This document shows positions 1 through 64,000 of a stretch of 64,000 bases of DNA, one piece after another (positions within the stretch are counted from its first letter, which is position 1; the number at the start of each line of letters is the position of its first letter). The notes under the pieces are model-generated. The model saw only the letters and a program-made list of their open reading frames with translations, was not told the origin of the DNA and did no database searches. The position numbers and the translations under genes are program-made. Source of the DNA: a phage; assembly GCA_012646185.1 (NCBI GenBank), contig GCA_012646185.1_4706.1; one strand, 5' to 3'.

Positions 1-27
1 GGGGAGAAGGGCTATGCGCTATTTAAC

Positions 28-303
28 TTATCTCGAGGTTAACCACGATTCAATTGTGGTGAGGTTGCTTCGCAATACGCGCCAACTAGGGTGTGGTGGG
101 ATCACAGCACCTTGGTCGATTACGGTTAGCTGAGCCTGGTACTTCTGTTTCATACGGGCTACCGTAGCGTTTACCGAAAGGAAAAGCTGGTAACGTTCGT
201 ACGCCGTCAGTACAGCATCCATTTGGATTGCTTCGGTTGCTAAAACGATTTCGCGTAAGTCCTTTGCGTCCATCGGGACAGTAATGAGTTTATAATGACT
301 CAT
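28..303 (-). CDS. hypothetical protein (91 aa)
   Basis: Intact ORF; AAGGA Shine-Dalgarno about 6 nt upstream of ATG at 303; last gene of a minus-strand operon; no recognisable motif. Confidence 0.55.
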   Translation of the reverse strand: MSHYKLITVPMDAKDLREIVLATEAIQMDAVLTAYERYQLFLSVNATVARMKQKYQAQLTVIDQGAVIPPHPSWRVLRSNLTTIESWLTSR

Positions 304-352
304 AGGGTTTCCTTATCAACCAGGGTATCGCGTTAACAATACCCATCGTCAA

Positions 353-2890
353 TTACTGCTCTTCACGTTCCAGCAGATACTCGGAAGCGGTAATACCGTT
401 TACCGTACGTACTGCTTTCAGACGAGTATCATCGCTCAGAATTACAGTAACAGATTGCAGACCTTTTACTTTGGTTTCGAAGGTCTTGAACACCTGATCC
501 AGCATACGAGCAATGCTTGGGTTGGTTGCAGCAGATGCGTGAGTGTAACCGCTCTGGTTCAGCTTCAGAATCTTGGCGTTGGTCGGTACGCGAACAACAA
601 CATGCGGACGCATCGCGAACACGCTGTGATTGAACCAGTAAGCATCGTTGCTATCTTCGTCGGTAACGATGTCTGGATTAACACGCATATCCTCGATAGC
701 CGCATCCGCCAAACGACGTTCGATTTCGTCAGCATCCAGAGAACCATCTTTCTCCAGTTCTGCACGATACTCACTCATGGCAACCAGATGACGTTCACGA
801 TTCGCTGCGGATTTTTCGTGAGCGGCTTTCAGGTAGTCATGCATGTTGTACAGTTCTGCCATGGAAAGACGAATGTTCCACTGACCTTCGCCGTCACGAT
901 TGCAGTAGAGACACTTCAGCATGTTGACCCAGGTATAGTAGCAATTGGAGAATTCATCTTCAATGAACTTCTGGTCCATTTTAAGATCGTGAATCAGCCA
1001 ACCGGACAGTTCTCCGATATCATCAACGAAGCTAGAGATGGTGGTTTCAGAGAAGTTCTTCGGTACGATACGTTTGATCAGCTTGTTAACGTCTTTGGTC
1101 ATGCTATCATTCAGGAAATGCCAGATACGCAGAGGAATGACATCTCGATACTGTTGCATGATCTGACGATAAGCTTTGATATCGTCGCTACGACCTTTAT
1201 CAATAGACAACGCATCCAGGAATTCATGGATTGCATCCAGCTCTTTGTCGGTATAGGTTCCCAGATAGGAATTGACGGTGGCCAGGAATGCTAATGCGTC
1301 GTTTTGGTTGACGTCGGTGTTGGTCTGCTGAATGATCGCTACTGAAGCTTTGGTTTCAGCATCCTCAACGCTTGACGCTGCGATCGCGTCGGTGACGGTA
1401 AACAGTTTCATTTCGCGCTGCTCACCGACAACGATTGGCTCACGCTGAACCGGCTTGTTAAGACTAACACGAACAACTTCTGCTTGCGCGATACGATCCA
1501 GTTTTGCCATTTCCTGCTCTGCCATACGACGAGCGGTTGGATCTGATTCAAGTTCGATGTATTCCACTTCTTCCTCCGTGAGGGATGTAATGTCAACAAT
1601 GGTTTCATGAAGAATTCCGTTTTCGTCGATACGTGCTCGACGAGCGAAGTGCCTGAAGTCATACAACGTCGGCCAACGACTATTAGGTGCAAAGTCTTTG
1701 GCTTTCAGACGCATCTGCATAAATTCTTCATGTTGAACAACACGACCGTAACGCTTAGCATCTTCGGTCGCATCAATTGGATTAACGGTCTTTGTTGCCG
1801 TAGCGGAACGAGCCGTACGAACCGGTTCAGGTTGAACGGGTTTCTGCTGCCCAGCCTTAACATGCCATTCTGGCTCTTCGTACTGCTCAGCAAATTGCTC
1901 AGCGGCTGCAAAGATATCGTTGATACCACCAATATCTCCTTCAGGATTTGTCGAGTAAATCCGTGGTTGTGGTGCCTCGTAACGCGGCGCTGTAGCAGCA
2001 GGTGCGTCATCAACGATAGGATCGTCATCACCAACATCATACAAACGGTTGAACGCACAATCCTTCGAATCAATGTACGATGGCGTTTGTGGTTGGACAA
2101 CCGTCGGCCGAGGTTGTGTGCCGTATCCTGGTGTTGTTGGAGCCATACCACGCATAACTGCTGGGTTAGGTTGGTATTGTGGTTGCGGGTAGGTTCCACC
2201 ATACATGGCGTACGCAGGCTGTTGCGGTTGACCATACCCGTTGCTAACCATCGCACTTGCTTGCGGACCACGATAAGTCATCCCCATCTGCATCACCTGC
2301 TGCTTCAAACCACGTGACTTCTGAGCGATTTGCGCTAGGCTTCCGCTTTTATTCAGCTGCGTGTACTTGTTCGCGGCTTCCGGGTTAATGCGTGATAATT
2401 CAATCGCGCGATAATATTCCGGGTACTGATTCGGTTCAAAGAGCCACGTTACAAGATGATACAGCGCAACTGTGCTCACAGCAGCAGAGACGATCTGGTC
2501 GTCGGACGCGTTCTGTGGCATCGGGTTGATGTAAGAGAACACGTTCCAACAACAGTCTTCAACAAGCGATTCCATCATCATATCGTTATTGGTATAACGT
2601 GCGACGAACTCGGTTTGTATTTTGTCTTGCTGAGCGAAGTCTTTCAGGACATTAAAGATGGCTTGACGGATTTTGACGATCGTCGCTTCTTGGGTGATGA
2701 AGTTATAGTTCTGCTGATATGAGGGTTGTTGGTATTGTGGTGGTTGATAGGCGTTATTCGGGTATGCGCCGTACGGCGATTGCTGATACTGTTGCTGACG
2801 AACCCGTTCAGCCGCATAATTAACCGTGCTCGTATAGGGGTTTTCGCTATAGCCCATTTGTTGATACATGTTGTTACTGCCATTATACAT
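353..2890 (-). CDS. large protein (845 aa) with Q/Y/P-rich low-complexity N-terminal regions; function unknown
   Basis: Long ORF; N-terminus and residues about 215-270 are runs of Q, Y, P, G (e.g. QQYQQSPYGAYPNNAYQPPQYQQPSYQQNY); AAGGA upstream of ATG; antisense ORFs 455..1294 and 1607..2317 are nested inside it. Confidence 0.8.
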   Translation of the reverse strand: MYNGSNNMYQQMGYSENPYTSTVNYAAERVRQQQYQQSPYGAYPNNAYQPPQYQQPSYQQNYNFITQEATIVKIRQAIFNVLKDFAQQDKIQTEFVARYTNNDMMMESLVEDCCWNVFSYINPMPQNASDDQIVSAAVSTVALYHLVTWLFEPNQYPEYYRAIELSRINPEAANKYTQLNKSGSLAQIAQKSRGLKQQVMQMGMTYRGPQASAMVSNGYGQPQQPAYAMYGGTYPQPQYQPNPAVMRGMAPTTPGYGTQPRPTVVQPQTPSYIDSKDCAFNRLYDVGDDDPIVDDAPAATAPRYEAPQPRIYSTNPEGDIGGINDIFAAAEQFAEQYEEPEWHVKAGQQKPVQPEPVRTARSATATKTVNPIDATEDAKRYGRVVQHEEFMQMRLKAKDFAPNSRWPTLYDFRHFARRARIDENGILHETIVDITSLTEEEVEYIELESDPTARRMAEQEMAKLDRIAQAEVVRVSLNKPVQREPIVVGEQREMKLFTVTDAIAASSVEDAETKASVAIIQQTNTDVNQNDALAFLATVNSYLGTYTDKELDAIHEFLDALSIDKGRSDDIKAYRQIMQQYRDVIPLRIWHFLNDSMTKDVNKLIKRIVPKNFSETTISSFVDDIGELSGWLIHDLKMDQKFIEDEFSNCYYTWVNMLKCLYCNRDGEGQWNIRLSMAELYNMHDYLKAAHEKSAANRERHLVAMSEYRAELEKDGSLDADEIERRLADAAIEDMRVNPDIVTDEDSNDAYWFNHSVFAMRPHVVVRVPTNAKILKLNQSGYTHASAATNPSIARMLDQVFKTFETKVKGLQSVTVILSDDTRLKAVRTVNGITASEYLLEREEQ

Positions 2891-2924
2891 TTCTTACGAT
2901 CCTTTTTATTTATTCGGTTATGTG

Positions 2925-4721
2925 TCAATCGATTATGTCGTGATCGTTAATTTCTACAATTTCTTCATCGAATCGACCGACGTCTTTCTTCAAGCCTGCA
3001 TTGGTTGCTGCAACGTCATTTGCAATTTGTGGGGTAATGATTAACCGACCGCGCTCATCGATAGGTGCGTACATACTGAACTTCTGACGTCCGGTTGGTT
3101 CGGAGTGTGGAAGATTCAGATAGCTTGCACAGAACGGGATGGAACCACTAACCAAACGACTCTCGTCAGCCAATGCAGCACCGCCTGCGTTTTGGCTCTG
3201 GAGAACAACATGCGTGCTCACTTTGAACAGCATGCAATCACCAGGTGACTGAATCGATGTTGCCACTTTCTCACGTTTATCACGATTGCTCTGGATATTG
3301 AGAATCGCTTCCGTTGCAACTTGATTTCGCAACGCCTTCTGTACATCGCGATTGGTCATCTCTTTACGGTTGTTCTGTCGTTTACCACGTTCTGTGGTTT
3401 TAAGATGGAACCCCAGTTTAAAGATGCTCTTACGCACATCCTCCATGACATATTCCAACACCATCAATTCCTTACCGAACATCGTCGTGGTGTCAACACG
3501 ACTCATTTCGATAGTGACATTGTCAATCAGATACGCCATAAATTCATAGAAGTCGTCGCAAGGAATATTTTCCTGTTTGAACTTCTTCTGCTGAATTTCG
3601 TCAACGTAAAGATCGAGACTGTCGATGTGGTGGTTTACATCACGCAACAAACGCGCATCCGCATTGTTGTTATTAAAGATAATCAAACCGAGTAATGTAC
3701 GCCAATGGTCTGGCGCATTCGCGAACTCTTCAACCGGATAGTCTTCCGGAAAACGATCGTAATAACGGTCGATGAGATACAAGAATGCACCGACAAGGCC
3801 AAGAACAATACGTTCCGTGCCTCCACGTCTTACAGCAATTTGAATATCAGGATGTTTGTAACGTACAGCGCTAGCGCTACGGCTTTTACCGCTTTTGCTG
3901 ATACTAAAGCCTTTAGGAATAACCCCCATGGTGCGATAGATTACCCATTGGTCACGCGGAAAATCACGTTCAGCAAGGTTCCGTCCGGTTACGGCTTCGA
4001 CACCTGCAAAACGTCGGAAACACTCACCCACCCCGTACTTCGCAAAGAGATAGTGACCCAGTGTGGTTACGCTGGTGTGGTTGATGTTGTCACCGTTCAC
4101 TTTACTTTGTTTAGTAAGATGATAGATTTGCGACCAGGGTAATGACAGGTAATGACGATAATCGATACCGGTCGGTGTATCGTTGCTCAGGAACTGATAC
4201 GGTGTACGTTTAACCGTGATTTTGTCACGCGGAAGCATGATGAACGCCATGTCTTTCGTGTAACTGATTACGGGGTCAGCGAGTACCGCACTGAGAATGA
4301 AGTTCGCACCACGTAGACGCATTTTACCACCCTGACCTACCGCGGGTAATAGGAGAGGATGTCGGATAATGCAGTAGTCCTTTCCGGGTTCACGACGGTC
4401 ACCTGATTCCATCGCGCCGTACCAGCGGAATTCTAGCATCACCATAAACACATCGGAAGGCGCAAGGTCGAAGGTCAGCTTACCGCTATCCTTCCCTTTG
4501 GTTTTCTTTCCTCCGCTTAAGTAGTGGAACTGTTCGCGGGCCATACAGCGACGCAGGCCATGATACACCAGATCCTTAGGTAAACTATCTTTGCTGTTCC
4601 GCCAAAGACGATCAACATAGGACTCAACATCTTGCATCTTATCGACGACGATGTTGCGTGCTATCTTCTCGTTCATCTTCGGTGCAAGCTCAGCGACAGC
4701 TTTGCAGAATCTAGGATCCAT
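2925..4721 (-). CDS. hypothetical protein (about 598 aa)
   Basis: Long ORF; start moved to ATG at 4719-4721 preceded by AAAGGAG at 6 nt (the ORF-track start at 4724 is a GTG one codon upstream); no catalytic motif recognised. Confidence 0.75.
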   Translation of the reverse strand: MDPRFCKAVAELAPKMNEKIARNIVVDKMQDVESYVDRLWRNSKDSLPKDLVYHGLRRCMAREQFHYLSGGKKTKGKDSGKLTFDLAPSDVFMVMLEFRWYGAMESGDRREPGKDYCIIRHPLLLPAVGQGGKMRLRGANFILSAVLADPVISYTKDMAFIMLPRDKITVKRTPYQFLSNDTPTGIDYRHYLSLPWSQIYHLTKQSKVNGDNINHTSVTTLGHYLFAKYGVGECFRRFAGVEAVTGRNLAERDFPRDQWVIYRTMGVIPKGFSISKSGKSRSASAVRYKHPDIQIAVRRGGTERIVLGLVGAFLYLIDRYYDRFPEDYPVEEFANAPDHWRTLLGLIIFNNNNADARLLRDVNHHIDSLDLYVDEIQQKKFKQENIPCDDFYEFMAYLIDNVTIEMSRVDTTTMFGKELMVLEYVMEDVRKSIFKLGFHLKTTERGKRQNNRKEMTNRDVQKALRNQVATEAILNIQSNRDKREKVATSIQSPGDCMLFKVSTHVVLQSQNAGGAALADESRLVSGSIPFCASYLNLPHSEPTGRQKFSMYAPIDERGRLIITPQIANDVAATNAGLKKDVGRFDEEIVEINDHDIID

Positions 4722-4760
4722 CACACACTCCTTTCAGAAAGTTGCTTAAGCAGATTAAAG

Positions 4761-6197
4761 TTACTTTTTCGATGACGCCTTTTCAAGAATCTTGAAAAAG
4801 GTCATACCTATACCGACAACGGCCGCGGTTATGCTCGCAGCGGCTTTCCAAACATCGACGTTACGTTGACGTCGCGCTTCTTCCGCTTCACGTTGTCTTT
4901 TTGCCTCTTCATCACGTCGACGTATCTCAGCAGCAAACTCGTCGTGCTTACGTTTGGCTTCTTCGTCTCGACGACGAAGTTCAGCGACGAATTCTTCATG
5001 TTTGCGTTTAGCCTCGTCATCACGACGTTTTAAATCAGCTTGATAATCTTCGTGTATTTGTTTACGTAGATCATCTTGACGCTTCATTTCGGCTTGGTGT
5101 TGTTCCATCCTACGTTTTTGTTCGTCTTTAAGCTGATCGAGTTCGGCTTTATGTTGTTCATCGCGCAGCTTTGCGTCGGCGCGATGCGCCTCATGCATCT
5201 GTGCGATAACTGCCTTGTGTTCATCCGCCATACGCCGCATTTCAGCCATCACCCCTTTAAGGGTTTCTTCTGATGCCTTACGTTCGTAGCTACGCTGGTC
5301 GAAATCATTTTTGTAGGCTTCTTTTTGGATGGGGTCGCGCCAATGCAATGCCGATTCACGTGTCGGAAAAACATTGTACTTCCACATCTCTTTTTCCAAA
5401 TCTTCGACCGGTACGAAGATGGAGTCATTATTCCCGAAGGTAACCAACATACCTGGCGCGCCTGCTCCATTCGTTGGTTTTATTTCGAACGCTTTCCCCA
5501 GCACGTTAACCCATAAGCTATACGGATTATGAAAGTCGGGTGGCGTCCAATGGATAGTGAGTTGCGTTCCGAGAATCCGGAAACCCTCTGTTTTTCCCGT
5601 CAAGCTCCGCGCGCACGTTGCGATGTAGGGGTGATCAATCCCTTTCGTAACGTGGTCTGCGCTTTTGTATTCTCCTTTAACTTTTACGATTGCCACGTTG
5701 ATTTGCGCGACATAAGCAGGTTGATTAAAGTTCAGCGTGTTGAGGTCAATTTGACATATTTCATCCAGCGTATCGTACCAGTCTTGCTGGTCTAATAGAC
5801 GCGGCATTTTCTCAGCGTTAACAATACGACGGATATGCGGTTTCCTTATCGCGTAACCTGTGCCGTTTTTAACACGGAGTATATCCCGACGTCTACCCGC
5901 GTAGACGAAGTTTCTGAATGCACCATTCGCATTAGATACGTCATGGCTGTCAACTATTACAGGACTACGAAATTTTGAACGTCGTACGATCCTGAATGTA
6001 TTGCCGTCCTCAACCCTACCAGGAATGTACTGGAACATATTGTCGGAGGTGATAACCAACACGGTATGGCCAGATTCATTAATACATGCCCATCCTAATT
6101 CCAGGTCATATAACGGTTCAGCATAACCGTCAATGCGATAAGCGTGCGTACCATCCCACGGTTCGAACGCGGTATCACATATTGGCATGGAGGGCAT
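4761..6197 (-). CDS. tail-anchored membrane protein with globular N-domain and long E/K/R-rich helical repeat region
   Basis: ORF with GGAGG 6 nt upstream of ATG at 6195-6197; C-terminal hydrophobic segment AAASITAAVVGIGMTFFKIL; preceding region is charged 17-aa repeats (RRDEEAKRKH[DE]EF.AE[IL]). Confidence 0.8.
   Translation of the reverse strand: MPSMPICDTAFEPWDGTHAYRIDGYAEPLYDLELGWACINESGHTVLVITSDNMFQYIPGRVEDGNTFRIVRRSKFRSPVIVDSHDVSNANGAFRNFVYAGRRRDILRVKNGTGYAIRKPHIRRIVNAEKMPRLLDQQDWYDTLDEICQIDLNTLNFNQPAYVAQINVAIVKVKGEYKSADHVTKGIDHPYIATCARSLTGKTEGFRILGTQLTIHWTPPDFHNPYSLWVNVLGKAFEIKPTNGAGAPGMLVTFGNNDSIFVPVEDLEKEMWKYNVFPTRESALHWRDPIQKEAYKNDFDQRSYERKASEETLKGVMAEMRRMADEHKAVIAQMHEAHRADAKLRDEQHKAELDQLKDEQKRRMEQHQAEMKRQDDLRKQIHEDYQADLKRRDDEAKRKHEEFVAELRRRDEEAKRKHDEFAAEIRRRDEEAKRQREAEEARRQRNVDVWKAAASITAAVVGIGMTFFKILEKASSKK
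4850..5030. repeat. imperfect about 51-bp tandem repeat inside CDS 4761..6197
   Basis: Two to three adjacent copies of a unit encoding RRDEEAKRKH-EF-AE; visible as repeated cgacgacgaagttcagcgacgaattcttcatgtttgcgtt-like blocks. Confidence 0.6.
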
Positions 6198-6346
6198 CGT
6201 CAACCTCCATCTGATTGAAAACTATCACGCATAATGCATTTCCCTTTTCTTGTTCTTATCGAGCCGACAGCCGACGGTTTCAGCATCGTTCCTAGCGCGA
6301 GAACGACCTTACGTGTTGTCTATGCCTTATTCATCGCAGGCGTCTG

Positions 6347-6405
6347 TCACCTAGGTAATGTAAGCGTCAAATTTTTTCTATTCGCAACAATAAACGGCAT
6401 AGAAA
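6347..6405 (-). promoter_or_regulatory. conserved intergenic element, copy B (promoter or 5' leader candidate)
   Basis: Shares CACCTAGGTAATGTA...GCATAGAA core with copies at 12829..12888 and 51485..51545; lies between the hairpin after the 740-aa gene and the next minus-strand gene. Confidence 0.4.
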
Positions 6406-6435
6406 CCTCCCCCAACCCTTACGGGCTGAGGGAGG
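6406..6435. terminator. GC-rich hairpin downstream of 6535..8757 (intrinsic terminator candidate)
   Basis: CCTCCC...GGGAGG outer stem with inner CCC/GGG stem and 4-nt loop; member of the recurring intergenic hairpin family. Confidence 0.55.
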
Positions 6436-6534
6436 CTGACTTATGTATCACGGTGCCGGATGAATGTCCGGTGCAATGAAACCATCCGCAACGTTGTCGT
6501 CAAGAATATCGTCCAACGAAGCAGCTACGGTAGT

Positions 6535-8757
6535 TCAGTTAGTCTGAACCGGCAGCTTGATGTTTTCAGTGTAGACCTTACGCAGGTTCACAACGTTAAT
6601 CAGACCCAGCAGCGGGCAGTTGTTAACGAAGCGGCAGCGCGGCTGAACCATGGTTTCTTTAGAAACCTGACCGTTACGGGTAACCTGAGCAACAGATACC
6701 AGTTCCGGTACATACAGGAACATACCGAAGGTCAGCGGATCCGGAGAACCCTGGATACCACGAGACAGGGTCACGAAGATCTTATCGCGCAGCATGACGT
6801 TCGGGTTATCTACAACCACGAAGTTGAAGCTTACACCAACGGTACGGAAATCGCCATCGGTCTGCAGGAACTGCGGGATGTAGTTGTCAGTTGCTACTAC
6901 GCAACGCGGTTTCTCATCAGCGTTGGAAGACAGCAGCTGCAGAGCTGGCTGATAACCAGACTCGGAGTACATGCGGTATGCCATCTCACGAATCACGTTC
7001 ATGATCGCAGCAGACACTTCAGCACGACGTTCTGCAGTGGTGGTACCCTGAACAGATTTCTCCAGGTCCAGATTGATTTCTTCGAACCACGGACGGATCA
7101 GGTAACGACCGAAACCTTCGATCTGGATGTCGCCGAACTGACGGAAGCGAGAGGTCGCAACCGCTTTCAGTGCGTCTTTGTAGCTGAACAGTTTCTCAAC
7201 CATCAGGTTGTCGAAACGTGCGTTAGCAGCTTGGATCAGAACGTCCAGGTCAGCAGCGTTTTCTTCCCAATCCAGCGGACGAGGAATGGAGAACGGAGCC
7301 AGCAGGCCGATTGCGTAACGTTCTTGCTTCATGTTGAAGTCAAGGTGCTTACCGCGCTCACGACGGTTGCTGTTGTTACGGCGGATACGCAGTTCGTAAC
7401 CAACCAGTTTGAAGCTCAGGTCTTCAGCCAGCTGTTTGAACTCTTCGCCCTTACGCGGTTGTTCGATGTTGTCACGATCGACCAGACGATACAGTTCAGC
7501 GTTAGCGCCGTTAACACGCAGACCGGCTTTCTCTACGTTGGAAGAACCGTAAACTTCGATTGCCAGCTGAGCAGCGGATTTCGAATCGATGATGTCCTGC
7601 AGCGCTTCAGCTCGTGCACCTTTAACGTCAACGGTGTTCTCATCAACGAAGATGGAGTGGGTGTCGAACGCCAGGGTCATTTTGCGGAAGTCGCCTTCCA
7701 GGGATTTCTGGAAACCGTTGGTGATCAGACCAGATACGTCGAACGGTACGTAAGAGGTTTTGCTGTGCTTGGTAGATTTGATTTCCACCAGGATTTTGGT
7801 CAGCGTGATCTGGGCGTCCAGCGCGTCGGTGTTGTCGCTGTAACCGTTAGCCAGGATGCTATCGTCTTCAGCGATACCGATCATGTCGATCAGTTTATCA
7901 ACAGCCAGGTAAGACGTTTTATAAGTTACGCCTTTAATTTCGATGTCGCGCGGAGCAACGATAGCTTTGTCAACGAAGTACTGTGCGTTAGCATCGTCAG
8001 CACGATAGATCGGATGCAGATCGGTCACGTCGTTGGACAGAACGTCGTTGTACATGAACGCATCCAGCAGCGGACGACGTACCCAATCAGCCGGAGTACC
8101 GTCAGCGTTACGACGCAGGTGGTTGAACACCAGCGGACGACGGAAAGATACGTCGTAACCGATCTGGTTCGGAGCCAGAACGATGGTGTTGTACAGTTCG
8201 TTACCCATGCGGCTCAGACGAGAAGCCTTCACGTTGAACACAACGGAGTACGGCATCATGTCACGCAGTTCTTTCTGGTCGTAGGACAGCTGAACCAGTT
8301 CTTCAGATTCGCAACCGCAGGAATCAGCAGCCATCATGACGAAGTTAGAGCTGTCAACTTCACGGCCAGACGGAGTGGTGCTGATGTTCATGGAACGTGC
8401 TTGTTTAGCATATTCCACCGGGTTACCATGAGCCAGCATGATCAGTGCTGCTGCACGAGCCTGCTGTGCGTTCATGGTGAACAGCTGTTCTTCAATACGC
8501 TGCTTCTCTTCCGGAGTGGTGGTTTCGAAGCCCAGCATGGACAGAACCGGTTCTTCGGCTTTACGGATGTCGCTGCTGAAGCTCTTAACATCCATTTCGT
8601 TAACCAGTTTGTCCATGGATTTGAAATCAACCTTAGAAGCAGATTCCATAGACAGGAAGGTGTTCTCCAGACCTTTGTCTGCTGGTTTGCTACCATTAGC
8701 GGTCAGGAACTGGCGAGTGGCCGCGACCTGTTGGCTAAGAAGGGTTTTATCATTCAT
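6535..8757 (-). CDS. major virion structural protein, tentatively major capsid protein (740 aa)
   Basis: Strongest codon bias in the window (its antisense strand is stop-free for about 2.3 kb, ORF 6460..8760); AAAGGA 8 nt upstream of ATG; followed by hairpin; size fits jumbo-phage capsid proteins but no motif confirms the fold, and a tail sheath protein is an alternative. Confidence 0.45.
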   Translation of the reverse strand: MNDKTLLSQQVAATRQFLTANGSKPADKGLENTFLSMESASKVDFKSMDKLVNEMDVKSFSSDIRKAEEPVLSMLGFETTTPEEKQRIEEQLFTMNAQQARAAALIMLAHGNPVEYAKQARSMNISTTPSGREVDSSNFVMMAADSCGCESEELVQLSYDQKELRDMMPYSVVFNVKASRLSRMGNELYNTIVLAPNQIGYDVSFRRPLVFNHLRRNADGTPADWVRRPLLDAFMYNDVLSNDVTDLHPIYRADDANAQYFVDKAIVAPRDIEIKGVTYKTSYLAVDKLIDMIGIAEDDSILANGYSDNTDALDAQITLTKILVEIKSTKHSKTSYVPFDVSGLITNGFQKSLEGDFRKMTLAFDTHSIFVDENTVDVKGARAEALQDIIDSKSAAQLAIEVYGSSNVEKAGLRVNGANAELYRLVDRDNIEQPRKGEEFKQLAEDLSFKLVGYELRIRRNNSNRRERGKHLDFNMKQERYAIGLLAPFSIPRPLDWEENAADLDVLIQAANARFDNLMVEKLFSYKDALKAVATSRFRQFGDIQIEGFGRYLIRPWFEEINLDLEKSVQGTTTAERRAEVSAAIMNVIREMAYRMYSESGYQPALQLLSSNADEKPRCVVATDNYIPQFLQTDGDFRTVGVSFNFVVVDNPNVMLRDKIFVTLSRGIQGSPDPLTFGMFLYVPELVSVAQVTRNGQVSKETMVQPRCRFVNNCPLLGLINVVNLRKVYTENIKLPVQTN

Positions 8758-8906
8758 TGAAAGTATCCTTTACAGAATTAACTTATATAAGTCGGTCGAT
8801 AGACCATAGCGTACACGCGTGCATGCGCCACTATAGTATCAGTAAACACTTACCGTTATTGAGGTCGTGATACAACACTAAAAATGCCGCATAACTTTTC
8901 CCTACG

Positions 8907-9527
8907 TCACAAACGACGCAGGCGATAATGGATGGAACGATTGGTGCAATATGAACGGAACAGCGGCAATTGCGCAACTTCCGCAAGACTCATATTAATT
9001 CGCAGGTGTTCAATAACGGCGCTGTAGTTATCAGCAATACGATCGCTCAATAACTCTTCTGCCAATAAAGGAAGACAATCGACAACAATCGCGATCACAT
9101 CCTCATTAACATAACGCACCCGAACACTCAGCGGACGTTTGTCTGGGCTGTAAGTTGGATCCGCCAAACGACGTTCAATATCACGCGGATAGCTCGTCAG
9201 TAAATGGTAATAACCATTGTCATAACGATTGATGTACTCACACAGCACATCAACATTCTTCTCTGGCGGCAAACCTGTTTCGTCATAGTGATACGCAAAC
9301 ATACCACCAAGCAGGTTGTTAAGATGAACCGCAGGGTTCGCTTGTTCGTGTTCTTTCGTGATGAAGAAAGGCACGTTCTGGGCTGCGAAATAAAAACCTA
9401 CATCATTGGGCGATAGTATGCCGAAAAGACTTTTAGGGTCTAATAACACCTGTAAGTCATCACGCGCATTTCGAATAATCGCGTGTTCTACCCAATTCGG
9501 AACGACGAGATATCGGAGTTCCTTCAT
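8907..9527 (-). CDS. hypothetical protein (206 aa)
   Basis: ORF with AAGAGGTAA upstream of ATG at 9525-9527; divergent from 9567..11177. Confidence 0.7.
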   Translation of the reverse strand: MKELRYLVVPNWVEHAIIRNARDDLQVLLDPKSLFGILSPNDVGFYFAAQNVPFFITKEHEQANPAVHLNNLLGGMFAYHYDETGLPPEKNVDVLCEYINRYDNGYYHLLTSYPRDIERRLADPTYSPDKRPLSVRVRYVNEDVIAIVVDCLPLLAEELLSDRIADNYSAVIEHLRINMSLAEVAQLPLFRSYCTNRSIHYRLRRL

Positions 9528-9566
9528 TATGATTACCTCTTTGCAAGTATCGAAAGGATTGAGTCG

Positions 9567-11177
9567 ATGGACCCAAAACAGATAGCCATTAAGATTATTA
9601 CGTTACTGTTTCGTAATGCACAATTGAACCATCCCGATCCCAGTACGATCGAACATGTTAAATCCGTCTTAGATAAAGTCGAACCCCCGAAAAACCATCT
9701 CGCTACAGACGTAGATAGAGAGGTTTTCAACAACCTGATGAATACCATTCATTGGATGTTGGAACAACCATTATCGGAACCTTTCGATAAACAACAGTTG
9801 TTACAAAGGATACGTTTGGATTGCCTTGAACAAAGCAATCTTTACGAGATTCTTGCCGACGGACTGTACGATATCGAAGACGACGCTCATATCAGTAAGG
9901 TCTGTTCGCTCTATTACAATGAATTACGTAATCTGATTACCCGGCGTCGTGTTTTCGAAACCTTTAAAAACACGTACATGGATATCAGTAACGGGCGACT
10001 TGGGGATAAAGAATTTTTCGATGCGATGGCGAATCTGAAATTATCGCTAGACAGTATCGAAATGGATACCGAAAATCCCGAAGAGATGTCGTGTATGATT
10101 GACGGCTTTATCGCTGACAGCGAAGACGATATCGAGAAAGTTGAACGTATGTTCGTCAAAGCGATGGAACGTAACAGTCCTGAAGGTGGATTTGTAACCG
10201 GCTGGCAAGGCTTTAATAAAATGTTGGGGTCGGTCGGCGTTTTACGTCGCGGTACCTTAGGACTGATTGGTGCAATGCAGCACCGGAACAAGTCAGGCGT
10301 GTTGTTAAAACTGTTCACACATCTGGCATTGTACAACAAACCCCATTTCTTTTTCCCAGAGCGAGCAAAGAAAGCATTACTGATTCATTTGTCGACAGAA
10401 AACGAAGTGGAAGAAAACACGCTTCAGATATACAAGAACATGCGAGAACAGGAAACGGGCGAATATGTCGATATTCGTAAGATTGACCCTCGCGAGGCAT
10501 CACGTTATGTGTTGAAGGTGTTCAACGATGCGGGTTTCTCTGTTTGTATGCGTCGTGTTGATGGGATGAGTTATAAACAACTCGCTAATCTCATCGACCA
10601 TTTCGAACGCATGGGTTATGAAGTCATGGCGTTGTTCATTGACTATCTGAAAATGTTCTCATCGGAAGGGTTGGATAGAAATGGACCGACCGGCGCATGG
10701 CTCCAAGAACTCTTCAACAAAGTCCGTAACCTCTGCAGCGTTAAACGTATTTTAGGTATGACGGTACACCAGCTGTCATCCGATGCGAAGATGCGTGCGC
10801 GTGATGGTAACGATGAAGAGTTTGTTGACCAGGTCGCAGGTTTAAGTTACTGGGATGGTTGTAAAGGGATCGACCGTGAGATTGACCTTGAGGTGATTGT
10901 TGATATCGTTAAGGAGCCGGGCAAACGTCAAAGTTGGCAGGTCTTTGCGTTAGGGAAAGACCGTCAACCGGATAACGGTTCAACGAAACCTGAAGACAAA
11001 CATTTCGCGATGCCATTCCAAACCATCGGGATGCTTCCTGATGATTACGGTAAGAAAGCAGTATACTGCCGCAAGGTTGGCGGACAACCTGTCTCCGAGG
11101 GAGGTAAAGGTCCGTGGAACAAGTTCGATGAAAACGCAGCACCGAGTAATGAATTACAATTTGATTTAGAATTTTAA
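9567..11177 (+). CDS. hypothetical protein (about 536 aa)
   Basis: Long plus-strand ORF; start placed at ATG 9567 (AAGGA 8 nt upstream) rather than the GTG at 9483, which would overlap the divergent gene; no clear Walker or catalytic motif. Confidence 0.7.
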   Translation: MDPKQIAIKIITLLFRNAQLNHPDPSTIEHVKSVLDKVEPPKNHLATDVDREVFNNLMNTIHWMLEQPLSEPFDKQQLLQRIRLDCLEQSNLYEILADGLYDIEDDAHISKVCSLYYNELRNLITRRRVFETFKNTYMDISNGRLGDKEFFDAMANLKLSLDSIEMDTENPEEMSCMIDGFIADSEDDIEKVERMFVKAMERNSPEGGFVTGWQGFNKMLGSVGVLRRGTLGLIGAMQHRNKSGVLLKLFTHLALYNKPHFFFPERAKKALLIHLSTENEVEENTLQIYKNMREQETGEYVDIRKIDPREASRYVLKVFNDAGFSVCMRRVDGMSYKQLANLIDHFERMGYEVMALFIDYLKMFSSEGLDRNGPTGAWLQELFNKVRNLCSVKRILGMTVHQLSSDAKMRARDGNDEEFVDQVAGLSYWDGCKGIDREIDLEVIVDIVKEPGKRQSWQVFALGKDRQPDNGSTKPEDKHFAMPFQTIGMLPDDYGKKAVYCRKVGGQPVSEGGKGPWNKFDENAAPSNELQFDLEF

Positions 11178-11203
11178 ACGCAAAAAAAAAAGATTGTGCG
11201 GTT

Positions 11204-11235
11204 CCCTCCTCCAACCCGTAAGGGAAGGAGGAGGG
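11204..11235. terminator. bidirectional hairpin terminator between convergent genes
   Basis: CCCTCCTCC-AA-CCC-GTAA-GGG-AA-GGAGGAGGG; preceded on the plus strand by an A10 run (T10 on the minus strand), the classic intrinsic terminator form for the minus-strand gene. Confidence 0.7.
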
Positions 11236-11251
11236 GTTATGACCGCTTTGA

Positions 11252-11578
11252 TTAACTTATTGTCATGAATTCATTAGGTGAAAATTTCCAGCCGTTCTCA
11301 GTGAGAAGCGTGTTGAGTTTCGCTGCAACGATAAGCCATGCATGCATGGCTGTTACATCGTATTGGCGATTCACTCGACGTTGGTTTTCGATATTGATTT
11401 GCTCCTGTTCAGTGATGTTTGGATAAAGTGCGATAGCGCTAGGTTTACCCAGCGCGCTAGTCATCACCGCCGTACATTCACTGATAATGTTGTTTAAGTG
11501 GTAGTTATACACCGTTCCACGCATGACGCGATGACGGCATTCGATAATAGCGTCGTAAATGATTTCTCGAGTAATCAT
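11252..11578 (-). CDS. hypothetical protein (108 aa)
   Basis: ORF tightly following 11585..11986; no obvious SD, so start is uncertain. Confidence 0.55.
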   Translation of the reverse strand: MITREIIYDAIIECRHRVMRGTVYNYHLNNIISECTAVMTSALGKPSAIALYPNITEQEQINIENQRRVNRQYDVTAMHAWLIVAAKLNTLLTENGWKFSPNEFMTIS

Positions 11579-11584
11579 GATAAT

Positions 11585-11986
11585 TTAAAACATACGGTCG
11601 TTTTTAGCACGGGCGTCCATTACCAGATCGTAGATGCCTGCGGTTCGTAAGCACTCTTCGTAGTAACGATGTGTGCCTTCCTCAGCCATCCACGATAACC
11701 CACGGCTATCCGCAACAATAACCAGTTTGTTATTGTTGAACGCACACACCACACGGTAGGTCGCGTTGTTATTCGGATCGCGAGTGATAAGTTCGTAAAC
11801 GCCGTTAACAGGTTTACTGAATTCACCGTTTAACGGAACGAGTTCGGTAGTACCTTCAGCAAACGTTACGTTGATCGGTGATGGGTCTTTAGCGATAACA
11901 GTATATTCCACATTGTGTTCTTTACTGGTCATAATACCGAAGTAAGAACTCACAGGGGAACGTGGTACACTAAGAATATTAAACAT
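11585..11986 (-). CDS. hypothetical protein (133 aa)
   Basis: ORF with AAGAGGA 8 nt upstream of ATG. Confidence 0.65.
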   Translation of the reverse strand: MFNILSVPRSPVSSYFGIMTSKEHNVEYTVIAKDPSPINVTFAEGTTELVPLNGEFSKPVNGVYELITRDPNNNATYRVVCAFNNNKLVIVADSRGLSWMAEEGTHRYYEECLRTAGIYDLVMDARAKNDRMF

Positions 11987-12056
11987 AGATGTTGTCCTCT
12001 TAATTGGATTTAGATTGTTGGGTGTGTTATTGGGAAATGAAAACGTTGTTTCGGTT

Positions 12057-12626
12057 TTAGACGATGAGTGACCAGGTGGTAAGCACCCCGCTTGCGAATT
12101 CGAGCTTAAGACGTTTACCGATAAGTTGTTGTTGGATCATCTTCTCGGTGATACGTCGATCATGCTGAACCGCTTTATCAAACGCTTCTTTCGCTTCAGC
12201 TTGGTAGAAGTTCGTTTCTTCGTTTTCGTCGATCTCTTCGAGAGCATCGTCGTCGATGTCAGCAAGTTTCACTCGACCGTTTTCATCAGGTTGTTCTGCA
12301 GGTTCATTGTCATACGGCGTGTCTTTTGTTGGTGCGACACGATGTTGCAACTCGACCTGCGTTAACATGATCTCCATCTCACCATCGATAGGAATGATTT
12401 CATCGGCGCTGCCGTTTTCGGTCAGCTCTCGACTTTCCAGTAATGTCGTCGTAACAGAGAACACCTCTTCAACAGGAACCTCATCATCGTCGATGGTGTT
12501 AACCGTATTGCTGGTAACTTCGGCAACAACCATCAAATCAAATGCGTGAGGGTCACCTGGCATTTTGATTCCTGGAAGTTTGTTGAGGTACCAAGGATCA
12601 AGAATCATGATTTCTGGATTAAACAT
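12057..12626 (-). CDS. acidic hypothetical protein (189 aa)
   Basis: ORF with AAAGGTAA upstream; D/E-rich composition. Confidence 0.7.
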   Translation of the reverse strand: MFNPEIMILDPWYLNKLPGIKMPGDPHAFDLMVVAEVTSNTVNTIDDDEVPVEEVFSVTTTLLESRELTENGSADEIIPIDGEMEIMLTQVELQHRVAPTKDTPYDNEPAEQPDENGRVKLADIDDDALEEIDENEETNFYQAEAKEAFDKAVQHDRRITEKMIQQQLIGKRLKLEFASGVLTTWSLIV

Positions 12627-12828
12627 CGTATTTTACCTTTCTATGTTAGGTGGATTGCGGATAGAAGAATCAATGCATAGATTGATAGTTCTTTGTTAGA
12701 AATTATTGCCGAACCGGTTATGGTTATAACGCGTGTTTTCGTATTCTGACGGGTCGCGTATTAATAAGGCCATGACTGTATCCTCGATTATTAAGAGAAA
12801 TTTACAACGATAACAGTAACCGCTGTTA

Positions 12829-12888
12829 TCACCTAGGTAATGTAGTCGCGAAATAAACTGGAGTAATGCGAAATAAGACAGCATAGAA
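12829..12888 (-). promoter_or_regulatory. conserved intergenic element, copy A (promoter or 5' leader candidate)
   Basis: Nucleotide-level match to copies B and C; immediately adjacent to hairpin 12889..12920; the ORF-track 12696..13097 crosses it but its frame is not conserved between copies. Confidence 0.45.
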
Positions 12889-12920
12889 CCCTCTCCCAAC
12901 CCATCAGGGAAGGGAGAGGG
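12889..12920. terminator. GC-rich two-tier hairpin 4 nt after stop of 12925..14292
   Basis: CCCTCTCCC-AA-CCC-ATCA-GGG-AA-GGGAGAGGG. Confidence 0.6.
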
Positions 12921-12924
12921 AATA

Positions 12925-14292
12925 TTAAACGGTTGGGCGAACGGTGTTGTCTTTTTCTGGTGCAAGCCATAACGTGACCGTACCATGGCATGTCCACTGT
13001 GGTTCACGTACAGAAGAACCTGCCATCGTAACAGCACAATCGGTACGCATGATAACCCCGTATGCTTCGCAGAGATTGTTATCCTGCATCCACACAACTT
13101 TAGCAGGCATGCCAGGATACAACAAATCCATGTTTGCGTATTCCCACACCAACTGCATTGTTCTGCCGCGTAATCCAGCAGTATTACTTAATTCACGCCA
13201 TCGGTTATCGGTTACGCGCCCCATCCCTTTCGCCACCTTCACGTTATCGCTACGTTCTTCAGTTACGTACTCGCTAACGTTTACGGTACGACTGATTATC
13301 GTATCACCCCCTTTTGATAATGTCATTCCCTGACTCATCTGACTTGCCGAAACAAAACGCCCGCCCGCATTACCTAACAACGAAGCCGCGTTATTGATGT
13401 CGCTTACCGACGCCCCTCTCGTACATGCAATTTCCACGTATTTGTCACGATTGATCCAGGTCTTGTCCATGCCCGGAAACATATCGGCAGGATAGTTGTA
13501 AAAGATAGCCGTACGGCGGCCATCAGAGAAACGGGTTTCGTCATAGAGAGGATAAATATACAGATACGGGGATTGATAATAACAACCGACATCCGCTGAA
13601 TAAATACCGACCTGGTTCTGGATTTTGTCTACGAGATCCATTGCGTTGGTACCGTGTGGAAGAATAAGCAACTTGAACAGGTTGTCGTTATTCGGTGCAA
13701 CAATATCCACACCCTGCATTTTGAACCCGGTATCGGCTTCAACCGCAGAAAGTATCTTGCTGAATTCGAGCCGTAACACATCCAGCACTTTCGACCCGGT
13801 ATAGTTTTCACCGGTTTCTGATTGCATGAAGCTTTCAAGAACAGGATCGAACAGTTGAAATTGAAGATCGACCATTTGTTCGTAGTCTTTCTTCGAAGAA
13901 TCGGTTGCGGTACGTTCGTCGTTAGCAGACATACGACTGTCTACGGTTGTTAAACAAACCGCCCGGTAGACGTAAGCTTGCGCAGCATCGTCTACGGTTT
14001 GGCGTTGTCCGCGCATCAGGCTGTACGCCTGCACGATGATGCGCATTTTAAGTTGTTGTTGGTATGGTAGAATGTATTTTCCGTAACTGCCCGGTGGGAA
14101 CTTTACAGAAATATAAAGTTCATCCCCTGCGTTACGTTCATAGTCTCGATACGTGTGGACTTGAGTCACTAAAGGAACAGACACCGTCATTGACGGCGTG
14201 ATTAATTCCGCGGTGACTTTATACGCAACAGCAACTGCTTCCTGCGCAAATGTACCGATATACCGTCCTAACGGCGTCTGTTTGTAATCCAT
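12925..14292 (-). CDS. hypothetical protein (455 aa), probably structural
   Basis: Last gene of a translationally coupled minus-strand chain (16200..17765, 14897..16213, 14295..14900, 12925..14292). Confidence 0.75.
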   Translation of the reverse strand: MDYKQTPLGRYIGTFAQEAVAVAYKVTAELITPSMTVSVPLVTQVHTYRDYERNAGDELYISVKFPPGSYGKYILPYQQQLKMRIIVQAYSLMRGQRQTVDDAAQAYVYRAVCLTTVDSRMSANDERTATDSSKKDYEQMVDLQFQLFDPVLESFMQSETGENYTGSKVLDVLRLEFSKILSAVEADTGFKMQGVDIVAPNNDNLFKLLILPHGTNAMDLVDKIQNQVGIYSADVGCYYQSPYLYIYPLYDETRFSDGRRTAIFYNYPADMFPGMDKTWINRDKYVEIACTRGASVSDINNAASLLGNAGGRFVSASQMSQGMTLSKGGDTIISRTVNVSEYVTEERSDNVKVAKGMGRVTDNRWRELSNTAGLRGRTMQLVWEYANMDLLYPGMPAKVVWMQDNNLCEAYGVIMRTDCAVTMAGSSVREPQWTCHGTVTLWLAPEKDNTVRPTV

Positions 14293-14294
14293 GT

Positions 14295-14900
14295 TTAACG
14301 ACCCCGTTGCTGTTGTTGAATGATGAATTCTTCGATCTTCGTACCACGGAATTCGCTGTGACGAACCGCTTGCAGTTGCTCTTCAACGGTTGGGCCTGCG
14401 TTGAGACCGCCACGACGTGCGCGGTTGATGCCGATTTTACGACGCTGACCGATTTCACGTAAACGTGAAGATAATCCGCTCATTTCGGTTGGGTCTTTAA
14501 TACGACCGCGTGCAACGTTCCACAGACCACCCATGAACTCTTCGAGGATACGGCTGGCTTCGAGAGACGGTACGCGTGCGTTGGGATCGTTTTCGAGATT
14601 GTATTTAACGTATTCCGTGTGTTCCAGAAGAAGCATGAACATCTTCATGGCGTTCACGTCAGGATTTGCAATACGCATAGGGACACCACGAGAATGTTTT
14701 TCAGCAGCCTGCGGTACAGTGAGCTGTGCGGGCACCTCTTCGTTCATGGCCATATCGTCGATTTCTGCAACCCCTGAAGAGTAGACACCGCTGACTTCGT
14801 TGGTGTAGTTATCCACCATGAATTTACGGGGAATCCAGAATTCGAATTTACGTTCAAATAGACGTTTGGTTGGGGTATCTTTAACGTGTTGTAGACTCAT
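14295..14900 (-). CDS. hypothetical protein (201 aa)
   Basis: ORF; ATGA start/stop overlap with upstream gene. Confidence 0.7.
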   Translation of the reverse strand: MSLQHVKDTPTKRLFERKFEFWIPRKFMVDNYTNEVSGVYSSGVAEIDDMAMNEEVPAQLTVPQAAEKHSRGVPMRIANPDVNAMKMFMLLLEHTEYVKYNLENDPNARVPSLEASRILEEFMGGLWNVARGRIKDPTEMSGLSSRLREIGQRRKIGINRARRGGLNAGPTVEEQLQAVRHSEFRGTKIEEFIIQQQQRGR

Positions 14901-16213
14901 GGTTCAATAGCTCCTGCTCGTAACAGCATAATAACGAACGGTGTGAAATAATAACGATCTAGCGGAGAAAGCAACGGTATTGCGTCAACCATCTGTTTCA
15001 GTGCCGGATGGCTGATCGCTTTCTCATCGACCATATCACGTACCATACTCTCAATAATCGTCATTGGGGCTTGATTGCGGTAGAAAGCCTCTGTGAAAAC
15101 ATAGTACGGATCGTCCGCTACCGATGGAAACAACGGAACGCCGTCATACTCCATCGATGTAAGGTTGGTCACCAACGGATTTGTCGGTGGTGTGTTTTCA
15201 GGTACAGCCAACTCTTTACCTACGTCTTCACCGAGCGACGTGGTCGCAGGCCACATACAGAACCGCGCACCACTAAAACGAATCCCACCTGCAGCCGGGT
15301 ACTGATAGAAACGCTTTGTTGACAACAGTGTGAATTTCACCGTCAACCGTGCTTCGTCTTCCCGACGTCCGTCCATGACCCATTCAAAGACAGAAATCGC
15401 GTTCGCTTCCTGGCTGTCGTCTACGTTAAGGCGTCCGAAGTTCCATGAAGGTTTTCCTTCAAGCGACGACCATAATTTCGTAAACGCGTTAACGCACCAG
15501 GGATCGTAGGTTGCAGCATCTTGACCAGGAACAAGCAATGTGTTTAATTCACGGCTGTAGAATTCATGGTAGTACGCGTGACAAAGTCCCAGTGCACGAC
15601 GGAGATAATCGTACTTACGATTGTATTTCTCCGTTGCCATTACGGGATGTTTTCCGTGCTTTAACTGGTCTTGGTCGTACAGCGTATCCTCAACGATTTT
15701 CGCTTCCAGTTCGATAAGCTGTTTTTCGTCAAGAATACGTTGGAAGGAAATATCACATTCGTAAGCCGGTGCTAAGCTGATGTTCTTCGGCGTGATTCGG
15801 GTGATCGTGTACACCGCGATACGATGATCGAGACCGGAGATTAACAGCATGTTACCTAAAAGAGGAACCGATACCGCCGGAAGTATACACGTACCCTCGG
15901 ATTGAAAACGTGCGGTCCCGTTGTCGTACGACGGCGTCAATGACGACATTAACTTGATAGGGTAATGTCTGATGCGACGGTACTGCTGCTCGGCAATATC
16001 ACGGTTAGCTTGAAAACTGCTTTGTTCATCATCACGACCGAGAATCTGTTCGTAATAATCACATTCTACGGAATAACCGGATGCGTAATTCACTAACCCG
16101 ATTTGACTATTGTATTGCTCATCCACCACTGCAGAACGATAAACATCGTCGCGAGCCTTCGCGGGTTGTTGGGGGTTGATGATGGGTTTCGCGGGCTTCT
16201 TAGCGAGCGCCAT
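14897..16213 (-). CDS. hypothetical protein (438 aa)
   Basis: ORF overlapping the stop of 16200..17765 by 14 nt. Confidence 0.75.
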   Translation of the reverse strand: MALAKKPAKPIINPQQPAKARDDVYRSAVVDEQYNSQIGLVNYASGYSVECDYYEQILGRDDEQSSFQANRDIAEQQYRRIRHYPIKLMSSLTPSYDNGTARFQSEGTCILPAVSVPLLGNMLLISGLDHRIAVYTITRITPKNISLAPAYECDISFQRILDEKQLIELEAKIVEDTLYDQDQLKHGKHPVMATEKYNRKYDYLRRALGLCHAYYHEFYSRELNTLLVPGQDAATYDPWCVNAFTKLWSSLEGKPSWNFGRLNVDDSQEANAISVFEWVMDGRREDEARLTVKFTLLSTKRFYQYPAAGGIRFSGARFCMWPATTSLGEDVGKELAVPENTPPTNPLVTNLTSMEYDGVPLFPSVADDPYYVFTEAFYRNQAPMTIIESMVRDMVDEKAISHPALKQMVDAIPLLSPLDRYYFTPFVIMLLRAGAIEP

Positions 16214-17765
16214 AGCGTTTCACTCCTACGATGGTACCGACAAGAATTCTCGGTACGAATAAACTACGATGTTTGAACCATGAAGCGGTTGTTGGGATAC
16301 GTTTGATGGCTTCGATAAGCCCGATTAGCGTATAGCATCCCCGACTGTTCTTCCTAGGCCAGTACTTTTTATCTAGACCTAATACTGCAAACAGTTCATC
16401 CACCAGATTGGGATAACAACACAACGCTTCAAGTGTTTCAACCTGTAACTGACTTAAATCTAACAGTATCGCTAGACGAACGTGGTAATCACTCCGTAAG
16501 TCTAACGGATCTTTCGCTTCAAGATCACCAACGTCGGTTAATGTCCACGCGTCTCTTGCGTAGCGGTATTTGCCCTTCCAAACCTCAAGGAAAAAAGGAG
16601 ATTGGTAGTGGCATTTTGACCATTCTGGGTACTCACGGAACCACCGAACAAGATCGGGATGGAATTCACCTTCTTCGGCTAACGAGTCCAACGTCACCAA
16701 TAGGTTAGGTTGTTCAGGATCGATGGCAAGCAGCGCGGTGAAAAGCGTGCTTGATGGAAGTTCGGTTTCCACGCTCGATGGCGGTAGCCATTCATCCAAA
16801 TCAGGATACCGATACGCTTGAATCGATGCGCCCTGTTCAGGCAAGAACGAATCACGAAGAATGTCCTGATACTGCACCACCATACCACCACGACGCGCAC
16901 GGGATTTATCACGCACCGAAAGGCTCGGTTTGTAAAGGTACTCTTCGGGGAGTATCTGTTGGTGTACTTGAACCGGATACCGTGCTACGATGTGTGTTGG
17001 CGTGTCGTACGTGTAACGGTAAGAGAAGGTTGCGTTGTACGAAGAACTGTTCTCATTCTTCTCGGGTTTCGGAGCGTCGGTGAAATCAAATTGACCAGAG
17101 ATCTCTTCTTGCATTTCCCTGATAACCAATTTAACGCTCTTACCGTCACCGGCAACTGTCGTCATGGTGGTTGCACGGTTGTCGAACCCATCCCTAAGGT
17201 ATTCGCTGAACTTATCCCCGTAACCCGCTATTGCTTCTCGGTGTGTATGAATAACTTTTAACAACATGAGAAACTGTGTTGGGATCGCATAGCTGTATTC
17301 GGCGCTAAGAAAGGCGGCAACATGCTGACTTGTGAGCAACCGTTTCATGTCGTACCACCAACGTTCGGCAGTGACCTGATCTTCGAACCGTTTGGTGATC
17401 TGCATGGTTGCAACCATCGTACTGTAAACAGGTACCAGCGATACACCAAGGTTACGGTCTTCAAATACGGGAAGACTGTTTCGTTTGTAAACAGTATCGT
17501 ACATAGAGGCCTGTTCTTCAGGGACAATGTTAAGCTCAATTTGGATAAACCCGTCAGCAGGCCCCTTTACATCCTGATCAACAACTTGCGGCGGTTGCTC
17601 GTTCGCAGCACTCATTTTAGCGTGAAGCGCTTCCCCTCGAAAAAGAATGTTCTCCCGACTATAATCCCACCCGCAAAGCTCGCTGATCTGCCGTAACACC
17701 GCGATTGCAACCGGACGTGTTACCGTCGCGTATACGTCATTGATTTTTCGATCAAGTTTAGGCAT
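16200..17765 (-). CDS. hypothetical protein (about 521 aa)
   Basis: Start moved to ATG 17763-17765 (MPKLDRK), which overlaps the upstream stop by 8 nt; ORF-track start 17792 lies inside the upstream gene. Confidence 0.7.
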   Translation of the reverse strand: MPKLDRKINDVYATVTRPVAIAVLRQISELCGWDYSRENILFRGEALHAKMSAANEQPPQVVDQDVKGPADGFIQIELNIVPEEQASMYDTVYKRNSLPVFEDRNLGVSLVPVYSTMVATMQITKRFEDQVTAERWWYDMKRLLTSQHVAAFLSAEYSYAIPTQFLMLLKVIHTHREAIAGYGDKFSEYLRDGFDNRATTMTTVAGDGKSVKLVIREMQEEISGQFDFTDAPKPEKNENSSSYNATFSYRYTYDTPTHIVARYPVQVHQQILPEEYLYKPSLSVRDKSRARRGGMVVQYQDILRDSFLPEQGASIQAYRYPDLDEWLPPSSVETELPSSTLFTALLAIDPEQPNLLVTLDSLAEEGEFHPDLVRWFREYPEWSKCHYQSPFFLEVWKGKYRYARDAWTLTDVGDLEAKDPLDLRSDYHVRLAILLDLSQLQVETLEALCCYPNLVDELFAVLGLDKKYWPRKNSRGCYTLIGLIEAIKRIPTTASWFKHRSLFVPRILVGTIVGVKRYGAR

Positions 17766-18141
17766 CGATGTCGTCCTCGCTAATTTCCTCACCTCCTTGT
17801 TGTCGATATCCGGTATAATGAATCAGACTGCTCTGTAGAAGCTCTTTAACGAGCCCTAGACGCGTTTTATCTGTTTCATTGGACGTTTCCATTAATGTTT
17901 CTATTTCGTTGTTTAAAACAGCGTATAGCGCTTCTAACGGCAATCCTTGGATGATTGGTTTGATGGTACCTTCCGGTAGTGCCGCAACAGGAATCTGCAC
18001 GACGGTTTCATGTGAGGTATGTGGGTTAATACGGCAAATATACATACCGGGTACTGAATGTCGCGGGCACGCCGCTACCAAGCATGTCTGTTGCTGCGCA
18101 CCGTTAAGTGCGAGTGAGAGAAATTTTGCTTCACGTGTCAT
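17758..18141 (-). CDS. hypothetical protein (127 aa)
   Basis: ORF directly after hairpin 18194..18213. Confidence 0.6.
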   Translation of the reverse strand: MTREAKFLSLALNGAQQQTCLVAACPRHSVPGMYICRINPHTSHETVVQIPVAALPEGTIKPIIQGLPLEALYAVLNNEIETLMETSNETDKTRLGLVKELLQSSLIHYTGYRQQGGEEISEDDIDA

Positions 18142-18193
18142 CGCAGATTCCTGTTTGAAAGATAAGATATCACATGATGGTCGACAGCATAAA

Positions 18194-18213
18194 GCCCACC
18201 CCGAAGGGCGGGC
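18194..18213. terminator. hairpin after 18230..21616
   Basis: GCCCACCC...GGGCGGGC stem with one mismatch; followed on the minus strand by TTTATGCTGT as at other hairpins. Confidence 0.5.
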
Positions 18214-18229
18214 TGTTTATGCGTACGGA

Positions 18230-21200
18230 TTACTTGTAGGCACCGCAATGGGCTTTGATGAGGAAAAGCACCGCTTGCATCGGTTTATTGAACTGTTGCC
18301 ATAACGTCAATGCCGGATGGAACAACCAATCTTCCAGACCAAGAACGATACCGTAGTTAACGACATTATTAACATCGTTCTCAACGTTGAGTTCGCTATC
18401 CAGGAATTTATCGATTGAACGCAGGGTCTGCATGGCGTTGTCAGCAATAAGCCAAGCTTCATGTGCTTCACGAGCCGCACGCAGCACTGCCTCCAGTTCG
18501 CTGATAGTAGCTACCGGTAATTCCTCACTGGTGAGGTCGTCAGAAACCGTAAACTGGCGATTGATACCGGTGTAGATCCACTGCATCAGTTTCGCTGCTT
18601 CCTCGTTCGGGTTGTTACGCGTTGTCGCATAAGTCGCGCTCACCTTCACGATATGCGTTTCACCAAGATACGCTTTGGAACCAACACCTTTACGATCGCT
18701 GTCTTTCCACGGTTGTACGGTAGCGACCATGAGCTTATCCCATTTCTGAATAGGAATACGCTTCAGACCAACAACCGATCCAGCGGATGTTTCGGACTGG
18801 TTGCTCTTCCGCACGTCGCTGAGCTCACGATCGATAGCAACGATTAATTCACGCGTCATGTTACCAAGCATTTTGATTTCACCCAACGCAGCGATGAGCT
18901 TCTTCACGTCAGTAACAGGTTCACCACCGATGGTAAGATGACGGATGAAACGTTTCAGAATAATCCGTTCTGCTGCTGGGTTACCACGACGCGCTTTAGC
19001 CAACGCTTGCTGTGTTTCGGCGAACAGCTTATCCCATGGAGCCGTAGCGGCGGTATAGTAACGATGGTTGGTTTCGATCCAGTTACCGATACGGTTGACC
19101 GCGCTCTTAACGGTATCCATGAATCCTTCCATCGCAATTTCGGTAGCTTCGACGTTACCCTGGAAGTTATCAGGACCGATTTCGCGTGCCGCTACCAGAA
19201 TACCTTCCACCGCACTCACCGCATGACGACCGATAGCCAGATTTCGCTGTGCTTCTTCAGCACGCTCAACGAATTCCACTACCGCAGGATCGTCAACGAT
19301 TTCCGCCTCGGCAACAGCACGCGTACCCGCATCACCTTCCAGCGTTTCGATAGTGACAACCGGATCGTTTTCACCGGCAACATCCTGATACTCTTCCTGT
19401 TTGAGATCGCCGTTATCAGCCGCTGCGACAGCGGTGAGTATACGGACGGTAACATCACCGAGTTCTTTTGCAGCGAATCCGTAAACGGTGCATGCTGTTT
19501 TTGCAAAGTTCATTAGAATGCGTGTACGTTTAACGATGTAACCAACGCCGTAGTCACTACCGCTATTATCGATGTCACGGATTAACTGCTCAGCCGTTTC
19601 TTGAAGGATAGATACTGACTTCAAGAGATCGTCTTCAAACAGTTTCTTCGACACCTCAACCAACATATCAGCATTGATGTTGGGTGGGGTTTTGTCGCCC
19701 TGTTGTTTCATCTCGCTTAATTCATCGCGGAACTTACTGATTCCATCCAAAGCGGCACTGGCGGTATGTCCGAACGCGGCAACTCCTGGCATTGTTGTTG
19801 CTGACAACATATCCGAATCGGCGTTTGGACTTTCGCCTTCTTTAAGATCCTTCAGCTGGTCGAAGAACTTGCGAGATGCTTCAGCGATACGTTTGCTGTC
19901 TTTCACCGCGTTTACGATTTTATCGACGGATTTAGCGTCGTTTGCAAGCAGCGTATCGAGTTTGTTCCATTCGACACCGACTTTCGTCGCATCCTTAGTA
20001 TCGCTTGGCGGAGGAAGCAGTTTTGTCACCGGAGTCGTGCGTTGTTCTTTGGTCAGCTTGTTGGCCTTCTCTTCGATTTTTTTCTTGTTAACACCAAAGA
20101 GATTTTTCAAACGCGCCACGAGGGCTTTTAAGAACTTCGCGACCGCTTCGTAAACCGATTTCAGAATCTGTTTAAAGCGACCCGGCTGCTTTTCCCCGTC
20201 TTCCAGATTGAGATCGCTGTTCAGTGCGACATCAAGCTGTTTGTACGATTCCATGATGTATTCGTCTTTGATTTCAGGACGAATCTCGAAGCTTTCCATC
20301 GGACCTTCAGCCGGACGGAATTCCATTTTCAGTTCGCCTTGCAGGGTAGGGTCGACAATAGCGATAGCTTCACCCTGACCATCAGCGTTAAAGCGTTCAG
20401 CGTAACGAGTACGGCGAACAATAACGCTCTTATCCCCATCAAGACGACGCACCACCATGGTGCCAGGAATGTACGGTTGTTCTGTTTCAATGACGGTTAC
20501 ATCTGTTTCACCCTCACCGAGAATAACAGATGCACGCTGTTCGACAACAGGAACATCTAATACACCACGGGCTTCCAGCTCTTGATGGATTTCGAACGAC
20601 TCTTGTTTCAGATCTTCATCTTCTTCGTTTTCGTCGTCTTCATCATCGTCACCTTTGGTGTTTTCATCATCCTTGGTGGTTGTGTCGTCGGTGGCACCAG
20701 CGTCAGCGTCGGTGTTAGCAGGTTCTTCGGACGCAGGTTCGGTGGTGTTGTCCTCCGTGGACGACCCGTCAGTGTTATCGACATCAACATCACCTTGCAG
20801 TTCTGTTTCCTGAGCAACTGCTTCGGCTTTCTGCTCGCCGGTATTACCATCATTAGCGTCGACAACAGGTTGTTCGTCAGCGACGGTATCTTCAACCTTT
20901 TCTACTTTCTCCACGACACGTTTAATCACGGTGACTTTGATGGGTTCTTCCGTTGTTTTGGTTTCTGACGTCACCTCGGCTGCCGCAGCCGCTGTTTCAG
21001 CAACAGGTTCTGCTTTTTCCGGTTCGACGACATTACCTTTAACACCTTCGGTGGTTTCTGCAGGTTGCGCTGCCTGTTCGATTTGCGCCGGATTGGTTGG
21101 ATCGATGGCGTTAGCCGCATCCTGAATCTTGTTCTTCAGGTTGTCGCGGTCAGCGTTAACGGTCGGGTCGTTGGTCACTTTCGGTGCCGGTGTTTCGGTC

Positions 21201-21616
21201 GGTGCGTTTGCCGGATACGGGTTCTTCGGCTCTTCGCCAGGTGCGGTCGGTACCGCGATCAGAACGAACGGTTGAACATCGTTACCGTCTTCCATGGTTA
21301 CGCCACCGTTGCTCGGTGTGAAACGAATTCGTAAACTACCATCAATAGGACGGGTCACAATAACAGCACGTACGACATCCTCACCGTTCTCATCCGTGCT
21401 ACGAATCACACGAACAGCGTCATCAACGGTAGCCCCTTCCTCGAGCGTATCTGATTCGATCGTCGCTTCGATGCTGTCTGGCCGTGCCGCTGTAGGTAAT
21501 GCGATCACTTGCTCTTCTTTATCAGTAGAAAGCGTTGCTTTGACTTCGATAGGTGTATCGCCGCTTTCCAGGTTAAGATGCGACTTACGCATCAGATCAG
21601 CTAACGATTTTTTCAT
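18230..21616 (-). CDS. large acidic virion-type protein (1128 aa)
   Basis: N-terminal about 330 aa are D/E/T-rich low complexity; contains ESFE-type motifs (LKQESFEIHQ, GPMESFEIRPEIKDEYIMESYKQL) shared with the downstream paralog array. Confidence 0.8.
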   Translation of the reverse strand: MKKSLADLMRKSHLNLESGDTPIEVKATLSTDKEEQVIALPTAARPDSIEATIESDTLEEGATVDDAVRVIRSTDENGEDVVRAVIVTRPIDGSLRIRFTPSNGGVTMEDGNDVQPFVLIAVPTAPGEEPKNPYPANAPTETPAPKVTNDPTVNADRDNLKNKIQDAANAIDPTNPAQIEQAAQPAETTEGVKGNVVEPEKAEPVAETAAAAAEVTSETKTTEEPIKVTVIKRVVEKVEKVEDTVADEQPVVDANDGNTGEQKAEAVAQETELQGDVDVDNTDGSSTEDNTTEPASEEPANTDADAGATDDTTTKDDENTKGDDDEDDENEEDEDLKQESFEIHQELEARGVLDVPVVEQRASVILGEGETDVTVIETEQPYIPGTMVVRRLDGDKSVIVRRTRYAERFNADGQGEAIAIVDPTLQGELKMEFRPAEGPMESFEIRPEIKDEYIMESYKQLDVALNSDLNLEDGEKQPGRFKQILKSVYEAVAKFLKALVARLKNLFGVNKKKIEEKANKLTKEQRTTPVTKLLPPPSDTKDATKVGVEWNKLDTLLANDAKSVDKIVNAVKDSKRIAEASRKFFDQLKDLKEGESPNADSDMLSATTMPGVAAFGHTASAALDGISKFRDELSEMKQQGDKTPPNINADMLVEVSKKLFEDDLLKSVSILQETAEQLIRDIDNSGSDYGVGYIVKRTRILMNFAKTACTVYGFAAKELGDVTVRILTAVAAADNGDLKQEEYQDVAGENDPVVTIETLEGDAGTRAVAEAEIVDDPAVVEFVERAEEAQRNLAIGRHAVSAVEGILVAAREIGPDNFQGNVEATEIAMEGFMDTVKSAVNRIGNWIETNHRYYTAATAPWDKLFAETQQALAKARRGNPAAERIILKRFIRHLTIGGEPVTDVKKLIAALGEIKMLGNMTRELIVAIDRELSDVRKSNQSETSAGSVVGLKRIPIQKWDKLMVATVQPWKDSDRKGVGSKAYLGETHIVKVSATYATTRNNPNEEAAKLMQWIYTGINRQFTVSDDLTSEELPVATISELEAVLRAAREAHEAWLIADNAMQTLRSIDKFLDSELNVENDVNNVVNYGIVLGLEDWLFHPALTLWQQFNKPMQAVLFLIKAHCGAYK

Positions 21617-21631
21617 AAAGCGTTATTCCTC

Positions 21632-22738
21632 TTAAAAGTAATATTTCAGCGCCTCGCGAGAGACATCAAGCATAGCCGCTGTTGAATTCGTAAAGAACTC
21701 GGCATAGCCCACAAGCGGCACCTTGATCCACGCGGTATACGCTGTAAGGTATCGAGAAAGGGCTACCATAGCATCATCAGAAGCAGTAGTAACTGACAAC
21801 TGACCTTGTTGACGATAAACGTCGTTAAGTTTTGCTTGTAGATTCCCTGCGATTTCGAGTAACTCGTTGGCGTACTTTTTGCGATGGTAACTAACCAGTA
21901 AATCAACACCCGTATTTACCGACTCGAGTAGCACACCAACTTGTTCTAATGTTGGCATTGTAACCACCATATCCCGTTCAACGGACGGTACATCCTGGAC
22001 TTCAAACCGTGCGGATTGAATGGCGAGGGACTGTTGAATTGAACCAGAACCTGAGGCGGTAACCTGATCGAGTCGTAGCGTACGGTTACCCAGTAACGTT
22101 ACGTTGACGAGTCTCGATTCGTTCAGCGTACTGTAGACTTTGTGCAATAACGTATACGCGTCACGGTTAATCACATCGATTAATGCGGTATCCGTCTGTT
22201 TTAAGATAATGTCGAGCGCTCTATCTAACGTATTAGCGAACTGCTTGAAATCATCACGGAACGACGAAGACAAGAGATATTCAGCGATTGCCAAATTCTG
22301 TTTGTATAACGTATTCCCAGTTGTGAAGTCGAATCCAAAACTGTTCCCATACCGTAGGTGCGGTGCCAGCGTTGACGAAGCTTCGAAGCTTTGCGCGATG
22401 GGTTTACGACCAACGGCTTTTGTGTAGTGACGGCGGATGTTGCTGAGTTCGAGCTGTAGTGCACGACTACGATCGATAAACCGGGCGATAAAAGCAGTGA
22501 TGTTCCGCAACGTTGTCCAGATCGCATCGATGATGGCTTTGATGATTTTCATCGCAAGCTGATTGTACGATTCCATCGTGAGGAGATCAGCACTTTCTGT
22601 GGTATAACCGGTTGCCGGAATACCGCCTGCTTGCTGATAAATAAGCTGGTGAATTTGTCGTTGCGTTGCTGTCTCTGGCACAGGTAATGTTTTTAACAAG
22701 CTTAACGCTTGAATCTGTCCGTCATAGGTCTGCAGCAT
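21632..22738 (-). CDS. paralog-family protein (about 368 aa), putative internal virion protein
   Basis: Start placed at ATG 22736-22738 (GAGGAA 7 nt upstream); contains MESYNQLAMKIIKAIIDAIW, which resembles the family motif. Confidence 0.7.
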   Translation of the reverse strand: MLQTYDGQIQALSLLKTLPVPETATQRQIHQLIYQQAGGIPATGYTTESADLLTMESYNQLAMKIIKAIIDAIWTTLRNITAFIARFIDRSRALQLELSNIRRHYTKAVGRKPIAQSFEASSTLAPHLRYGNSFGFDFTTGNTLYKQNLAIAEYLLSSSFRDDFKQFANTLDRALDIILKQTDTALIDVINRDAYTLLHKVYSTLNESRLVNVTLLGNRTLRLDQVTASGSGSIQQSLAIQSARFEVQDVPSVERDMVVTMPTLEQVGVLLESVNTGVDLLVSYHRKKYANELLEIAGNLQAKLNDVYRQQGQLSVTTASDDAMVALSRYLTAYTAWIKVPLVGYAEFFTNSTAAMLDVSREALKYYF

Positions 22739-24023
22739 TGCTGGTTTCCTCAAGTTCGAGATGCGCGTCAAGATAATCATTAAGACCGTCGATGACGTCG
22801 CAGACAGTTAACAGGAATCGGGCAAAAGCAACCGCTTGGAAACCGACGACGTTACGCGCGATACCCACACGTTGAACGATAGCGGATGCGGTGGTATCGT
22901 CGTTGTCCATCTGTTGTAGCAAACGCTCGTAAGGTTGAATCCATTCGTCCTGGTCGGCAAGGCTTGCTTCAAGACAACGTTTAAATTCCAACTGGCGTAG
23001 CGTAGACCATAACGTACTTAATGCGTTGATGATCGCGTTGGTTCCGTCGATAACGTCGTTTAACGGTAAGAAACGGAATCCGTCTTTTGCTGATTGGAAA
23101 GATACGGCTTCCCACACAACGCTGAATTGCGTTCCTGTTGCGTCTTCGATGTTGTGTACTTTAAGATAGGAAGCACCAACAGGTACGTCAACGACCAGAT
23201 CGTCTGTTCCGGTAGGCGTTAACGGCTTCTCGCATAACGCCTCGTTAATGACCTCGAGGATATTCTCCCAACAGGCTTCGTTTTCTGCAGCGATACCTTC
23301 TTTGTTATCCGCAGATGGTGCTTTTAGTAGCTGCATTAATAACGGATCGAGTTGACGATGCCATGCTGCGAGGATTCCTGTGTTCGTCACGATGTTTTCT
23401 GCGGTTTGTCGTAAATCAGCAATACTGCTTACGGCACCACCTTTCGGATGAAGATATCGCCAGTTGTAGGGAAAGTTCTCCCAGAATGCGTTATCTTCAT
23501 TAACATCGTATTCGGAAATAGTTTTCAACGCAGCCGCTTTCTTTAATAACGGCTTCACCTGACGAACGAATCGACGATAACAACGATTGCAGATATCGAT
23601 CGCGTAGCGGTATAACTCGTTCATGTAAAGCCATAACGCTCGGGTTGCTTCTTTTGCGGTCTTGTCAAAACTTTCCATGTTCAAGCTCATCCCGCTGGAA
23701 GTTTCCTCTTCCAGACCATCGATGATGTGGTTTGGGTCCATTCCCATTCCGGCTGCTGCGGTTGTTGCGATATGTTTGATGGTGCTGATATCGCGTTCCT
23801 CGACTGCAGCCATGTTTGGGACAATATCCAGCCTGAGTTTATTTAATGTTTGAAGGTGTTGTTCACCTTCTTTCATCATCGTGTTTGTTTCGTCGATTGA
23901 GTGAAACTGATTCTCAATATTACTGGCATCGAGAATGTTGCCAGCGATACCGAACGATTCTACAGGTTCATCATCAATCCCTTGAAACAACGATGTCATG
24001 GGTTGTTGTAACACGTTTTCCAT
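22722..24023 (-). CDS. paralog-family protein (433 aa), putative internal virion protein
   Basis: AGGAG 6 nt upstream; N-terminus SLFQGIDDEP and motif MESFDKTAKEATRALWLYM match the paralogs. Confidence 0.75.
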   Translation of the reverse strand: MENVLQQPMTSLFQGIDDEPVESFGIAGNILDASNIENQFHSIDETNTMMKEGEQHLQTLNKLRLDIVPNMAAVEERDISTIKHIATTAAAGMGMDPNHIIDGLEEETSSGMSLNMESFDKTAKEATRALWLYMNELYRYAIDICNRCYRRFVRQVKPLLKKAAALKTISEYDVNEDNAFWENFPYNWRYLHPKGGAVSSIADLRQTAENIVTNTGILAAWHRQLDPLLMQLLKAPSADNKEGIAAENEACWENILEVINEALCEKPLTPTGTDDLVVDVPVGASYLKVHNIEDATGTQFSVVWEAVSFQSAKDGFRFLPLNDVIDGTNAIINALSTLWSTLRQLEFKRCLEASLADQDEWIQPYERLLQQMDNDDTTASAIVQRVGIARNVVGFQAVAFARFLLTVCDVIDGLNDYLDAHLELEETSNAADL

Positions 24024-24130
24024 TTGGGACTCCTACGTAGGAAAATCTTGGCGGGTGATCATGTCCGCCATTTACCTTCTGAACCGTTGATTCAGAAGTC
24101 AAAAGATAACCGGATACCAACGTCATAAAA

Positions 24131-24162
24131 CCTTCCTCCAACCCAACAGGGAAGGAGGAAGG
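24131..24162. terminator. GC-rich two-tier hairpin
   Basis: CCTTCCTCC-AA-CCC-AACA-GGG-AA-GGAGGAAGG between 22722..24023 and 24173..25462. Confidence 0.6.
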
Positions 24163-24172
24163 GATATAGTGG

Positions 24173-25462
24173 TTATGCTTTTTCGGTTACAGCGTCGAAG
24201 TATTTCGCTGCAGCAAATACAGCATCTGCATATTGACGGTTAGCAACACGGAGGATCTTAGCTGCTAATACCGCGCTCAAGCGCGCCATTTCAGAAATGG
24301 CGCTTATATAAGGACGAACGGTTTCACGATCTGCTTCCGGTAGATTGTCGAGCATACCGTCCCATTTAGTTTTAATTTTCATGCCGTTGAGTTTAGCAGT
24401 ACGTTCGACAGTACTTGTTAAACTTTCTGTCTGGTGAAAATACACGGGGTCAACAACACGAAACGCGTTAAGATACGAAGTCAGTGCGGCTTTCAATTCG
24501 TCGTCGTTATTGAAAATGTTCGCGTTTTCAATACTACCGGTCGCGGTTTCTTCAACTTCGATCTGAATATTCTTCACGAGCGCGCAGGCCTTAATGGTAT
24601 CTTTCTCAGCCATAAGAGCGTCAAGACCTTTAACAACATATCGTTTCCCACCACTTTCTGGTATTTTGAGTCCTTTTAACGCAGGCTTGATGGCGTAAAT
24701 ATAATCGTCCAGAATATCGGCAAGTGTCGTCAAATCGGTTAGTTTATTAACTTTCTTGTTAATGTCGTCAGTTTGGAGTAGTAAAAAAGTGGATGCTTGT
24801 GTGGATGCCGCTAACTGCTCAATATGTTTACGAATCTCCAACGCGTTAACCGTTTTTGCGTTAGGGAACATGCTAATCATATTCCCGGTCGGTTTATTTA
24901 GTTGTTTGATGTGACGCTCGCCTTTATTTACAGCGGTTGCAACATCGGTAATTTTTTTATACGCTACCGCAAGGTTTTTGAAAAGCAGCTGAATCAGCTT
25001 ACATAACTGTTCAGCCATGTTCGCAATGATTACCCAGACTGCGTATAACGCTTGTGCTGCGCGTTCTTTAAAGCCTTCCAGTACAATAGCTTGCCCTTCC
25101 ACCAAACGATCGTCGGCTTGGAACATGTCTTCATCAGACATCCCCAGGTTAGCCGCTGACGTCGAAGCAATCTGACGGATAAGGGCGACGTCACTAGCAC
25201 GTGCTTCCGTGATCGTTGGTGCGATCATGTACGCGGTATCTTCCAGCGTTGCTGAGGTACGCACCGCGATTTCAGCCAGTTCGCTGGATTCATCGATTGT
25301 CTCGTCGGTACGTCGAATCACCAACTCAACTTCGTCCTCTTCGATTTCCGCGTTAGGATCATTTTGCTCCGTCGGAATTGCCGCAAGAAGATCTTCGGCG
25401 CTGAGCAATGCGAGTTCGAATGCGTTTTTATTGACGTTATCAAAAAGAGAGATGCGGGCCAT
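24173..25462 (-). CDS. paralog-family protein (429 aa), putative internal virion protein
   Basis: AAGGA upstream; N-terminus ISLFDNVNKN and block APTITEARASDVALIR...RLVEGQAIVLEGFK align with 25472..26788. Confidence 0.8.
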   Translation of the reverse strand: MARISLFDNVNKNAFELALLSAEDLLAAIPTEQNDPNAEIEEDEVELVIRRTDETIDESSELAEIAVRTSATLEDTAYMIAPTITEARASDVALIRQIASTSAANLGMSDEDMFQADDRLVEGQAIVLEGFKERAAQALYAVWVIIANMAEQLCKLIQLLFKNLAVAYKKITDVATAVNKGERHIKQLNKPTGNMISMFPNAKTVNALEIRKHIEQLAASTQASTFLLLQTDDINKKVNKLTDLTTLADILDDYIYAIKPALKGLKIPESGGKRYVVKGLDALMAEKDTIKACALVKNIQIEVEETATGSIENANIFNNDDELKAALTSYLNAFRVVDPVYFHQTESLTSTVERTAKLNGMKIKTKWDGMLDNLPEADRETVRPYISAISEMARLSAVLAAKILRVANRQYADAVFAAAKYFDAVTEKA

Positions 25463-25471
25463 GTTAGTTCC

Positions 25472-26788
25472 TTAACCTTTTGTATAAGCTTTAACGAGAG
25501 TGTTGATAAATGAGGTCAATGCACGAAGATATTGGTAAGCGAATTGGTTTTCAATACGGTTCTCTTTACCGCAAAGCAGAATCGCACGCTTAACGAGCTT
25601 AGGATAGATCTCAACGTACGGTTGGTAGCTCGCATCAAAATTCTGCTCGTTGAAGCGTTTCATGGTGATTTCCTGGATGCGCTCCATGGTGCGAATTTTA
25701 TTACGAGAGAAGATCTCAGAGAAAGCGCGTCCGCGTTTTGTTACCATCAACAGATCTTTCGCGAACGTCAGTTGTCGAACGCTACGCAAATCGTCAGGTG
25801 TCGGCAGGACGTACGTTTCCGGATCACTATCCCATTCAACATCTTCAACGACAATATCCAAGTCGAGGTAACGTTTAACCGCATCGATGATATTGTCTTT
25901 TGACGCATCGAATTCTTTCAAGAAGACTGCGCCGTTGATGTAACGAATGCGTTTTCCGGAAACCGTTGGGGTGATAACGTCAGTACCTTCCACGGAACCG
26001 CGATTTTCCAGCGTCGATTTGACAGCGTTCAAGAAAGTCAGATAATCAACGGGAAGTTTTTCAACCTTATCTAAATGGAAGTCGATGATGTTTAACCCCA
26101 ACCCATCAATAACTGAATAACCGTCCGATTTAAGGAACATCTGATTGAAGGTATCGATGTTGCTTTTCAGCGCGTCTACACCACCAACGTTGTTACGGTT
26201 AGGGAAAAGTGTCCGCCACTCCGCTTTAAATGCAACTTCTTTATTTTCCTCGTATTTGCCTTTAGGCATTTGTTCGAGGGCTGCAACGGCTTTCTGAAAA
26301 TTGCGCGTCTCGTCGTAAACAAGACGGGTAAGCTTCTCGAAGGCTGCTGCCAGGGTCAGGGCAATATCAACAATGATATCCCAGATCTTTTTCATGGCTT
26401 TTACAACGGTGTCCTTAAACCCTTCAACAACCAAAGCTTCTCCAACCTCAACACGATCGGTTGGCGTCAGCAATGCTTCGGAGGGTAGACCCAGAGCAAT
26501 CGATGCGGATTCTTGCACGTTACGAACCAACGCAACATCACTGTAGTTAGCCGATTCGATAGTCGGAGCAACATCAAAACTGATTTCCCGTAATGCAGCA
26601 ACAGCAGGGAAAGCACGATCAAGTGCATCTTCATGTTCGTCGATTGTCGCCAAACGTAATTCAACGCCATCGGCATCGATGACATCGGCTGTAGGCTCCA
26701 CAGCAAGCGCCTCAGCAACAATAGGATCTTTTTCAAACGCCTCAAGGCTGATATCGCCTTGGGTCGCAAATAGCGGTATGTGTACCAT
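25472..26788 (-). CDS. paralog-family protein (about 438 aa), putative internal virion protein
   Basis: Start placed at ATG 26786-26788 (GGAG 8 nt upstream; MVHIPLFATQGD aligns with paralog N-termini); block APTIESANYSDVALVR...EALVVEGFK. Confidence 0.8.
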   Translation of the reverse strand: MVHIPLFATQGDISLEAFEKDPIVAEALAVEPTADVIDADGVELRLATIDEHEDALDRAFPAVAALREISFDVAPTIESANYSDVALVRNVQESASIALGLPSEALLTPTDRVEVGEALVVEGFKDTVVKAMKKIWDIIVDIALTLAAAFEKLTRLVYDETRNFQKAVAALEQMPKGKYEENKEVAFKAEWRTLFPNRNNVGGVDALKSNIDTFNQMFLKSDGYSVIDGLGLNIIDFHLDKVEKLPVDYLTFLNAVKSTLENRGSVEGTDVITPTVSGKRIRYINGAVFLKEFDASKDNIIDAVKRYLDLDIVVEDVEWDSDPETYVLPTPDDLRSVRQLTFAKDLLMVTKRGRAFSEIFSRNKIRTMERIQEITMKRFNEQNFDASYQPYVEIYPKLVKRAILLCGKENRIENQFAYQYLRALTSFINTLVKAYTKG

Positions 26789-26836
26789 GTGTTGTCTCCA
26801 GTAATGATTCAAAAGATAAACCTGAGCGGCATAGAA

Positions 26837-26868
26837 CCCTCTCCCAACCCGTTAGGGAAGGGAGAGGG
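26837..26868. terminator. GC-rich two-tier hairpin
   Basis: CCCTCTCCC-AA-CCC-GTTA-GGG-AA-GGGAGAGGG between 25472..26788 and 26891..28213. Confidence 0.6.
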
Positions 26869-26890
26869 GATATGTCAGTTTATTAACTGA

Positions 26891-28213
26891 TTACTGCTGT
26901 GCTGCGTCAGCCGGTTTCTCAGCCGCCTGGCCGCCGTACTCTTTCAGCATTTTAGCAACGCCATCCAGGACAGCGTTACCTGCCTGAACACCGTATTTCA
27001 TCAGACCGGTCTGCGGGTTCACATAGCAGGAACGTGCGTCTTTCAGCGCAGACAGTACAGCTTGAACACGCTGTTTTTCCTGAGCGGAAACTTCGCCTTT
27101 CTTAGACAGATCGGCTTCCATATCGTCACCGAATTTAACAGCGTCTTTGAAGCCCTGGGATTTCTTACCGATGTTGCCTTTCAGCGCCAGCAGTTTGTCA
27201 GCCAGTGCTTCAACACCGCTAACCGCAGCAGCCAGCTGGTTCAGGGACAGGACGGTAGCTTCAACTTCTTTTGCTTCGCCGGAGCGTTCCCAGGTTACTT
27301 TACCATCATTGGCTTTGAAACCCCAACCTGCCGGGCCAGCAACGTCAGCAATCGCCGGAGCGTTCAGTTTATCAGCGTACTCGGTGTGAGACTTAGCAAT
27401 AACGGTACCAACGAATTTATCAGCACGATCGTCAGCAGCCTTCATTGCTTTCTCGAAGGTGTCGGCGATTTTGGTCGCGCTGGTAACCAGATCGTCGCCA
27501 CCGGTGTAGCCTGAAACACCGCTACCCAGTTTAACTTTGGTATTTTTAGCAGTGCCTTTACGCTTGGCGATCATTTCTTTCAGTTTAGCAGCACGCGCTT
27601 TCAGTTTGGTCGCGCCGTCGAAGATGCGATCCATGAACTTCACGAAGGTTTCCCAGGAAGTCTTCAGGAAGTTCTTGATGGTTGCCCACAGTTTCTGCCA
27701 CCATTTTTGTTCTTCCAGGAAGATCATGTTGGTTGCATCGTAGCGGGAAGCGGAACCACCGAAGCTTTCGAAGGACGGCATGGTTTCCGGCATTTTGAAA
27801 CCGATAGTACCACACAGACGTTTCAGATTACGCATGTGTTCCTGAGCGGTCTGTGCAGACATACCACCGTCTTTCAGGTAGCTTTCGGTTGCAACAACGG
27901 TTTCCGTCAGTTCATCCATGGCATCATCCATGGCTTCTGCGGTTTCGTCGTCTTTTGCAATTTCGATAACAACAGAATCAACCTGCTCGATATCACCACG
28001 AACTTCGATAGCCAGTTCGGTTTCAGCTGCGGTATCTTCAGCGATTTCAGCACGTTCGGTCAGTTCAGCCACAACGTTTTCATCCGCTGCTGCAGCATCA
28101 GCTGCCGGTTCTGCTTCAACGGTTGCCGCTGCATCCGGATCGATCTCAGCAGCCAGTTGAACCAGCTGTGCGTTAGATGGATTTGCGACAAGACGATCAA
28201 AAATAGAAGGCAT
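26891..28213 (-). CDS. highly expressed paralog-family protein (440 aa), putative abundant internal virion or scaffold-like protein
   Basis: Strong codon bias (antisense frames open: ORFs 27062..27514, 27707..28234); N-terminus MPSIFDRLV and SFESFGG...KLWATI match the family; Ala/Glu/Lys-rich. Confidence 0.8.
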   Translation of the reverse strand: MPSIFDRLVANPSNAQLVQLAAEIDPDAAATVEAEPAADAAAADENVVAELTERAEIAEDTAAETELAIEVRGDIEQVDSVVIEIAKDDETAEAMDDAMDELTETVVATESYLKDGGMSAQTAQEHMRNLKRLCGTIGFKMPETMPSFESFGGSASRYDATNMIFLEEQKWWQKLWATIKNFLKTSWETFVKFMDRIFDGATKLKARAAKLKEMIAKRKGTAKNTKVKLGSGVSGYTGGDDLVTSATKIADTFEKAMKAADDRADKFVGTVIAKSHTEYADKLNAPAIADVAGPAGWGFKANDGKVTWERSGEAKEVEATVLSLNQLAAAVSGVEALADKLLALKGNIGKKSQGFKDAVKFGDDMEADLSKKGEVSAQEKQRVQAVLSALKDARSCYVNPQTGLMKYGVQAGNAVLDGVAKMLKEYGGQAAEKPADAAQQ

Positions 28214-28220
28214 AATTTGT

Positions 28221-28289
28221 TTCCTTTACAATAAATTGCACATTAGCTAATGTGGCTTAAGTGAACCGTCAGCTCACTTAAAAGCCCTT
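28221..28289. promoter_or_regulatory. palindromes upstream of 26891..28213 (operator or promoter-context candidate)
   Basis: Perfect 16-bp palindrome CACATTAGCTAATGTG followed by inverted repeat TTAAGTGA...TCACTTAA in the leader of the highly expressed gene. Confidence 0.3.
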
Positions 28290-28808
28290 AAAACCCGGTG
28301 CCATAGGTTGCCCAAACACCGCATTCAAAGTACATATGATGTCCTGGATGCCATTGTCCCAATGGAGCCAAGTACGCACCATCTCTTCGTCTGACAACGT
28401 GATATAACTCATAAGTTTACCGCTGCTTTCCAGACGTTGGTGTGAACTTAACGACTGACGATCTGACCAGTTATCAATCAATTGTCCAGCAATCTGTACG
28501 TTCGTGTCTCGTCTACCCGTATGAATAAACCGTAGCGTATCACGGATAAACTCCAGACTGGTGAAGTTCAGATTTGGGTTATGGCTGTTCATTTCCACCC
28601 AATCGGTGATGGGGTACATCAAACGATAAAGGGTAGAAAGAACCTGACGTTCATATTTCCAGTCATCGAGAGGAGTACCATCGACCAGACGCTGATACAA
28701 ACTAACAACGTCGCGATCGTAGTTCTCCTGGCGTTTTACACCGTTAACCGGAAATCCGAAGAACCCGGTACCGTATAACGTTAAAGGGACGTCACGAAGT
28801 GCATTCAT
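28278..28808 (-). CDS. hypothetical protein (176 aa)
   Basis: ORF with ATGA overlap to 28805..29707. Confidence 0.65.
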   Translation of the reverse strand: MNALRDVPLTLYGTGFFGFPVNGVKRQENYDRDVVSLYQRLVDGTPLDDWKYERQVLSTLYRLMYPITDWVEMNSHNPNLNFTSLEFIRDTLRFIHTGRRDTNVQIAGQLIDNWSDRQSLSSHQRLESSGKLMSYITLSDEEMVRTWLHWDNGIQDIICTLNAVFGQPMAPGFKGF

Positions 28809-29707
28809 ACAGCTGCCTCTTCTTTTCGTTTAATATCATAACGAAGTTTCTTCAGTCGCTCTTCGTGATATTCGATCTGCTGCTGGATTTTTGGATCGTT
28901 GCCCGCATTCTGCTGTTTTTGCTTCAGTGACAAAATCCAATACTCCAGCGCTTGGGCTTCTTCTTTGGCTGCTTGCAATGACGCTTCTTCACGTTCGCTG
29001 CGCCAGATGCGATAACGGTAAATAAGCGTGTTGGTCATTTGAGTGTCGGACCATGAGCCCATACGCATCGGGTCAGTATTACCTGCGTTGTACAATCCAT
29101 TACCAACACCGTCTTCATCAGAAACCACAACATCCGGGATTTTATCCAACCCAGCAAGGATCTGTTGTTTCTGTCCACATAGCACCTCGGTGGCGATGGC
29201 GAAACCGTACATGTTGGCGGTCAGGTAAGCAATCTCGTTTTTGGTGAAGAACTCACCAAGTGCCTTATCACCACCCGGCATGCTTTCGCAGATGACCGTT
29301 GCACGAAGCAGCGTACGGGCGTAGCTAACGTAGAAGCCCAGGGATTCAACAAGACGTACCAGAGCGGCTTCTTTGAAACTTAGACCGTCAGCAGCAACAT
29401 CGATTTCCAGGTTTTTGTTAACACGTTTAACGATTTCTGGAATCAGGTCGACAGCGTTGCGTAGCGCTAAGTGAACGTTTTCTACCCAGCTTCCAGAGCG
29501 AACGCGGGTTAAACGCTGGTGCAGATCCTTGTCAGCGAGTTTCCATAAGGCGCTTTCCCCTTTTTGGAGAAGCGAAGCGGATGTCTCGTAGTAAGGAATC
29601 GCGGTGTTGTTGATTTCGTCACGGATCGATTCAAGTGCGTCAGCAACACCGGTGCGTTTAAAAAGCGGCTTCAAACCGCGAATGAATTCTTTAAAATCAA
29701 TTGCCAT
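28805..29707 (-). CDS. hypothetical protein (300 aa)
   Basis: ORF; charged helical C-terminus. Confidence 0.7.
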   Translation of the reverse strand: MAIDFKEFIRGLKPLFKRTGVADALESIRDEINNTAIPYYETSASLLQKGESALWKLADKDLHQRLTRVRSGSWVENVHLALRNAVDLIPEIVKRVNKNLEIDVAADGLSFKEAALVRLVESLGFYVSYARTLLRATVICESMPGGDKALGEFFTKNEIAYLTANMYGFAIATEVLCGQKQQILAGLDKIPDVVVSDEDGVGNGLYNAGNTDPMRMGSWSDTQMTNTLIYRYRIWRSEREEASLQAAKEEAQALEYWILSLKQKQQNAGNDPKIQQQIEYHEERLKKLRYDIKRKEEAAV

Positions 29708-29746
29708 GAGTGAGCACCTATGCTATTTCGAAACAGGTTACGTGTA

Positions 29747-30853
29747 TTAACGAATCTGTGGGACGTTTCCGGTACGGAGCGCCTGGAGGATCGTCAGAAG
29801 ATCGGAACCCGAGGTTGACGAACTGTTGGATTTTTCCAGTTGCTTGAAGCTTACGGTGGTCCCTTGATCCAAGCTGTGGAAATAGAAGGTCACCATCTCT
29901 TCAGCTTCGTCGATGATGATCAACTGCATTGCGAGGGCTTCAGCCATGACTTTCTGACGTGTGGTATAGTCAGATAAACGACGTCCGATCTTACGCTCGA
30001 TGGCTTCCTGGTTAGCCTTAGAGATGATATAGGTGGAGGCGATTGCTCCAGAAGAAGGGATCTTTGTGCTCGCTGCAGCTTTTGCGGCATTGATGCGCGC
30101 AGCGTTAACAGCCTTACGGATACCCTCTTTATCCATGCGTGAGATTCGTTTATGCTCACGAACCAGATCGCTAAGCAGGATCATATCGCTCCAGAAAGAT
30201 AGCTCACCGGCCATCATGCGATGCCAACGTGCTCGCCAGGTGTTCTGTGGACCGCCAATCGCTAAAATCGACGCAAGCACTTCCGCTGGCGAACTCGCGA
30301 TACGCATGCTGATGTTCAACGGCATTTTCATCGTTGCCTGACCATCGGTCAGCGTCACGGTTAAGAACTTGCCGGTGACCGCGTTCGCATCTTTGTTCAG
30401 CAATTCGATCGCTGCGTCGCTGGCTCCAACATCGAGGCTATTTTTTTGTTTCCCTTGCAGGTTGAATCCTTTGTCATCAAGGAAAACAAGGCTTTTGCTA
30501 TCCGCACTTTCCAGCGCTAATTTAATAGCCTTATCCGTCAGGTTAGCGTTACGATTTGGGTTAACACGACCCAGCGTTTTATCGACACTGATGTTACCCA
30601 CCTGCATGATGGTATTCAACGCCAGTAAATAGAACCCGGTATACATGTTTTCAGCGGTGCGCATGCAGTTGCCTAACGCATTGCGTGCGTCGCTATAATA
30701 CAACTCACGTTCAAAGATCAACGGCGCGATAACGCGTGAAGGTTGTGAGAGTTCAACCAACGAACCTGGCTGGATAAGTTTATTAACTTCGTAGACTTTA
30801 GCGATACCGGACGCAACAACGTTAACAGCGTCGGCAATTTCTGATGCTACCAT
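29747..30853 (-). CDS. hypothetical protein (368 aa)
   Basis: ORF with AAGGA upstream of ATG 30851-30853; divergent from 30888..32093. Confidence 0.75.
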   Translation of the reverse strand: MVASEIADAVNVVASGIAKVYEVNKLIQPGSLVELSQPSRVIAPLIFERELYYSDARNALGNCMRTAENMYTGFYLLALNTIMQVGNISVDKTLGRVNPNRNANLTDKAIKLALESADSKSLVFLDDKGFNLQGKQKNSLDVGASDAAIELLNKDANAVTGKFLTVTLTDGQATMKMPLNISMRIASSPAEVLASILAIGGPQNTWRARWHRMMAGELSFWSDMILLSDLVREHKRISRMDKEGIRKAVNAARINAAKAAASTKIPSSGAIASTYIISKANQEAIERKIGRRLSDYTTRQKVMAEALAMQLIIIDEAEEMVTFYFHSLDQGTTVSFKQLEKSNSSSTSGSDLLTILQALRTGNVPQIR

Positions 30854-30887
30854 ATTGAAATCCTTATTTACAAATAAAGGAAAGAAA

Positions 30888-32093
30888 ATGTCTAATTACT
30901 ACGACCAAGCTATTCAAACCATTCAGGAGAATAATGCGTCGTTAACACCCGAAGCTGTGGAGGCAGCGGGCAATGCGGTGTTATTCACTGATTCGGATTG
31001 GGCAATAGCGCGGAAGAATATTCGTACCAGTGTCGGTCAAGGGACATACGAGGACAGTATCGCCAGACGGTATCGGAATGTGTCACCTATTCCGGGTAAC
31101 AGTCCGATTCCGATTAACCGCGATCATGCCGGTATTACCTTCTTCACACGACCTAATTTACATCTTACCGACGCGAACTTAAAACGAGATCGACGTTTGT
31201 GGTCGTTACGTACGGATAACCCTAACAGTATTCAGGCTGTTGTCCGTGACTACTTGGACCCTGTGGGTGCCAGAAAGCGGAACCATCGAGGACGTGCCAT
31301 CGTCGATGAGCGCAATCCATTCATAAGTATACTGACGGACAACCTGACGGATATCAGCGGTTTCAATGACATGGAAATGCAGGTCTATCAGGGCAAACCG
31401 GGATTACGCCAAGAAACCGTTGTGATGGCTGACGGTTCGGTGGATATGTTCCAGCCTTATAACCTGAACGCGACATTCAAGAACATCATGGGTAACCCCA
31501 TCATGTTCCTTCATTATATTTGGTTGATTTACATCGCTGGTGTGCATAATGGCGAACTGACGCCAAGCCCTCAGGCCATCATTGATAATGAAATGGATTA
31601 CTGGACAAGATGTTATCGTATCATCCTGGATCCGACTGGGATGTATGTTCGTTATATCTTCGCACCGACCGCGATGTTTCCTGTCGGACTACCGATTGGT
31701 AATATGGCTAACTACAGCATCGATAAACCCTTCACGCAAGATAACGAACGTATCACTATCCCATACCAAGCGGTTGGTAACAACGCATTCGATGAAATTC
31801 TGAAGGATGAATTCAATCGCCTTGTCCTGATGTTCTATTACGGTGAGAACGATACCCGTACGTTCCTTGAAGATGAGGAGTTGGTACCTATCTCACCCTA
31901 CGAGCGTCGAATCATGTCGTATCGTGTCGATATGTATCCATTTATTCATCCGTTGACCTCAGAGCTTCTTTGGTTCGTACCCGCCGATGATTACAACGAA
32001 TTCTATCTGGATCTTGAGCCGTCGGCGTTACCACCGGATACGTTCAGTCGCGATCTTGTCCGTACCACCATTCCGCAAAATTACGAGGGATAA
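30888..32093 (+). CDS. hypothetical protein (about 401 aa)
   Basis: Start placed at ATG 30888 (AAAGGAAAG upstream) rather than TTG 30855. Confidence 0.7.
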   Translation: MSNYYDQAIQTIQENNASLTPEAVEAAGNAVLFTDSDWAIARKNIRTSVGQGTYEDSIARRYRNVSPIPGNSPIPINRDHAGITFFTRPNLHLTDANLKRDRRLWSLRTDNPNSIQAVVRDYLDPVGARKRNHRGRAIVDERNPFISILTDNLTDISGFNDMEMQVYQGKPGLRQETVVMADGSVDMFQPYNLNATFKNIMGNPIMFLHYIWLIYIAGVHNGELTPSPQAIIDNEMDYWTRCYRIILDPTGMYVRYIFAPTAMFPVGLPIGNMANYSIDKPFTQDNERITIPYQAVGNNAFDEILKDEFNRLVLMFYYGENDTRTFLEDEELVPISPYERRIMSYRVDMYPFIHPLTSELLWFVPADDYNEFYLDLEPSALPPDTFSRDLVRTTIPQNYEG

Positions 32094-32096
32094 TAA

Positions 32097-35090
32097 ATGA
32101 GCGTAACCAACAAAGATCTTGCTGAACAGCTCAATCGTTATATGCTTTCACCTATTGAAATGCAGGCTGTTGCAAGCGATATGATCCGTTTGGCCTCTGA
32201 TGGTGAATTAACCCTGGTTGATCCCAGCTGTCCGTTTGTTTATCTGCTGGAGGTTGCAACGGCAACGGCTGCGAACCAGAACGCGCGGGATGAGTCCCGT
32301 GTTCGCGAACTGTATCCAAAACTTGCAACCAACTGGAACCAGCTCTATCGTTGGATGTATGATGAGTCGTACGTCGGACGTTTCGCGATGCCGGGTAAAA
32401 CGGAAATCATTTATTCGTTAGGGTATCAGGAAATCCTCGATCGGGCTGTAGAGATTCCCAACACCATTGCCTCCGATGATTTAAGCCGTTCTTACAGCCG
32501 TAAGTTAGTGATACCACGTACGACGGCGTTTACGGTGGCCGGAATGGATTTCGGGTTACATTATCCCATCGAAATCCAAGTACAAGCGCATGATCAGATC
32601 CGCGTCGTTTATAACACCGATAACATCAGCCCATTGCAAACCTTGGAGAGTAACCAAGTTGAGTACGGGGTTGTTCGTGTAAAAGCGGGTAAAGTGTTGG
32701 TGATGCGTATCCCGCTGTTCCAGTTTAAAACACTGGTAAAAGATGTGCCGTTTAACAGCGTTCACGGGATGAACAGCAGCATTACCTTCGAAGATCAGTT
32801 TTACCATTGTCGTGCGTACATGTCGTCGGATAACGATACCTGGACGGAGATAGCGACAACGCACAGTCAACAGATCTACGATCCGTTAACACCAACCATC
32901 GCGTTACAAGTAGAAGGGAACAAACTTAACTGGCGTGTTCCTGAAATCTATTTGTCTCAAGGTACGATGGATAAAAGCACCATTCGACTTGAGGTGTTGA
33001 CGACGAAAGGGAAAATCAGCGTCGACCCGTCTGATTACGATGTGACCGACTGGAAAGATAATTACATCGATTTGTCGCCAAAAGCCGAACAGAAATACAG
33101 TGCGCCGCTAAGTGCATTCAACATTAAAGGGATTTATAGCGAAGGGGCGTTGTCGGGCGGACGATCTGCGTTAACGTTCGAGGAACAACGTGAACGTGTT
33201 ATGGCAGGTGTGAACAAAACCAAGGTGCCGATCACAGGAACGCAGGTCGAGCTGGTGCTTCAAGATGCGGGTTACGGGATGGTGACCACCATCGACAACG
33301 TAACTAATCGTTCGTTCCTGGCAACCCGAGATTTACCGCAATTGAGCGACAGCGTACCTCAAGCCGGTTCGTTGATGGGGTCTTTCTATACGTCAGCTGC
33401 AGCATTGGTGAAAAGTAAGTTTGTCGCCGATAACGGCGATCGTATTACGATTAAACCTGATTGCTTGTATCGTGACAGTAACGGAAGTATCGCACTGTTG
33501 TCAGACGATGAAATTGACCGTATTAATGCAGGCAACTCTGATGCGAAGTTGAACGCGGTAAACAACGCCATGTTGTTCTACAGTCCGTTTCATTACGTAT
33601 TAGATGCAACAAGCGATTTCGACATCCATGCTTATTACCTGGATGCCCCTAAGATCGGCACGCAAGCATTCCTCGACGCGAACGAGACAATCCCGTTAAC
33701 CGCTATGGTGACCGGATACCGTCTGGATCGTATCGCTGAAGGATATCGTCTAAGCCTCATTGTAGAAGGTAACGACGCGTGGAAGGCGCTCGACGATAAA
33801 AACGTGCACATCCAGCTGGGGTTCAATCCGCGGGGTGAGGGTGATTATGCGACGATGTTAGCATCGCCTACAACCGATGAACAAGGTCGTCGTTTGTTCA
33901 CCTTCGATATCACCACGAATTACGATTTTACACGAATCCTGGCTGATGATTCCACGGCGTATGAACCGTATATCGCATTGACCTCTTTCTCGATGTATGA
34001 ATCGACACCGCGGGCTTACTGGGCATCACTGCAGCAGTATTTGGAAATCTTCCATGTGGTGACGGATTACGCGCCGGAAGATGTCGACGGTATTTTACAC
34101 AGCGCTTCCGATAATTACCTGGTTAAGAAACTCACGCTTCAAAATGGGTATTGTTTCTACCGTGAACGTCTCACCGCAACCTTTGGTTATGATCTGGACG
34201 GTCTTTGGATGCGCTCACGTACGGTGGCCTCGGAGATTACGTATAAACGTTACACCGAGAACATTCCGTGGGTGTATGACGAAGATATTCCAGCGACGGA
34301 TGAGACCGGTTCGGTTATCATTGAGCAAGGCGATGATGGTACGTTGTCGGTTAAATATCTGCATCGTAAAGGTGACCCGAAATTAAACAGTGATGGAAGC
34401 CAAGCCTATCGTTATCTGAAAGGCGACATCATGAAAGATAATTACGGTAATCCGATCCCTGTCGATGAACGTGAGGTTCTGCGTAACCTGGACATGTTCT
34501 TTATCGATGCGTCGTATCTGCTCGCGAACGATACGGACGTGATTGACTATCGTAACACGATTCCTACACAGCTTATTGAGTGGATTCAGAACGATATCAG
34601 CACGTTCAGGAATTTCTGTTATGAGGAAACAGAGATTTCATTGTATCCTAAGCAATCGCTGGGGTATGTGGATGTGATTGTGGAAAACGGATTGGAAACA
34701 ACGCTTCCTGCTGCCTTATCGTTCAACGTGACGCTTTACTTACCGGCTAAGCAATACGCTGACCTGGATTTACGTCAAGTTCTTCAAGCGATGGTATCGA
34801 AAGTCATCAACGAATGCTTAACATCCCGTACGGTGGCTAAAGCAGAAATGATCGCGATGATTCGTGAGGAGGGCGGTGACGACATCCTTAACGTTGAAAT
34901 CGATGATTTTGGGCCAGGTAAGAACCTCAGTGTTTATACCGCGAAGAACGACGGCGTTCGTTGTGCGGTGAAGAAAGAGCTTTATGTTAAAGCGGATGGT
35001 ATCTTGTCCGTACGTGAAGCGATCGATGTGAGTTTTGTGAAACACGCACAAAGCAACAGTTCAGCGCTAGCGCAAGGCCTTCGTGTCTAA
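32097..35090 (+). CDS. large hypothetical protein (997 aa), possibly structural
   Basis: Long ORF with GAGGGA 8 nt upstream; converges on hairpin 35112..35143. Confidence 0.8.
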   Translation: MSVTNKDLAEQLNRYMLSPIEMQAVASDMIRLASDGELTLVDPSCPFVYLLEVATATAANQNARDESRVRELYPKLATNWNQLYRWMYDESYVGRFAMPGKTEIIYSLGYQEILDRAVEIPNTIASDDLSRSYSRKLVIPRTTAFTVAGMDFGLHYPIEIQVQAHDQIRVVYNTDNISPLQTLESNQVEYGVVRVKAGKVLVMRIPLFQFKTLVKDVPFNSVHGMNSSITFEDQFYHCRAYMSSDNDTWTEIATTHSQQIYDPLTPTIALQVEGNKLNWRVPEIYLSQGTMDKSTIRLEVLTTKGKISVDPSDYDVTDWKDNYIDLSPKAEQKYSAPLSAFNIKGIYSEGALSGGRSALTFEEQRERVMAGVNKTKVPITGTQVELVLQDAGYGMVTTIDNVTNRSFLATRDLPQLSDSVPQAGSLMGSFYTSAAALVKSKFVADNGDRITIKPDCLYRDSNGSIALLSDDEIDRINAGNSDAKLNAVNNAMLFYSPFHYVLDATSDFDIHAYYLDAPKIGTQAFLDANETIPLTAMVTGYRLDRIAEGYRLSLIVEGNDAWKALDDKNVHIQLGFNPRGEGDYATMLASPTTDEQGRRLFTFDITTNYDFTRILADDSTAYEPYIALTSFSMYESTPRAYWASLQQYLEIFHVVTDYAPEDVDGILHSASDNYLVKKLTLQNGYCFYRERLTATFGYDLDGLWMRSRTVASEITYKRYTENIPWVYDEDIPATDETGSVIIEQGDDGTLSVKYLHRKGDPKLNSDGSQAYRYLKGDIMKDNYGNPIPVDEREVLRNLDMFFIDASYLLANDTDVIDYRNTIPTQLIEWIQNDISTFRNFCYEETEISLYPKQSLGYVDVIVENGLETTLPAALSFNVTLYLPAKQYADLDLRQVLQAMVSKVINECLTSRTVAKAEMIAMIREEGGDDILNVEIDDFGPGKNLSVYTAKNDGVRCAVKKELYVKADGILSVREAIDVSFVKHAQSNSSALAQGLRV

Positions 35091-35111
35091 AACAAAATAG
35101 CATGAGCATAA

Positions 35112-35143
35112 CCCTCCTCCAACCCGTCAGGGAAGGAGGAGGG
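35112..35143. terminator. bidirectional hairpin between convergent genes
   Basis: CCCTCCTCC-AA-CCC-GTCA-GGG-AA-GGAGGAGGG. Confidence 0.65.
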
Positions 35144-35152
35144 AATATGCTG

Positions 35153-38100
35153 TTATCTTACGTTATTGCTGTTCTGCTGTTCGCTGAACCAACCGTACAC
35201 CTTGAGATCGGTACCGTATTTCAATGCGATATACGCATTCAGTGCGGCACAGAACAAAGACGCGAATGCCCATATCAGCGAAGGATCAACATCTTCCGTT
35301 ACCACCGGGAGAGTATTATCCGGTTCCCATGATGGAGAACTGTCCATGAACGTCGTGACCATTACTCGCCGTTGTTCTTCGGTGGTAAAGTCGCTATGAG
35401 GTTCCAACGCTTCTTTTGCCAGACGTCGATATTCGAACATATGCGTTGCTAAAGCCGATGAGTTACCAGATTCGCCTTCATAGTTCGGATCCACCGCATA
35501 ACAGAGTTCTGTTGAATCTAACAAAGCAACCGCCTGTGTGATGCTGTCGGCAGTGCCTGCACCATAGAGTTCGATAGACCGCGAAAGCTTCTCACAGAAC
35601 GCATCCAACGCGGCAGGATTGGACACCTGAAGGTCAAGGCCTAATGTCCACGGATAGTTACTGAATACACCCGTAAACCGCGGCATAACACCCAACAGAT
35701 GTTGTCCGATTACAGCACGGTTATAAACAGCCCGGTTATAGACTTGAAACGCAGCCTCCAAAGCTTGGTTATAATGACGACGAAGTTCGTCACGAGAGTT
35801 GCGGAACCTGTTTGCCGCAAGACTCGTGGCTGCGACGCTACAAACATCGTAATTGGTGGACGAGAGCACAGTTTCGTTAAGATCGAACGCTTCCTGTTTC
35901 AACGATCCGCTAACCGCTGCTGCTTCGCTGTTTGCTTTATCGACAACAGTACTCAAAGCGTTGATGTAACGTTTAGCTCGGACTTCCAGCCATTGTGCGA
36001 TGCCGAGAACATCCACAGCGGCTTTAGCAAGGTCACGCGCGTTCACGATTTCGTTCTTCAAGGCACCCAACCCTTTATTCTCAGGCGAAGAGGCTTGTTG
36101 ACGAATCATGCTGTTTAACATGGTAAGCAGATTATCCAACTCGTGCCCACTGACCTTGTTACGCGCATCGGTAATCGGCCCTTGCAGGAATTTACGGCAA
36201 CCATCGTTGTATCGAATCAGTTTATCCACATCGATAGATTCGTTCGTGGATTCCTTGAACTGATCCTTCAATTCTTCACGGTAGTCATGGATTTCACTTG
36301 CGAGATTATCGATAGTGATACCATCATGTCCAAGAAGAACTTTATTGAAGTTACCTTTCTCGAATGCCAGAGCAAGACCTTCACGAATCTTAGCGAGTTT
36401 ATCCTGATCAAGTTCACGACCGTTCGATAGCTCTTTCACTTCCGAGCTGATTAATGCCGAAACGTTACCCAGATTGTCGGTAACCCCTTTGAACGCTCCC
36501 GACCAGATCGTTCCTGCTTCAGCGTATTTCGCAATGGTCTGAATACCGACGGTGTGCAGCGACGCTAAACGTTTCTTCGTGCCTTCGGTAAGCAGAGCGT
36601 CTTTAGCTCGCGTAAGCTGGCTGTTATTAGCTTCCGCCTGCTGAATCGCTGCTTTCGCACTTCCATTACGCCAGCTCTTAACCAGCCAATCAACCAAACG
36701 TTTTAGGATGTTGACGGTATATTCCATCGTCCGCCGTAACGTTTCCCACGCGCTTTCTGCGGTATAGATGCCGTACCCTTCCATCTTCAACGCTTTCAAG
36801 CTTGTTTGACGTGCCAGCCATTCTACCGTTGCGGAACAAACGTTTACAAAGGCTTCCAGGTAGGTGTAATAGACGTCTGTTGCCGACGTTTCGTTGAACT
36901 TTGAATGCAGATAGAACTGATCGTAAAGTTCGTCGTCATCGCCGAAGGCATCATAGTTCCACAGTTCTGTATCACAACCTGTACCGCAGAAGACGTCAGC
37001 TGTCGTAAACTCTTTAAGCGCTTTAGCTGCATCATTCGTCAGGAATTTACCCGTTTCGACTACATCGTCGACATTAAGCTTGGGGAGTTCGTCGGTGACT
37101 GGCTCTTCCAACATCAGCATATTGAAGAATGTGCTGTACTTGTATCCGAGCCATTTTGGATAACTGCTTTCAGGGATCGTAGACAACGGCTTGATTTTCT
37201 TGGCTTCAGCCAATGTGTCTTTTGCGACCTGATATTGGTTTTCCCCAGCCTTGACGCGACGTAATGCTTTTTCTTCCAACTGCTTAAGCTTGGCATGGCG
37301 TGCTTGTGCTGGAGCTTCAACAAGTTTTTGTACTGACCGCATTGCAGAAATCGCTTCTTTTAATACGATCATCGGCATACGAACTTTGCCGTCGTCGAAA
37401 CTAAGAGCGCGAGCGACACGTTTACTTACGACAGGCTTATCATGGATATTTCGTTCCACCCATGATTTGTTTGCGTAAGTTTGAGCGATCTGCTGTTGGA
37501 TATTTTCAAGGTATTTCCAGCCGTTGGAAGCTTTGTTATCCAGAAGCGGATTCGGTCCCTTCTTATCGAAAAGTTTCAGAATCGGACCAAAGAAACCTTC
37601 CTGTACGAGTTCGATACGCGTGTATCCGTCAGCCGCTTCGATTTCTTCTTGGGTTTTGTCCCAGAGCTGTTCACTACGGACAGCAGTAGCTGTTTCAGAT
37701 ACCGACATAACAAGCTCGGCAACAACTTCAGCACAGGTCAGTACGGTACGCACGCATTGCACTAGCATACGCTGGTAAACGATACGTGCGTTTTGTAGAC
37801 GTGCGATAACCGCTAAATAACCGATATTGTCAAGACGTTCGTCGGCTTGAGCAGAGTCGACACGTTCTATCAGTTGTTTAACCAGCGCGGCTGTTTCCGG
37901 ATAATCGTTCACGACGTCACGCATAATTCGTGATGCGAAAACCGCGGTACCTAAAACGTTAAGAAGTGTTTTACCGTCCCATTCTTTTGGTGTCGCTACC
38001 GATTCGGTAGGGATGAGATTTCCCGCTTGATCGAAGTATGGCATAAGGACATTGATATCCGTAGACGGTACTGCGGTGATTGCGTTGTACTCTTCATCCG

Positions 38101-38758
38101 CACCATCGTTGCCAGACGGCTGTAATGCAAGTGCTTGTTCAAGGATTTTGCGGTCAACAGCATAAAGCGCCGACAGAGCCTGTGTTACCGCAACCAGATC
38201 AACGATCGGCGACCAGAGCTGTGCGAGCTTACCTTCGTATTTCTGTACAGCGATAGCAAGGTCTTCTTTTACGTCAGGATGATTGATTAAACCACCCAGC
38301 GCTTCATGGATTGCAGAAAAACGTTCAGAATGTGCTTGAGTTAATGCAACAAAATCGTCAACGTACGATGCATTTTCTTCAAGGCGTGCAAGTTCCTGCT
38401 CCAGAAGATCTTTTACTTGCGTGGCGGATGCGTTTCTCAGCTGTTCCCCGATAATCGCGATGGCTTTATCGACAACACGACAAGCTTCATTGAAGCCTGT
38501 CGTTGAAGGTAACTCGGTCCATAATGCCAGCGGCTTACCTTCCATTGCGTCAGGAAGGGAATATGACAACATTGCTAGTTGTTGACGTGATACCTGTTTG
38601 TCACGATGTAACGTTTCTTTCAACGCCAGAAGCTCATCAAGACCCACACTGCTAGGGATCGTGGGATGTGATACGGCGTTGATATTTTCTGTCAATGACT
38701 CAAGAACCAATAAACCATTTTCAGCGGAAGATAACCCTGCTTTAAGGTATTTGTTCAT
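35153..38758 (-). CDS. very large helical protein (1201 aa) sharing ELVQEGF motif with 38840..41632
   Basis: Long ORF; ACGGAG 7 nt upstream; internal RIELVQEGFFGPILKLF; hydrophobic C-terminal segment LIWAFASLFCAALNAYIALKY; a tape-measure role is not excluded. Confidence 0.8.
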   Translation of the reverse strand: MNKYLKAGLSSAENGLLVLESLTENINAVSHPTIPSSVGLDELLALKETLHRDKQVSRQQLAMLSYSLPDAMEGKPLALWTELPSTTGFNEACRVVDKAIAIIGEQLRNASATQVKDLLEQELARLEENASYVDDFVALTQAHSERFSAIHEALGGLINHPDVKEDLAIAVQKYEGKLAQLWSPIVDLVAVTQALSALYAVDRKILEQALALQPSGNDGADEEYNAITAVPSTDINVLMPYFDQAGNLIPTESVATPKEWDGKTLLNVLGTAVFASRIMRDVVNDYPETAALVKQLIERVDSAQADERLDNIGYLAVIARLQNARIVYQRMLVQCVRTVLTCAEVVAELVMSVSETATAVRSEQLWDKTQEEIEAADGYTRIELVQEGFFGPILKLFDKKGPNPLLDNKASNGWKYLENIQQQIAQTYANKSWVERNIHDKPVVSKRVARALSFDDGKVRMPMIVLKEAISAMRSVQKLVEAPAQARHAKLKQLEEKALRRVKAGENQYQVAKDTLAEAKKIKPLSTIPESSYPKWLGYKYSTFFNMLMLEEPVTDELPKLNVDDVVETGKFLTNDAAKALKEFTTADVFCGTGCDTELWNYDAFGDDDELYDQFYLHSKFNETSATDVYYTYLEAFVNVCSATVEWLARQTSLKALKMEGYGIYTAESAWETLRRTMEYTVNILKRLVDWLVKSWRNGSAKAAIQQAEANNSQLTRAKDALLTEGTKKRLASLHTVGIQTIAKYAEAGTIWSGAFKGVTDNLGNVSALISSEVKELSNGRELDQDKLAKIREGLALAFEKGNFNKVLLGHDGITIDNLASEIHDYREELKDQFKESTNESIDVDKLIRYNDGCRKFLQGPITDARNKVSGHELDNLLTMLNSMIRQQASSPENKGLGALKNEIVNARDLAKAAVDVLGIAQWLEVRAKRYINALSTVVDKANSEAAAVSGSLKQEAFDLNETVLSSTNYDVCSVAATSLAANRFRNSRDELRRHYNQALEAAFQVYNRAVYNRAVIGQHLLGVMPRFTGVFSNYPWTLGLDLQVSNPAALDAFCEKLSRSIELYGAGTADSITQAVALLDSTELCYAVDPNYEGESGNSSALATHMFEYRRLAKEALEPHSDFTTEEQRRVMVTTFMDSSPSWEPDNTLPVVTEDVDPSLIWAFASLFCAALNAYIALKYGTDLKVYGWFSEQQNSNNVR

Positions 38759-38773
38759 AAAACACTCCGTTGA

Positions 38774-38804
38774 CCTAGGTGGAGGCCAATAACCTCCACC
38801 TAGG
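38774..38804. terminator. perfect 12-bp stem hairpin
   Basis: CCTAGGTGGAGG-CCAATAA-CCTCCACCTAGG between 38840..41632 and 35153..38758. Confidence 0.65.
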
Positions 38805-38839
38805 GTTGAACAACGCGTACGGTTATACGGTACGCACGA

Positions 38840-41632
38840 TTACGCTAATTTACCGAAACCGGCCTTCTGTAGTTTCTCGTTGATCAGTTTTGCTTCAGCG
38901 AAAACATAATCACGATACGCAGTGACTAATCCGTCCACCCGTGAACGCAAGGCTTCTTCGAAGCTATACCACGCAGCGATTTCACGAATCTGTGCGTTGA
39001 TATAATCAACGGTTGAGCGAAGCTCGGTTGCGTTTTCTTGCGGAATGGCTTTCACCTGGCGAGCAACGTCATTTAAACGACGGAACTGTGTTTCGATTTC
39101 TTTAAACTTACTGTCAGCAAGTTTGCTGAATTCGTCACCGGAACGGGTAAATAACAGATAGCTGTTGCCGTCAAGTGCGGTCGCTAACTGCTGAAGTACG
39201 TTGGTGTCCGGATACACAGGAGTACCGCTTTGCAATACTTTCTCACCGAATTCCGCGAAGTCCTTCGGCGGTAAGTGTGCAGACGTTGTCAATTCGTTGA
39301 AACGGAAAGTCAGCGAACTATCATACAACATCCGGTACGCTTCCATACCCTGTTTCATGGTACCGGCCAGGTTAGCCAGACGCGGAGCAATCTCGCCTTC
39401 TTTAGCGCGTTTCTGGTCTTCTAACGCCCCTTCGAGTTCTTTACACTGGTCGTTCAGATACACGATACGATCGGGACGCAGACGACGCATCTCACGAAGA
39501 ATGGTATCCAGCTTACCTTCCTGGAAATAACCTAACGTTAAAGACGTACACGCTTGCTGAAGACGATCGAAGACCGGTAAGGTTACCATCTCCTTACGGA
39601 TACCATCAACAATCGCAGAAACAGCCGAAAGTTTCTGTTCTGTAGTCAATGGAACATCAGAGGCCGACTTGCTGGGCGCACCAACAACGTTACGCATTGC
39701 GTCGGTATCCTCGGTTTTATCAACCTCTTTACGAACATGCTCATCAGGAACATAAACGTTAGCATTACGTTTCGCCTGCTTGATAGCATCGCTGGCCGCT
39801 TTTTCGGTGGCCGCTACGCTATCGGCACGTTTCTTCAAGAGTTCAATAATCCAGAGCACCAGACGACGAATCGCAGTGTAGGCTGTCGTGATGATGACGC
39901 CGATAACAGCCATCTTCATGATACCGAACGATTCCATGGTCGGCTCTAACGCTTGGTCTGGCATATACCGTTCACGCAGTTCCAGATAGATCTGCTCATC
40001 TGGTTTGCTGACCTCACCACGATGCGAAGTACGATAGATGGCTTCGTCAATCTCAACAAGATCTTTGCGGGCCTGGCGATCGGATTCTGTTAAGTAAGCA
40101 CAACCGGATACATCATCTTCGAAGCTTAAGAATTTGAAAAAGTCACTGACGTCGATCTTGATCTTCTTCGCTTCATTGTCAACGTTAATGAAATCCGTTT
40201 TACGAGACTGCTGTTGAATCTTAATATCCTTTATCGGTTTAAGCGCTTTGTCTTTTAATGCCTGCATGATCTGTTTCCAGCTGGCATCGCGTTCAAGAAC
40301 AAGGAAATAGTTCTTGAGTTCGAATGCGCGATAGCGGACAACAAGTTGTTCTACCTGGACATGAGCGAGTTGTACGTCCATCAGCCAACGCGACAGCGCA
40401 GAAACCAAACGGCTATACGCAAGCAGCGTCTGGTACGTCAGCTTCATGTGTTTCTCGTAGAGCTCAATGTCTCCGCCCTGGATGTCGGCTGTCGGGTTCA
40501 TTTCCTTCGTTGCTTTGAAGACTTGTTCGGCTTCATTCAGCATTTGCTCAAACTTGACTTCATTGAACGCGTTGAATGGTTCGGCCAGTTCGTTCATCCG
40601 ATCGTGTAGTTCGCGAACCCAAGCTTCTTTGTGATTACGAATGACCGCATCAGCGTGGAGTTCGGTTTGATGTTTCTGTACCCATTCTTCAATGATATCC
40701 GCAGCTGCAACAACACCTGTGTTGTCAGAAATCAATGGGATGACGTTAGAGAGCGTACCCGCACATGCTGGCGTTTTCCAATGATCATTAAGTGTGTTGC
40801 GGAACGTAATGATGTCCGTCATTGACGTAGTGATATCGAGGAACGTGTTACCGTTACGACTCATGCTTGTGATGTTTGTGGCAAACGTCTTTTGTTGTTC
40901 TACAACGAATGGAATCAACGCCATCAACCAATCAGCAATACACTGTGCTTTTTCTTTCAGGTTTTTGTCGGCGATTTCTTTGAGATTAATTGCGCCGCCG
41001 TACCCCGCAAGTTCGTTATACACATCGTTCAAGGTCATCTGCGCATCAAGCATTTCTTTGAAACGCGGATAATCTTCCCCTAACGCATCGATGATATCCT
41101 GGATAACGTCGTCGGTTGTAGCGATAAATTTCTTCGTGTCGACTTTAGATTTCCAGATTATTTTCACCGCTTCTTTCATAACGGTGAACATGATCTGCCA
41201 AATACGCTTAATAAGTTCCCAGACTTTCTTCGCACCATCGACAAACAGTTTAGAGATCTTGGCAACGAATCCTTCCTGCACTAACTCAACGCCGTTACGT
41301 GATGGGATTTCCGTGAAGAAAGCATCCGGCAGTTGTTTCGGGAATGCGTCACCAAGACGCATACGCAGTTCCGGTACATCAGCACGAGAAATACCGCGTG
41401 TTACTAATTGTTCGTGAAGACGAACGTTTTCTTCACCAGCAGCCACGAATTCATTAACGTCGAAGGAGACCATTGCTTCCTGATCTTCGGTGGTAACAAC
41501 GCTTGAACCGTCGCTGGTTTGGATGTCTTCGTCAGGGAACGCCATGAGCATACCGTGACGCATTTCAACCACTCCGTAATCGGTTGCTAAACCGAATTCG
41601 TTGTGGTCGGGAGTAATAACTGGGATACTCAT
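38840..41632 (-). CDS. large helical protein (930 aa), paralog-family member
   Basis: ATGA overlap with upstream gene; NGVELVQEGFVAKISKLF...KKVWELIKRIW near residue 115 matches the family motif. Confidence 0.8.
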   Translation of the reverse strand: MSIPVITPDHNEFGLATDYGVVEMRHGMLMAFPDEDIQTSDGSSVVTTEDQEAMVSFDVNEFVAAGEENVRLHEQLVTRGISRADVPELRMRLGDAFPKQLPDAFFTEIPSRNGVELVQEGFVAKISKLFVDGAKKVWELIKRIWQIMFTVMKEAVKIIWKSKVDTKKFIATTDDVIQDIIDALGEDYPRFKEMLDAQMTLNDVYNELAGYGGAINLKEIADKNLKEKAQCIADWLMALIPFVVEQQKTFATNITSMSRNGNTFLDITTSMTDIITFRNTLNDHWKTPACAGTLSNVIPLISDNTGVVAAADIIEEWVQKHQTELHADAVIRNHKEAWVRELHDRMNELAEPFNAFNEVKFEQMLNEAEQVFKATKEMNPTADIQGGDIELYEKHMKLTYQTLLAYSRLVSALSRWLMDVQLAHVQVEQLVVRYRAFELKNYFLVLERDASWKQIMQALKDKALKPIKDIKIQQQSRKTDFINVDNEAKKIKIDVSDFFKFLSFEDDVSGCAYLTESDRQARKDLVEIDEAIYRTSHRGEVSKPDEQIYLELRERYMPDQALEPTMESFGIMKMAVIGVIITTAYTAIRRLVLWIIELLKKRADSVAATEKAASDAIKQAKRNANVYVPDEHVRKEVDKTEDTDAMRNVVGAPSKSASDVPLTTEQKLSAVSAIVDGIRKEMVTLPVFDRLQQACTSLTLGYFQEGKLDTILREMRRLRPDRIVYLNDQCKELEGALEDQKRAKEGEIAPRLANLAGTMKQGMEAYRMLYDSSLTFRFNELTTSAHLPPKDFAEFGEKVLQSGTPVYPDTNVLQQLATALDGNSYLLFTRSGDEFSKLADSKFKEIETQFRRLNDVARQVKAIPQENATELRSTVDYINAQIREIAAWYSFEEALRSRVDGLVTAYRDYVFAEAKLINEKLQKAGFGKLA

Positions 41633-42069
41633 GCATTCTCTCCTTGCAGTGCGTTAGCGAAAGCCGTTGCAAGTTGTGCAACCAGTTTCGGATCAACGCC
41701 TTCGATAACGTCAGGCAGCCCTGCGGTTTCTTGGTCACGAACAGCGGAGGCTAATAACAGCATGGTTTCAGGTGCGGTTGGCTCATGCACCATGCGGTAA
41801 CGCAGGCACCAGAAGTAGCGAGCAACGTCTAACGCATCAGCCAGCCCAATAACCAGCACCTTGTTCAGCTTATCCAACCCTTCACGGATTTTAGGGAGAT
41901 GTTCACGAACGAAAATGCTATCTGCGGTCAGATCTTCTTTTTCAGCGAATACGGGCATGCTGTAACCAGCGATATAACCTGCGGCAATACTTAGCGCACG
42001 GGTCTGTTGTTCGGCTGGGAAATCACGTACCAGGTCTTTCAGCTGAACGGCGAAATCAGAAATATTCAT
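41629..42069 (-). CDS. hypothetical protein (146 aa)
   Basis: ORF with AAGGA 8 nt upstream. Confidence 0.7.
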   Translation of the reverse strand: MNISDFAVQLKDLVRDFPAEQQTRALSIAAGYIAGYSMPVFAEKEDLTADSIFVREHLPKIREGLDKLNKVLVIGLADALDVARYFWCLRYRMVHEPTAPETMLLLASAVRDQETAGLPDVIEGVDPKLVAQLATAFANALQGENA

Positions 42070-42102
42070 GTTAAATTCCTTTATAGTAGAAGGTGAATTA
42101 GG

Positions 42103-43413
42103 TTACGCGACGACAGAGTCGAGTTTCGCTGACACTTTGAACAGATCGTTGTTCATTGTGGAAGAAAGGACTTGTTGAATTTCTTCCTGTTTAACGGCTT
42201 TACGAACCCCAGGACGAAGGATAAGCGTAACCATCTGTGAAAAGGTACGATTATTGTTCATCGCACTCAGCGTTTCATCGATTGTTTTGATGGTATCCAG
42301 CGTCATGGAACGAACATCGCTTGGGATATCACGATCTTTCAAGCGTATAATTAAATCTTGTTTGATTTTACGGAATCGTTCCATGTCGTTATCGTAAATG
42401 CTGTATGTTGGATCTAACCAAACAGAAAGCGCGGTTACGGCCACAACAACCAACACACCGATAGCGCCAACAGAAGCTAAACCTATCGCCATCATAGAGG
42501 CTATAGTAGCATCCATGATGAAGGAGAGCCAGAACATCGTTTTGGACTTCATGGAGTTGGTGCCATAAAGCCGATACATTTTAGCAAGCCCGCTAACGAG
42601 ATACTCCCCACTACCGTGACGCGTAGCGAACTGATCAGCCATGAATTCGGAAGCAACGTCAGTGTATCGACCAGCATTGTTTACATTTCGTAACTGCATT
42701 GCTCTGTTAGACACGTAAACCGTGTACCAGACACTACCATCGTCTGAATCACTGATTTTGTCTACGTCAACGTTGGTATCCAACGTTTTGTTTAACGCTT
42801 TCGCCAGTTCGATACGTTTTACCTTATCGGTTGTTCCCAACAGTTCACGCTGTACGGTCATGATCGAGGCTTCGACACGAACCGTTTCTGATAATGTTTC
42901 AAGGAAAGTAAATGCGTGCCCGATTTCATGCAGCATTATGGCTGCTTTTTCTTCCGGAAGAAAGGGTTCTGTCGCTGTTAGCAGTTCATACGTGATGGCA
43001 GAACGAATCTTCAACTCCTCAAAGATACCGTAAACACGACCTTTTTCTAAATCGACGTAACCGACAGGTGCATCTTTAATCTTCTTAAGGAGTGCGACAC
43101 CATCAGCACCACGCATCCATAACCGATGATAGTCCGCCAGGATCGTGTTGTTTGTCGAAATATCCGGTGGGTACACGTAGGCGTTCATCTGGCCCATTTT
43201 CATGTCGACCGAGAATTCGATGTTCAACCCCGTATAGCGTTTAACCATCTCGGTTAAACGACCGTCCTTGAAAACGTTTAAAACCTCTTTTTTATCCAGT
43301 CCCTGTTTGCTTCTGAAGAACTCGGTCATTTCCTTGAACAAGGAACCATCTTGAAACTTGATGGCTTCCATCGTTAATTCGTCATGACCATACACGCGTT
43401 GTAGTAATGACAT
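42103..43413 (-). CDS. putative membrane-associated zinc metallopeptidase (HExxH)
   Basis: Motif AAIMLHEIGHAFTFLETLSE (HExxH plus downstream Glu) followed by a hydrophobic segment about 40 residues long (MFWLSFIMDATIASMMAIGLASVGAIGVLVVVAVTALSVWL). Confidence 0.55.
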   Translation of the reverse strand: MSLLQRVYGHDELTMEAIKFQDGSLFKEMTEFFRSKQGLDKKEVLNVFKDGRLTEMVKRYTGLNIEFSVDMKMGQMNAYVYPPDISTNNTILADYHRLWMRGADGVALLKKIKDAPVGYVDLEKGRVYGIFEELKIRSAITYELLTATEPFLPEEKAAIMLHEIGHAFTFLETLSETVRVEASIMTVQRELLGTTDKVKRIELAKALNKTLDTNVDVDKISDSDDGSVWYTVYVSNRAMQLRNVNNAGRYTDVASEFMADQFATRHGSGEYLVSGLAKMYRLYGTNSMKSKTMFWLSFIMDATIASMMAIGLASVGAIGVLVVVAVTALSVWLDPTYSIYDNDMERFRKIKQDLIIRLKDRDIPSDVRSMTLDTIKTIDETLSAMNNNRTFSQMVTLILRPGVRKAVKQEEIQQVLSSTMNNDLFKVSAKLDSVVA

Positions 43414-43634
43414 TGTACACTCTCTAAATTTACGTAAATTTAAGGGCTAATGGATCGGCTGGCCGCACCAATCACAATGTGTCCGCTGCTATGCAACGGC
43501 ATTCATAGAAATACCTTTTGACGGTAACATCACCCATCACACCCCAAGCAATAAGAGTGGTCGGTTAAAAACAACAGAACGTGGGGATGATATAGAAAAT
43601 CACCTTTTAACACTTATTACGAGTTTATCAAGCC
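43414..43634. promoter_or_regulatory. divergent intergenic region (strand switch, candidate promoters)
   Basis: 220-bp ORF-free spacer between the divergent starts of 42103..43413 and 43635..45134. Confidence 0.4.
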
Positions 43635-45134
43635 ATGAGCGAACAAGAACGAAAACCTAAGAAGAAACTGCTCGGTATTCAATGTCGACACATCAGCTAT
43701 AACGAAGCGAACGACGGCAGCAAGAACGACCTCATGATCGCAAAAGAGATCATGTTCTTTGATGACAATACGCAAGCGACGAACCTTCGCTTCTTTGAGA
43801 ATTACAAACGTCCGTTTTGGGTGACGGTAGAGAGTAAACGTAAGAACAAATATAAAAAGGAAAGCGAGAAGCTCTCGCATGTGCGTCGCTATGATGTCCG
43901 CCAAAGTGAACTGGTTGAAAAGATCAGTTCGGTGCTTTATAAAAGACGTGCTGACGATAACACCCGTTTACAGCAGCTTGCACGGAGTCCATACCTCTAC
44001 GGCACGGACGTTAGCGCCAGCTGTTATTTAAAAACCCAGTACAACACAAAATGGCCGGAATACGTCGATAAATTACCCGCTTCCATTGCCTGTTTCGATA
44101 TCGAAACCGACGTTGTCCATGGACATGGTAAGATCGTTTGTATGTCTATTACAATGGGATACAATGCGATACTTTGCTATACCAAGGACTTCGTTGGTCA
44201 TATTCCGAATGCGATTGAGAAAACCCATGAGAAGATTCGATATTACCTGGCCGAACGTCTGAATACCAAAGAAGATCCTCATGCGTTCGAAAAATATCAG
44301 TACGATGTGCGAATCGTAGAAAGTCCGGCACAAGCAGTCATCCAATGCATGCAGAAGGTTCACGAATGGCAGCCGGATTATCTCCTTGGCTGGAATATCG
44401 CGTTCGATATTCCGCGCATGCTCCAGGCACTGAACGAGGAAGGGTATCGTCCCGAGGATGTTTTCTCCGATCCTCGTGTACCCCCTAAGTATCGTATTGC
44501 TCGCTGGGTACCACCGAAGACCGACAAGGTATCTGCTTCAGGCCGTAAAACCAACCTTACCCTCGAGCAGACCTGGCCGATGTTTTATACGATGGCTACG
44601 TATCAGGTTATGGATGCGATGTGTGGTTATAAGTTCGTTCGTTTAGGAAGACCGGATGAGGGACGCTATTCACTCGATGCGGTGTTAGAGCGTAATAAAT
44701 GCCATACGAAATTAAAAGCGATTCCTGGTACAGAAGGGTTCACGGAGCTCGCCTGGCACGAAGAGATGCAAACGAACCATCAAATCGACTACGGCGTATA
44801 TAACCTTTGGGATAACCAAGGTATTGAGGCGTTGGACCAGAAAACAAAAGACTATTCGATGACCATCCCGATTCGTTTAGCGGCGTCGGATTTGAAAGAT
44901 TTCAGTTCCAACCCTAAACGTATCTGCGATAAACTTTTCTTCGTGTATCTTAACCGTGGGGAAGTCATGGGATGCACCGCCGACGACATGACCCAGGAAG
45001 AAGATAAGTGGGTTATCTCACGAACCGGACATATCGTCACATTACCATGCGATCTCATGGCGGACAACGGCATTCATCTCTTCTGGGATATGCCTAATTT
45101 AAGGAGCTATATTCGATTATTTGTTGCGGATTAA
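43635..45134 (+). CDS. DEDDy 3'-5' exonuclease domain protein, family B DNA polymerase N-terminal-like
   Basis: Exo I ACFDIETD, Exo II LLGWNIAFDIPRML, Exo III GRYSLDAV in canonical order and spacing; no polymerase palm motifs seen downstream. Confidence 0.65.
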   Translation: MSEQERKPKKKLLGIQCRHISYNEANDGSKNDLMIAKEIMFFDDNTQATNLRFFENYKRPFWVTVESKRKNKYKKESEKLSHVRRYDVRQSELVEKISSVLYKRRADDNTRLQQLARSPYLYGTDVSASCYLKTQYNTKWPEYVDKLPASIACFDIETDVVHGHGKIVCMSITMGYNAILCYTKDFVGHIPNAIEKTHEKIRYYLAERLNTKEDPHAFEKYQYDVRIVESPAQAVIQCMQKVHEWQPDYLLGWNIAFDIPRMLQALNEEGYRPEDVFSDPRVPPKYRIARWVPPKTDKVSASGRKTNLTLEQTWPMFYTMATYQVMDAMCGYKFVRLGRPDEGRYSLDAVLERNKCHTKLKAIPGTEGFTELAWHEEMQTNHQIDYGVYNLWDNQGIEALDQKTKDYSMTIPIRLAASDLKDFSSNPKRICDKLFFVYLNRGEVMGCTADDMTQEEDKWVISRTGHIVTLPCDLMADNGIHLFWDMPNLRSYIRLFVAD

Positions 45135-45165
45135 CCTTCGTTCTGTAAAAACTTACCGATATATA

Positions 45166-45211
45166 GAAATTACTGTGAGATACCAAAGGTACTCGTAAGT
45201 TTAGTAATTTC
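45166..45211 (+). other. hairpin (9-bp stem GAAATTACT/AGTAATTTC, 28-nt loop) between exonuclease gene and HNH gene
   Basis: Read directly from sequence; could be a terminator or part of an intron 5' structure. Confidence 0.4.
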
Positions 45212-45227
45212 TGAGCGGTAGGTAAAT

Positions 45228-46364
45228 ATGTTGGAACATCTTGAACATTTAGACAATGAATACTTAAATTTCACCAATCGTCGTTATCGTATCTTCGAAG
45301 ACGGTACACTTTACGATTACAAAGAGAATTGTAAAGTACCTGTTATAATAGAAGATAACAACTCTTACGTTATTATCGATTGGTATCGTGGGGTTGGTAA
45401 ATACGAATTGGGGATGATCATGCTTACAGCATTTGATCGCATCCACATTCCTAACTATCTTTACGATGAAATTGAATCGTTGTTTATTGATAACGACCCG
45501 ACGAACTTTTCGTATAGTAACCACATCTATCGTTTCCGTAATGGACCGCTGGCTGTGGAAGGGTATCCGGGATATTACTACATCCCGTTTGCCACGTACT
45601 ATGCGCTAAATGAACAAGGTGAATGTTTAAGTCTTTTGTCTGGGGAAGGTATAACGTGGACAATGACGCAGCAAAACGGTACGCGGCGTCCCGGCTATCG
45701 ATACAGAAAGGTAACACCTGATAGCGGTTTTACGGCTCAGCTGTATCGTCATCGAGCGATGATGTTGACGTTTCGTCGTTACGACGCAAGCGTTGTGGAA
45801 ATGACCGTTAATCACAAGAACGGTATTAAAGGCGATGATTGGCTGGATAACCTGGAATGGGCAACCTACAAGGAAAACAACAATCATGCGCGTATAAACG
45901 GTTTATGTGACGGCAAAGCGAAACCTATCAAGATCTTTGATTATAATCGTCATACCGAACGTCATTTCAAGAGCATCGCTGAGGCGGAACGTGCGTATCC
46001 ACACGTAGCAAAAGGACGTTTCAAATGGTGGGTTGAAAATCCACCGAAACGTATACCTGAATGTAACCTCTACATCAAACATGCGTTCGATAATACTCCG
46101 TGGCCTGAATGGAAACTGGGTGATGAACGACGTATTGAAGATGTAGCGGGTATTCCGATTATCGCCCTTAACATGGTTACAGGCGAGAAACGAGTGTATT
46201 CATCGGTTACAGCTGCGGGTAAGGATACGAAAACAAGTTGGATAACAGTACGACGTCACTGTGATAAGCGTGTCGTTCCTGTTAAACAAGCATGGTGTTT
46301 CCGTTATGCTGACGACGTCAAAAACATGCCTGAGTTAACTTCCCTACCAACAATCGAACAGTAA
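45228..46364 (+). CDS. HNH homing endonuclease
   Basis: HNH signature TVNHKNGIKGDDWLDNLEWATYKENNNHA; C-terminal repeated DNA-binding-like modules (SIAEAERAYPHVAKGRFKWW, SVTAAGKDTKTSWITVRR); gene visibly more AT-rich than its surroundings. Confidence 0.85.
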   Translation: MLEHLEHLDNEYLNFTNRRYRIFEDGTLYDYKENCKVPVIIEDNNSYVIIDWYRGVGKYELGMIMLTAFDRIHIPNYLYDEIESLFIDNDPTNFSYSNHIYRFRNGPLAVEGYPGYYYIPFATYYALNEQGECLSLLSGEGITWTMTQQNGTRRPGYRYRKVTPDSGFTAQLYRHRAMMLTFRRYDASVVEMTVNHKNGIKGDDWLDNLEWATYKENNNHARINGLCDGKAKPIKIFDYNRHTERHFKSIAEAERAYPHVAKGRFKWWVENPPKRIPECNLYIKHAFDNTPWPEWKLGDERRIEDVAGIPIIALNMVTGEKRVYSSVTAAGKDTKTSWITVRRHCDKRVVPVKQAWCFRYADDVKNMPELTSLPTIEQ

Positions 46365-46875
46365 CGATAACAGGTCCCCCTACTTGTAATGAGTGGGTGA
46401 ACTCTCTTTAATTGCTGGAAACCTTTAATGCCCCTCCACACCACAACGCAATCCGAAAGGGTAAACGTGATGGTTGTCGAAAGACAGAAAAAAGTTGGAG
46501 GGGATTACCTAAGCTGAAATAAAAGCCGTTACTTTCTGGATATGGAAAGAGTCTAACGGTGCTAAGGGTCCTGCTAGAAATAAGGTAACCGTAGCAGCGA
46601 AGACCCTACGGACTGTCGTGACCGACTCGATGAGTTGGCGTGGTTAACACGGACAGGCTACGGGTAACGTTCAACGACCATCCGGTTGCGCGGAGTAGGA
46701 GAATTAGGATGTTCTCCGAAAAGGGAGAAGTCGGTCGAGGTGTTGTAGAAACACCGTTGCTTTGCTTCGCAAACATAAGACAGGCTAAGATATGGTCTAT
46801 ATTAAATGTAATACTATGATGTATAGAATTTAATGGCTCGATATTAGCAGTTCATATCCAAATGGGCAGATCCTG
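46365..46875 (+). ncRNA. structured non-coding region with group I intron catalytic-core-like elements
   Basis: About 510 nt without a credible ORF; R-like GTTCAACGACCA (46669..46680) and S-like AAGATATGGTC (46788..46798) with complementary GACCAT/ATGGTC halves (P7-like); several local hairpins and a long-range CCCCTCCA/TGGAGGGG complement. Confidence 0.35.
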
Positions 46876-47091
46876 TTGAATCTATCCAGAGCATGTGTTT
46901 TTCGTGAGCTCTCACGCATTGAGGGCGTCTCTGACTACCAATTCAGGAAGCTAGGTATCAACTTTATTACCGGAGGTAAAACGAACGCTGTAGACTTCTG
47001 TAGAATCGTTTATAAAGCACCATCGATGTTTGAGCTCTTAGAACATTTCGATGCGACGCGTCCAAAAGAGGAAGCGCGGACCATCGAATGA
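46876..47091 (+). CDS. doubtful small ORF (71 aa, TTG start); possible 3' exon or spurious
   Basis: Frame open from 46834; no SD; no recognisable motif. Confidence 0.2.
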   Translation: MNLSRACVFRELSRIEGVSDYQFRKLGINFITGGKTNAVDFCRIVYKAPSMFELLEHFDATRPKEEARTIE

Positions 47092-47141
47092 TTCAAGTAG
47101 GTTGATCCTCGTTTAACAAAAAAGAAAACACATGCGAAGCT

Positions 47142-47169
47142 CCTCCCCCTGGCGGAAGCCGGAGGGAGG
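47142..47169. terminator. hairpin with GGAA tetraloop
   Basis: CCTCCCCCTGGC-GGAA-GCCGGAGGGAGG, 11 of 12 pairs; downstream of 47178..47663. Confidence 0.6.
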
Positions 47170-47177
47170 GGTGAGGT

Positions 47178-47663
47178 TTATGCGCGTTCGTTACCAACCG
47201 TTACTTTGTAGTCAGCGTCGGTTAAGAATATAGACAGGAATCCATGTTCTTTGCAAATCTGACTAAGGATGTCAGCAATGATTTCGTTGATCATCGGCTT
47301 GTTTGCAAGGGCATAGATGTACCCGGGTGTAAAAGAAAGTGCGTGATTGATCATAGGCTCATGAGAAGCCAAGATAAGGATCACGTGATGCTTCCCATCG
47401 TCGGTAACGACCGCTTGCGTAGACACGAAGAAATCAGTGAAGCAGCAGCGATCACAGGCTTTAGGTATATACAAGTCACCCAGAGCTTCGTTACGTGCTT
47501 TTACGTGTGTTTCAGGGGTGATGCTGCTAAGTTGATCTTCAGCGAGATCCAAGACATCCTCAATCGTTTTAAGAATAGCGTTGCGGAAATCCTCACGGTA
47601 GAATGGGATGATATCACGATCGTTCATGTAATCGCCGGATTCGATAGTAAAGTTGATGTTCAT
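47178..47663 (-). CDS. small hypothetical protein (161 aa), accessory island
   Basis: ORF with AGGAG 6 nt upstream. Confidence 0.7.
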   Translation of the reverse strand: MNINFTIESGDYMNDRDIIPFYREDFRNAILKTIEDVLDLAEDQLSSITPETHVKARNEALGDLYIPKACDRCCFTDFFVSTQAVVTDDGKHHVILILASHEPMINHALSFTPGYIYALANKPMINEIIADILSQICKEHGFLSIFLTDADYKVTVGNERA

Positions 47664-47773
47664 TGAATGCTCCTAGTGGTTATGTCGATTGATTGATGTA
47701 TTGATTTATGTTTGATGGGGTATACTTGAAACTACAAATAAGGCTCTTGGCGTTGCTGTTATGGTTCAGTTCT

Positions 47774-48226
47774 TTATCCCTTGTTGGATTCGTCAATATA
47801 CTTGGTGTCGTAAGACAAATGCTGAATTAATTTTCTAGGTCTGATGAATATACGACATGTGATAAACACATCAGGATTGTATTGTTCCACGCAACGTCCG
47901 AAGGCTCGTTTTGCGGCGTGACGCATCAACACTAATTCCCGATCGTTCATCTCATCATCAAATTCGATGTGTATCGTGATTTTATCGGGAAATAAATAGA
48001 TAGAGTAATCGCCACCAATACCGCCGTCGTCAAAACGATAATCGTTGTGGTAATGGTGAAGTTTACCTTCGTGTATCGTCTGGTACCACCCGACGTTACT
48101 ATCAAGGCCCATACCCAGGCGTCCGAATGCCTGATTAATAATATCTTCGACGACGGATGCGGGTGTGGGGCCATTGAACAATCTATCCAGACGTTTTTTC
48201 ATCGATTTGTCGTTTTTCATGTTCAT
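47774..48226 (-). CDS. small hypothetical protein (150 aa), accessory island
   Basis: ORF between hairpin 48255..48290 and the 47664..47773 spacer. Confidence 0.65.
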   Translation of the reverse strand: MNMKNDKSMKKRLDRLFNGPTPASVVEDIINQAFGRLGMGLDSNVGWYQTIHEGKLHHYHNDYRFDDGGIGGDYSIYLFPDKITIHIEFDDEMNDRELVLMRHAAKRAFGRCVEQYNPDVFITCRIFIRPRKLIQHLSYDTKYIDESNKG

Positions 48227-48254
48227 TGTTTCTTTTCCTGTGTAGTCGGTATAC

Positions 48255-48290
48255 AGCCCTTCCCCGGCCTTGGTGGCTAGGGAAGGGGCT
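48255..48290. terminator. GC-rich hairpin
   Basis: AGCCCTTCCCC...GGGAAGGGGCT. Confidence 0.5.
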
Positions 48291-48301
48291 ATGCTACGTT
48301 G

Positions 48302-48700
48302 TTATGCTTCGCAATCAGCTGAAGGCGTCGCGCCTTTCTTACCGGCGATACGCCAAATCCGACACGCTGGGTAATGGTTAACCTCTAGAGAGCAAGGAAT
48401 GTTATATTTCTCTTCCAGCGCATAAAGACATTTCGTTAGCTGCTCCAGCGCGTTCTCGTCGTGTCGTAACGCGTGGTGGCCTAATCGATGTTGGTCGTTC
48501 TTTATATACGCCTCGAAGAGAACATGTTGGCGATGTACGCTGACGTTTACAGCCTCGAGTATAGCTTGGTCGAGCATACGACTAAAGCACATCAACGAGT
48601 CAGATACGTTTTCTCGCTTAACCAGATCGATCATGGCGGGAATATACGAATGGTCGATGTTATCGATGACCGCTTTAGCGACGGAATCAGCAACGTTCAT
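48302..48700 (-). CDS. small hypothetical protein (132 aa), tandem paralog of 48736..49131
   Basis: Shared blocks VKAV.DNIDH...MID..K.E, EKYNIP.SLEVN..PA with its neighbour. Confidence 0.7.
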   Translation of the reverse strand: MNVADSVAKAVIDNIDHSYIPAMIDLVKRENVSDSLMCFSRMLDQAILEAVNVSVHRQHVLFEAYIKNDQHRLGHHALRHDENALEQLTKCLYALEEKYNIPCSLEVNHYPACRIWRIAGKKGATPSADCEA

Positions 48701-48735
48701 CTTTTAATCCCTAGTTTGTTATTGATCACGTATAT

Positions 48736-49131
48736 TTACTCTTTGACGTCAGTTGTCGTTTCGACATGCTTCTCACTACTGACGTACCAGAGCAGGTACG
48801 CTGGGAAAAGATTGACCTCTAAGCTAAATGGGATATTGTATTTCTCTTCCATTTTACAGAGATGTTCTTTAAGTAAATTTCTCGCGTCTCTGTCACCACG
48901 AACAGAGTGCCAGTCTAGTTCTTTGTTCTCCTTTACCAGGACCTCTACGATGATACGTTGCTCGTGAACCTCGGTTTTCACAGTGAAAAGTAAATCGCTG
49001 CTATCAAAACGGGTAAAACGAATGTATGAACCAGGTGTTTTTTCTTGTTTAATAATATCGATCATGGTAGAAATGCGCGGATGATCGATGTTGTCGTTAA
49101 CAGCTTTAACGATGGATTCTACAATGCTCAT
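48736..49131 (-). CDS. small hypothetical protein (131 aa), tandem paralog of 48302..48700
   Basis: See paralog; ATGA overlap with the upstream micro-ORF. Confidence 0.7.
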   Translation of the reverse strand: MSIVESIVKAVNDNIDHPRISTMIDIIKQEKTPGSYIRFTRFDSSDLLFTVKTEVHEQRIIVEVLVKENKELDWHSVRGDRDARNLLKEHLCKMEEKYNIPFSLEVNLFPAYLLWYVSSEKHVETTTDVKE

Positions 49132-49226
49132 TTTTTATCCTTAATGTTATCGATATTGACGAGTTCATCAATACGGCACTGTTGGTTGAATTCGATTAAT
49201 CGTTGAACTTTATCTTTGATAGACAT
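49128..49226 (-). CDS. candidate micro-ORF (32 aa, MSIKDKVQRLIEFNQQCRIDELVNIDNIKDKK)
   Basis: Not in the ORF track (below 60 aa); starts 2 nt after the stop of 49229..49687 and ends in an ATGA overlap with 48736..49131. Confidence 0.3.
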   Translation of the reverse strand: MSIKDKVQRLIEFNQQCRIDELVNIDNIKDKK

Positions 49227-49228
49227 GA

Positions 49229-49687
49229 TTACCCATTAGCTCCTTCTTCGTCTGGAGAGTACTCCATTGTGTAGAATTCATAACCATCGGAAAACTTGAG
49301 TGTTAATGTAATAGGGAAATCGCACGGCGTAGCTGATTTCGTAAATGCGTTATTAGCAACATCTGCCAACCGACGTATAGCATCAGTCCCGCTGACGCTG
49401 AATGGTAGTTGTATGTTGATAAGGATACGATGCTTGTAAACATAGAAAACAACGGTACTGTCAAGATAGACGCTATGGAACGGTATTGTTGGGATGCGTT
49501 CCACGATGGTAAAATACGTCCCGTCATTATCGCTATGTCCCACCGACCAAATATCGGATTTGCGTAGATTTTGTTTGAGAGATTCGATGCTTCGAGTGAC
49601 GGTATCAGCAACAGGCGTGACGTAAGCGTCTTTATGCGAGTCGAAAAGTTCGTTGACGTTAGATTCGAATGAAAACGTTGTTGCCAT
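49229..49687 (-). CDS. small hypothetical protein (152 aa), paralog of 49753..50253
   Basis: C-terminal similarity ITLTLKFSDGYEFYTMEYSPDEE versus VILTINGHDGSGLFEFHYDPDNE. Confidence 0.7.
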   Translation of the reverse strand: MATTFSFESNVNELFDSHKDAYVTPVADTVTRSIESLKQNLRKSDIWSVGHSDNDGTYFTIVERIPTIPFHSVYLDSTVVFYVYKHRILINIQLPFSVSGTDAIRRLADVANNAFTKSATPCDFPITLTLKFSDGYEFYTMEYSPDEEGANG

Positions 49688-49752
49688 TTTCTACCTCAAT
49701 GGTTTAACCGATACGTGCCCCACCTAACAAGGGACACGTTATCGTTGATTAA

Positions 49753-50253
49753 TTACTCTTCTGTGTTTTCATTGTCGGGATCGTAGTGGAATTCGAACAG
49801 CCCTGAACCGTCGTGCCCGTTGATTGTTAGTATAACGGGCATATCGAATCCTCGGACACGCGAATGAAAACACTGTGCTAATTTGAGTTTGGCGTATGCC
49901 GCTATTTCATTGACAGCAATACACGATTCACCTGTTATACTCAGTATAACGTCGATACTAACAATGTTGTCGTGCAACGCAAAACGCCAGCGATCGATAC
50001 GATTATTATCTTTATCGGTTGTCTCGTTTACGAGATAGACTTTATCGTCAACCGACAAAGCGGGACTCCAGCAACGATCGTTTATTAAATTCGCCTGGAG
50101 TTTTAGTATCGTCTGATCGATAATATCCCAACACGTAACCAGCGTGGTGTCAGGCACTGAGTAGAGAAGGGCGTGCACTTTATCCTTTATTTTAAGTGCT
50201 TCCGCAGGACGTCCGCAAATACCATGCATTTCAACTTTCTTATTCATATTCAC
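49753..50253 (-). CDS. small hypothetical protein (166 aa), paralog of 49229..49687
   Basis: See paralog. Confidence 0.7.
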   Translation of the reverse strand: MNMNKKVEMHGICGRPAEALKIKDKVHALLYSVPDTTLVTCWDIIDQTILKLQANLINDRCWSPALSVDDKVYLVNETTDKDNNRIDRWRFALHDNIVSIDVILSITGESCIAVNEIAAYAKLKLAQCFHSRVRGFDMPVILTINGHDGSGLFEFHYDPDNENTEE

Positions 50254-50290
50254 TTCTTTCTTAATCTAAATGTTAGTTGGGGTGGAATGC

Positions 50291-50923
50291 TTACATGCTT
50301 TCTAACATATCGATGATCATGGAACCCATACCGAAACTCGGTCTTTCACCGATGTACTCAGCAAGCTGGCGATGGACGTCTTTTGGATTTCCTTCTTCAC
50401 CATCGGCATCGATGTAGACCGAAAAAGAAAATGAATCGGAATCCACGCTGATAACCAGACGACGTTCATTGCGTTCCTTGAGCGTGTCGACGATAGCTGC
50501 TTTCAGTACTGCGATCGCGTTCATCGCGTGCAAGATATCTCCATCGGGTTTCGGCAGATCGATCTTTTCTTTCAGGTCGATATTGATGTTGGTTACAATT
50601 GGGTTGAGGTCGACCTTGACGTAATCGTTAGGGTACATGCGAATAATCGCACGATCGATATCTGAACCGTAAAAGTCAACACGTGGCTTTAACACTTCTT
50701 TGTTTGGATCCATGTTTTCATCCATACCCGCCTGCAAGAAACGTTCTACGTTATCCAGTTCACGATAAACTGACGCTTCGATTTCTTTCAGATAGTTGGC
50801 TGCGGTTTCATGTTCTTTACGCAGCTCGTCTTTAAGGAGCTGTACGGTGACTTCACTGGAACGAATGCTGTTCGCGAATTGGGTAATTGACATATCGAAT
50901 TCCTTAAATTCTCTTGAGTTCAA
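50291..50923 (-). CDS. hypothetical protein (210 aa)
   Basis: ORF; no motif. Confidence 0.7.
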   Translation of the reverse strand: MNSREFKEFDMSITQFANSIRSSEVTVQLLKDELRKEHETAANYLKEIEASVYRELDNVERFLQAGMDENMDPNKEVLKPRVDFYGSDIDRAIIRMYPNDYVKVDLNPIVTNINIDLKEKIDLPKPDGDILHAMNAIAVLKAAIVDTLKERNERRLVISVDSDSFSFSVYIDADGEEGNPKDVHRQLAEYIGERPSFGMGSMIIDMLESM

Positions 50924-50991
50924 TTAATGATGAAAAGCTGTAAAAAAAGGTGGGGCGAACCCCACCAAAACGTCAGACACACGCAGGAAAA

Positions 50992-51417
50992 TTAATTCAG
51001 TGACGCATATAACGCATAACGACTGTAGATCTCAACCGCCGGTCCGTTATGCGTTAACAGACCATCCCGGTTGTAATACTGGAAAAATGAATAACGTTTG
51101 TCGAAGTGATAAACAAAAGCAATGTCTTTGCTGCCAAGACCTGTGATGCGTGGTCTGTTTTTATCTAACAGCGCTTTGACTTTTAACAGTGTTGCCGCAC
51201 GTGCTTTAACGTTAGGGATTAATCCATCACAATCGATATAAACTGTGTAACCTGTTTCAGATGTTGCGACGGTCGTATTGCGATTGACGCGGAAGATTTT
51301 TGTTTCGTATGTACTATCTTCAAGAATTGGGTTTTGTTTTTCGTATTTTCGTTTACGCAGAAATTCTACAACGGTGATATAGTTAGCGGTAATATGCCCG
51401 GTTATAGCTTGTAACAT
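50992..51417 (-). CDS. hypothetical protein (141 aa)
   Basis: ORF preceded by conserved element copy C. Confidence 0.7.
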   Translation of the reverse strand: MLQAITGHITANYITVVEFLRKRKYEKQNPILEDSTYETKIFRVNRNTTVATSETGYTVYIDCDGLIPNVKARAATLLKVKALLDKNRPRITGLGSKDIAFVYHFDKRYSFFQYYNRDGLLTHNGPAVEIYSRYALYASLN

Positions 51418-51484
51418 CTTGACATCCTTTTATATTGGATTGGTTGCAATTGTCTTAAATAGATGATAAGATATTTTGCTCTTA

Positions 51485-51545
51485 TCACTAAGGTAATGTA
51501 GTCGTGAAATAAACTGCGTTAACACGAAATAAAAACAGCATAGAA
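51485..51545 (-). promoter_or_regulatory. conserved intergenic element, copy C (promoter or 5' leader candidate)
   Basis: TCACTAAGGTAATGTAGTCGTGAAATAAACTG...ACAGCATAGAA; a 1-nt indel relative to copy A breaks any shared reading frame. Confidence 0.45.
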
Positions 51546-51585
51546 CCCTCCTCCCACATCCTTCAAGAGGACGGTGGGAAGAGGG
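51546..51585. terminator. long GC-rich hairpin
   Basis: CCCTCCTCCCAC...GTGGGAAGAGGG, 11 of 12 pairs, plus an inner stem. Confidence 0.55.
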
Positions 51586-51590
51586 AGAGA

Positions 51591-51992
51591 TTAAATGTCG
51601 TGGACGGCAATGCCGTTTAACCAGCAATACAGCTTAACGCGACAGGAATACCGCTTCGTTGCGGCAACCATTTCATCGCGTAAACGCTGGTAGATTTCAT
51701 CCTGGTGTTCACGATCAATGGGGTAATCAGCCCAACATTCGATCATGACGTCACCATTCGTCAGAATCGTCGTACGCATCCTGTCCTGGATACGGCGGTC
51801 TTTCCCGGCATTAGGGAAATACATTCCTTCAGTACGAATAAGGTCGCCGCAGGGCATGACTAACCATTCGTTCGTTTTGCCGGTATTCTTATAATCCATT
51901 ACGGCTTGCATTGCGGTGTCAACGCTAAAAGAAACATAATTCCAAACGGATGTCCAACGATAGATTGCGGGTTGTTCGAGTGTTTCGTTCAT
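51591..51992 (-). CDS. hypothetical protein (133 aa)
   Basis: ORF. Confidence 0.7.
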   Translation of the reverse strand: MNETLEQPAIYRWTSVWNYVSFSVDTAMQAVMDYKNTGKTNEWLVMPCGDLIRTEGMYFPNAGKDRRIQDRMRTTILTNGDVMIECWADYPIDREHQDEIYQRLRDEMVAATKRYSCRVKLYCWLNGIAVHDI

Positions 51993-52046
51993 GGAGTGCT
52001 TGTCCTATTTTTATTTTCTGCACAGGATAAATTCAACGGCATAAAG

Positions 52047-52076
52047 CCCTTCCCTGCCCTTATATGGGGCGGGAAG
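52047..52076. terminator. hairpin
   Basis: CCTTCCC...GGGAAG with inner GCCC/GGGC. Confidence 0.45.
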
Positions 52077-52206
52077 AGTTTATGACCGCAATGAGAATCT
52101 CTCACGACAAGCTCACGACGATTATCGCATCACCCCGCGAGTGAGGGAGATCAGGATCACCTCCTACGTCGTAACGACAGTAATCCCGTTAACGTCGCTT
52201 TAGACG

Positions 52207-52833
52207 TTATGCAAAGCGACGCATGTAACCTGCCAGATAGTTACGCGTATCGAAGTAAGCAATTTCAGGAATTGCGATATTAAGGTCGATAGCACGGATT
52301 TCAACTTGGCGACGGCTTTCATCATAGATCGCATCCATCAGACGCAGTACTGTCAGGAAAGCCATGCGGGTATGGTAGTCCAGCGGCATGTTATCGATAC
52401 CGCGATACAGATAACGGTTTGCGTTAAATGCCCCTTCGCTGTTATCTTTCCAGATCTTCAGAATATCAGCAAAGGCGGCGCGGAAAACTTCAGGATTATC
52501 CACATCCAGTAACGCACGGAAAGCAGACATTAAAGACCGCTGATGACGGATCAACGACTGCGGCGTTTGCGGCATGGTCGGACCCATTTCTTCCGCATAT
52601 TTCTGGAACGGAGCAACCAGGGTTGCGGCACGAGAAGCCACGATAGAAACAGCAGGCGATTCTTTCACCGCCGGTTTCGCAGGCTTTTCTTCAACAACGG
52701 TTTCCTTCTTCTCAACAGCGACCGTTTCCGGCTGTGCTACAACATCACCAACCGGAGCATCTGCAACGGTGGTTTCTACCGCAGTAATCTCCTCGTCCAT
52801 TTTTGCAGAACGTTGGTCTTTATTCTTGCTCAT
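52207..52833 (-). CDS. hypothetical protein (208 aa) with Ala/Val/Glu/Pro-rich N-terminus
   Basis: AAGGA 8 nt upstream. Confidence 0.7.
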   Translation of the reverse strand: MSKNKDQRSAKMDEEITAVETTVADAPVGDVVAQPETVAVEKKETVVEEKPAKPAVKESPAVSIVASRAATLVAPFQKYAEEMGPTMPQTPQSLIRHQRSLMSAFRALLDVDNPEVFRAAFADILKIWKDNSEGAFNANRYLYRGIDNMPLDYHTRMAFLTVLRLMDAIYDESRRQVEIRAIDLNIAIPEIAYFDTRNYLAGYMRRFA

Positions 52834-52858
52834 GTTTATTTCCTTTCATTTAACAAGG

Positions 52859-54160
52859 TTAACTAATGTAAAGTTCAGGATCGTAAGGCGCTAACGATAC
52901 ACTGGCGTTATGCATTGCTTTCATCATAGTGTTCATGAAAACGTTGTTTACGCCGGTGATCTCCGCCCCGATCGCGTCTGGGGTTGGAGCCATCGCGTTA
53001 CCGCAACAGGTAGCACAGTATTCCAATGGGCCTGCTTTACAACGTTGAGGATCACGTAACTTGATGGTTTGTCCTTCCAAGGAAGCAAGTAATTCAGCAT
53101 CAATAAGTTTAAGCGCCGCACCGTCGATCATGTAACGGCCGACAAGCAGCTTATCTTTGATGTGGTCGCGGTTTACCGTGAACAGAATATGTTCTTGGGT
53201 ACCGCAGTCGTCCATCGTGATTTTAAGGTTCTGTGTTGCACGCTGTGATTCTTTCGCCGTCTGTCCCGCTAAAGCGGTCAGTGCGCCACGTGAGAACGAA
53301 CCGGCACGTGCACTGTTGTTGTACTCCGCCCAATGGTCGACACGCATCCCTTCAGCCAGGCTGTGTGTGATAACGTTACGTTTACCAGGGTCAACGAAGT
53401 CGGCTTCAACCCCCATCATGATGTGCGTTTTCTTTCGAGTATTACCGAAACTCTTGCCAGGGTTAATATAGAACCCTTCCGATTCATCACCCTTAAAGGA
53501 TTCCTTATCCATTTTGGTTAGCGTGGCTTCGAGTTTAATCAGTTCTTCAGGCGTGAACTTACCTTCCTCTTGTAAGCGTGCTAACTCTTTATCGCGATAG
53601 GCAATAATATCATCATCGACCGTTAACGCTTTATCACTCATTGATGGAACAATTAAACGGTTGATGGCGGTTAATGCGCTGATATTGTTGGTGAATTTCT
53701 TCACTTCGCTTGCGTACAACGGACCAATTGGACGTTCGTTAGGATCAGGTATTCCCTCTTCAGGATCGTCAGCGACGCGTGGCGCAATCAGTGACTCCAG
53801 TGTACCGCTGGTCAACCGTCCTGCCTGATATTCAATCTGAATACCGAAAGCATCATAAAGGACGTACATATTGAACAACGCTTCACCGAAGGTTGTGGTG
53901 GTCGTATTCTTAACCGACGGTAGATCACCAGGTGCGAGCTCCAATGGCTCCCAGAAACTCAACAAGGGTTTTGTTGGCTCGGTTTCCCATTGATGTTCCT
54001 CACCGTCGATGGTAACCGTAACGACGTTACCTTGACGATGTAATTTGGGCTGATACTTCTCAGCACCACCTTCCGTAAAAGCAAACGCGTCGTTAATCCA
54101 TTCAAGGTAACGGTAGTGCCCTTCACGCATCGCGTAAAGGAAATATTCACGAGGTGTCAT
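52859..54160 (-). CDS. hypothetical protein (433 aa) with C-terminal Cys cluster
   Basis: AAAGGAG 7 nt upstream; C-terminal CKAGPLEYCATCCG; no RNAP or DNA polymerase motif found. Confidence 0.75.
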   Translation of the reverse strand: MTPREYFLYAMREGHYRYLEWINDAFAFTEGGAEKYQPKLHRQGNVVTVTIDGEEHQWETEPTKPLLSFWEPLELAPGDLPSVKNTTTTTFGEALFNMYVLYDAFGIQIEYQAGRLTSGTLESLIAPRVADDPEEGIPDPNERPIGPLYASEVKKFTNNISALTAINRLIVPSMSDKALTVDDDIIAYRDKELARLQEEGKFTPEELIKLEATLTKMDKESFKGDESEGFYINPGKSFGNTRKKTHIMMGVEADFVDPGKRNVITHSLAEGMRVDHWAEYNNSARAGSFSRGALTALAGQTAKESQRATQNLKITMDDCGTQEHILFTVNRDHIKDKLLVGRYMIDGAALKLIDAELLASLEGQTIKLRDPQRCKAGPLEYCATCCGNAMAPTPDAIGAEITGVNNVFMNTMMKAMHNASVSLAPYDPELYIS

Positions 54161-54173
54161 GTAACAACTCCTT

Positions 54174-55046
54174 TTAAACCCGGGTCAGGTCACCGTGATA
54201 TGAAACGAACTCTGATAACGCTCGGGTTGCTTCTTTGGATTCTTCAACCATCGGGAAGTTTGCGGTAATAAGTTCTCGTAAGACAGGGACGAGTTCATTA
54301 TCTTCGAGATCGGAAGCTAAGGCGAATGCAATCAGTTCTTGGGTGTATGCATACGGTTGCTGACGTAATGCAGTAAGCTGATCCCGACACTGCGACATTA
54401 GCAGGTCCAGTGGAACCGCTATCGTACCCCCTTCATCAATATACTGGCTGAACACCGGTGGGAACGCATCGCTGATGACACGAATACGTCGACGAATATG
54501 ATCCGGAATCTGGACGTTTTCTTCGTCGGTGATATTTTCGCTGTCTTTCTCCAGCTTCTTGGTCAGTACCTGTTGGATGCGTGGGAGCAAGCTTGAATGC
54601 ACGAAACCGATTAATGGGGTTACGTTAACAGCATCAACGCCGTAAATATGATGCACGCATTCCGCCAGCGCTTCAGCTGTGGTGTAGTCTTCATCTTCAA
54701 CGATAGCGAGTAGAAAAGCGGTATCGTCATGTGTTTCCAGGTCTAATAACGTAGACGCCAGTGCATGAAGATATTTCAGGCTATCCAGAGTTAGCTGTCC
54801 TTCGTTAATTCGGATCCCGAAGGCAAGCAATTGTTGTTTATAAAGTTCGATACATCCGTTTGTTAAAATGATATCTAATTCGTTTAAATCGTATTGTTCC
54901 CCAGCACCTGATAACATCGTACTGCAGAACGTTTCCAGTTGTTCACATTTAAAATCTTGGTATAAACGATGCATGCAGTGCTGTAACAGCGTACGCCTTG
55001 TTTCAGGGATCTTACCTTCTAACAAAGCCAAGACGGAATCAATCAT
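54174..55046 (-). CDS. hypothetical protein (about 290 aa)
   Basis: Start placed at ATG 55044-55046 (GGAG 5 nt upstream) rather than GTG 55052. Confidence 0.7.
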   Translation of the reverse strand: MIDSVLALLEGKIPETRRTLLQHCMHRLYQDFKCEQLETFCSTMLSGAGEQYDLNELDIILTNGCIELYKQQLLAFGIRINEGQLTLDSLKYLHALASTLLDLETHDDTAFLLAIVEDEDYTTAEALAECVHHIYGVDAVNVTPLIGFVHSSLLPRIQQVLTKKLEKDSENITDEENVQIPDHIRRRIRVISDAFPPVFSQYIDEGGTIAVPLDLLMSQCRDQLTALRQQPYAYTQELIAFALASDLEDNELVPVLRELITANFPMVEESKEATRALSEFVSYHGDLTRV

Positions 55047-55142
55047 ATCCACTCCGATGCGGTAAATGTCTACTAGCTCTCATAATCTATTGAAGAAACT
55101 ACCAGCTTACGCCAACTTAGATTAATCAGGAGTAACCATCCC

Positions 55143-55616
55143 ATGCCAGTTTCATCCAAACCAAGAAAAAAATCCGTAGGAAACCCTAAAGCTCAGGAAA
55201 CAACAGCAATTCGTTGGGACGAGTTACGTGAACCTATCGAAAACTGCGAATTGTTATTAGGTACCCTGGGTGCAGCTATTTACCAAGCGACGCAACCCTG
55301 TCGTTTACGATTAACCCAAAACAAACGTGATGAGTTCGTTGCGTTATCAACAAGCACGAATAAAGATCTGACCGAACTTCAAACCGAGTTGACGACGATC
55401 AAGAACTCCATTACGCCGATGTACGGTAAAGAAGTTGATGAACAAAGTATTCTGTTACAGTACAACTACGGGATGTCGTTAATGAACATCCTGGAACGCG
55501 CATCCGATATTCTGCGTCCTGACGTTGCACGCCTAAGCCAACTGCGTGTCGAAGGGATGGAGAACCAGATCCGATTCGCTAACAGTGTTAAATCTCAAGG
55601 AGCCACCGAAGCATGA
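55143..55616 (+). CDS. hypothetical protein (157 aa)
   Basis: ORF after the divergent spacer; ATGA overlap with the next gene. Confidence 0.65.
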   Translation: MPVSSKPRKKSVGNPKAQETTAIRWDELREPIENCELLLGTLGAAIYQATQPCRLRLTQNKRDEFVALSTSTNKDLTELQTELTTIKNSITPMYGKEVDEQSILLQYNYGMSLMNILERASDILRPDVARLSQLRVEGMENQIRFANSVKSQGATEA

Positions 55617-57277
55617 GCGAACAAGAAAAAGAAGTCGTGACGAATCAGGAAGCCACCGAACGTTCAGAGTCGTCCGTTGAAACTACGATTCCGGCAAGTT
55701 CCGAGCCGGTTGGTTCCGCACAGCAGGAAAGTAAAGACGAAGTAGTGGCTCCAGAAGCAACCCGTGAAGAAGAACCATCACATCCACCGCTGGTCGATTT
55801 CTCGAAGGCAACGATACGTTTCCAATGCGAAGACATTCGTCCTAAGAGCCCGAAGAAAACAAAACGCCAGCCGTTGGTGTTACCGTTATATTCTCCGCGT
55901 GTACAGACAACGTATTACCGGGAATACATCAACGAAGCGATGGATACCGTACAAGCCATTGTCGCTCAACGCGGTAAACCGACAGACGAACAGTTTGATA
56001 AATTCAGTAAAGCGGTGGTGCAATCGGTTGCTGATGGACAATACCATCCGCGCGGCCCAGCTCACGATCGCGCGTTGGAACGTAAGGGCAGTCAGTGGAC
56101 TAACGTACCCGTAGACTCATCGGGTGTTGGTCGCGTTATTCCTGGCATCCCGCAACCGAACCATATTCCTGATGATGTCGAAGCGCCGCTGACAGGAACC
56201 GATGCGATCTATTTTGCTATCCGTAATACGAAATCAGGTGCGCCTGCGGTAATGCCGTTATGGCATAGCGGTATTAAGCTGCAGTTCAATCCGCCGTCAA
56301 ATGAACGTGTTGCAATTATGCACGAACGTATTGCCCGCGATAAAATCCTGGGTGGACGTGATAGCACCGGTTTCCTGTTTTCGGCAACCTCGATTATCAC
56401 CATGAAGCACGCAATCGAATTAGCGTTAGAATGCTGTTACATGGCCAACGTACCGAACCTGGATATCCAGCGTTTGAAAGACATTATCCCGGTTACCGAT
56501 GTTCCAGCGTTATTACTGAACGTGTTGGTAACCATGTACCCGTACGGATATCCTTACGTACAGACCTGCTATCAGAATCCAGAAACCTGCGACTATCGTG
56601 TTGAAGATACCGTAAGCTTTGCGAAACTCTATCAAGTTGACAACAGCGCGATAACCAAACGTATGCGACAGATCATGACCGAAGGTCCGGTCATGACCGA
56701 TGAACTTTTGCGTGAGTATGCAAACGAACTGGGTGAAACAAACTCCCGTACGCTGGATCTGTCCGACAACGGTTCTGTTATCATTGAACTTGAAGTACCG
56801 AAGATTTCACGACAAATTGCCATGGGCGAACGCTGGTTAAGCGATACGCTGGAAGATCTGCGTGATATTCTATCGCGTCCGTCAATGACCGAAGAAGAGC
56901 GCGATCGTGTTATTCGTGAACGTCAGTTCTATAGCTGGATGCGTCAGTATGATGCATGGATCAAATCGATGCATGTGTCAGTAAACGGCACCATGCGTCG
57001 TGTAAGCGATGCGGATACAGCAACGGTATTAGCGCAGCTGTCTCGTGATAGCGATCTTCGTGAACGCTATATCGATGGGTTGATGCAATTCATCGGTGAT
57101 TCGACGATTGCGCTCGCAGCGATGCCTGCCTGGAAATGTCCGAAATGTAATGCCGATATTGCTGACAATCTACGTGACCAGAAATACTACGATCTGATTG
57201 CTTTGGATGTACCCCAGCTTTTTTTTACCCTAAACTCCGTCCAATCTCTTCAGGAGGGGATGGACGCGGTATTCTAA
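55613..57277 (+). CDS. hypothetical protein (554 aa) with C-terminal CPKC zinc-ribbon-like motif
   Basis: Long ORF; T8 run at 57219..57226 near the 3' end; the -1 frame is open from there to 57699. Confidence 0.75.
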   Translation: MSEQEKEVVTNQEATERSESSVETTIPASSEPVGSAQQESKDEVVAPEATREEEPSHPPLVDFSKATIRFQCEDIRPKSPKKTKRQPLVLPLYSPRVQTTYYREYINEAMDTVQAIVAQRGKPTDEQFDKFSKAVVQSVADGQYHPRGPAHDRALERKGSQWTNVPVDSSGVGRVIPGIPQPNHIPDDVEAPLTGTDAIYFAIRNTKSGAPAVMPLWHSGIKLQFNPPSNERVAIMHERIARDKILGGRDSTGFLFSATSIITMKHAIELALECCYMANVPNLDIQRLKDIIPVTDVPALLLNVLVTMYPYGYPYVQTCYQNPETCDYRVEDTVSFAKLYQVDNSAITKRMRQIMTEGPVMTDELLREYANELGETNSRTLDLSDNGSVIIELEVPKISRQIAMGERWLSDTLEDLRDILSRPSMTEEERDRVIRERQFYSWMRQYDAWIKSMHVSVNGTMRRVSDADTATVLAQLSRDSDLRERYIDGLMQFIGDSTIALAAMPAWKCPKCNADIADNLRDQKYYDLIALDVPQLFFTLNSVQSLQEGMDAVF

Positions 57278-57369
57278 TCGATCCGCGATACGGGTTACAT
57301 GACGGACAACTTGTTCGTAATGATGAAAAAATCTGGGAATTGCTGTTAGCGCGTAAAGGCGACGGCGGC

Positions 57370-57699
57370 ATGAAACTGAACATCGAAATGGGTATTGCGT
57401 ACGATACCATGTTTGGCTTGTACGATCGTGTTAACGACTGGACGCCGTTGAAATGGGTGGCTCAGCATCCCGCTGAAGATCCCTGGGACAGATTAGGAAT
57501 TAAACCCTTAATCGAGGATTATGTCCGATTCGGTATTAAAGAGTTCATGACGCTGGATGCGTTTTTAAAAGCACCGTATCCTTACGCGCAAACGGTACTC
57601 AAAATCGCACAAGACGAACTGCGGAAACGTAGTGCGGTACTGGACGACGATGAGGACAAGTTACGACGAGAAGAAGAACGTTTACGAAACGGAAAATAA
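57370..57699 (+). CDS. hypothetical protein (109 aa) or frameshift extension of 55613..57277
   Basis: First ATG at 57370; the frame is open upstream to 57178 and overlaps the upstream gene. Confidence 0.5.
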   Translation: MKLNIEMGIAYDTMFGLYDRVNDWTPLKWVAQHPAEDPWDRLGIKPLIEDYVRFGIKEFMTLDAFLKAPYPYAQTVLKIAQDELRKRSAVLDDDEDKLRREEERLRNGK

Positions 57700-57700
57700 A

Positions 57701-58210
57701 ATGGCGAGATTTACCAGTTTGATTGGGTTGGATATTTGGGAAACACCGGCTGACGTTCGGGTTATTCCTGTCAACACCGTCGGTGTGATGGGACGTGGTC
57801 TTGCCAAACAGGCAGCTGATCGTGTGCCCGGTCTTCTTGAAGCGTACCGTAAGCAATGTCAAGATGGGTTTAAGGTGGGCGAAGTCGTATCGTATCAGCA
57901 AGGCGAGAACGATCAGCTCACTTACGTGTTGTTTCCATCAAAATCGGATTGGCGTGAAAGAACACGACGCGAGTATATCGTTAACGGTTTACTGGCGTTA
58001 AAAGCATGGTTACTGGAGCTTCAGTTCGAAAGAGACGGCTTCTCATACCACCGTCCGGCTGAACCGCTGATCGTTGCAATTCCTCCGGTCGGTTCTGGTT
58101 GCGGTAATATCGGTTACGGACAATCCGAAACAATCCAGCCTCAATGGGTACGCACACAAATCAAACAGTATCTTGCCACCGTACCAAACGTTCATTTCTA
58201 CTTGTTCTAA
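57701..58210 (+). CDS. macrodomain (ADP-ribose-processing) protein
   Basis: Motifs VIPVNTVGVMGRGLAKQAA and IVAIPPVGSGCGNIGYG fit the macro fold signature; start at ATG 57701 directly after the upstream stop. Confidence 0.55.
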   Translation: MARFTSLIGLDIWETPADVRVIPVNTVGVMGRGLAKQAADRVPGLLEAYRKQCQDGFKVGEVVSYQQGENDQLTYVLFPSKSDWRERTRREYIVNGLLALKAWLLELQFERDGFSYHRPAEPLIVAIPPVGSGCGNIGYGQSETIQPQWVRTQIKQYLATVPNVHFYLF

Positions 58211-58226
58211 TGCAAAGGTAACATAA

Positions 58227-58258
58227 CCCTCCTCCAACCCGTAAGGGAAGGAGGAGGG
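58227..58258. terminator. bidirectional hairpin between convergent gene blocks
   Basis: CCCTCCTCC-AA-CCC-GTAA-GGG-AA-GGAGGAGGG, identical to the 11204 copy. Confidence 0.65.
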
Positions 58259-58275
58259 CTTATGCTGTTATGCTA

Positions 58276-58650
58276 TTAATGTTCGTTCCAGATGGCATCT
58301 TCCGGTGGAACAATAGGATCTTTCTTCGGCATTGATGGCACTTCATGGCGATGCTTACGAAACTGCCTATCGATAACCTCACGAAGCCGGTACGCGTCAA
58401 CCCATGTTGATTTATTGAACAGCTCCAATGTCACAGTTAATCGTGTTCTTGACATTGAATAGCTTTTCTTCGCAATCAAATTGGGATAATTCAGTTGAGC
58501 GAACCACGCACGTATTTGTGCTTCGGTAAAAGCGATGCTGTAATAACTAAGTTTACCGTCATTAAAATCGTGCGCGTGGGTGTAGCGTCCAGCGTAACGC
58601 CAGACAAGATGCACATTCAGATCGATCCATGGTGGGGTGGTATCAGCCAT
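58276..58650 (-). CDS. hypothetical protein (124 aa)
   Basis: GAGGG 7 nt upstream. Confidence 0.65.
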   Translation of the reverse strand: MADTTPPWIDLNVHLVWRYAGRYTHAHDFNDGKLSYYSIAFTEAQIRAWFAQLNYPNLIAKKSYSMSRTRLTVTLELFNKSTWVDAYRLREVIDRQFRKHRHEVPSMPKKDPIVPPEDAIWNEH

Positions 58651-58659
58651 GTGTTACCC

Positions 58660-59229
58660 TCAACGATTCTTCATCACTTTACCCAGGCTTTCGATATTAT
58701 CCCAAAAGCGATTTTTACTTGGCGCATCGCCGACGATAACCGACATCAAATCACGACGTTCACGACTGATGATGCCTTGTGATTTCCAGATCACCATCGT
58801 CCAGCAAGCTGCCAAAACGAACAGATGGTTAATGCTCGGTTTGGTTTGCGCGACGAACGCAAGCCATGCCCAGATACCGGTGTATACTAGCGTCACTAAA
58901 AAGAGCGAGATTGTTGCAACGACAACAACGAAGTTTTGGACAGCGGGTTGATTAGCCTTATCATGAATAGCGGTAAGATCAGGAAGATTACCTTCAACTG
59001 AACTCGTTTCATCGATTTCCAATTCTTCGATTTCTTTTCGTGTGTCAGGAGCTAATCCAGCATCATCGAGATAGTTTTTTAACCGCTGTATGCTTAATCG
59101 TTGACCGACAGGAATGTTGATGTTGTCGTAACTATTAAGCGCATCAACCAGGGAGCGCCCGTCAACGAGAACCAAGCTCGCAGTACCCATTGTCTGCGGT
59201 TTTATTTTGTAAAGGTCTTTTACTTTCAT
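58660..59229 (-). CDS. predicted membrane protein (189 aa)
   Basis: Two hydrophobic segments (VVVVATISLFLVTLVYTGIWAWLAFV, LFVLAACWTMVIW); lies in the tail-fibre region. Confidence 0.65.
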   Translation of the reverse strand: MKVKDLYKIKPQTMGTASLVLVDGRSLVDALNSYDNINIPVGQRLSIQRLKNYLDDAGLAPDTRKEIEELEIDETSSVEGNLPDLTAIHDKANQPAVQNFVVVVATISLFLVTLVYTGIWAWLAFVAQTKPSINHLFVLAACWTMVIWKSQGIISRERRDLMSVIVGDAPSKNRFWDNIESLGKVMKNR

Positions 59230-59250
59230 CTAGACACCACCTCCAACGTG

Positions 59251-61863
59251 TTAAGCGTCCGGCGTAAAATCAAAAGGAATGTCCGTACGAATGATATCGT
59301 AACGTTTTCCGAGGAAATAAAACTCTTCGGGAACCTGGCCTGGAATGATGCTATCACCGATGAACTGCGGATACGCCCAGATGTACTGAGTGAGTCCTTC
59401 GAACATATCCAGGTTATTTGCGTGGTTACCCATGATACGTTTCCAGAGTTCGCGTTTATACGGTGTTTTAACATCGAATCCATAAAGCGGTGCAAGATCT
59501 TCACCAGGAACAAATCCCAGGTAATAATGGATCTGACTAACCGGGAAACCAAGCGTATCTCGCGGAATGGTGATCGCTTGCTCAGCCTTGGTGACATGCG
59601 TCTCAATAATCCAGTCGTAGCACTCCGAATAGAACCGATCGAATTTCTCTGGATTATACCACGCTTTGGGAAGATTGAGTTTCTCCGTGAACGCATTCGA
59701 CATGATCGTCGGTAAGAACGGAAGAATACCGGTTTTGATCTGCGTGTATTTCGATTTTACCCGGTTAACCAAATTCCAGCAACTGTATCCTAACTGTTCG
59801 TTACAAAACTCAACGTAGAGATCGTAATCACCGCCAGATAATGGGTTGTTAATATCACCGATGTCTGCGGCGTATTTGTTGGGATATCGGTTATTGAAAG
59901 CCAGTTTGGTTTGGTAATCGTAGATACACGGTTTGTTGTTCGCTGTATTGATCCACCACCAGGGTTCACCTACTTGCACACAAATGTCCTGGACATGAGG
60001 GTAGATGATATCAGCAAACGCGGTTAACACATCCCCTAACCATGCCATCGCCTGTTGGTTACATGGAGACAACAACCAAGACGGTGGCGTATATCCGGTT
60101 GCTGCGATGTTTCCTTCCCAATCCTGCTGCGCCCACTCGAACGGACATGCTGTACTCATCAATTCGTAACTTAAACTGATGGTGACAGAGAAATGGTGTT
60201 TTGCGGCGTATGCAGCGAAAGCTTCATGCCACGCGATACAGGGTGGATTTAATACATCTGTGGTGTTCACCAGTAACTTACCCGCACTTGGCGTCCAGAC
60301 AGTATCGTAGAAATGCGACATTCCAACATAATGCACTAATTCATCTTGATACCCCGCATAAACCAGGTTCTCAAATACGCGCTCCGGCGTGATGTTGTAA
60401 TGGTCATCATAAGCGGTTATCGCACGAAGTTCGTGTGGCGTACAATGATGGCGATTAACCGTCATTTCCTGATACACCCCATCGATAGGAAGAATCTCGA
60501 TGGTTAAACCGAGGTCGATCGGTGTTTCCAGATAGGTCGTTTCAGTCGCATCTTCCTTATAATGTCGAGAACTCATGCTGAACATCAACGACGTTACCGA
60601 TTCGAGTTCGATAGGCTCGTCAGCATAGAACCCCGCCATTGCGTCATTGAAATCGATCGTTACGATTGCGCTTGTACCGTCTTCAGAGACGTCGGTCGCA
60701 TATCGGGTTAATGAGATATACTGACGGCTATCGTCTTTGTGTACGATGGTTAAAACCGGCGGGTTTTCGGTATCTGCAAAGTTACGCTGATCGCCAGTAA
60801 ACGTGATCTTCGCTTTAAAGATCAAACCGAATAACGACGTCATGGGATCATACGCAATACAACCGTGATCCAGCGTATCCGTTGTCCGCCATTCTATCCC
60901 GACCAACCCGTTAGCGGTATGGCATCGCATATACGCATTAAGTACCATGTCCTCACTGACAACCGCGAAGTTCTCTGTTGACTGACCGTTGATAATCCAA
61001 TACATCGGTTGCCAGAGGTTACGCGTACCTTTTGCGTAGCGGTAGGTTGGTGCGCCTTTGGGGTTGCCATTATTAAGATGGAATACGGCAGTACCTTGAT
61101 AATGGTCGTTCGTATTAATCGGGACACTGTAAGCATCACCGAGATCCGTACGTTCCACCTTCGCGACTGTTGCGTTTTCAAATAACCCACGCAGCGCGGG
61201 TAAACCGATATCTTCAGGTGCGTTTTCTCGACGAATCGCATCCGCGATGCGGTGGGCTAAGGCGGGGTAAATGGTCTCACCCTGTTGTAGGTTTGCAATA
61301 CCTACAAAGCGATCGGGAGCGATGTCAGCAATCAATAACTCAACATCACCCTTCGTTCTATCGTCATTAAGATATTTCAGTCCGGTAAGGTCAAGATGCT
61401 GAATAAGCGACAACAGGTTGTATTTACGGTTTTCAACAGTTAGTACAAGATCGCCTGCCCAAACCAAACTTCCCTCATCCGCTGTTACTTTAACGGATTG
61501 TCGGCCTGTGGTAGACGTTGTTGTCGTTTTATTTAATTGTCCTTGTAGGAAGTCGGTTGCGAGGTCAAAGGCGATACCGTAACGGTCAGCGACCGCTTGC
61601 ACGATTTCACGTAACTGGGTATCTTCTTCAATGATAATCTTGACAGGTATTCCCAAGAACGCTTTAGCGAGGTCTCGTTTAACCAACGAGACGAATACGG
61701 ATTTGTAGTATCGACTTCCATCTTTCCCTTTAAAAAGAATGGAAGTTGTTTCGGGTGCCGATAGAACACGTGCAAATACGACATCGTCGGAAGTAAGAGA
61801 AAGTCCGTTTTTCTCGTTGACCAATCTTAGTATTTCATTTTGCGCGGTTTCATGTAACTTCAT
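59251..61863 (-). CDS. large tail-module protein (870 aa); function unknown
   Basis: Long ORF with GAGG upstream; Trp-rich C-terminal half (GEPWWWINT); a tail role is inferred only from its position upstream of the fibre/Tfa genes. Confidence 0.75.
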   Translation of the reverse strand: MKLHETAQNEILRLVNEKNGLSLTSDDVVFARVLSAPETTSILFKGKDGSRYYKSVFVSLVKRDLAKAFLGIPVKIIIEEDTQLREIVQAVADRYGIAFDLATDFLQGQLNKTTTTSTTGRQSVKVTADEGSLVWAGDLVLTVENRKYNLLSLIQHLDLTGLKYLNDDRTKGDVELLIADIAPDRFVGIANLQQGETIYPALAHRIADAIRRENAPEDIGLPALRGLFENATVAKVERTDLGDAYSVPINTNDHYQGTAVFHLNNGNPKGAPTYRYAKGTRNLWQPMYWIINGQSTENFAVVSEDMVLNAYMRCHTANGLVGIEWRTTDTLDHGCIAYDPMTSLFGLIFKAKITFTGDQRNFADTENPPVLTIVHKDDSRQYISLTRYATDVSEDGTSAIVTIDFNDAMAGFYADEPIELESVTSLMFSMSSRHYKEDATETTYLETPIDLGLTIEILPIDGVYQEMTVNRHHCTPHELRAITAYDDHYNITPERVFENLVYAGYQDELVHYVGMSHFYDTVWTPSAGKLLVNTTDVLNPPCIAWHEAFAAYAAKHHFSVTISLSYELMSTACPFEWAQQDWEGNIAATGYTPPSWLLSPCNQQAMAWLGDVLTAFADIIYPHVQDICVQVGEPWWWINTANNKPCIYDYQTKLAFNNRYPNKYAADIGDINNPLSGGDYDLYVEFCNEQLGYSCWNLVNRVKSKYTQIKTGILPFLPTIMSNAFTEKLNLPKAWYNPEKFDRFYSECYDWIIETHVTKAEQAITIPRDTLGFPVSQIHYYLGFVPGEDLAPLYGFDVKTPYKRELWKRIMGNHANNLDMFEGLTQYIWAYPQFIGDSIIPGQVPEEFYFLGKRYDIIRTDIPFDFTPDA

Positions 61864-61885
61864 TAAAAACCTCAGCCCTTTAGAA

Positions 61886-62527
61886 TTAAATGTACTGCTT
61901 ACCGCCCACGAAGGAAGTTAACCAGTTCCTGCTGACGAGTTGTGATACCCAGCCTGGAACGGCTCTACCATTCTGGCTCATGATGTTACCACACCAACCA
62001 GGGAATCCGGGACGGATGTAATAGAAAGTTAAATTGTAGAGATGACAGTTCCATACCGCAACGTTATGTTTACCAGAAACCGCTTTAAAGACAAACGCGA
62101 CAGGTAACGGAGACGATAACAATTCAGTCACAGGGACGGCTGACCAGTTCGCATTCGCGTTCCATGGCTGCCAGGTGTGACTACGCGAGTCACCGTTAAC
62201 GTTACCGTTGCTACCGCGTCCGCCCGCGTTCCACCATAGCGACGGACTCATGTTCTTAAGTGAGGTAAATTGCTGTGGTGGAATATTCGGAATGATAACA
62301 GGGTTGGTACCTTGTCCGTGTTTCTTTTCTTTTGCGTTCACATAGCCGTTTATCGATTCGAGGTATTTGGTACCAGGATAATTGTTCTGGACTCGTGTCG
62401 CAATATCACGAACGTCGAACGTCCAGCAGATCATGGTGTTGTAGTAAGCGTCGGTGTTATCATGCCATGAGTTACCATCTTGTAAACGTGCGCCGCTATT
62501 CGGTGTTTTATCTGTACTTATAGCCAT
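61886..62527 (-). CDS. hypothetical protein (213 aa)
   Basis: ORF with AGGA upstream; Asn/Gly/Trp-rich. Confidence 0.65.
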   Translation of the reverse strand: MAISTDKTPNSGARLQDGNSWHDNTDAYYNTMICWTFDVRDIATRVQNNYPGTKYLESINGYVNAKEKKHGQGTNPVIIPNIPPQQFTSLKNMSPSLWWNAGGRGSNGNVNGDSRSHTWQPWNANANWSAVPVTELLSSPLPVAFVFKAVSGKHNVAVWNCHLYNLTFYYIRPGFPGWCGNIMSQNGRAVPGWVSQLVSRNWLTSFVGGKQYI

Positions 62528-62666
62528 GGTCTTGTCCTATACGTTGGTGGTTGAGGTGGCGGATATCGGATGCGTGCTGGACGTGAACCCTATAGTTCGC
62601 GCTATCGCCATTTTCTACCTCGTTTCTATTCTCAAAAAGGAAATTTCATACGATGACGCCATAGCA

Positions 62667-62696
62667 GCTCCTCCTTCCCTGACGGGTTGGAGGAGC
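62667..62696. terminator. hairpin of the conserved family in inverted orientation
   Basis: GCTCCTCC-TT-CCC-TGAC-GGG-TT-GGAGGAGC. Confidence 0.6.
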
Positions 62697-62704
62697 ATAC
62701 TTAA

Positions 62705-63211
62705 TTACTTACTGATAACCTCAACAGAGTTGGGATCAGCGATCAATGCACGGTCGGTAGAACAATTGAAGAAGACCATCCCAACACCATCGCCGTTCGA
62801 GTTCAGGGTTGAACTTGCGTAAGACAGGGTTGGTTTATTCATGCGGTAGAAGCGTTCGCTGGTAGTGGTATTGAACCCCAGATCAACGTAGTCTTTCACC
62901 GTGGTATACAACTGGGTGGACTCGAAAACGGTTACCGGAGAGTCAACGGTAAATTGACTACCTTCGTCCACAACCAGAACTTTATCGTTCCAGATTTCAG
63001 TGGTTGAGAACTTCGGTTTCCAATGTTCGAATTCCTGGGTTGCGCCCCAGCAAGAATAAACAGCGAGATTGCTGTTCTTCTCGACTGGTTTCAAACCCAC
63101 CAGTTGCGTCAGGTCTTTATCCAGGTTCGGTAAACCTTCCAGCGTAGCACACCCACCCAGAGAAAGCACCATCAGCATACCAAGAACGATCGCGCAAAGT
63201 TTCTTTGTCAT
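62705..63211 (-). CDS. predicted lipoprotein (168 aa)
   Basis: N-terminal signal peptide with lipobox MTKKLCAIVLGMLMVLSLGGC; sits beside the tail-fibre genes. Confidence 0.7.
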   Translation of the reverse strand: MTKKLCAIVLGMLMVLSLGGCATLEGLPNLDKDLTQLVGLKPVEKNSNLAVYSCWGATQEFEHWKPKFSTTEIWNDKVLVVDEGSQFTVDSPVTVFESTQLYTTVKDYVDLGFNTTTSERFYRMNKPTLSYASSTLNSNGDGVGMVFFNCSTDRALIADPNSVEVISK

Positions 63212-63252
63212 CGGATTTCCTCATGTGTTAACGGGAGTGATTTCCATAGTAA

Positions 63253-63669
63253 TTACACAGTTGTAGGAAATTCCGGCCAATCGATATTTGGTACAGCATC
63301 GGTATCGACAGCAGTCACCGCATCAATGTAATCCAAAACAGCATTAAGTCGGGTCGTTTCTTCCGGAGTCAGTTTTCGCCCAGCCCGTAATTTTAACTGA
63401 ATAAGATCGATGGAAGCCAGCGCAGAATCAATCAAAGATTGTTTTATCTGTTCTGCCTCGGCGACGAGATCTTCGTGTTGCCGCTCGGGTTCCGGAGGTG
63501 CGGTAAACTCACCATTTGAGTATGACCAACCTATTCCAGGTGACACAGCCTCCTTATCGTCGATATGAACCAACTGCTGATTGTCGAATATATCGAGCTC
63601 TGCTTCACCGTCGTAAACAATCGTGTTTACTACCACTCCATTTTCAATAACAGCGTATAATGTACTCAT
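63253..63669 (-). CDS. tfa: tail fibre assembly protein (Tfa-type chaperone)
   Basis: C-terminal pattern AEAEQIKQSLIDSALASIDLIQLKLRAGRKLTPEETTRLNAVLDYIDAVTAVDTDAVPNIDWPEFP matches the Tfa family; start placed at ATG 63667-63669 (GAGGAG 8 nt upstream), overlapping the fibre stop as TAATG. Confidence 0.75.
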   Translation of the reverse strand: MSTLYAVIENGVVVNTIVYDGEAELDIFDNQQLVHIDDKEAVSPGIGWSYSNGEFTAPPEPERQHEDLVAEAEQIKQSLIDSALASIDLIQLKLRAGRKLTPEETTRLNAVLDYIDAVTAVDTDAVPNIDWPEFPTTV

Positions 63670-64000
63670 TACATAAACTCCTCGATGATGCAAATCCCAT
63701 TAGCACCACGCCCACCAGGCTTAGCGGTTCCTGAGTAAGAGTTATCGTAAGCACCACCACCACCCGAACCAGGCGCGAGGCCGTTATGGGCGGTGCCAAC
63801 ACCAGCGCGACCGCCACCGCCCCAATATGATGCACCCCCACATCCACCGGCGGCAAGAGTACCGGCTTGTCCATCGCTACCGTCTCCACCCGGAATGCGT
63901 ATATCCCCGGTAGTAGGTGCGCCCCCATAGCCACCGCCAGTGTTTGTGACAGTTGTTTTTCCTGCGCCTTGCCCGCCGGGAGCAGTTAGCAGGGATGCAA
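63669..64000 (-). CDS. tail fibre protein, 3' end only (5' end beyond window)
   Basis: Frame not in the ORF track; translates to Gly-rich ...GGGYGGAPTTGDIRIPGGDGSDGQAGTLAAGGCGGASYWGGGGRAGVG...GICIIEEFM; stop at 63669..63671. Confidence 0.65.
   Translation of the reverse strand, partial: ASLLTAPGGQGAGKTTVTNTGGGYGGAPTTGDIRIPGGDGSDGQAGTLAAGGCGGASYWGGGGRAGVGTAHNGLAPGSGGGGAYDNSYSGTAKPGGRGANGICIIEEFM

Follow-up and report, generated by a model that had tools for sequence, protein, structure and literature searches.

What would a phage do with a metallopeptidase that carries a hydrophobic segment of the membrane type, and at which stage of infection would it act? This question is raised by an ATG-to-stop open reading frame (ORF) in a 64,000-nucleotide stretch of phage DNA (the window), which is 93% identical in nucleotide sequence to phage Goslar and is thus assigned to a Goslar-like jumbo phage. 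The ORF, taken from the ORF list of the 64-kb window, encodes 436 residues. A preliminary description of the locus proposed a membrane-associated HExxH metallopeptidase at the head of an operon, with lysis timing, host-protein cleavage or virion protein processing as conceivable functions.

Genomic setting and family membership

The gene was described as the first after a divergent gap of approximately 220 bp and as lying opposite the replication genes. Correspondingly, 221 bp separate it from a divergent ORF for a family-B DNA polymerase (Table 1). A scan of this region for sigma-70 promoters reported no sigma-70-like site; phages of this kind rely on RNA polymerases of their own for transcription, and the scan therefore says little about the region. 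On its other side, the gene heads a run of minus-strand genes with products of 436, 146, 930 and 1201 residues, in that order. The operon-head claim can thus be extended, as the run encodes proteins of the vertex complex inside the capsid.

Table 1. Coordinates of the peptidase gene, of features predicted within it and of neighbouring genes in the window.
Feature	Position	Strand	Remarks
Family-B DNA polymerase ORF, divergent neighbour	43635..45134	+	
Divergent intergenic region	43414..43634		221 bp, flanked by the genes for the peptidase and the DNA polymerase
CDS, predicted M48-like zinc metallopeptidase and probable head protein	42103..43413	-	Ortholog of Goslar gp067, phiKZ gp84 and SPN3US gp45; PHROG 2767
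Predicted propeptide, codons 1–16, cut after T-M-E16 by the prohead protease	43366..43413	-	Conserved (S/A/G)-x-E
HEIGH, residues 162–166: two predicted zinc-ligand His and the catalytic Glu	42916..42930	-	Invariant in 143 sequences
ExxAD motif E256-F-M-A-D260 of the 'glutamate helix', with the predicted third zinc ligand	42634..42648	-	E256 and D260 invariant
Hydrophobic helical hairpin, probably two membrane-spanning helices	42415..42543	-	Residues 291–333
YDNDMERFRKI, residues 340–350, conserved Y-D-x-P-x-x-R-x-x-R-I motif just past the hairpin	42364..42396	-	R346 invariant
Next gene, 146 residues; ortholog of Goslar gp066 and phiKZ gp85, capsid inner vertex binding complex	41629..42069	-	99.3% identity to Goslar gp066
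Third gene, 930 residues; ortholog of Goslar gp065 and phiKZ gp86, vertex binding complex	38840..41632	-	84% identity to Goslar gp065

The 436-residue protein is a full-length ortholog of Goslar gp067 (YP_009820752), with 91.7% identity and 36 differences in total. Residues 12–432 match PHROG 2767 with an E-value of 5.9e-84, and this family also takes in phiKZ gp84 (27% identity to the 436-residue protein, E 1e-25) and SPN3US gp45, a full-length ortholog with about 23% identity. Goslar gp067, phiKZ gp84 and SPN3US gp45 share one order of features, namely an N-terminal (S/A/G)-x-E site, HExxH, ExxAD, a hydrophobic hairpin and YDxPxxR, and their genes have the same neighbours as the 436-residue ORF. 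The family is matched by 223 phage records, and among the matches listed all genomes measure 167–307 kb; a metagenome library holds a further 3,987 cluster representatives. The protein therefore belongs to a family that has already been described, and its zincin nature had been predicted before by others. A literature search on phiKZ gp84, Goslar gp67 and chimallivirus metalloproteases found no functional study.

The Goslar preprint models gp66 and gp65 in the vertex binding complex, with 110 and 55 copies, and describes them as homologous to phiKZ gp85 and gp86, respectively. BLASTP comparison of the 146- and 930-residue products with phiKZ gp85 and gp86 found no similarity, and their homology is accepted on the Goslar cryoEM comparison and on gene order. 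This order, in which a polymerase gene is followed by the peptidase, a gene of approximately 150 codons, one or more larger genes and then a large structural gene, is kept in the window, Goslar, SPN3US, phiKZ, Erwinia phage Bosolaphorus, Serratia phage PCH45 and Bacillus phage AgentSmith, with the exception that gp83 intervenes between the polymerase and gp84 in phiKZ.

Relatives extend to phages of Gram-positive hosts. A 'Zincin protease' of Bacillus phage AR9 and an AgentSmith entry named 'beta-barrel assembly-enhancing protease' were matched by structure (E 2.4e-7 and 2.6e-4, respectively). The AgentSmith protein has the same motifs, hairpin and downstream gene order as the 436-residue protein. 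AR9 encodes two paralogs, and its proteins are far more diverged, with 12–14% identity in structural alignments.

The catalytic site and its relation to peptidase family M48

The HEIGH motif lies in the context AAIMLHEIGHAFTFLE. On its own, HExxH is weak evidence for an enzyme, because it occurs three times in the 30,439 residues of the window's stop-to-stop ORFs of at least 100 residues. The motif is nevertheless judged real, because the catalytic residues are invariant across 143 homologs that average only 27% column identity: H162, E163, G165, H166, E256, D260 and R346 never vary in this alignment. This finding bears out the zincin motif of the preliminary description. In an AlphaFold2 model, HEIGH sits in a long helix (residues 153–192) that follows a small beta-sheet. 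By homology, H162, E163, H166 and E256 would bind zinc and hydrolyse peptide bonds.

As to the 'downstream Glu' of the preliminary description, residue E172 of HEIGHAFTFLE is conserved in at least 90% of a 106-sequence family alignment; it is E256, in EFMADQFA, that takes the place of the third zinc ligand in the alignment with M48 peptidases. Residues Y340 and D341, which open the motif beyond the hairpin, are likewise at least 90% conserved in the family.

The nearest cellular family appears to be peptidase M48 (HtpX, Ste24, BepA), to which the catalytic core is distantly similar. Used alone, the 436-residue sequence matched entries of Pfam, NCBIfam and the PDB sequences no better than by chance; the link emerges only with profiles, many relatives or structure. 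Pfam Peptidase_M48 is matched by 29 of 106 relatives at E<=0.01, and every other Pfam family by at most two of them. The 436-residue protein itself scores 10.7 bits against Pfam M48 (PF01435; E 0.46), below the gathering cut-off of 20.3 bits.

Profile–profile alignment with hhalign paired the 106-sequence family alignment with E. coli HtpX, BepA, LoiP and YcaL at a probability of 90% (E 1.6e-6), over 36 columns that end at HEiGH. The family profile also matches ZMPSTE24 at HExxH and at ExxAD, in the correct order, with rssEqlADqFA aligned to RRFEFQADAFA (chain residues 412–442), and the four E. coli M48 proteins have the same invariant ExxAD (E222..A225-D226). M48 proteins are the best fold and profile matches of the family, and BFVD structural links lead to the AR9 'Zincin protease' and to a 'Peptidase M48 domain-containing protein'. 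A Foldseek search of the PDB with the 436-residue model found no significant match.

The 436-residue protein resembles HtpX, BepA, LoiP, YcaL, Ste24p and ZMPSTE24 in that the active-site helix with HExxH comes after a beta-strand, with the third-ligand Glu in an ExxAD motif 75–90 residues after HExxH. HtpX and Ste24 are embedded in membranes, which would be a further likeness. In HtpX the hairpin is located between HExxH and the Glu; unlike this arrangement, the hairpin of the 436-residue protein comes after the ExxAD helix. Beyond the M48 core, the AlphaFold2 model has additional N-terminal (residues 24–112) and C-terminal (residues 343–435) domains and, unlike M48 peptidases, the PHROG 2767 family is packaged in the virus particle.

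Past the hairpin the correspondence is looser. The YDxPxxR motif of the family resembles the M48 motif HPxxxxR, of which H276, P277 and R282 are invariant in the E. coli proteins, but it lacks the histidine, and Tyr-Asp replaces His-Pro. In every set-up hhalign pairs the P..R..RIR of the family with HPxxxxR, at a probability of at most 8%. To see whether the family motif is HPxxxxR moved out of place by an inserted hairpin, the hairpin was deleted from ten members; the Pfam M48 alignment did not become longer and ended by profile position 165 of 186; in this test one hairpin-deleted relative scored 22.8 bits and SPN3US gp45 scored 19.

Virion packaging and the hydrophobic hairpin

Goslar gp067 was found in purified virions with 19 peptides and 47% coverage. 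Label-free quantification gives about 50 copies per virion (estimate 48, range 32–76), on a rough scale that returned 16 to 194 for proteins whose true number is 55. Furthermore, phiKZ gp84 carries the annotation of a structural head protein, and the head protein SPN3US gp45 loses a 20-residue propeptide to the prohead protease. By homology to these orthologs, the Goslar one being 92% identical, the 436-residue protein is probably a head (virion) protein as well.

An N-terminal cleavage site is also conserved. In nearly all of 49 aligned homologs, (S/A/G)-x-E followed by A or S occurs at residues 8–30, and the Goslar clade and the 436-residue protein carry T-M-E16 at this site. In the Goslar gp067 virion data, the semi-tryptic peptide AIKFQDGSLFKEMTEFFR begins at A17, a start that rests on a single peptide (-10lgP 48, 13.7 ppm error). 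Similarly, the SPN3US gp45 N-terminus, in which A-S-E20 precedes SIGFQ, fits the published 20-residue propeptide, and an S/A/G-x-E cleavage motif has been derived for phiKZ from semi-tryptic ends (PMC10449902).

The possibility that the protein is itself the prohead protease was considered and rejected. Pfam, PHROG, PDB-sequence and fold searches found no match to the prohead serine protease type (T4 gp21, phiKZ gp175, SPN3US gp245); the family is a substrate of that protease instead.

Processing of this kind has a functional, though not a sequence, analogy in the T4 internal proteins, which bear a capsid-targeting sequence: a short propeptide is cut by the prohead protease, and the mature form stays in the head. 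The same comparison was made for gp45 by those who studied SPN3US. T4 internal proteins are ejected with the DNA; they are not known to be zincins or to bear a hairpin of the membrane type. A second analogy, by description only, is the C1 subdomain of the N4 virion RNA polymerase, which carries a conserved HExxH motif, is packaged in the head and enters the cell when infection begins, although it belongs to a polymerase of 3,500 residues.

Just one segment of the 436-residue protein is strongly hydrophobic. It spans residues ~291–333 (Kyte–Doolittle 19-residue maximum 2.57) and is modelled by AlphaFold2 as two helices, 291–313 and 317–333. The long hydrophobic segment of the preliminary description is thus present and conserved, but it lies approximately 125 residues downstream of HEIGH rather than directly after it. 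The hairpin occupies the same position in 48 of 49 homologs, and is also present in the orthologs of phiKZ, SPN3US, Erwinia and Bacillus phages. It is the heavily substituted region between Goslar gp067 and the 436-residue protein, with 20 of the 36 differences falling within residues 300–330, and its hydrophobicity is retained. Membrane association is still suggested by the hairpin, but the presence of the Goslar ortholog in virions argues against a protein that simply resides in a membrane of the infected cell.

A hydrophobic helix also occurs elsewhere in this gene cluster. It is visible near residues 570–600 in the translation of the 930-residue product, the ortholog of gp65, and this vertex-complex subunit nevertheless lies within an ordered protein complex inside the capsid. 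A hydrophobic helix in a head protein thus need not mean lipid.

Transposon data are available for phiKZ, in which the 1242 bp of orf84 received no disruptive insertions, although the genome as a whole has on average one per 42 bp. As a side observation, orf85-86 are also free of insertions and yet can be deleted, so that the gap at orf84 could be an artefact.

Proposed role and competing explanations

It is proposed as the most likely reading, with a probability of about 0.5, that the protein is an M48-like metallopeptidase carried in the head, from which it would exit along with the DNA to enter a membrane of the host or of the early-infection (EPI) vesicle. The peptidase would be produced alongside the inner vertex-complex proteins of the downstream genes and would then enter the prohead, where the prohead serine protease would remove the 16-residue propeptide after T-M-E16. 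Approximately 50 copies would remain inside the DNA-filled head. Because the head has no lipid, the membrane step is most plausibly placed at the next infection, when the peptidase would exit with the DNA and enter the inner membrane or the EPI vesicle membrane. The 40-residue hairpin, which lies between the glutamate helix and the C-terminal helical domain, would act as the membrane anchor and leave both soluble domains on the same side of the membrane. Once inserted, the peptidase may cleave a protein of the host envelope or one that the phage ejects with it. Of the functions first suggested, host-protein cleavage and virion protein processing may thus each apply.

This proposal builds on orthology, presence in Goslar virions, the cleavage site, the operon partners, a catalytic set that never varies and a hairpin that is conserved; from these we infer that the protein is an active enzyme, that it is ejected and inserted into a membrane, and what it may cleave there. 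Nucleus-forming jumbo phages put their DNA and many head proteins into a lipid vesicle in the host, and gp84 is not among the phiKZ proteins shown so far to be injected.

An unlikely alternative is that the protein acts earlier, as a second head-maturation peptidase inside the prohead, which would, for example, cut long propeptides set free by the prohead serine protease into fragments that can exit the shell, or trim vertex-complex proteins; the hairpin would then serve protein contacts or a transient membrane attachment during prohead assembly. Its head location and the operon shared with vertex-complex genes would suit such a function, as would the extensive proteolysis of head proteins and the complete clearance of long propeptides from phiKZ and 201phi2-1 heads. 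Iyer et al. (2021) proposed this role for a conserved 'zincin-like metallopeptidase' of phiKZ-like phages, which may be a member of the PHROG 2767 family. However, the mapped SPN3US cuts are assigned to gp245, which cleaves after Glu, and the phiKZ semi-tryptic ends fit S/A/G-x-E, with no second specificity reported. Maturation inside the prohead would also leave without reason a lipid-type, freely varying hairpin that is kept from Bacillus to Escherichia phages, and the persistence of approximately 50 copies in the mature virion is a further point against it.

It is also conceivable, but unlikely, that the peptidase is stored at the inner vertices, with five copies per non-portal vertex beside gp65, where it would account for unassigned helical density; once ejected, it would be integral to the EPI vesicle membrane, and its proteolysis would be needed to build, maintain or open the vesicle, through the cleavage of host inner-membrane proteins, for example, or the release of the genome to the nascent phage nucleus. 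In that case the peptidase would be the first membrane component and enzyme of this vesicle to be encoded by a phage.

A purely structural function appears quite improbable. The protein would then sit, poorly ordered, at the periphery of the inner vertex complex, with a zincin site used for metal-dependent folding or binding. The copy estimate for Goslar gp067 could fit the number of 55 at which vertex-complex subunits occur, within the rough scale given above; the Goslar map has unassigned alpha-helical density beside gp65, and the AlphaFold2 model is mostly alpha-helical. The Goslar authors, however, likened that density to the PF12699 fold. Furthermore, the base E163 and all three ligands are invariant at the low identity of the 143-sequence alignment, whereas dead enzymes as a rule lose at least the catalytic base.

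The suggested role in lysis timing, in which a membrane protease of the infected cell would process, for example, a holin or antiholin, has in its favour just the combination of HExxH with a hydrophobic segment, and is rejected as highly improbable. The family is found in virions and is cut by the prohead protease, its conserved neighbours encode capsid proteins, and phiKZ has its lysis genes (holin gp142, regulator gp143, endolysin gp144) at another locus.

The PHROG 2767 family unites an intact-looking enzyme site, a membrane-type hairpin, conservation from phages of Gram-negative hosts to those of Bacillus and a lack of transposon insertions in phiKZ. If it were a second maturation protease, the picture of a single serine protease for all head processing would change.

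Gene, family and catalytic signature

The preliminary description reported an HExxH metallopeptidase motif followed by a hydrophobic segment in the first gene after a divergent promoter region. The motif, the segment and the position of the gene, first after a 221-bp gap, were confirmed. The hydrophobic segment lies ~125 residues downstream of the motif; the minus strand encodes the gene, and a family-B DNA polymerase gene stands opposite. The window is closely related to the nucleus-forming jumbo phage Goslar of Escherichia, with 93% DNA identity over bases 41500-44000, and the gene product (hereafter the peptidase) is 91.7% identical to Goslar gp067.

Coordinates of the features discussed
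Feature	Position	Strand	Remark
Fourth gene of the run	35153..38758	-	1201 aa; Goslar gp064, 930 aa
gp065 ortholog	38840..41632	-	930 aa
Peptidase ORF, ATG to stop	42103..43413	-	436 aa
C-terminal segment of peptidase	42103..42165		~20 aa
Peptidase residues 300-330	42424..42516		
HEIGH motif	residues 162-166 of peptidase		
Intergenic gap	43414..43634		221 bp, upstream of peptidase gene
Family-B DNA polymerase gene	43635..47091	+	starts across the gap
HNH/NUMOD1 ORF	45228..46364		between the two gp82-matching parts
Rfam Intron_gpI match	46326..46817		42.5 bits, E 1.1e-8; below gathering score 50

The peptidase was assigned to PHROG 2767 ('unknown function'; E 5.9e-84), which also contains phiKZ gp84 (27% identity to the peptidase, E 1e-25) and SPN3US gp45. 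It matched 223 phage records in tblastn searches; the genomes of the matches listed are all 167-307 kb, and many of them carry the annotation 'virion structural protein'. When 1.84 billion cluster representatives were searched with a profile, 3,987 family members were recovered, the top 150 of which are nearly all full length.

An HExxH motif alone is weak evidence for a peptidase; three occur in the long ORFs of the window. The case rests instead on residue conservation across the family: in a 143-member alignment with a mean column identity of 27%, residues G129, H162, E163, G165, H166, E256, D260 and R346 are invariant, and conservation reaches 90% or more at Y340, D341 and E16. These invariant residues include the predicted catalytic set.

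Single-sequence searches with the peptidase were silent on its class. Among 106 relatives, however, 29 matched Pfam Peptidase_M48 at E<=0.01 (best 1.6e-5), and any other Pfam family was matched by at most two. The family profile also matched human ZMPSTE24 (E 1e-3) in two stretches in the correct order. The first pairs aAilLHEiGH of the phage profile with VLAVLGHELGH, and the second pairs rssEqlADqFA with RRFEFQADAFA, an alignment in which E256 coincides with the third zinc ligand. Four M48 proteins from the annotated E. coli K-12 genome (HtpX, BepA, LoiP and YcaL), aligned together, share invariant HExxH, ExxAD and HPxxxxR motifs; hhalign matched the phage family to them over the block comprising a strand and HExxH (probability 90%, E 1.6e-6).

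The AlphaFold2 model of the peptidase is good (pLDDT 80.6, pTM 0.82) and has a zincin layout, in which a small sheet (strands 119-141) accompanies a long active-site helix (153-192), with E256 on a later helix (252-265). Foldseek searches with this model gave no significant match in the PDB. Among viral models, they recovered chimallivirus orthologs (E 1e-19 to 1e-13) and more distant matches (E 1e-7 to 3e-4) that include 'Zincin protease [Bacillus phage AR9]', 'Peptidase M48 domain-containing protein' and 'Beta-barrel assembly-enhancing protease'.

The peptidase itself scores below the Pfam M48 cut-off (10.7 versus 20.3 bits). Whereas M48 proteins carry HPxxxxR, the phage family has YDxPxxRxxRI after the hydrophobic segment; hhalign pairs the two without significance, and deleting the segment from ten family members did not lengthen their Pfam alignments, so that HPxxxxR has no clear counterpart in the phage family. 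For these two reasons the peptidase is termed a predicted M48-like gluzincin, short of a certified M48 member.

Virion location, N-terminal cleavage site and the hydrophobic hairpin

The gene product has a known head protein as its close ortholog. The annotation of phiKZ gp84 is 'structural head protein', and SPN3US gp45 is a head protein whose short N-terminal propeptide, likened by its authors to the T4 capsid-targeting sequence, is removed by the prohead protease gp245; its length is given as 20 residues (24 in one passage). Goslar gp067 was detected in virions by 19 peptides (46.8% coverage), including one spanning the active site (bioRxiv 10.64898/2026.04.21.720040, Table S4), and is never mentioned in the main text of that preprint.

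Nearly all of 49 aligned homologs carry (S/A/G)-x-E followed by A/S at residues 8-30, which is the cleavage motif reported for head proteins of phiKZ (S/A/G-x-E, LSxE enriched; PMC10449902). The SPN3US gp45 sequence, A-S-E20/SIGFQ, reproduces the published 20-residue propeptide, and the Goslar clade has T-M-E16/AIKFQ. A semi-tryptic peptide assigned to gp067 in the Goslar peptide table, AIKFQDGSLFKEMTEFFR, begins at A17, directly after E16, and is identical to the peptidase sequence; it is a single peptide of moderate score (-10lgP 48, 13.7 ppm). The peptidase is very probably a zincin-type head protein.

Its sole strongly hydrophobic stretch (residues ~291-333) is predicted by AlphaFold2 to form two helices, 291-313 and 317-333. 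In 48 of 49 homologs, a hydrophobic segment of 35-45 residues follows the ExxAD helix and precedes the YD..R motif; the proteins of phiKZ, SPN3US and the Erwinia and Bacillus phages contain one too. Residues 300-330 hold 20 of the 36 differences from Goslar gp067, a divergence of 65% (20/31 positions) compared with 4% (16/405) elsewhere, and nearly all of these substitutions exchange one hydrophobic residue for another. Such a pattern is typical of lipid-facing helices and unlike that of a conserved protein interface; its origin may be a constraint relaxed to hydrophobicity alone, or else a short patch of recombination. A two-helix hairpin would leave both soluble domains on one side of a membrane.

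The C-terminal segment carries a conserved L-x-N-N-D-L-F-x-x-A-A-x-L at the protein end, with N422, L424 and F425 at least 90% conserved in at least one alignment. Some small zincin zymogens have their active site blocked by a tail of this kind at the C-terminus.

The vertex-complex operon and its neighbours

The next two genes encode proteins with 99% identity to Goslar gp066 and 84% to gp065. The Goslar cryoEM model has both (110 and 55 copies, respectively) as subunits of the 'vertex binding complex', which sits inside the capsid at every non-portal vertex; empty, portal-less capsids are without it. Their phiKZ homologs are gp85 and gp86 (Goslar preprint). The order of polymerase, peptidase, a ~150-aa gene, at least one larger gene and, on the opposite strand, a large structural gene is kept in SPN3US, phiKZ, an Erwinia RAY-like phage, Serratia PCH45 and Bacillus phage AgentSmith.

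The gp065 ortholog has a hydrophobic helix of its own (~aa 570-600, FGIMKMAVIGVIITTAYTAIRRLVLWIIELL). For SPN3US gp47, at the same gene position, a transmembrane helix is likewise predicted, and its authors propose that it is ejected; this operon may repeatedly encode head-internal proteins with membrane-type helices. The product of the fourth gene is 98% identical to Goslar gp064, an unmodelled virion protein of ~110 copies (Goslar preprint), over its last 544 aa and only 48% over its first ~390 aa, with ~265 extra residues between these parts, and the gene is a mosaic head-protein gene.

Across the gap, a group I intron carrying a homing endonuclease seems to interrupt the DNA polymerase gene. 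phiKZ gp82 matches in two parts, residues 3-581 at 43638..45176 and, in another frame, residues 561-630 at 46837..47049; no gene is annotated in the matching 3′ stretch of the Goslar record.

Proposed role and alternatives

The most likely reading is a packaged M48-like zinc peptidase. It is proposed that the peptidase is targeted to the prohead, trimmed after E16, stored in the head at ~50 copies and expelled with the DNA, as reported for many head proteins of nucleus-forming jumbo phages (sources include PMC10449902). The hairpin would then serve as its anchor, either in the inner membrane or in that of the early-infection vesicle, and it would cleave a target there. Orthology, the presence of the near-identical Goslar ortholog in virions, the cleavage site, the invariant catalytic set, the conserved hairpin and the operon partners rest on data, whereas activity, ejection, insertion into a membrane and the substrate are inferred. 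The probability of this entire chain is roughly one half.

Iyer et al. proposed in 2021 that a conserved zincin-like protein of phiKZ-like phages works within the prohead as a second maturation peptidase. This role is unlikely for the peptidase, as the head cleavages mapped have been assigned to the serine protease or match its motif, and the hairpin would be left unexplained. A purely structural partnership with the vertex complex is less likely still. Unassigned helical density adjoins gp065 in the Goslar vertex map (Figure S8), and gp067, estimated at 48 copies per virion (between 32 and 76), comes near the 55 of the vertex-complex subunits, but such label-free estimates are rough (16 to 194 for proteins of known 55 copies; bioRxiv 10.64898/2026.04.21.720040), and the catalytic base is invariant. 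Lysis timing, raised in the preliminary description, has nothing in its favour except the motif and the hydrophobic segment, and is highly improbable.

Transposon sequencing of phiKZ yielded no disruptive insertion in orf84 (1242 bp), and only nine low-read insertions with all reads counted, against a genome average of one per 42 bp; orf85-86 are likewise insertion-free yet deletable, which the authors attribute to polar effects.

A zincin prediction for the family is already present in database names and most probably in Iyer et al. 2021, and the literature searched yielded no discussion of the function of phiKZ gp84 or Goslar gp067. The present analysis adds a placement near M48, within the limits given above, a description of where the hairpin lies and how it varies, a family-wide cleavage site backed by a peptide from published raw data, and a tie between the peptidase and the vertex-complex operon. 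The peptidase is a good candidate for early-infection experiments.

Follow-up and report, generated by a model that had tools for sequence, protein, structure and literature searches.

The segment from 43635 to 47091 on the plus strand of the 64-kb window (the whole 64,000-nucleotide stretch of phage DNA that was analyzed) very probably constitutes a single gene that encodes the N-terminal subunit of a split replicative DNA polymerase of family B and is interrupted inside motif A by a predicted self-splicing group I intron that carries an HNH endonuclease gene, with the partner subunit of the polymerase encoded separately. This region of the window shares 95% nucleotide identity with the Escherichia coli jumbo phage Goslar, and by its sequence the source phage is a close relative of this nucleus-forming, phiKZ-like phage. 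The features assigned to the gene are as follows.

43635..45131, plus strand: exon 1, 499 codons, N-terminal domain and 3'-5' exonuclease domain, ending in LFVAD with a final base U
44094..44111, plus strand: Exo I motif FDIETD, amino acids 154-159, aligned to the RB69 Exo I region
44394..44420, plus strand: Exo II motif NIAFDIPRM, amino acids 254-262, aligned to RB69 WNVESFDIPYV
44790..44813, plus strand: Exo III motif YGVYNLWD, amino acids 386-393, aligned to RB69 YISYNIIDV
45129-45131 and 46837-46860, plus strand: codons of motif A, D499 / L500 D501 I S S S Y506 P507, divided by the intron
45128..45147, plus strand: candidate P1 from a pairing search, exon GGAU with intron UAACCUUC-GUUC, 4 bp only, the guide-sequence candidate being GUUC at 45140-45143
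45132..46836, plus strand: group I intron, 1,705 nt, starting with UAA, the apparent stop of the 499-amino-acid ORF, and ending in AAUGG with a terminal G
45165..45212, plus strand: perfect 10-bp hairpin, AGAAAUUACU...AGUAAUUUCU, just 5' of the ribosome-binding site and ATG of the endonuclease gene
45228..46364, plus strand: HNH and NUMOD1 homing endonuclease gene, 378 amino acids, between P1 and the ribozyme core
46365..46836, plus strand: ribozyme core, from a full-length covariance-model alignment
46837..47091, plus strand: exon 2, 84 codons and TGA, from LDISSSYPNGQILLNLSR to TIE and the stop, with the motif A catalytic Asp and Tyr-Pro followed by a helical C-terminal tail

The upstream part of the gene coincides with a 499-amino-acid ORF that the ORF list of the window places at 43635-45134 on the plus strand, and this ORF encodes the N-terminal and 3'-5' exonuclease part of a DNA polymerase of family B. 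The first-pass annotation had recognized Exo I, II and III in order within an ORF of about 500 amino acids, and all three motifs hold: D155, E157, N254, Y389 and D393 are invariant among 95 homologues, and D258 of Exo II is conserved in at least 90% of them. A profile search and a structure prediction, both proposed in that annotation as checks, gave the same assignment; exon 1 matched PHROG 3011 "DNA polymerase" with an E value of 2e-150 over profile positions 5-494 of 576, and an AF2 model with pLDDT >90 over residues 1-460 had RB69 gp43 as its best Foldseek matches (E=6e-13). A profile built from the 95 homologues was required to match the PDB sequence of RB69 gp43 (E=6.6e-6); phmmer with the single 583-amino-acid sequence of the joined exons returned nothing useful from the PDB sequences, and Pfam PF03104 remained below its cut-off in the ORF (16.4 vs 23 bits). 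Membership of the stand-alone DEDD (DnaQ-like) exonucleases does not fit a protein whose motif A is invariant and whose N-terminal domain is of the RB69 gp43 type.

The ORF stops after some 500 amino acids, but the gene does not appear to end there; a group I intron opens with the stop codon and sits between the D499 and L500 codons, two codons 5' of the motif A catalytic aspartate. A default Rfam scan at the gathering threshold found no intron, because the match to RF00028 (Intron_gpI) scores 42.5 bits and the curated gathering score is 50. The intron was detected by a scan of the local region in E-value mode, in which cmscan matched 46326-46817 to the full model (positions 1-253; E ~6e-9 to 7e-9), and where it starts and ends was determined from colinearity with homologues that lack an interruption and with an intron-less allele described below. 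Real phage introns in which an endonuclease ORF displaces the 5' part go undetected at the Rfam gathering threshold. Within the ribozyme core the alignment placed the following landmarks.

46379-46397, plus strand: P2-like hairpin
46400-46423, plus strand: 5' strands of P3 and P4
46582-46598, plus strand: P5 and the 3' strand of P4
46669-46679, plus strand: J6/7-P7, GUUCAACGACC
46720-46731, plus strand: 3' strand of P3
46784-46799, plus strand: J8/7-P7, GCUAAGAUAUGGUCUA
3' of J8/7-P7 to the end of the intron, plus strand: P9 and the 3' end

The core has an MFE z-score of -2.4, shows a compensatory change in P7 relative to the consensus (U-A to C-G), and is approximately 99% identical to the core of Goslar, which scores 44.7 bits; Goslar carries the same intron at the same site, unannotated. 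The U at the end of exon 1 (U45131) and the G at the end of the intron (G46836) are the same in Goslar and in the environmental loci L009, L011, L012 and L014. The pairing search for P1 yielded no convincing P10. In the predicted splicing reaction, guanosine would attack after U45131 and exon ligation would follow the terminal G46836. The in-frame stop at the start, a short P1, here a candidate, and the additional elements that our alignment places between P7 and the P3 3' strand are also found in the subgroup IA introns of the T4 td, nrdB and nrdD (sunY) genes, which differ from the window intron in the family of their endonucleases (HNH here) and in the position of the endonuclease ORF.

Joining the two exons yields a 583-amino-acid protein with an intact, conserved reading frame that is colinear with the PHROG 3011 profile. 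Exon 2 by itself matched positions 495-571 of 576 (E=6e-19), directly continuing the exon 1 match, and it aligns to the C-termini of the homologues from RP12, phiKZ, RAY and Vibrio phage. The joined exons rebuild the motif A sequence D-L-D-I-S-S-S-Y-P, with D499 supplied by exon 1 and LDISSSYPNG by 46837-46866, and it is only after joining that the motif A aspartate and the Tyr-Pro pair are present at the correct spacing after Exo III. D499, D501, Y506 and P507 are invariant in the 95 homologues of the exonuclease subunit. In a profile alignment to RB69 residues 404-430, D501 corresponds to RB69 D411, Y506 to Y416 and P507 to P417, a stretch that is weak by itself (independent E ~8e2) and is carried entirely by its colinearity with the other stretches. 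The spliced mRNA would encode an N-terminal domain, the proofreading exonuclease, a first palm strand with motif A (D501 and the steric-gate Y506) and a short helical tail, and the predicted junction-spanning tryptic peptide of its product is LFVADLDISSSYPNGQILLNLSR. Residues 496-512, the motif A segment, have pLDDT values <50 and form the lowest-confidence part of the monomer model, which is consistent with a strand that folds only in a complex.

These data bear on the proposal that the protein is a stand-alone proofreading exonuclease, with a gene that ends at codon 499, a free-standing HNH gene behind it, and the 84 downstream codons as a decaying remnant. The ORF does possess its own stop codon, the Goslar annotation ends gp068 (99.8% identical to the ORF) at that same codon, and in one review (PMC7824862) the exonuclease of these phages is presented as a stand-alone protein. 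We nevertheless consider this reading highly unlikely, as exon 2 is intact, correctly ordered and highly conserved in its PHROG 3011 match, contains four invariant family residues, and encodes the same amino acids in the window and in Goslar despite 10 consecutive nucleotides that are synonymously recoded. In addition, a complete group I core sits precisely in the gap that separates the two parts, and every full-length homologue continues 75-130 amino acids beyond the point of codon 499. The predicted spliced product adds 84 codons and a polymerase motif A to the exonuclease.

A comparison of gene architecture in relatives, which the first-pass annotation had recommended, showed the exons to be colinear both with uninterrupted homologues that cross the junction (RP12, 627 amino acids; phiKZ gp082, 638; RAY gp285, 573) and with an intron-less allele. 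The latter, P0001 (583 amino acids; locus L008), lies on a 237-kb ENA contig of a related metagenomic phage and is colinear with the predicted spliced product, with 99.7% identity, two amino acid differences, no gaps, and 1,752 nt in both. Its uninterrupted junction reads ...GTTGCAGAC followed directly by CTTGACATTAGC..., and the exon-junction variant of Goslar is ATATCTTCAAGC. The window and the intron-less allele differ at 66 nucleotides, 64 of which fall in codons whose amino acid is unchanged, and 16 of the 66 are located inside 61 nt around the junction, where 2.3 would be expected (P ~7e-10). Such clustering at the junction is the pattern expected from co-conversion or from target-site divergence. 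Downstream of the gene, a G+C-rich inverted repeat at 47140..47171, between the end of exon 2 and a convergent gene at 47178-47663 on the minus strand, resembles a shared terminator and is conserved in Goslar and L008.

The existence of a contiguous allele is also the one point that favors an assembly or sequencing artefact, in which foreign DNA was joined into an otherwise contiguous gene. Against it, Goslar, whose genome was sequenced independently, shows this architecture too, with a near-identical core and a diverged endonuclease (68% amino acid identity), and the same kind of interruption occurs in eight other loci from different samples; we regard an artefact as extremely improbable.

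Homing endonucleases are able to fragment phage genes that stay functional, and an ORF with a TTG start does exist at 46876-47091. It is therefore conceivable that insertion of the endonuclease broke the gene and that polypeptides of 499 and approximately 71 amino acids (the second from the TTG at 46876) reassemble non-covalently, with no splicing involved. This is the least improbable of the alternatives and is still very unlikely: a start at 46876 loses L500-L513, including the invariant D501, Y506 and P507, a full-length group I core lies in between with its U and G bounds exactly at a codon boundary, and motif A introns devoid of an ORF occur in L014, L009 and phage PhiPA3, where there is no endonuclease to have caused a break. 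The suggestion that the adjacent homing endonuclease contributed to the gene break does not apply to the division between exonuclease and polymerase; the endonuclease gene is carried in the putative group I intron, the sole effect of which would be the apparent truncation at codon 499. In archaea, inteins classically sit in the motifs of family B polymerases, and an intein, or programmed recoding, might be considered in place of an RNA intron. The first triplet of the insert is an in-frame TAA, another in-frame stop precedes the endonuclease ATG, no Hint-type domain was matched in Pfam, and the insert matches an RNA covariance model, which makes this the most remote of the explanations and one with practically no probability.

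The product of the gene within the intron exceeded the Pfam cut-offs for HNH_3 (25.7 bits, cut-off 24.8) and NUMOD1 (32.9 bits, cut-off 22.8) and matched PHROG 59 "HNH endonuclease" with an E value of 4e-17; its match to I-HmuI (PDB 1u3e) was weak to marginal (E=0.05). Its counterpart in Goslar is gp069. The putative endonuclease presumably nicks or cuts the intron-less alleles of co-infecting relatives, after which repair would copy the intron together with adjacent exon sequence.

Of the two options raised for the missing polymerase domain, it was the division of the enzyme into separately encoded modules that the comparison with Goslar upheld. The Goslar partner is gp244, which carries motifs B and C and the thumb, matches Pfam PF20286 divDNApol (E=2e-204) and PHROG 2927, has SDTDS at residues 404-408, and is encoded approximately 95 kb from the Goslar counterpart of the gene described here. 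The first-pass annotation had reported that no palm or fingers motifs occur in nearby frames. That is correct for motifs B and C, for which a regular-expression search found no match in a long ORF in any of the six frames of the 64-kb window, and incorrect for motif A, which is present and divided by the intron. Likewise, the separate palm-domain ORF that it suggested looking for is absent from the window, where tblastn with Goslar gp244 gave no match, and is found in Goslar as gp244. Since divDNApol is absent from the window, a partner in the source phage itself is inferred from the 95% identity to Goslar. Two other candidates were rejected. The sequence RKLGINFITGG in exon 2 was considered as a degenerate motif B, but the divDNApol subunit has the canonical QxxxKxxxNSLSG as an invariant motif, which aligns to RB69 K560/N564. 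The gene at 2925-4724 on the minus strand of the window, labeled "polymerase" in Goslar (PHROG 2943), was considered as the missing polymerase half, but it matches PDB 7ogp chain E (PHIKZ123; E=1e-40), which we take to be a subunit of the phiKZ non-virion RNA polymerase.

The 40 polymerase-subunit sequences all share motif B (Q148, K152, N156, G160) and motif C (S404-D405-T406-D407-S408) without variation, and none of their acidic residues upstream of motif B is invariant. When profiles of the two subunit families were compared with PDB sequences, the exonuclease subunit aligned with RB69 gp43 through residue 430, a range that contains D411 and Y416, and the polymerase subunit aligned from residue 435 onward. 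The break falls just after motif A (RB69 ~430/435), so that the "exonuclease" subunit holds the motif A aspartate and the steric-gate tyrosine. As the profile data locate this aspartate only on the exonuclease subunit, the polymerase active site is probably built from two polypeptides. In the assembly that we envisage, the 583-amino-acid subunit would join a divDNApol subunit bearing the fingers with motif B, motif C (SDTDS), the KxY motif and the thumb. A family-wide split of the polymerase is already described in PMC3201878 and in PMC5694885, which cites Cornelissen 2012, and the phiKZ gp082-like protein with PF20286 divDNApol, and SPN3US gp18 with gp44, represent the same two protein families encoded by genes far apart (PMC3201878, PMC5694885, PMC7824862). 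Those earlier papers on the phiKZ-type split have either a stand-alone exonuclease or both catalytic aspartates on the polymerase protein, where PMC3201878 places the motif A aspartate (D229 of phage EL); here motif A is on the exonuclease subunit. A composite active site contradicts these assignments on a basis limited to conservation and profile alignment.

Interruption of motif A recurs among relatives. Of 120 environmental homologue clusters, 19 end within motif A, and in all loci with an ORF stop in motif A and with downstream DNA available, a group I intron directly follows the stop. The scores exceed the Rfam cut-off of 50 in L014 (79.7 bits), PhiPA3 (71.7), L012 (71.6) and L019 (65.9) and are below it in L010 (37.9), L011 (29.3) and L009 (27.0). 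Related introns occupy the site found in the window and three neighboring sites, PhiPA3 being among the carriers, and at least four insertion sites can be distinguished, three within 19 nt and one 33 codons upstream. The ORF-less introns are 344-421 nt in length and interrupt motif A at site A in L014 and at site B, 6 nt downstream, in L009 and PhiPA3. The annotated PhiPA3 subunit, gp085, is cut short at its intron, which is unannotated. In L010, an intron core directly after exon 1 is accompanied by an antisense HNH gene and an exon 2 that is apparently two residues short, and this locus may hold two introns. A literature search found no report of a DNA polymerase intron in Goslar, PhiPA3 or other chimalliviruses, an absence that is no proof of novelty.

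The introns of SPO1/SP82, Bastille and Pf-WMP3 are hosted by genes for family A polymerases. As in the window, the introns of SPO1/SP82 (I-HmuI, I-HmuII), Bastille (I-BasI) and cyanophage Pf-WMP3 (I-PfoP3I; PMC3428280) are group I introns in the conserved catalytic region of an essential DNA polymerase gene and encode HNH-type endonucleases with NUMOD-like DNA-binding modules. They also have similar cores with far more diverged endonuclease ORFs, just as the window and Goslar share ~99% of core nucleotides and 68% of endonuclease amino acids. The window intron differs from them in its host, the N-terminal subunit of a split family B polymerase, and in its endonuclease, the ORF of which lies between P1 and the core and matches I-HmuI only marginally. 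Within the same phage family, the gp210 intron of PhiPA3 in a virion RNA polymerase subunit gene (Birkholz et al. 2024, PMC11620839), gp210 having been shown to act as a weapon against co-infecting relatives, and the introns of Goslar RNA polymerase genes, where the record lists two Intron_gpI features (169269-169645 and 211817-212245), similarly combine a group I intron and an HNH endonuclease beside the catalytic aspartates of an essential polymerase. The motif A introns differ from these in that the host is a DNA polymerase and in being unannotated in both Goslar and PhiPA3.

Goslar and PhiPA3 are among the main laboratory models for the phage nucleus, and their annotated DNA polymerase subunits, gp068 and gp085, are truncated and lack the catalytic motif A. 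Expressing, knocking down, tagging or modeling these ORFs as annotated would thus amount to work on a dead fragment. A motif A aspartate on the "exonuclease" subunit would alter the description of the split enzyme and provides a clear target for mutagenesis and structure determination. Motif A emerges as an intron hot spot; the intron-plus and intron-less alleles in near-identical phages, together with the two endonuclease variants in genomes that are otherwise 95% identical, offer a natural system for studying intron-mediated competition at a DNA polymerase locus. It is tempting to speculate, and we do so tentatively, that the polymerase of nucleus-forming jumbo phages has a two-protein catalytic center whose motif A strand serves as a recurrent landing pad for group I introns, the fast-diverging HNH endonucleases of which are perhaps weapons against co-infecting relatives.

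The 499-aa ORF at 43635-45134 on the plus strand is 99.8% identical to gp068 of Escherichia phage vB_EcoM_Goslar, which is likewise 499 aa long and annotated 'DNA polymerase'. The region around it (43000-47200) shows 95% nucleotide identity to Goslar, a phiKZ-like, nucleus-forming jumbo phage, across 71% of its length, and no other cultured phage matched it at that level in a nucleotide search; the Goslar counterpart of the window is roughly 36-100 kb of the 237-kb genome. The first-pass annotation had described a family B-type proofreading exonuclease with Exo I, II and III in order, and this was borne out: the motifs read FDIETD (aa 154-159), NIAFDIPRM (aa 254-262) and YGVYNLWD (aa 386-393), and aligning 95 full-length homologues showed no variation at their key residues. 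The profile search and structure prediction proposed there agree, with a match to PHROG 3011 'DNA polymerase' (E=2e-150) and an AlphaFold2 model (pLDDT 88) whose best structural match is RB69 gp43 (E=6e-13). The Pfam PolB exonuclease model scored 16.4 bits, under its 23-bit cut-off. Domain matches identified the neighboring ORF (45228-46364), earlier called a homing endonuclease, as an HNH_3 + NUMOD1 endonuclease.

The PHROG 3011 match covers profile positions 5-494 of 576, suggesting that about 80 residues are missing. Uninterrupted relatives (573-638 aa) continue beyond the stop of the window ORF with ...DLD(I/V)xxxYPN...NISKETT..., and this continuation (LDISSSYPNGQILLNLSR...) is encoded on the same strand at 46837-47091. 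Alone, that segment matches PHROG 3011 positions 495-571 (E=6e-19), exactly where the exon 1 match leaves off. Between the two, the Rfam group I intron model has a full-length match at 46326-46817 (42.5 bits, E=7e-9); a default Rfam scan detected no intron because the curated cut-off, 50 bits, is higher than this. Thus the earlier statement that no DxxSLYPS motif occurs in any nearby frame was wrong, since D499/L-D501-I-S-S-S-Y506-P507 is present, with the intron lying between its first and second codons (slashes mark insertion sites; residues are numbered in the predicted spliced product).

Features of the polymerase locus under the proposed splice model
43635-45131, plus strand: exon 1, ending GCG GAU
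45132-46836, plus strand: group I intron of 1,705 nt, beginning UAA (the apparent stop codon) and ending at G46836
45165-45212: intronic hairpin with a perfect 10-bp stem, immediately 5' of the endonuclease start codon
46837-47091, plus strand: exon 2
47140-47171: strong inverted repeat, rich in G+C, separating exon 2 from the convergent gene at 47178-47663

The product of splicing is predicted to be 583 aa long. A search of 5.8 billion proteins returned a 583-aa protein from a 237-kb ENA contig (P0001), listed at 100% identity and 100% coverage of the prediction. The gene encoding it (locus L008) is uninterrupted, 1,752 nt long and base-for-base colinear with exon 1 plus exon 2; a near-identical phage therefore has an intron-less allele, and exons 1 and 2 join seamlessly. 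The L008 product and the spliced window product differ at two residues, L147I and H198R. Between the two genes there are 66 nucleotide differences, 64 of them in codons whose amino acid is unchanged, and 16 of the 66 lie in a 61-nt stretch spanning the junction, where 2.3 would be expected (P about 7e-10). Differences cluster in this way when flanking exon sequence is co-converted or when an endonuclease target site diverges. The inverted repeat downstream, which looks like a bidirectional terminator, is kept in Goslar and L008 and carries no annotation in Goslar.

At the 5' end of the intron there is a P1 candidate of only 4 bp, GGAU/UAACCUUC-GUUC, followed in order by the 10-bp hairpin, the ribosome-binding site and ATG of the endonuclease, its ORF, and the ribozyme core. 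Within the core P3, P4-P6, J6/7-P7 (GUUCAACGACC), P8, J8/7-P7 (GCUAAGAUAUGGUCUA) and P9 are recognizable; the covariance-model alignment shows a compensatory change in P7, C-G in the window versus U-A in the consensus, and, compared with 100 shuffled sequences, the core had the better fold in 99 cases (z = -2.4). The hairpin, which is not present in the same form in Goslar, might control endonuclease translation or be part of P2.

Goslar has the same intron at the same site, with a core about 99% identical to that of the window, although its endonuclease shares only 68% protein identity and its intron 3' end is unlike the window's. These differences are accompanied by a synonymous recoding of 10 consecutive nucleotides in the ISSS codons near the start of exon 2, which read ATT AGC AGT TCA in the window (46843-46854) versus ATA TCT TCA AGC in Goslar (L001, 9901-9912); the intron-less allele agrees with the window, not with Goslar. 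The recoding may reflect endonucleases of two specificities, or else two donors. Both Intron_gpI features of the Goslar RefSeq record are in RNA polymerase genes, and none is at the gp068 locus.

Among the best 120 homologue clusters, 97 are full length, 19 end inside motif A (9 after ...AD, 7 after ...ADLD and 3 after ...ADLDVxx) and four end some 33 codons upstream, at a conserved W-IVTLP. DNA was examined for eight shortened clusters; downstream sequence was present in six, each with a group I intron directly after the stop, as in PhiPA3.

Group I introns in homologous loci (environmental except PhiPA3)
L014: ORF-less, 372 nt, 79.7 bits, site AD/LD
L012: 71.6 bits, site inside the Tyr codon of YP
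L010: 37.9 bits
L011: 29.3 bits, site AD/LD
L009: 27.0 bits, site ADLD/I
L019 (ENA ERZ926646 contig), 4870-7030: a single gene with two introns that exceed the Rfam cut-off (79 and 65.9 bits)
PhiPA3 gp085, L018 5304-5647 (NC_028999, reverse complement of 71386-80188): ORF-less, 344 nt, 71.7 bits, above the Rfam cut-off

The first L019 intron, inserted after ...HANW (W/IVTLP), carries a 429-aa HNH ORF and is separated by a 32-codon mini-exon (VTLPSYMAAPNGLTCIKEYPDYKTLLFGHVAD) from the second, at AD/LD, a site shared with the window, Goslar, L011 and L014. The PhiPA3 'DNA polymerase' gp085 ends ...HVADLD at an unannotated intron (ADLD/I), with exon 2 (IVSTYPNVSQILNIARETTVMEFS...) starting at L018 5648, so that the annotated protein is without its C-terminal 75-80 residues. 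At all six mapped junctions (window, Goslar, L009, L011, L012 and L014) the last base is U in exon 1 and G in the intron. For cultured phages, only Goslar and PhiPA3 show the motif A truncation among the matches listed (tblastn, 296 matching records). In L010 (Logan SRR29149956 contig, 5470-7340) the intron core directly follows exon 1, an opposite-strand HNH gene lies at 6081-7043, and an exon-2-like frame (YTEIFANISRKTT) apparently has two residues fewer and is without the conserved Pro; this locus possibly represents two introns or a degenerate copy.

A 599-codon ORF with a GTG start at 2925-4724 on the minus strand, labeled just 'polymerase' in Goslar (gp039) and PHROG 2943, was considered as the missing polymerase half and ruled out by its match to PDB 7ogp chain E (PHIKZ123; E=1e-40). 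With that chain read as a phiKZ non-virion RNA polymerase subunit, the ORF would be an RNA polymerase subunit and not part of the DNA polymerase. The suggestion of separately encoded polymerase modules held, the partner being Goslar gp244 (174314-176467), which matches Pfam PF20286, 'Divergent Family B DNA polymerase' (E=2e-204), and PHROG 2927. The gp244 model (pLDDT 89) has RB69 and T4 gp43 as best structural matches. In Goslar, gp244 lies about 95 kb from gp068, and a motif search and tblastn found no counterpart within the 64-kb window. Separate exonuclease and polymerase genes have been known in phiKZ-like phages since 2011-2012 (PMC3201878), and SPN3US gp18 and gp44 have been termed a 'split subunit DNA polymerase' (PMC5105663, PMC5694885).

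Across 40 partner sequences, motif B (Q148, K152, N156, G160), motif C (S404-D405-T406-D407-S408) and a KxY motif are invariant, and the alignment has no invariant acidic residue upstream of motif B; in the 95 exonuclease subunits D499, D501, Y506 and P507 are invariant. Three colinear stretches of the exonuclease-subunit profile align with RB69 gp43; the third ('rahvaDlDvsstYPnaeivlniskett') corresponds to RB69 404-430 and places D501 on D411 and Y506 on the steric-gate Y416. The partner profile starts at RB69 residue 435 and spans R482/K486, motif B and the KKRY region. Motif conservation and these alignments suggest that the ancestral polymerase was likely cut just after motif A, and that the polymerase active site should be a composite of both subunits. 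In the monomer model, pLDDT is below 50 over residues 496-512, the motif A segment, which fits a strand that would need the partner in order to fold. Attributing motif A to the exonuclease subunit departs from PMC3201878, where a motif A aspartate was assigned to the polymerase protein (phage EL D229), and from PMC7824862, where the exonuclease was described as stand-alone.

Elsewhere in the window, a divergent DnaB-like replicative helicase (9483-11177, plus strand; Pfam PF20307 divDNAB, E=2e-120) adjoins the major head protein gene (6535-8757, minus strand). A series of small minus-strand genes (130-210 aa) occupies 47178-51992; their Goslar counterparts, gp070-gp076, are all hypothetical, and at least two (48302-48700 and 48736-49131) are clear paralogues, both beginning M..V.S..KAV.DNIDH.... 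L008 has a different gene beside the polymerase gene.

Phage DNA polymerase genes interrupted by a group I intron with an HNH endonuclease are classic, known from SPO1/SP82, Bastille and Pf-WMP3, and within the same phage family PhiPA3 gp210 and the two annotated Goslar introns place HNH introns beside RNA polymerase catalytic aspartates. The split polymerase itself is already known. As far as the accessible literature shows, what is new is the DNA polymerase intron in Goslar-like phages and PhiPA3, together with the annotations that it has left truncated, the fact that at least four insertion sites cluster around motif A, and the proposal that motif A belongs to the exonuclease subunit. The intron finding is of practical use for studies of Goslar-like and PhiPA3 model phages.

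Follow-up and report, generated by a model that had tools for sequence, protein, structure and literature searches.

The window analysed here, a stretch of 64,000 nt, derives from a Goslar-like, nucleus-forming E. coli jumbo phage, and in the region described below it is 95% identical to phage Goslar. The locus comprises a replication gene of the phiKZ-gp082 type ('DNA polymerase'/exonuclease) and an element of an ordinary kind, a group I intron with its own HNH homing endonuclease gene, which, judging from alignment of the exons, lies inside the replication gene and not beside it. The main features are the following.

43635..45131, + strand: 5' exon, codons 1-499 of the gp082-family PolB-like exonuclease/'DNA polymerase', ending ...RLFVAD (from alignment to phiKZ gp082 and 201phi2-1 gp144; colinear with the intron-less allele L009)
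45132..46836, + strand: group I intron, 1705 nt (junctions from intron-less homologues, the intron-less allele L009 and the RF00028 match)
45152..46362, + strand: endonuclease cassette, the block divergent from Goslar, forming the terminal loop of helix P1a
45228..46364, + strand: homing endonuclease gene, 378 aa, HNH/NUMOD1
45801..45881, + strand: HNH motif, aa 192-218
46152..46259, + strand: NUMOD1, aa 309-344
46837..47091, + strand: 3' exon, 84 codons plus stop, beginning LDISSSYPNGQ...

The gene is split between the codons for ...FVAD and LDISSSYPN.... The 5' splice site falls directly after U45131, and the intron ends in G46836 (omega-G), directly before CUCGAU; ligated exons restore the reading frame, and the first bases of the intron, UAA, are an in-frame stop for unspliced RNA. 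The gene is contiguous over the junction in 282 of the 287 phage records found, with the homologue alignment reading ...[VI]AD|LDI[VS]S[TS]YPN at this point. The first-pass annotation had suggested a comparison with intron-less homologues, and these run 84 codons past the end of the 499-aa ORF, matching the sequence downstream of the ribozyme. An intron-less allele of the site, found in a Goslar-like metagenome contig (L009), encodes a 583-aa product that aligns gap-free to the spliced exons and differs from the predicted spliced product, also of 583 aa, at 2 of 583 positions (L147I and H198R), both far from the junction. The exon boundaries, previously considered undefinable, are in this way established by sequence comparison to the nucleotide, through the 282 records, L009 and PHROG 3011, and the cassette, which had been placed 3' of the exonuclease ORF, interrupts the exonuclease gene instead. 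The stretch of about 510 nt without a credible ORF that had been described after the endonuclease gene does exist, but it ends at 46836 and not at ~46875, since the frame of the small ORF 46876-47091 is already open from 46834 and is the 3' exon. Two other assignments were tried and rejected: a 5' splice site after GUU45125 (...LFV|LDISS, guide AACAGG), given that the homologues and L009 demand ...VAD|LD and that the U.G wobble would be missing, and the hairpin GCGGA/UUCGU at the splice site as P1, which leaves U-1 unpaired.

The spliced product matches phrog_3011 'DNA polymerase' (PHROG 3011) over residues 8-576 of 583 with an E-value of 4.4e-178. The Pfam match to DNA_pol_B_exo1 is weak (16.4 bits against a cut-off of 23, E 0.006), the exonuclease-type motifs FDIETD and YNLWD are visible, and the only polymerase motif carried by the protein is the motif-A-like DISSSYPN, the chain stopping 84 residues past the junction. 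Polymerase motifs B and C, searched for in the window with a simple regex for their common forms, gave no match, and a PDB sequence search with the spliced protein returned nothing relevant. Because motifs A, B and C are not all in one polypeptide, the host gene is filed, on these motifs, as a PolB-derived exonuclease subunit and not as a complete PolB, in agreement with Iyer et al., who describe a group-1 jumbo-phage polymerase without fused exonuclease, the exonuclease being encoded separately (PMC7824862). A scan for sigma-70 promoters and intrinsic terminators yielded no more matches than shuffled controls, as expected for a phage that has its own RNA polymerases.

Concerning the ribozyme, Rfam at the gathering threshold finds nothing in the window. 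The covariance-model check proposed earlier, run in E-value mode, recovers a real, sub-threshold match to RF00028 (Rfam group I intron) at 46326-46817 on the + strand, with 42.5 bits against a gathering score of 50; the E-value is 6.8e-9 when the region is searched and 1.8e-7 for the full 64-kb window, in which it is the sole Rfam match with E <= 0.01. Large insertions in P5, P6 and P8 go along with this shortfall. For comparison, the phiKZ gp72 intron reaches 87.6 bits, and the sister intron that occupies this site in contig L007 reaches 70.4 bits, which exceeds the cut-off. In practical terms, real phage group I introns with large peripheral insertions fall under the Rfam cut-off. Secondary structure, described before as dense, is better than in shuffled sequences, but only modestly so (z = -2.4 for the 472-nt ribozyme region, with 1 of 100 shuffles as good). 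Plain minimum-free-energy folding, which cannot represent the P3/P7 pseudoknot and left the core partly mispaired, was used for local hairpins and this z-score only, and the P1, P2, P7.1 and P8 assignments are manual modelling. The resulting elements are listed below.

45128..45132, + strand: P1 5' strand, GGAU|U, pairing 5/5 with the internal guide sequence GGUCC
45138..45142, + strand: P1a 5' strand, UCGUU, pairing with AACGA 46363-46367
46363..46367, + strand: P1a 3' strand, AACGA
46373..46377, + strand: internal guide sequence (IGS) GGUCC, P1 3' strand
46379..46397, + strand: P2 hairpin, CCUACUU/GAGUGGG (L007 has CGGUGGGG/CCCCACCG instead)
46402..46408, + strand: P3 5' strand, CUCUCUU, pairing with AAGGGAG 46721-46727
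46412..46597, + strand: P4 (46412-46417/46592-46597), P5 (46421-46425/46582-46586) and a P5 extension of ~155 nt, including a helix at 46525-46531/46554-46560
46603..46665, + strand: P6 with two internal hairpins
46669..46681, + strand: J6/7 and P7 5' strand (GUUCAAC GACCAU), the 'R' element
46682..46693, + strand: P7.1 hairpin (CCG...CGG)
46698..46717, + strand: P7.2 hairpin (GGAGAA...UUCUCC)
46721..46727, + strand: P3 3' strand, AAGGGAG
46731..46784, + strand: P8, UCGGUC/GACAGG, with one G.A mismatch, enclosing two hairpins
46787..46797, + strand: J8/7 and P7 3' strand (AAGAU AUGGUC), the 'S' element
46798..46836, + strand: P9 region and omega-G (G46836)

All core strands from P3 to P8 are complementary and in canonical order, including the P3/P7 pseudoknot, and the J6/7 and J8/7 consensus is present. 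The R-like element GTTCAACGACCA lies exactly where the first-pass annotation had put it (46669-46680), the S-like element AAGATATGGTC is present at 46787-46797, one base off the 46788-46798 given there, and the two P7 cores, GACCAT (46676-46681) and ATGGTC (46792-46797), are, as claimed, perfectly complementary. Comparison with L007, phiKZ and Goslar establishes a covarying core, with compensatory changes in P3, P5, P6, P7, P7.2 and the P5-extension helix. P3 reads UUCCCGU/ACGGGAG in L007, one double compensatory change; P7 goes from GACCAU/AUGGUC to GACUAU/AUAGUC in L007 and phiKZ; P7.2 is GGGAC/GUCCU in L007 and CACUC/GAGUG in phiKZ; and four consecutive base pairs of the P5-extension helix differ from Goslar, all of them compensated (GCCGUUA/UAACGGU versus GCCACCG/CGGUGGU). 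P1a, 5-12 bp long over five intron lineages, is built from unrelated but complementary sequences, entirely different ones being found in L007, L014, L015 and L016. P1, in which the last exon base U45131 is in a U.G wobble with G46374, is only 5 bp long, and P10, at 2-3 bp, is weak; the exon-guide pairing is also present in five other site-A introns, and the guide, (A/G)GUCC, is conserved in 6 of the 6 site-A introns examined. The P9 region varies among alleles, each of which has a G directly before the 3' exon. With P7.1 and P7.2 hairpins between P7 and P3', a subgroup IA trait, the intron is classed from its predicted helices as IA-like; in the Michel and Westhof classification such extra hairpins reportedly mark subgroup IA.

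The HNH endonuclease ORF exists as first given (45228..46364, 378 aa), and its two domains are intact, both above the Pfam cut-offs (HNH_3, 25.7 bits against 24.8; NUMOD1, 32.9 bits against 22.8); the protein also matches phrog_59 'HNH endonuclease' with E 3.9e-17. Its relatives include PhiPA3 gp210, phiKZ gp179 and an EL HNH protein. The alignment to I-HmuI (1U3E) is weak (E 0.05), covers the HNH core and keeps the motif H-K-[DN]-G-x-K ... N-L-x-W, and the N-terminal ~120 aa form an uncharacterised region. The AT-richness ascribed to this ORF holds for its first 300 nt (GC 0.353) and not for the remainder, which at 0.458 resembles the flanks. The gene is located in the loop of the extended P1 helix (P1a). 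The flanks of the cassette match Goslar identically up to ~45151 and from 46363, and the block between them shows 67% nucleotide and 68% amino acid identity. Differences from the Goslar copy of the endonuclease gene fall on third (57%), first (25%) and second (18%) codon positions, a third-position excess that points to purifying selection. Nuclease activity and target specificity are putative, as is ongoing homing, activity and target being drawn by analogy from relatives that are only 24-32% identical.

Occupied alleles of the site were found in the window, in Goslar and in contigs L008 and L007, and an empty one in L009. Goslar has the same intron in the same layout, not annotated as an intron: GenBank and RefSeq list no more than the 499-aa ORF and a 'NUMOD1 domain protein'. 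[quoted passage not shown] In L007 this very site is occupied by another ribozyme with another endonuclease (44% aa identity). About 18 of the 120 homologue clusters listed (~15%) are interrupted at the junction motif, at either of two sites 6 nt apart. Silent differences between alleles cluster within 45 nt on either side of the site, with 10-27 observed against ~2-3.5 expected (binomial p 8e-4 to 8e-16). Upstream, the 45 nt next to the site do not differ between the window, Goslar and L007 alleles; in the 3' flank each of these three endonuclease alleles has its own silent version, where serine codons swap between the AGY and TCN families and the protein is unchanged.

We tentatively suggest that competing phages may contest the motif-A site of the gp082 gene in chimalliviruses. 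In this view, nucleus-forming phages infecting one cell together would use several intron/endonuclease alleles (68% and 44% aa identity) against one another, as shown for PhiPA3 gp210; each allele would be protected from itself, and perhaps from its rivals, by silent recoding in the 3' flank, and cassettes would be swapped between ribozymes via the P1a loop. If so, the immunity test with '17 silent mutations' by Birkholz et al. would have several natural precedents. It is conceivable, while short of probable, that the silent clusters are instead passive co-conversion tracts left by past, diverged donors, reflecting neither immunity nor ongoing competition, with endonucleases that may be inactive. 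Co-conversion of exons beside mobile group I introns is well established, for example in plant cox1, and the identical upstream 45 nt look as if they had been carried along with the intron. The clusters would also fit such tracts from old homing, and present-day activity would not be proven by them. What speaks against this passive reading is that the three endonuclease alleles are full length, retain the HNH motif and appear to be under purifying selection, that each has its own 3' flank with serine switches that leave the protein unaltered, and that the intron-less allele still circulates, hence the element is not fixed.

Regarding splicing, 45132-46836 is very probably a subgroup-IA-like group I intron in the gp082-family gene, with predicted catalytic splicing and HNH-driven mobility. 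The IGS GGUCC (46373-46377) would pair with exon GGAU plus the first intron base, leaving U45131 in the U.G wobble. Guanosine-initiated cleavage would then take place after U45131, followed by attack at omega-G46836, and GCGGAU would be joined to CUCGAU to give the 583-aa protein ...FVAD-LDISSSYPN.... The predicted ligated junction is ...UUGUUGCGGAU joined to CUCGAUAU..., and the junction-spanning peptide LFVADLDISSSYPNGQ. On unspliced RNA, translation would end at the intron-opening UAA. By analogy with PhiPA3 gp210 and I-HmuI, the HNH/NUMOD1 protein would nick alleles that lack the intron or carry a rival one, close to the site, and repair from the intron-bearing copy would transfer the intron and adjacent exon bases into the target.

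The proposal that the locus holds a group I intron with a homing endonuclease is borne out by the RF00028 match, the core helices, the intron-less homologues and L009. As for whether it is self-splicing or degenerate, which had been left undecided, no sign of degeneration is seen in the sequence. It is very unlikely that a degenerate, non-splicing intron leaves the gene to be expressed as two polypeptides, a 499-aa exonuclease part and a C-terminal peptide of ~71-85 aa, or as the 499-aa part alone. The RF00028 score under the gathering threshold would fit such decay, but the core helices, the U.G wobble and the omega-G are all intact and conserved, and the ribozyme is 93% identical to that of Goslar, compared with 67% nucleotide identity for the embedded endonuclease gene, which argues for selection on the RNA. 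The small ORF 46876-47091 has its own TTG start; nevertheless, the first 13 codons of the 3' exon, including those of the invariant LDI.S.YPN, precede any start codon and would be lost without splicing. Finally, polymerase genes split into separate polypeptides are common in chimalliviruses (PMC7824862), yet the viable phage Goslar has this same arrangement, and the gene is present in 287 of the 287 phage records found. A free-standing HNH gene between two independent genes, followed by an unrelated RNA (a regulatory 3' UTR or small RNA), is how Goslar is annotated in GenBank and RefSeq and would agree with the empty Rfam search at the gathering threshold, but we give it practically no credence, as the exons line up with intron-less homologues to the exact nucleotide (L009 effectively refutes this alternative), RF00028 has no competing family at E 1.8e-7, and P1 joins the exon to a guide 1.2 kb downstream with a covarying helix adjoining it.

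Reading the element as a group I intron corrects how a core replication gene is annotated in Goslar, which serves as the E. coli model for nucleus-forming phages: gp068 would be the first exon of a 583-aa protein and not a 499-aa protein, gp069 the intron-encoded homing endonuclease, and the 'empty' 820-nt gap the ribozyme and second exon. For work on intron competition, it gives E. coli a counterpart to the PhiPA3/phiKZ system, with a natural intron-less allele and three endonuclease variants. Because the compartment in which these phages transcribe is free of ribosomes, their introns naturally test how group I splicing proceeds when no translation accompanies transcription.

Like the intron described here, the group I introns of PhiPA3 gp210 (in the vRNAP beta-subunit gene gp211/209) and phiKZ gp71-gp72-gp73 belong to nucleus-forming jumbo phages and interrupt essential polymerase genes at acidic, active-site-like motifs that are invariant. 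PhiPA3 gp210 is a homologous HNH endonuclease (28% identity), which nicks the intron-less site and acts in inter-phage competition (PMC11620839). The phiKZ intron has the same layout, in that the endonuclease gene follows the 5' splice site directly and a long-range helix (AAUAUCCAUCCAUC / GGAUGGAUGGAUAUU) encloses it, and a 32-nt J6/7-P7-P7.1 stretch of the gp72 intron is 94% identical to that of the window. The differences lie in the host gene (a gp082-type PolB-like exonuclease here, an RNA polymerase subunit in PhiPA3/phiKZ), in the host bacterium, which here is E. coli, and in the ribozyme, of 472 nt with P5, P6 and P8 extensions here and ~230 nt there. Aeromonas phage ACP1, considered as a case of the same gene with an ORF-less intron, was set aside, as the gene is actually that of RNA polymerase beta', with two tandem introns.

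Near-identical ribozymes with highly divergent ORFs in related phages were described by Goodrich-Blair and Shub (1994/1996), according to the accounts given in PMC11620839 and PMC12908238. This pattern is common to the SPO1-type introns and to the window/Goslar pair. The Bacillus phages SPO1, SP82 and Bastille (I-HmuI, I-HmuII, I-BasI) also have a group I intron in a DNA-polymerase-related gene and an HNH nicking-type endonuclease with a NUMOD-like DNA-binding tail, which here is predicted. The SPO1-type host gene is a family-A polymerase, whereas here it is PolB-derived, and the endonuclease is 174 aa in the I-HmuI type, compared with 378 aa and an ORF in the P1 loop here. The T4 td, nrdB and sunY introns (subgroup IA2) represent the phage IA-type core with P7.1/P7.2, and in td the 5' splice site is directly followed by an in-frame stop, with a homing endonuclease gene embedded in the intron. 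In T4 the endonucleases are of GIY-YIG or His-Cys-like types and their ORFs occupy other loops, in contrast to the HNH/NUMOD1 protein encoded in the P1 loop here. T4 couples splicing to translation, whereas chimalliviruses transcribe inside the ribosome-free phage nucleus.

The stretch at 43500-47300 shares about 95% identity with the nucleus-forming jumbo phage vB_EcoM_Goslar of Escherichia and contains a gene of the phiKZ gp082 family that is predicted to be split by a group I intron carrying an endonuclease gene:

43635-45131, + strand: 5' exon
45132-46836, + strand: predicted group I intron
45228-46364, + strand: HNH endonuclease gene
46837-47091, + strand: 3' exon

The first-pass annotation had placed the cassette beside an exonuclease ORF and had left the exon boundaries undefined. 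The cassette in fact lies within the gene: a 499-aa ORF (43635-45134, C-terminal ...RLFVAD and stop) precedes it, and downstream of the ribozyme a frame is open from 46834, reading (W)LDISSSYPNGQ... until the stop codon 47089-91. Alignment with phiKZ gp082 and 201phi2-1 gp144 (...[VI]AD/LDI[VS]S[TS]YPN..., slash at the junction) fixes the exact predicted splice sites: the 5' site would fall directly after U45131, the UAA stop (45132-34) would be the first three intron bases, and omega-G would be G46836, with the 3' exon beginning at C46837 and an intron of 1705 nt. A tblastn search with the joined exon sequence returned 287 phage records, in 282 of which the gene is contiguous over the junction. 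The protein database, queried with the predicted spliced protein, yielded a 583-aa protein (P0001) encoded by an uninterrupted gene on L009, a Goslar-like ENA contig of 237,273 bp. The spliced window exons (1752 nt) align with this gene free of gaps, and the products differ at two residues, L147I and H198R, both distant from the junction; hence an intron-less allele exists with exactly the predicted junction, which on comparative grounds is its strongest confirmation.

Concerning the host gene, RefSeq names it 'DNA polymerase', and the spliced 583-aa product matches PHROG 3011 'DNA polymerase' over residues 8-576 (E 4.4e-178), with a weak PolB exonuclease-domain signal. It ends 84 residues past the motif-A-like DISSSYPN, and a simple regex search of the window for common forms of motifs B and C found none. 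Group-1 jumbo phages have a divergent PolB without fused exonuclease, the exonuclease being encoded separately (Iyer et al., PMC7824862). Taken together, these points lead us to treat the gene as a probable PolB-derived exonuclease subunit, not a complete polymerase. The insertion point lies one codon ahead of the invariant D of a DxxSxYPN motif that, in our own reading, resembles PolB motif A.

As for the ribozyme, Rfam gave no match at the gathering threshold, while reporting by E-value gave RF00028 (group I intron) at 46326-46817, + strand, with 42.5 bits (cut-off 50; E = 6.8e-9 for the region, 1.8e-7 for the whole window), the sole match with E ≤ 0.01 in the 64 kb; the shortfall is plausibly due to the large insertions in P5, P6 and P8. 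The proposed R-like element GTTCAACGACCA is present at 46669-46680, the S-like AAGATATGGTC is found at 46787-46797, one base from where it had been placed, and their GACCAT/ATGGTC cores are complementary as P7. Compared with shuffled sequence, the region has a modest folding advantage (z = -2.4). Helices were placed manually with the Rfam alignment as guide, their order and complementarity being checked by script, and complementarity and covariation were checked on a handful of sequences.

Helices of the ribozyme core (5' strand / 3' strand, window positions)
P2: 46379-85 / 46391-97
P3: 46402-08 / 46721-27
P4: 46412-17 / 46592-97
P5: 46421-25 / 46582-86
P6: 46603-06 / 46662-65
P7 (GACCAU/AUGGUC): 46676-81 / 46792-97
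P7.1: 46682-84 / 46691-93
P7.2: 46698-703 / 46712-17
P8: 46731-36 / 46779-84

P3 crosses P7 in the canonical pseudoknot, the P5 extension spans about 155 nt, and P7.1 and P7.2 are two hairpins between P7 and P3', the signature of subgroup IA. The Goslar ribozyme is 93% identical, and in one helix of the P5 extension four consecutive pairs differ, all compensated (GCCGUUA/UAACGGU in the window, GCCACCG/CGGUGGU in Goslar). P7 becomes GACUAU/AUAGUC both in the phiKZ gp72 intron and in that of L007, a Goslar-like IMG/VR contig, where P3 also shows a U-A to G-C double change, P6 has three changed pairs, and P2 and P7.2 consist of other, still complementary sequences.

In P1, the last four exon bases, GGAU, together with the opening U of the intron (45128-32) pair 5/5 with GGUCC (46373-77) just upstream of P2, so that U45131 forms a U.G wobble; P10, at 2-3 bp, is weak. 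Six bases inside the intron, UCGUU (45138-42) pairs with AACGA (46363-67), and these segments are the exact limits of window-Goslar sequence identity, the divergent endonuclease cassette being the whole stretch between (about 45152-46362). With P1a pairing on both sides of the cassette, P1 is extended and its terminal loop contains the endonuclease gene. Four further same-site introns, in L007 and three other contigs, keep (A/G)GUCC beside P2, each with its own complementary P1a, and confirm the predicted P1/P1a design; the phiKZ gp72 intron has an analogous helix of 14 bp.

P1a strands in the four same-site introns (5' strand / 3' strand)
L007: AAAUCGGUUAAG / CUUAACCGAUUU, 12 bp
L014: AGUUGUUU / AAACAACU, 8 bp
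L015: AUUGCA / UGCAAU, 6 bp
L016: AGAUU / AAUCU, 5 bp

The endonuclease ORF was correctly recognized, with HNH_3 and NUMOD1 both above Pfam cut-offs; its reported AT-richness applies to the first 300 nt (GC 0.35), the remainder having a GC of 0.46. The 378-aa protein falls in HNH endonuclease PHROGs, is related to PhiPA3 gp210 (28%), phiKZ gp179, an EL HNH protein and others, and shows a weak match to I-HmuI (1U3E) across its HNH core (E 0.05). PhiPA3 gp210, from a chimallivirus intron, is a nicking homing endonuclease by experiment (PMC11620839). For the window element, splicing, nicking and homing are inferred. The Goslar protein is 68% identical, and the nucleotide differences divide 25%, 18% and 57% among first, second and third codon positions, a third-position excess that indicates purifying selection. 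Identity to Goslar reaches 97% in the flanking exon and 93% in the ribozyme, so the cassette has either been exchanged or evolves about ten times faster than its surroundings.

Three Goslar-like contigs were found in IMG/VR: L006 is Goslar itself, L008 has an intron of the Goslar type (97% identity), and L007, with exons 95-97% identical to those of the window, differs in its intron, which occupies precisely the same site (1536 nt, compact ribozyme of 70.4 bits, endonuclease 44% identical). With the intron-less L009, near-identical host genes thus present one empty and three occupied allele types. The L007 endonuclease (4314-5447) has an annotated start without Shine-Dalgarno, and an internal ATG nine codons downstream (MSSSYEYPK..., AAGGAG at 6-nt spacing) is the more likely start. 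In the RefSeq record of Goslar (L001, NC_048170; 4636-6394 and 6395-6649), gp068 is a 'DNA polymerase' of 499 aa and gp069 a 'NUMOD1 domain protein', and neither the ribozyme nor the second exon of 85 codons is annotated.

The amino acids around the junction are the same in all five alleles, and silent differences are concentrated there: the 90 nt centred on the site (45 nt each way) show 10-27 of them, compared with about 2-3.5 in 90 nt of sequence elsewhere (binomial p 8e-4 to 8e-16). The 45-nt 5' flank is identical in the intron-bearing alleles of the window, Goslar and L007, and differs in L008; the intron-less allele shows 10 differences from the former three, including C at -1. The 3' flank differs in every allele pair, three serine codons being permuted between AGY and TCN families (AGC AGT TCA, TCT TCA AGC, AGC TCA TCT). 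Exon co-conversion and/or target-site immunity would produce such clustering, which mirrors the engineered target of Birkholz et al., resistant through 17 silent mutations (PMC11620839).

Beyond the 3' exon, a convergent 161-aa gene (47178-47663, - strand) is present in the intron-bearing window, Goslar (gp070) and L007, whereas in intron-less L009 (5867-6836) two unrelated genes, 149 and 169 aa long, take its place, and identity picks up again at window 47751. Hitch-hiking of a flanking marker may account for this, or the region may simply be variable. Further on, 48302-50253 (- strand) holds tandem paralogous small genes: ORFs of 132 and 131 aa (48302-48700, 48736-49131) are 38% identical, and those of 152 and 166 aa (49229-49687, 49753-50253) 23% identical (E 1e-6).

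In the 120 best clusters of homologues, 21 proteins stop short near 480-500 aa: ten end ...AD or a few read-through codons later, at the site occupied here (site A), eight end ...ADLD, 6 nt downstream (site B), and three end earlier. Both sites are supported at the DNA level. The site-A contigs L014, L015 and L016 have the GAU/UAAC start seen here, followed directly by an endonuclease gene, and also the guide sequence, and the L014 3' exon LDVSAAYPH was verified. At site B, contig L010 has an ORF-less intron joining ADLD/IVSTYPN, and L012 has a ribozyme match. Since the gene is non-contiguous in 5 of the 287 cultured-phage records, interruption is mostly visible in metagenomes.

Some of these introns have further features. 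On L014 (ENA ERZ23495331 scaffold_1172, a distant chimallivirus-like contig), the stretch 4965-7388 includes the site-A intron with two ORFs: the P1 loop encodes an HNH/I-HmuI-NUMOD-like endonuclease of 435 aa, and a 215-aa ORF (6429-7076) is inserted behind the 5' strand of P5, with the 3' half of the ribozyme resuming at about 7080. On L012 (Logan SRR29149956_154, 5500-7800), the RF00028 match at 5471-5824 is followed by an opposite-strand 320-aa HNH_3 gene (6081-7043). Aeromonas phage ACP1 (PP601403.1, 2534-3306) shows two tandem, unannotated ORF-less group I ribozymes, back to back (RF00028, 43.8 bits at 2550-2905 and 46.6 bits at 2920-3306), interrupting an RNA polymerase beta'-like gene at ...GAFNAD (NADFDGD motif), their P4-P5 region being about 73% identical to the window intron.

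What is new is the host gene and its insertion site, the intron left unannotated in Goslar (the searchable literature gave no description of it) and the multi-allele population evidence. Otherwise, the window element is typical of the mobile group I introns of phages: it is IA-like, encodes a putative nicking-type HNH endonuclease and interrupts a replication gene where the motif is invariant. Its closest relatives are the PhiPA3 gp210 and phiKZ gp72 introns, both in RNA polymerase genes; functionally, the pair of DNA polymerase introns in SPO1/SP82 comes closest.
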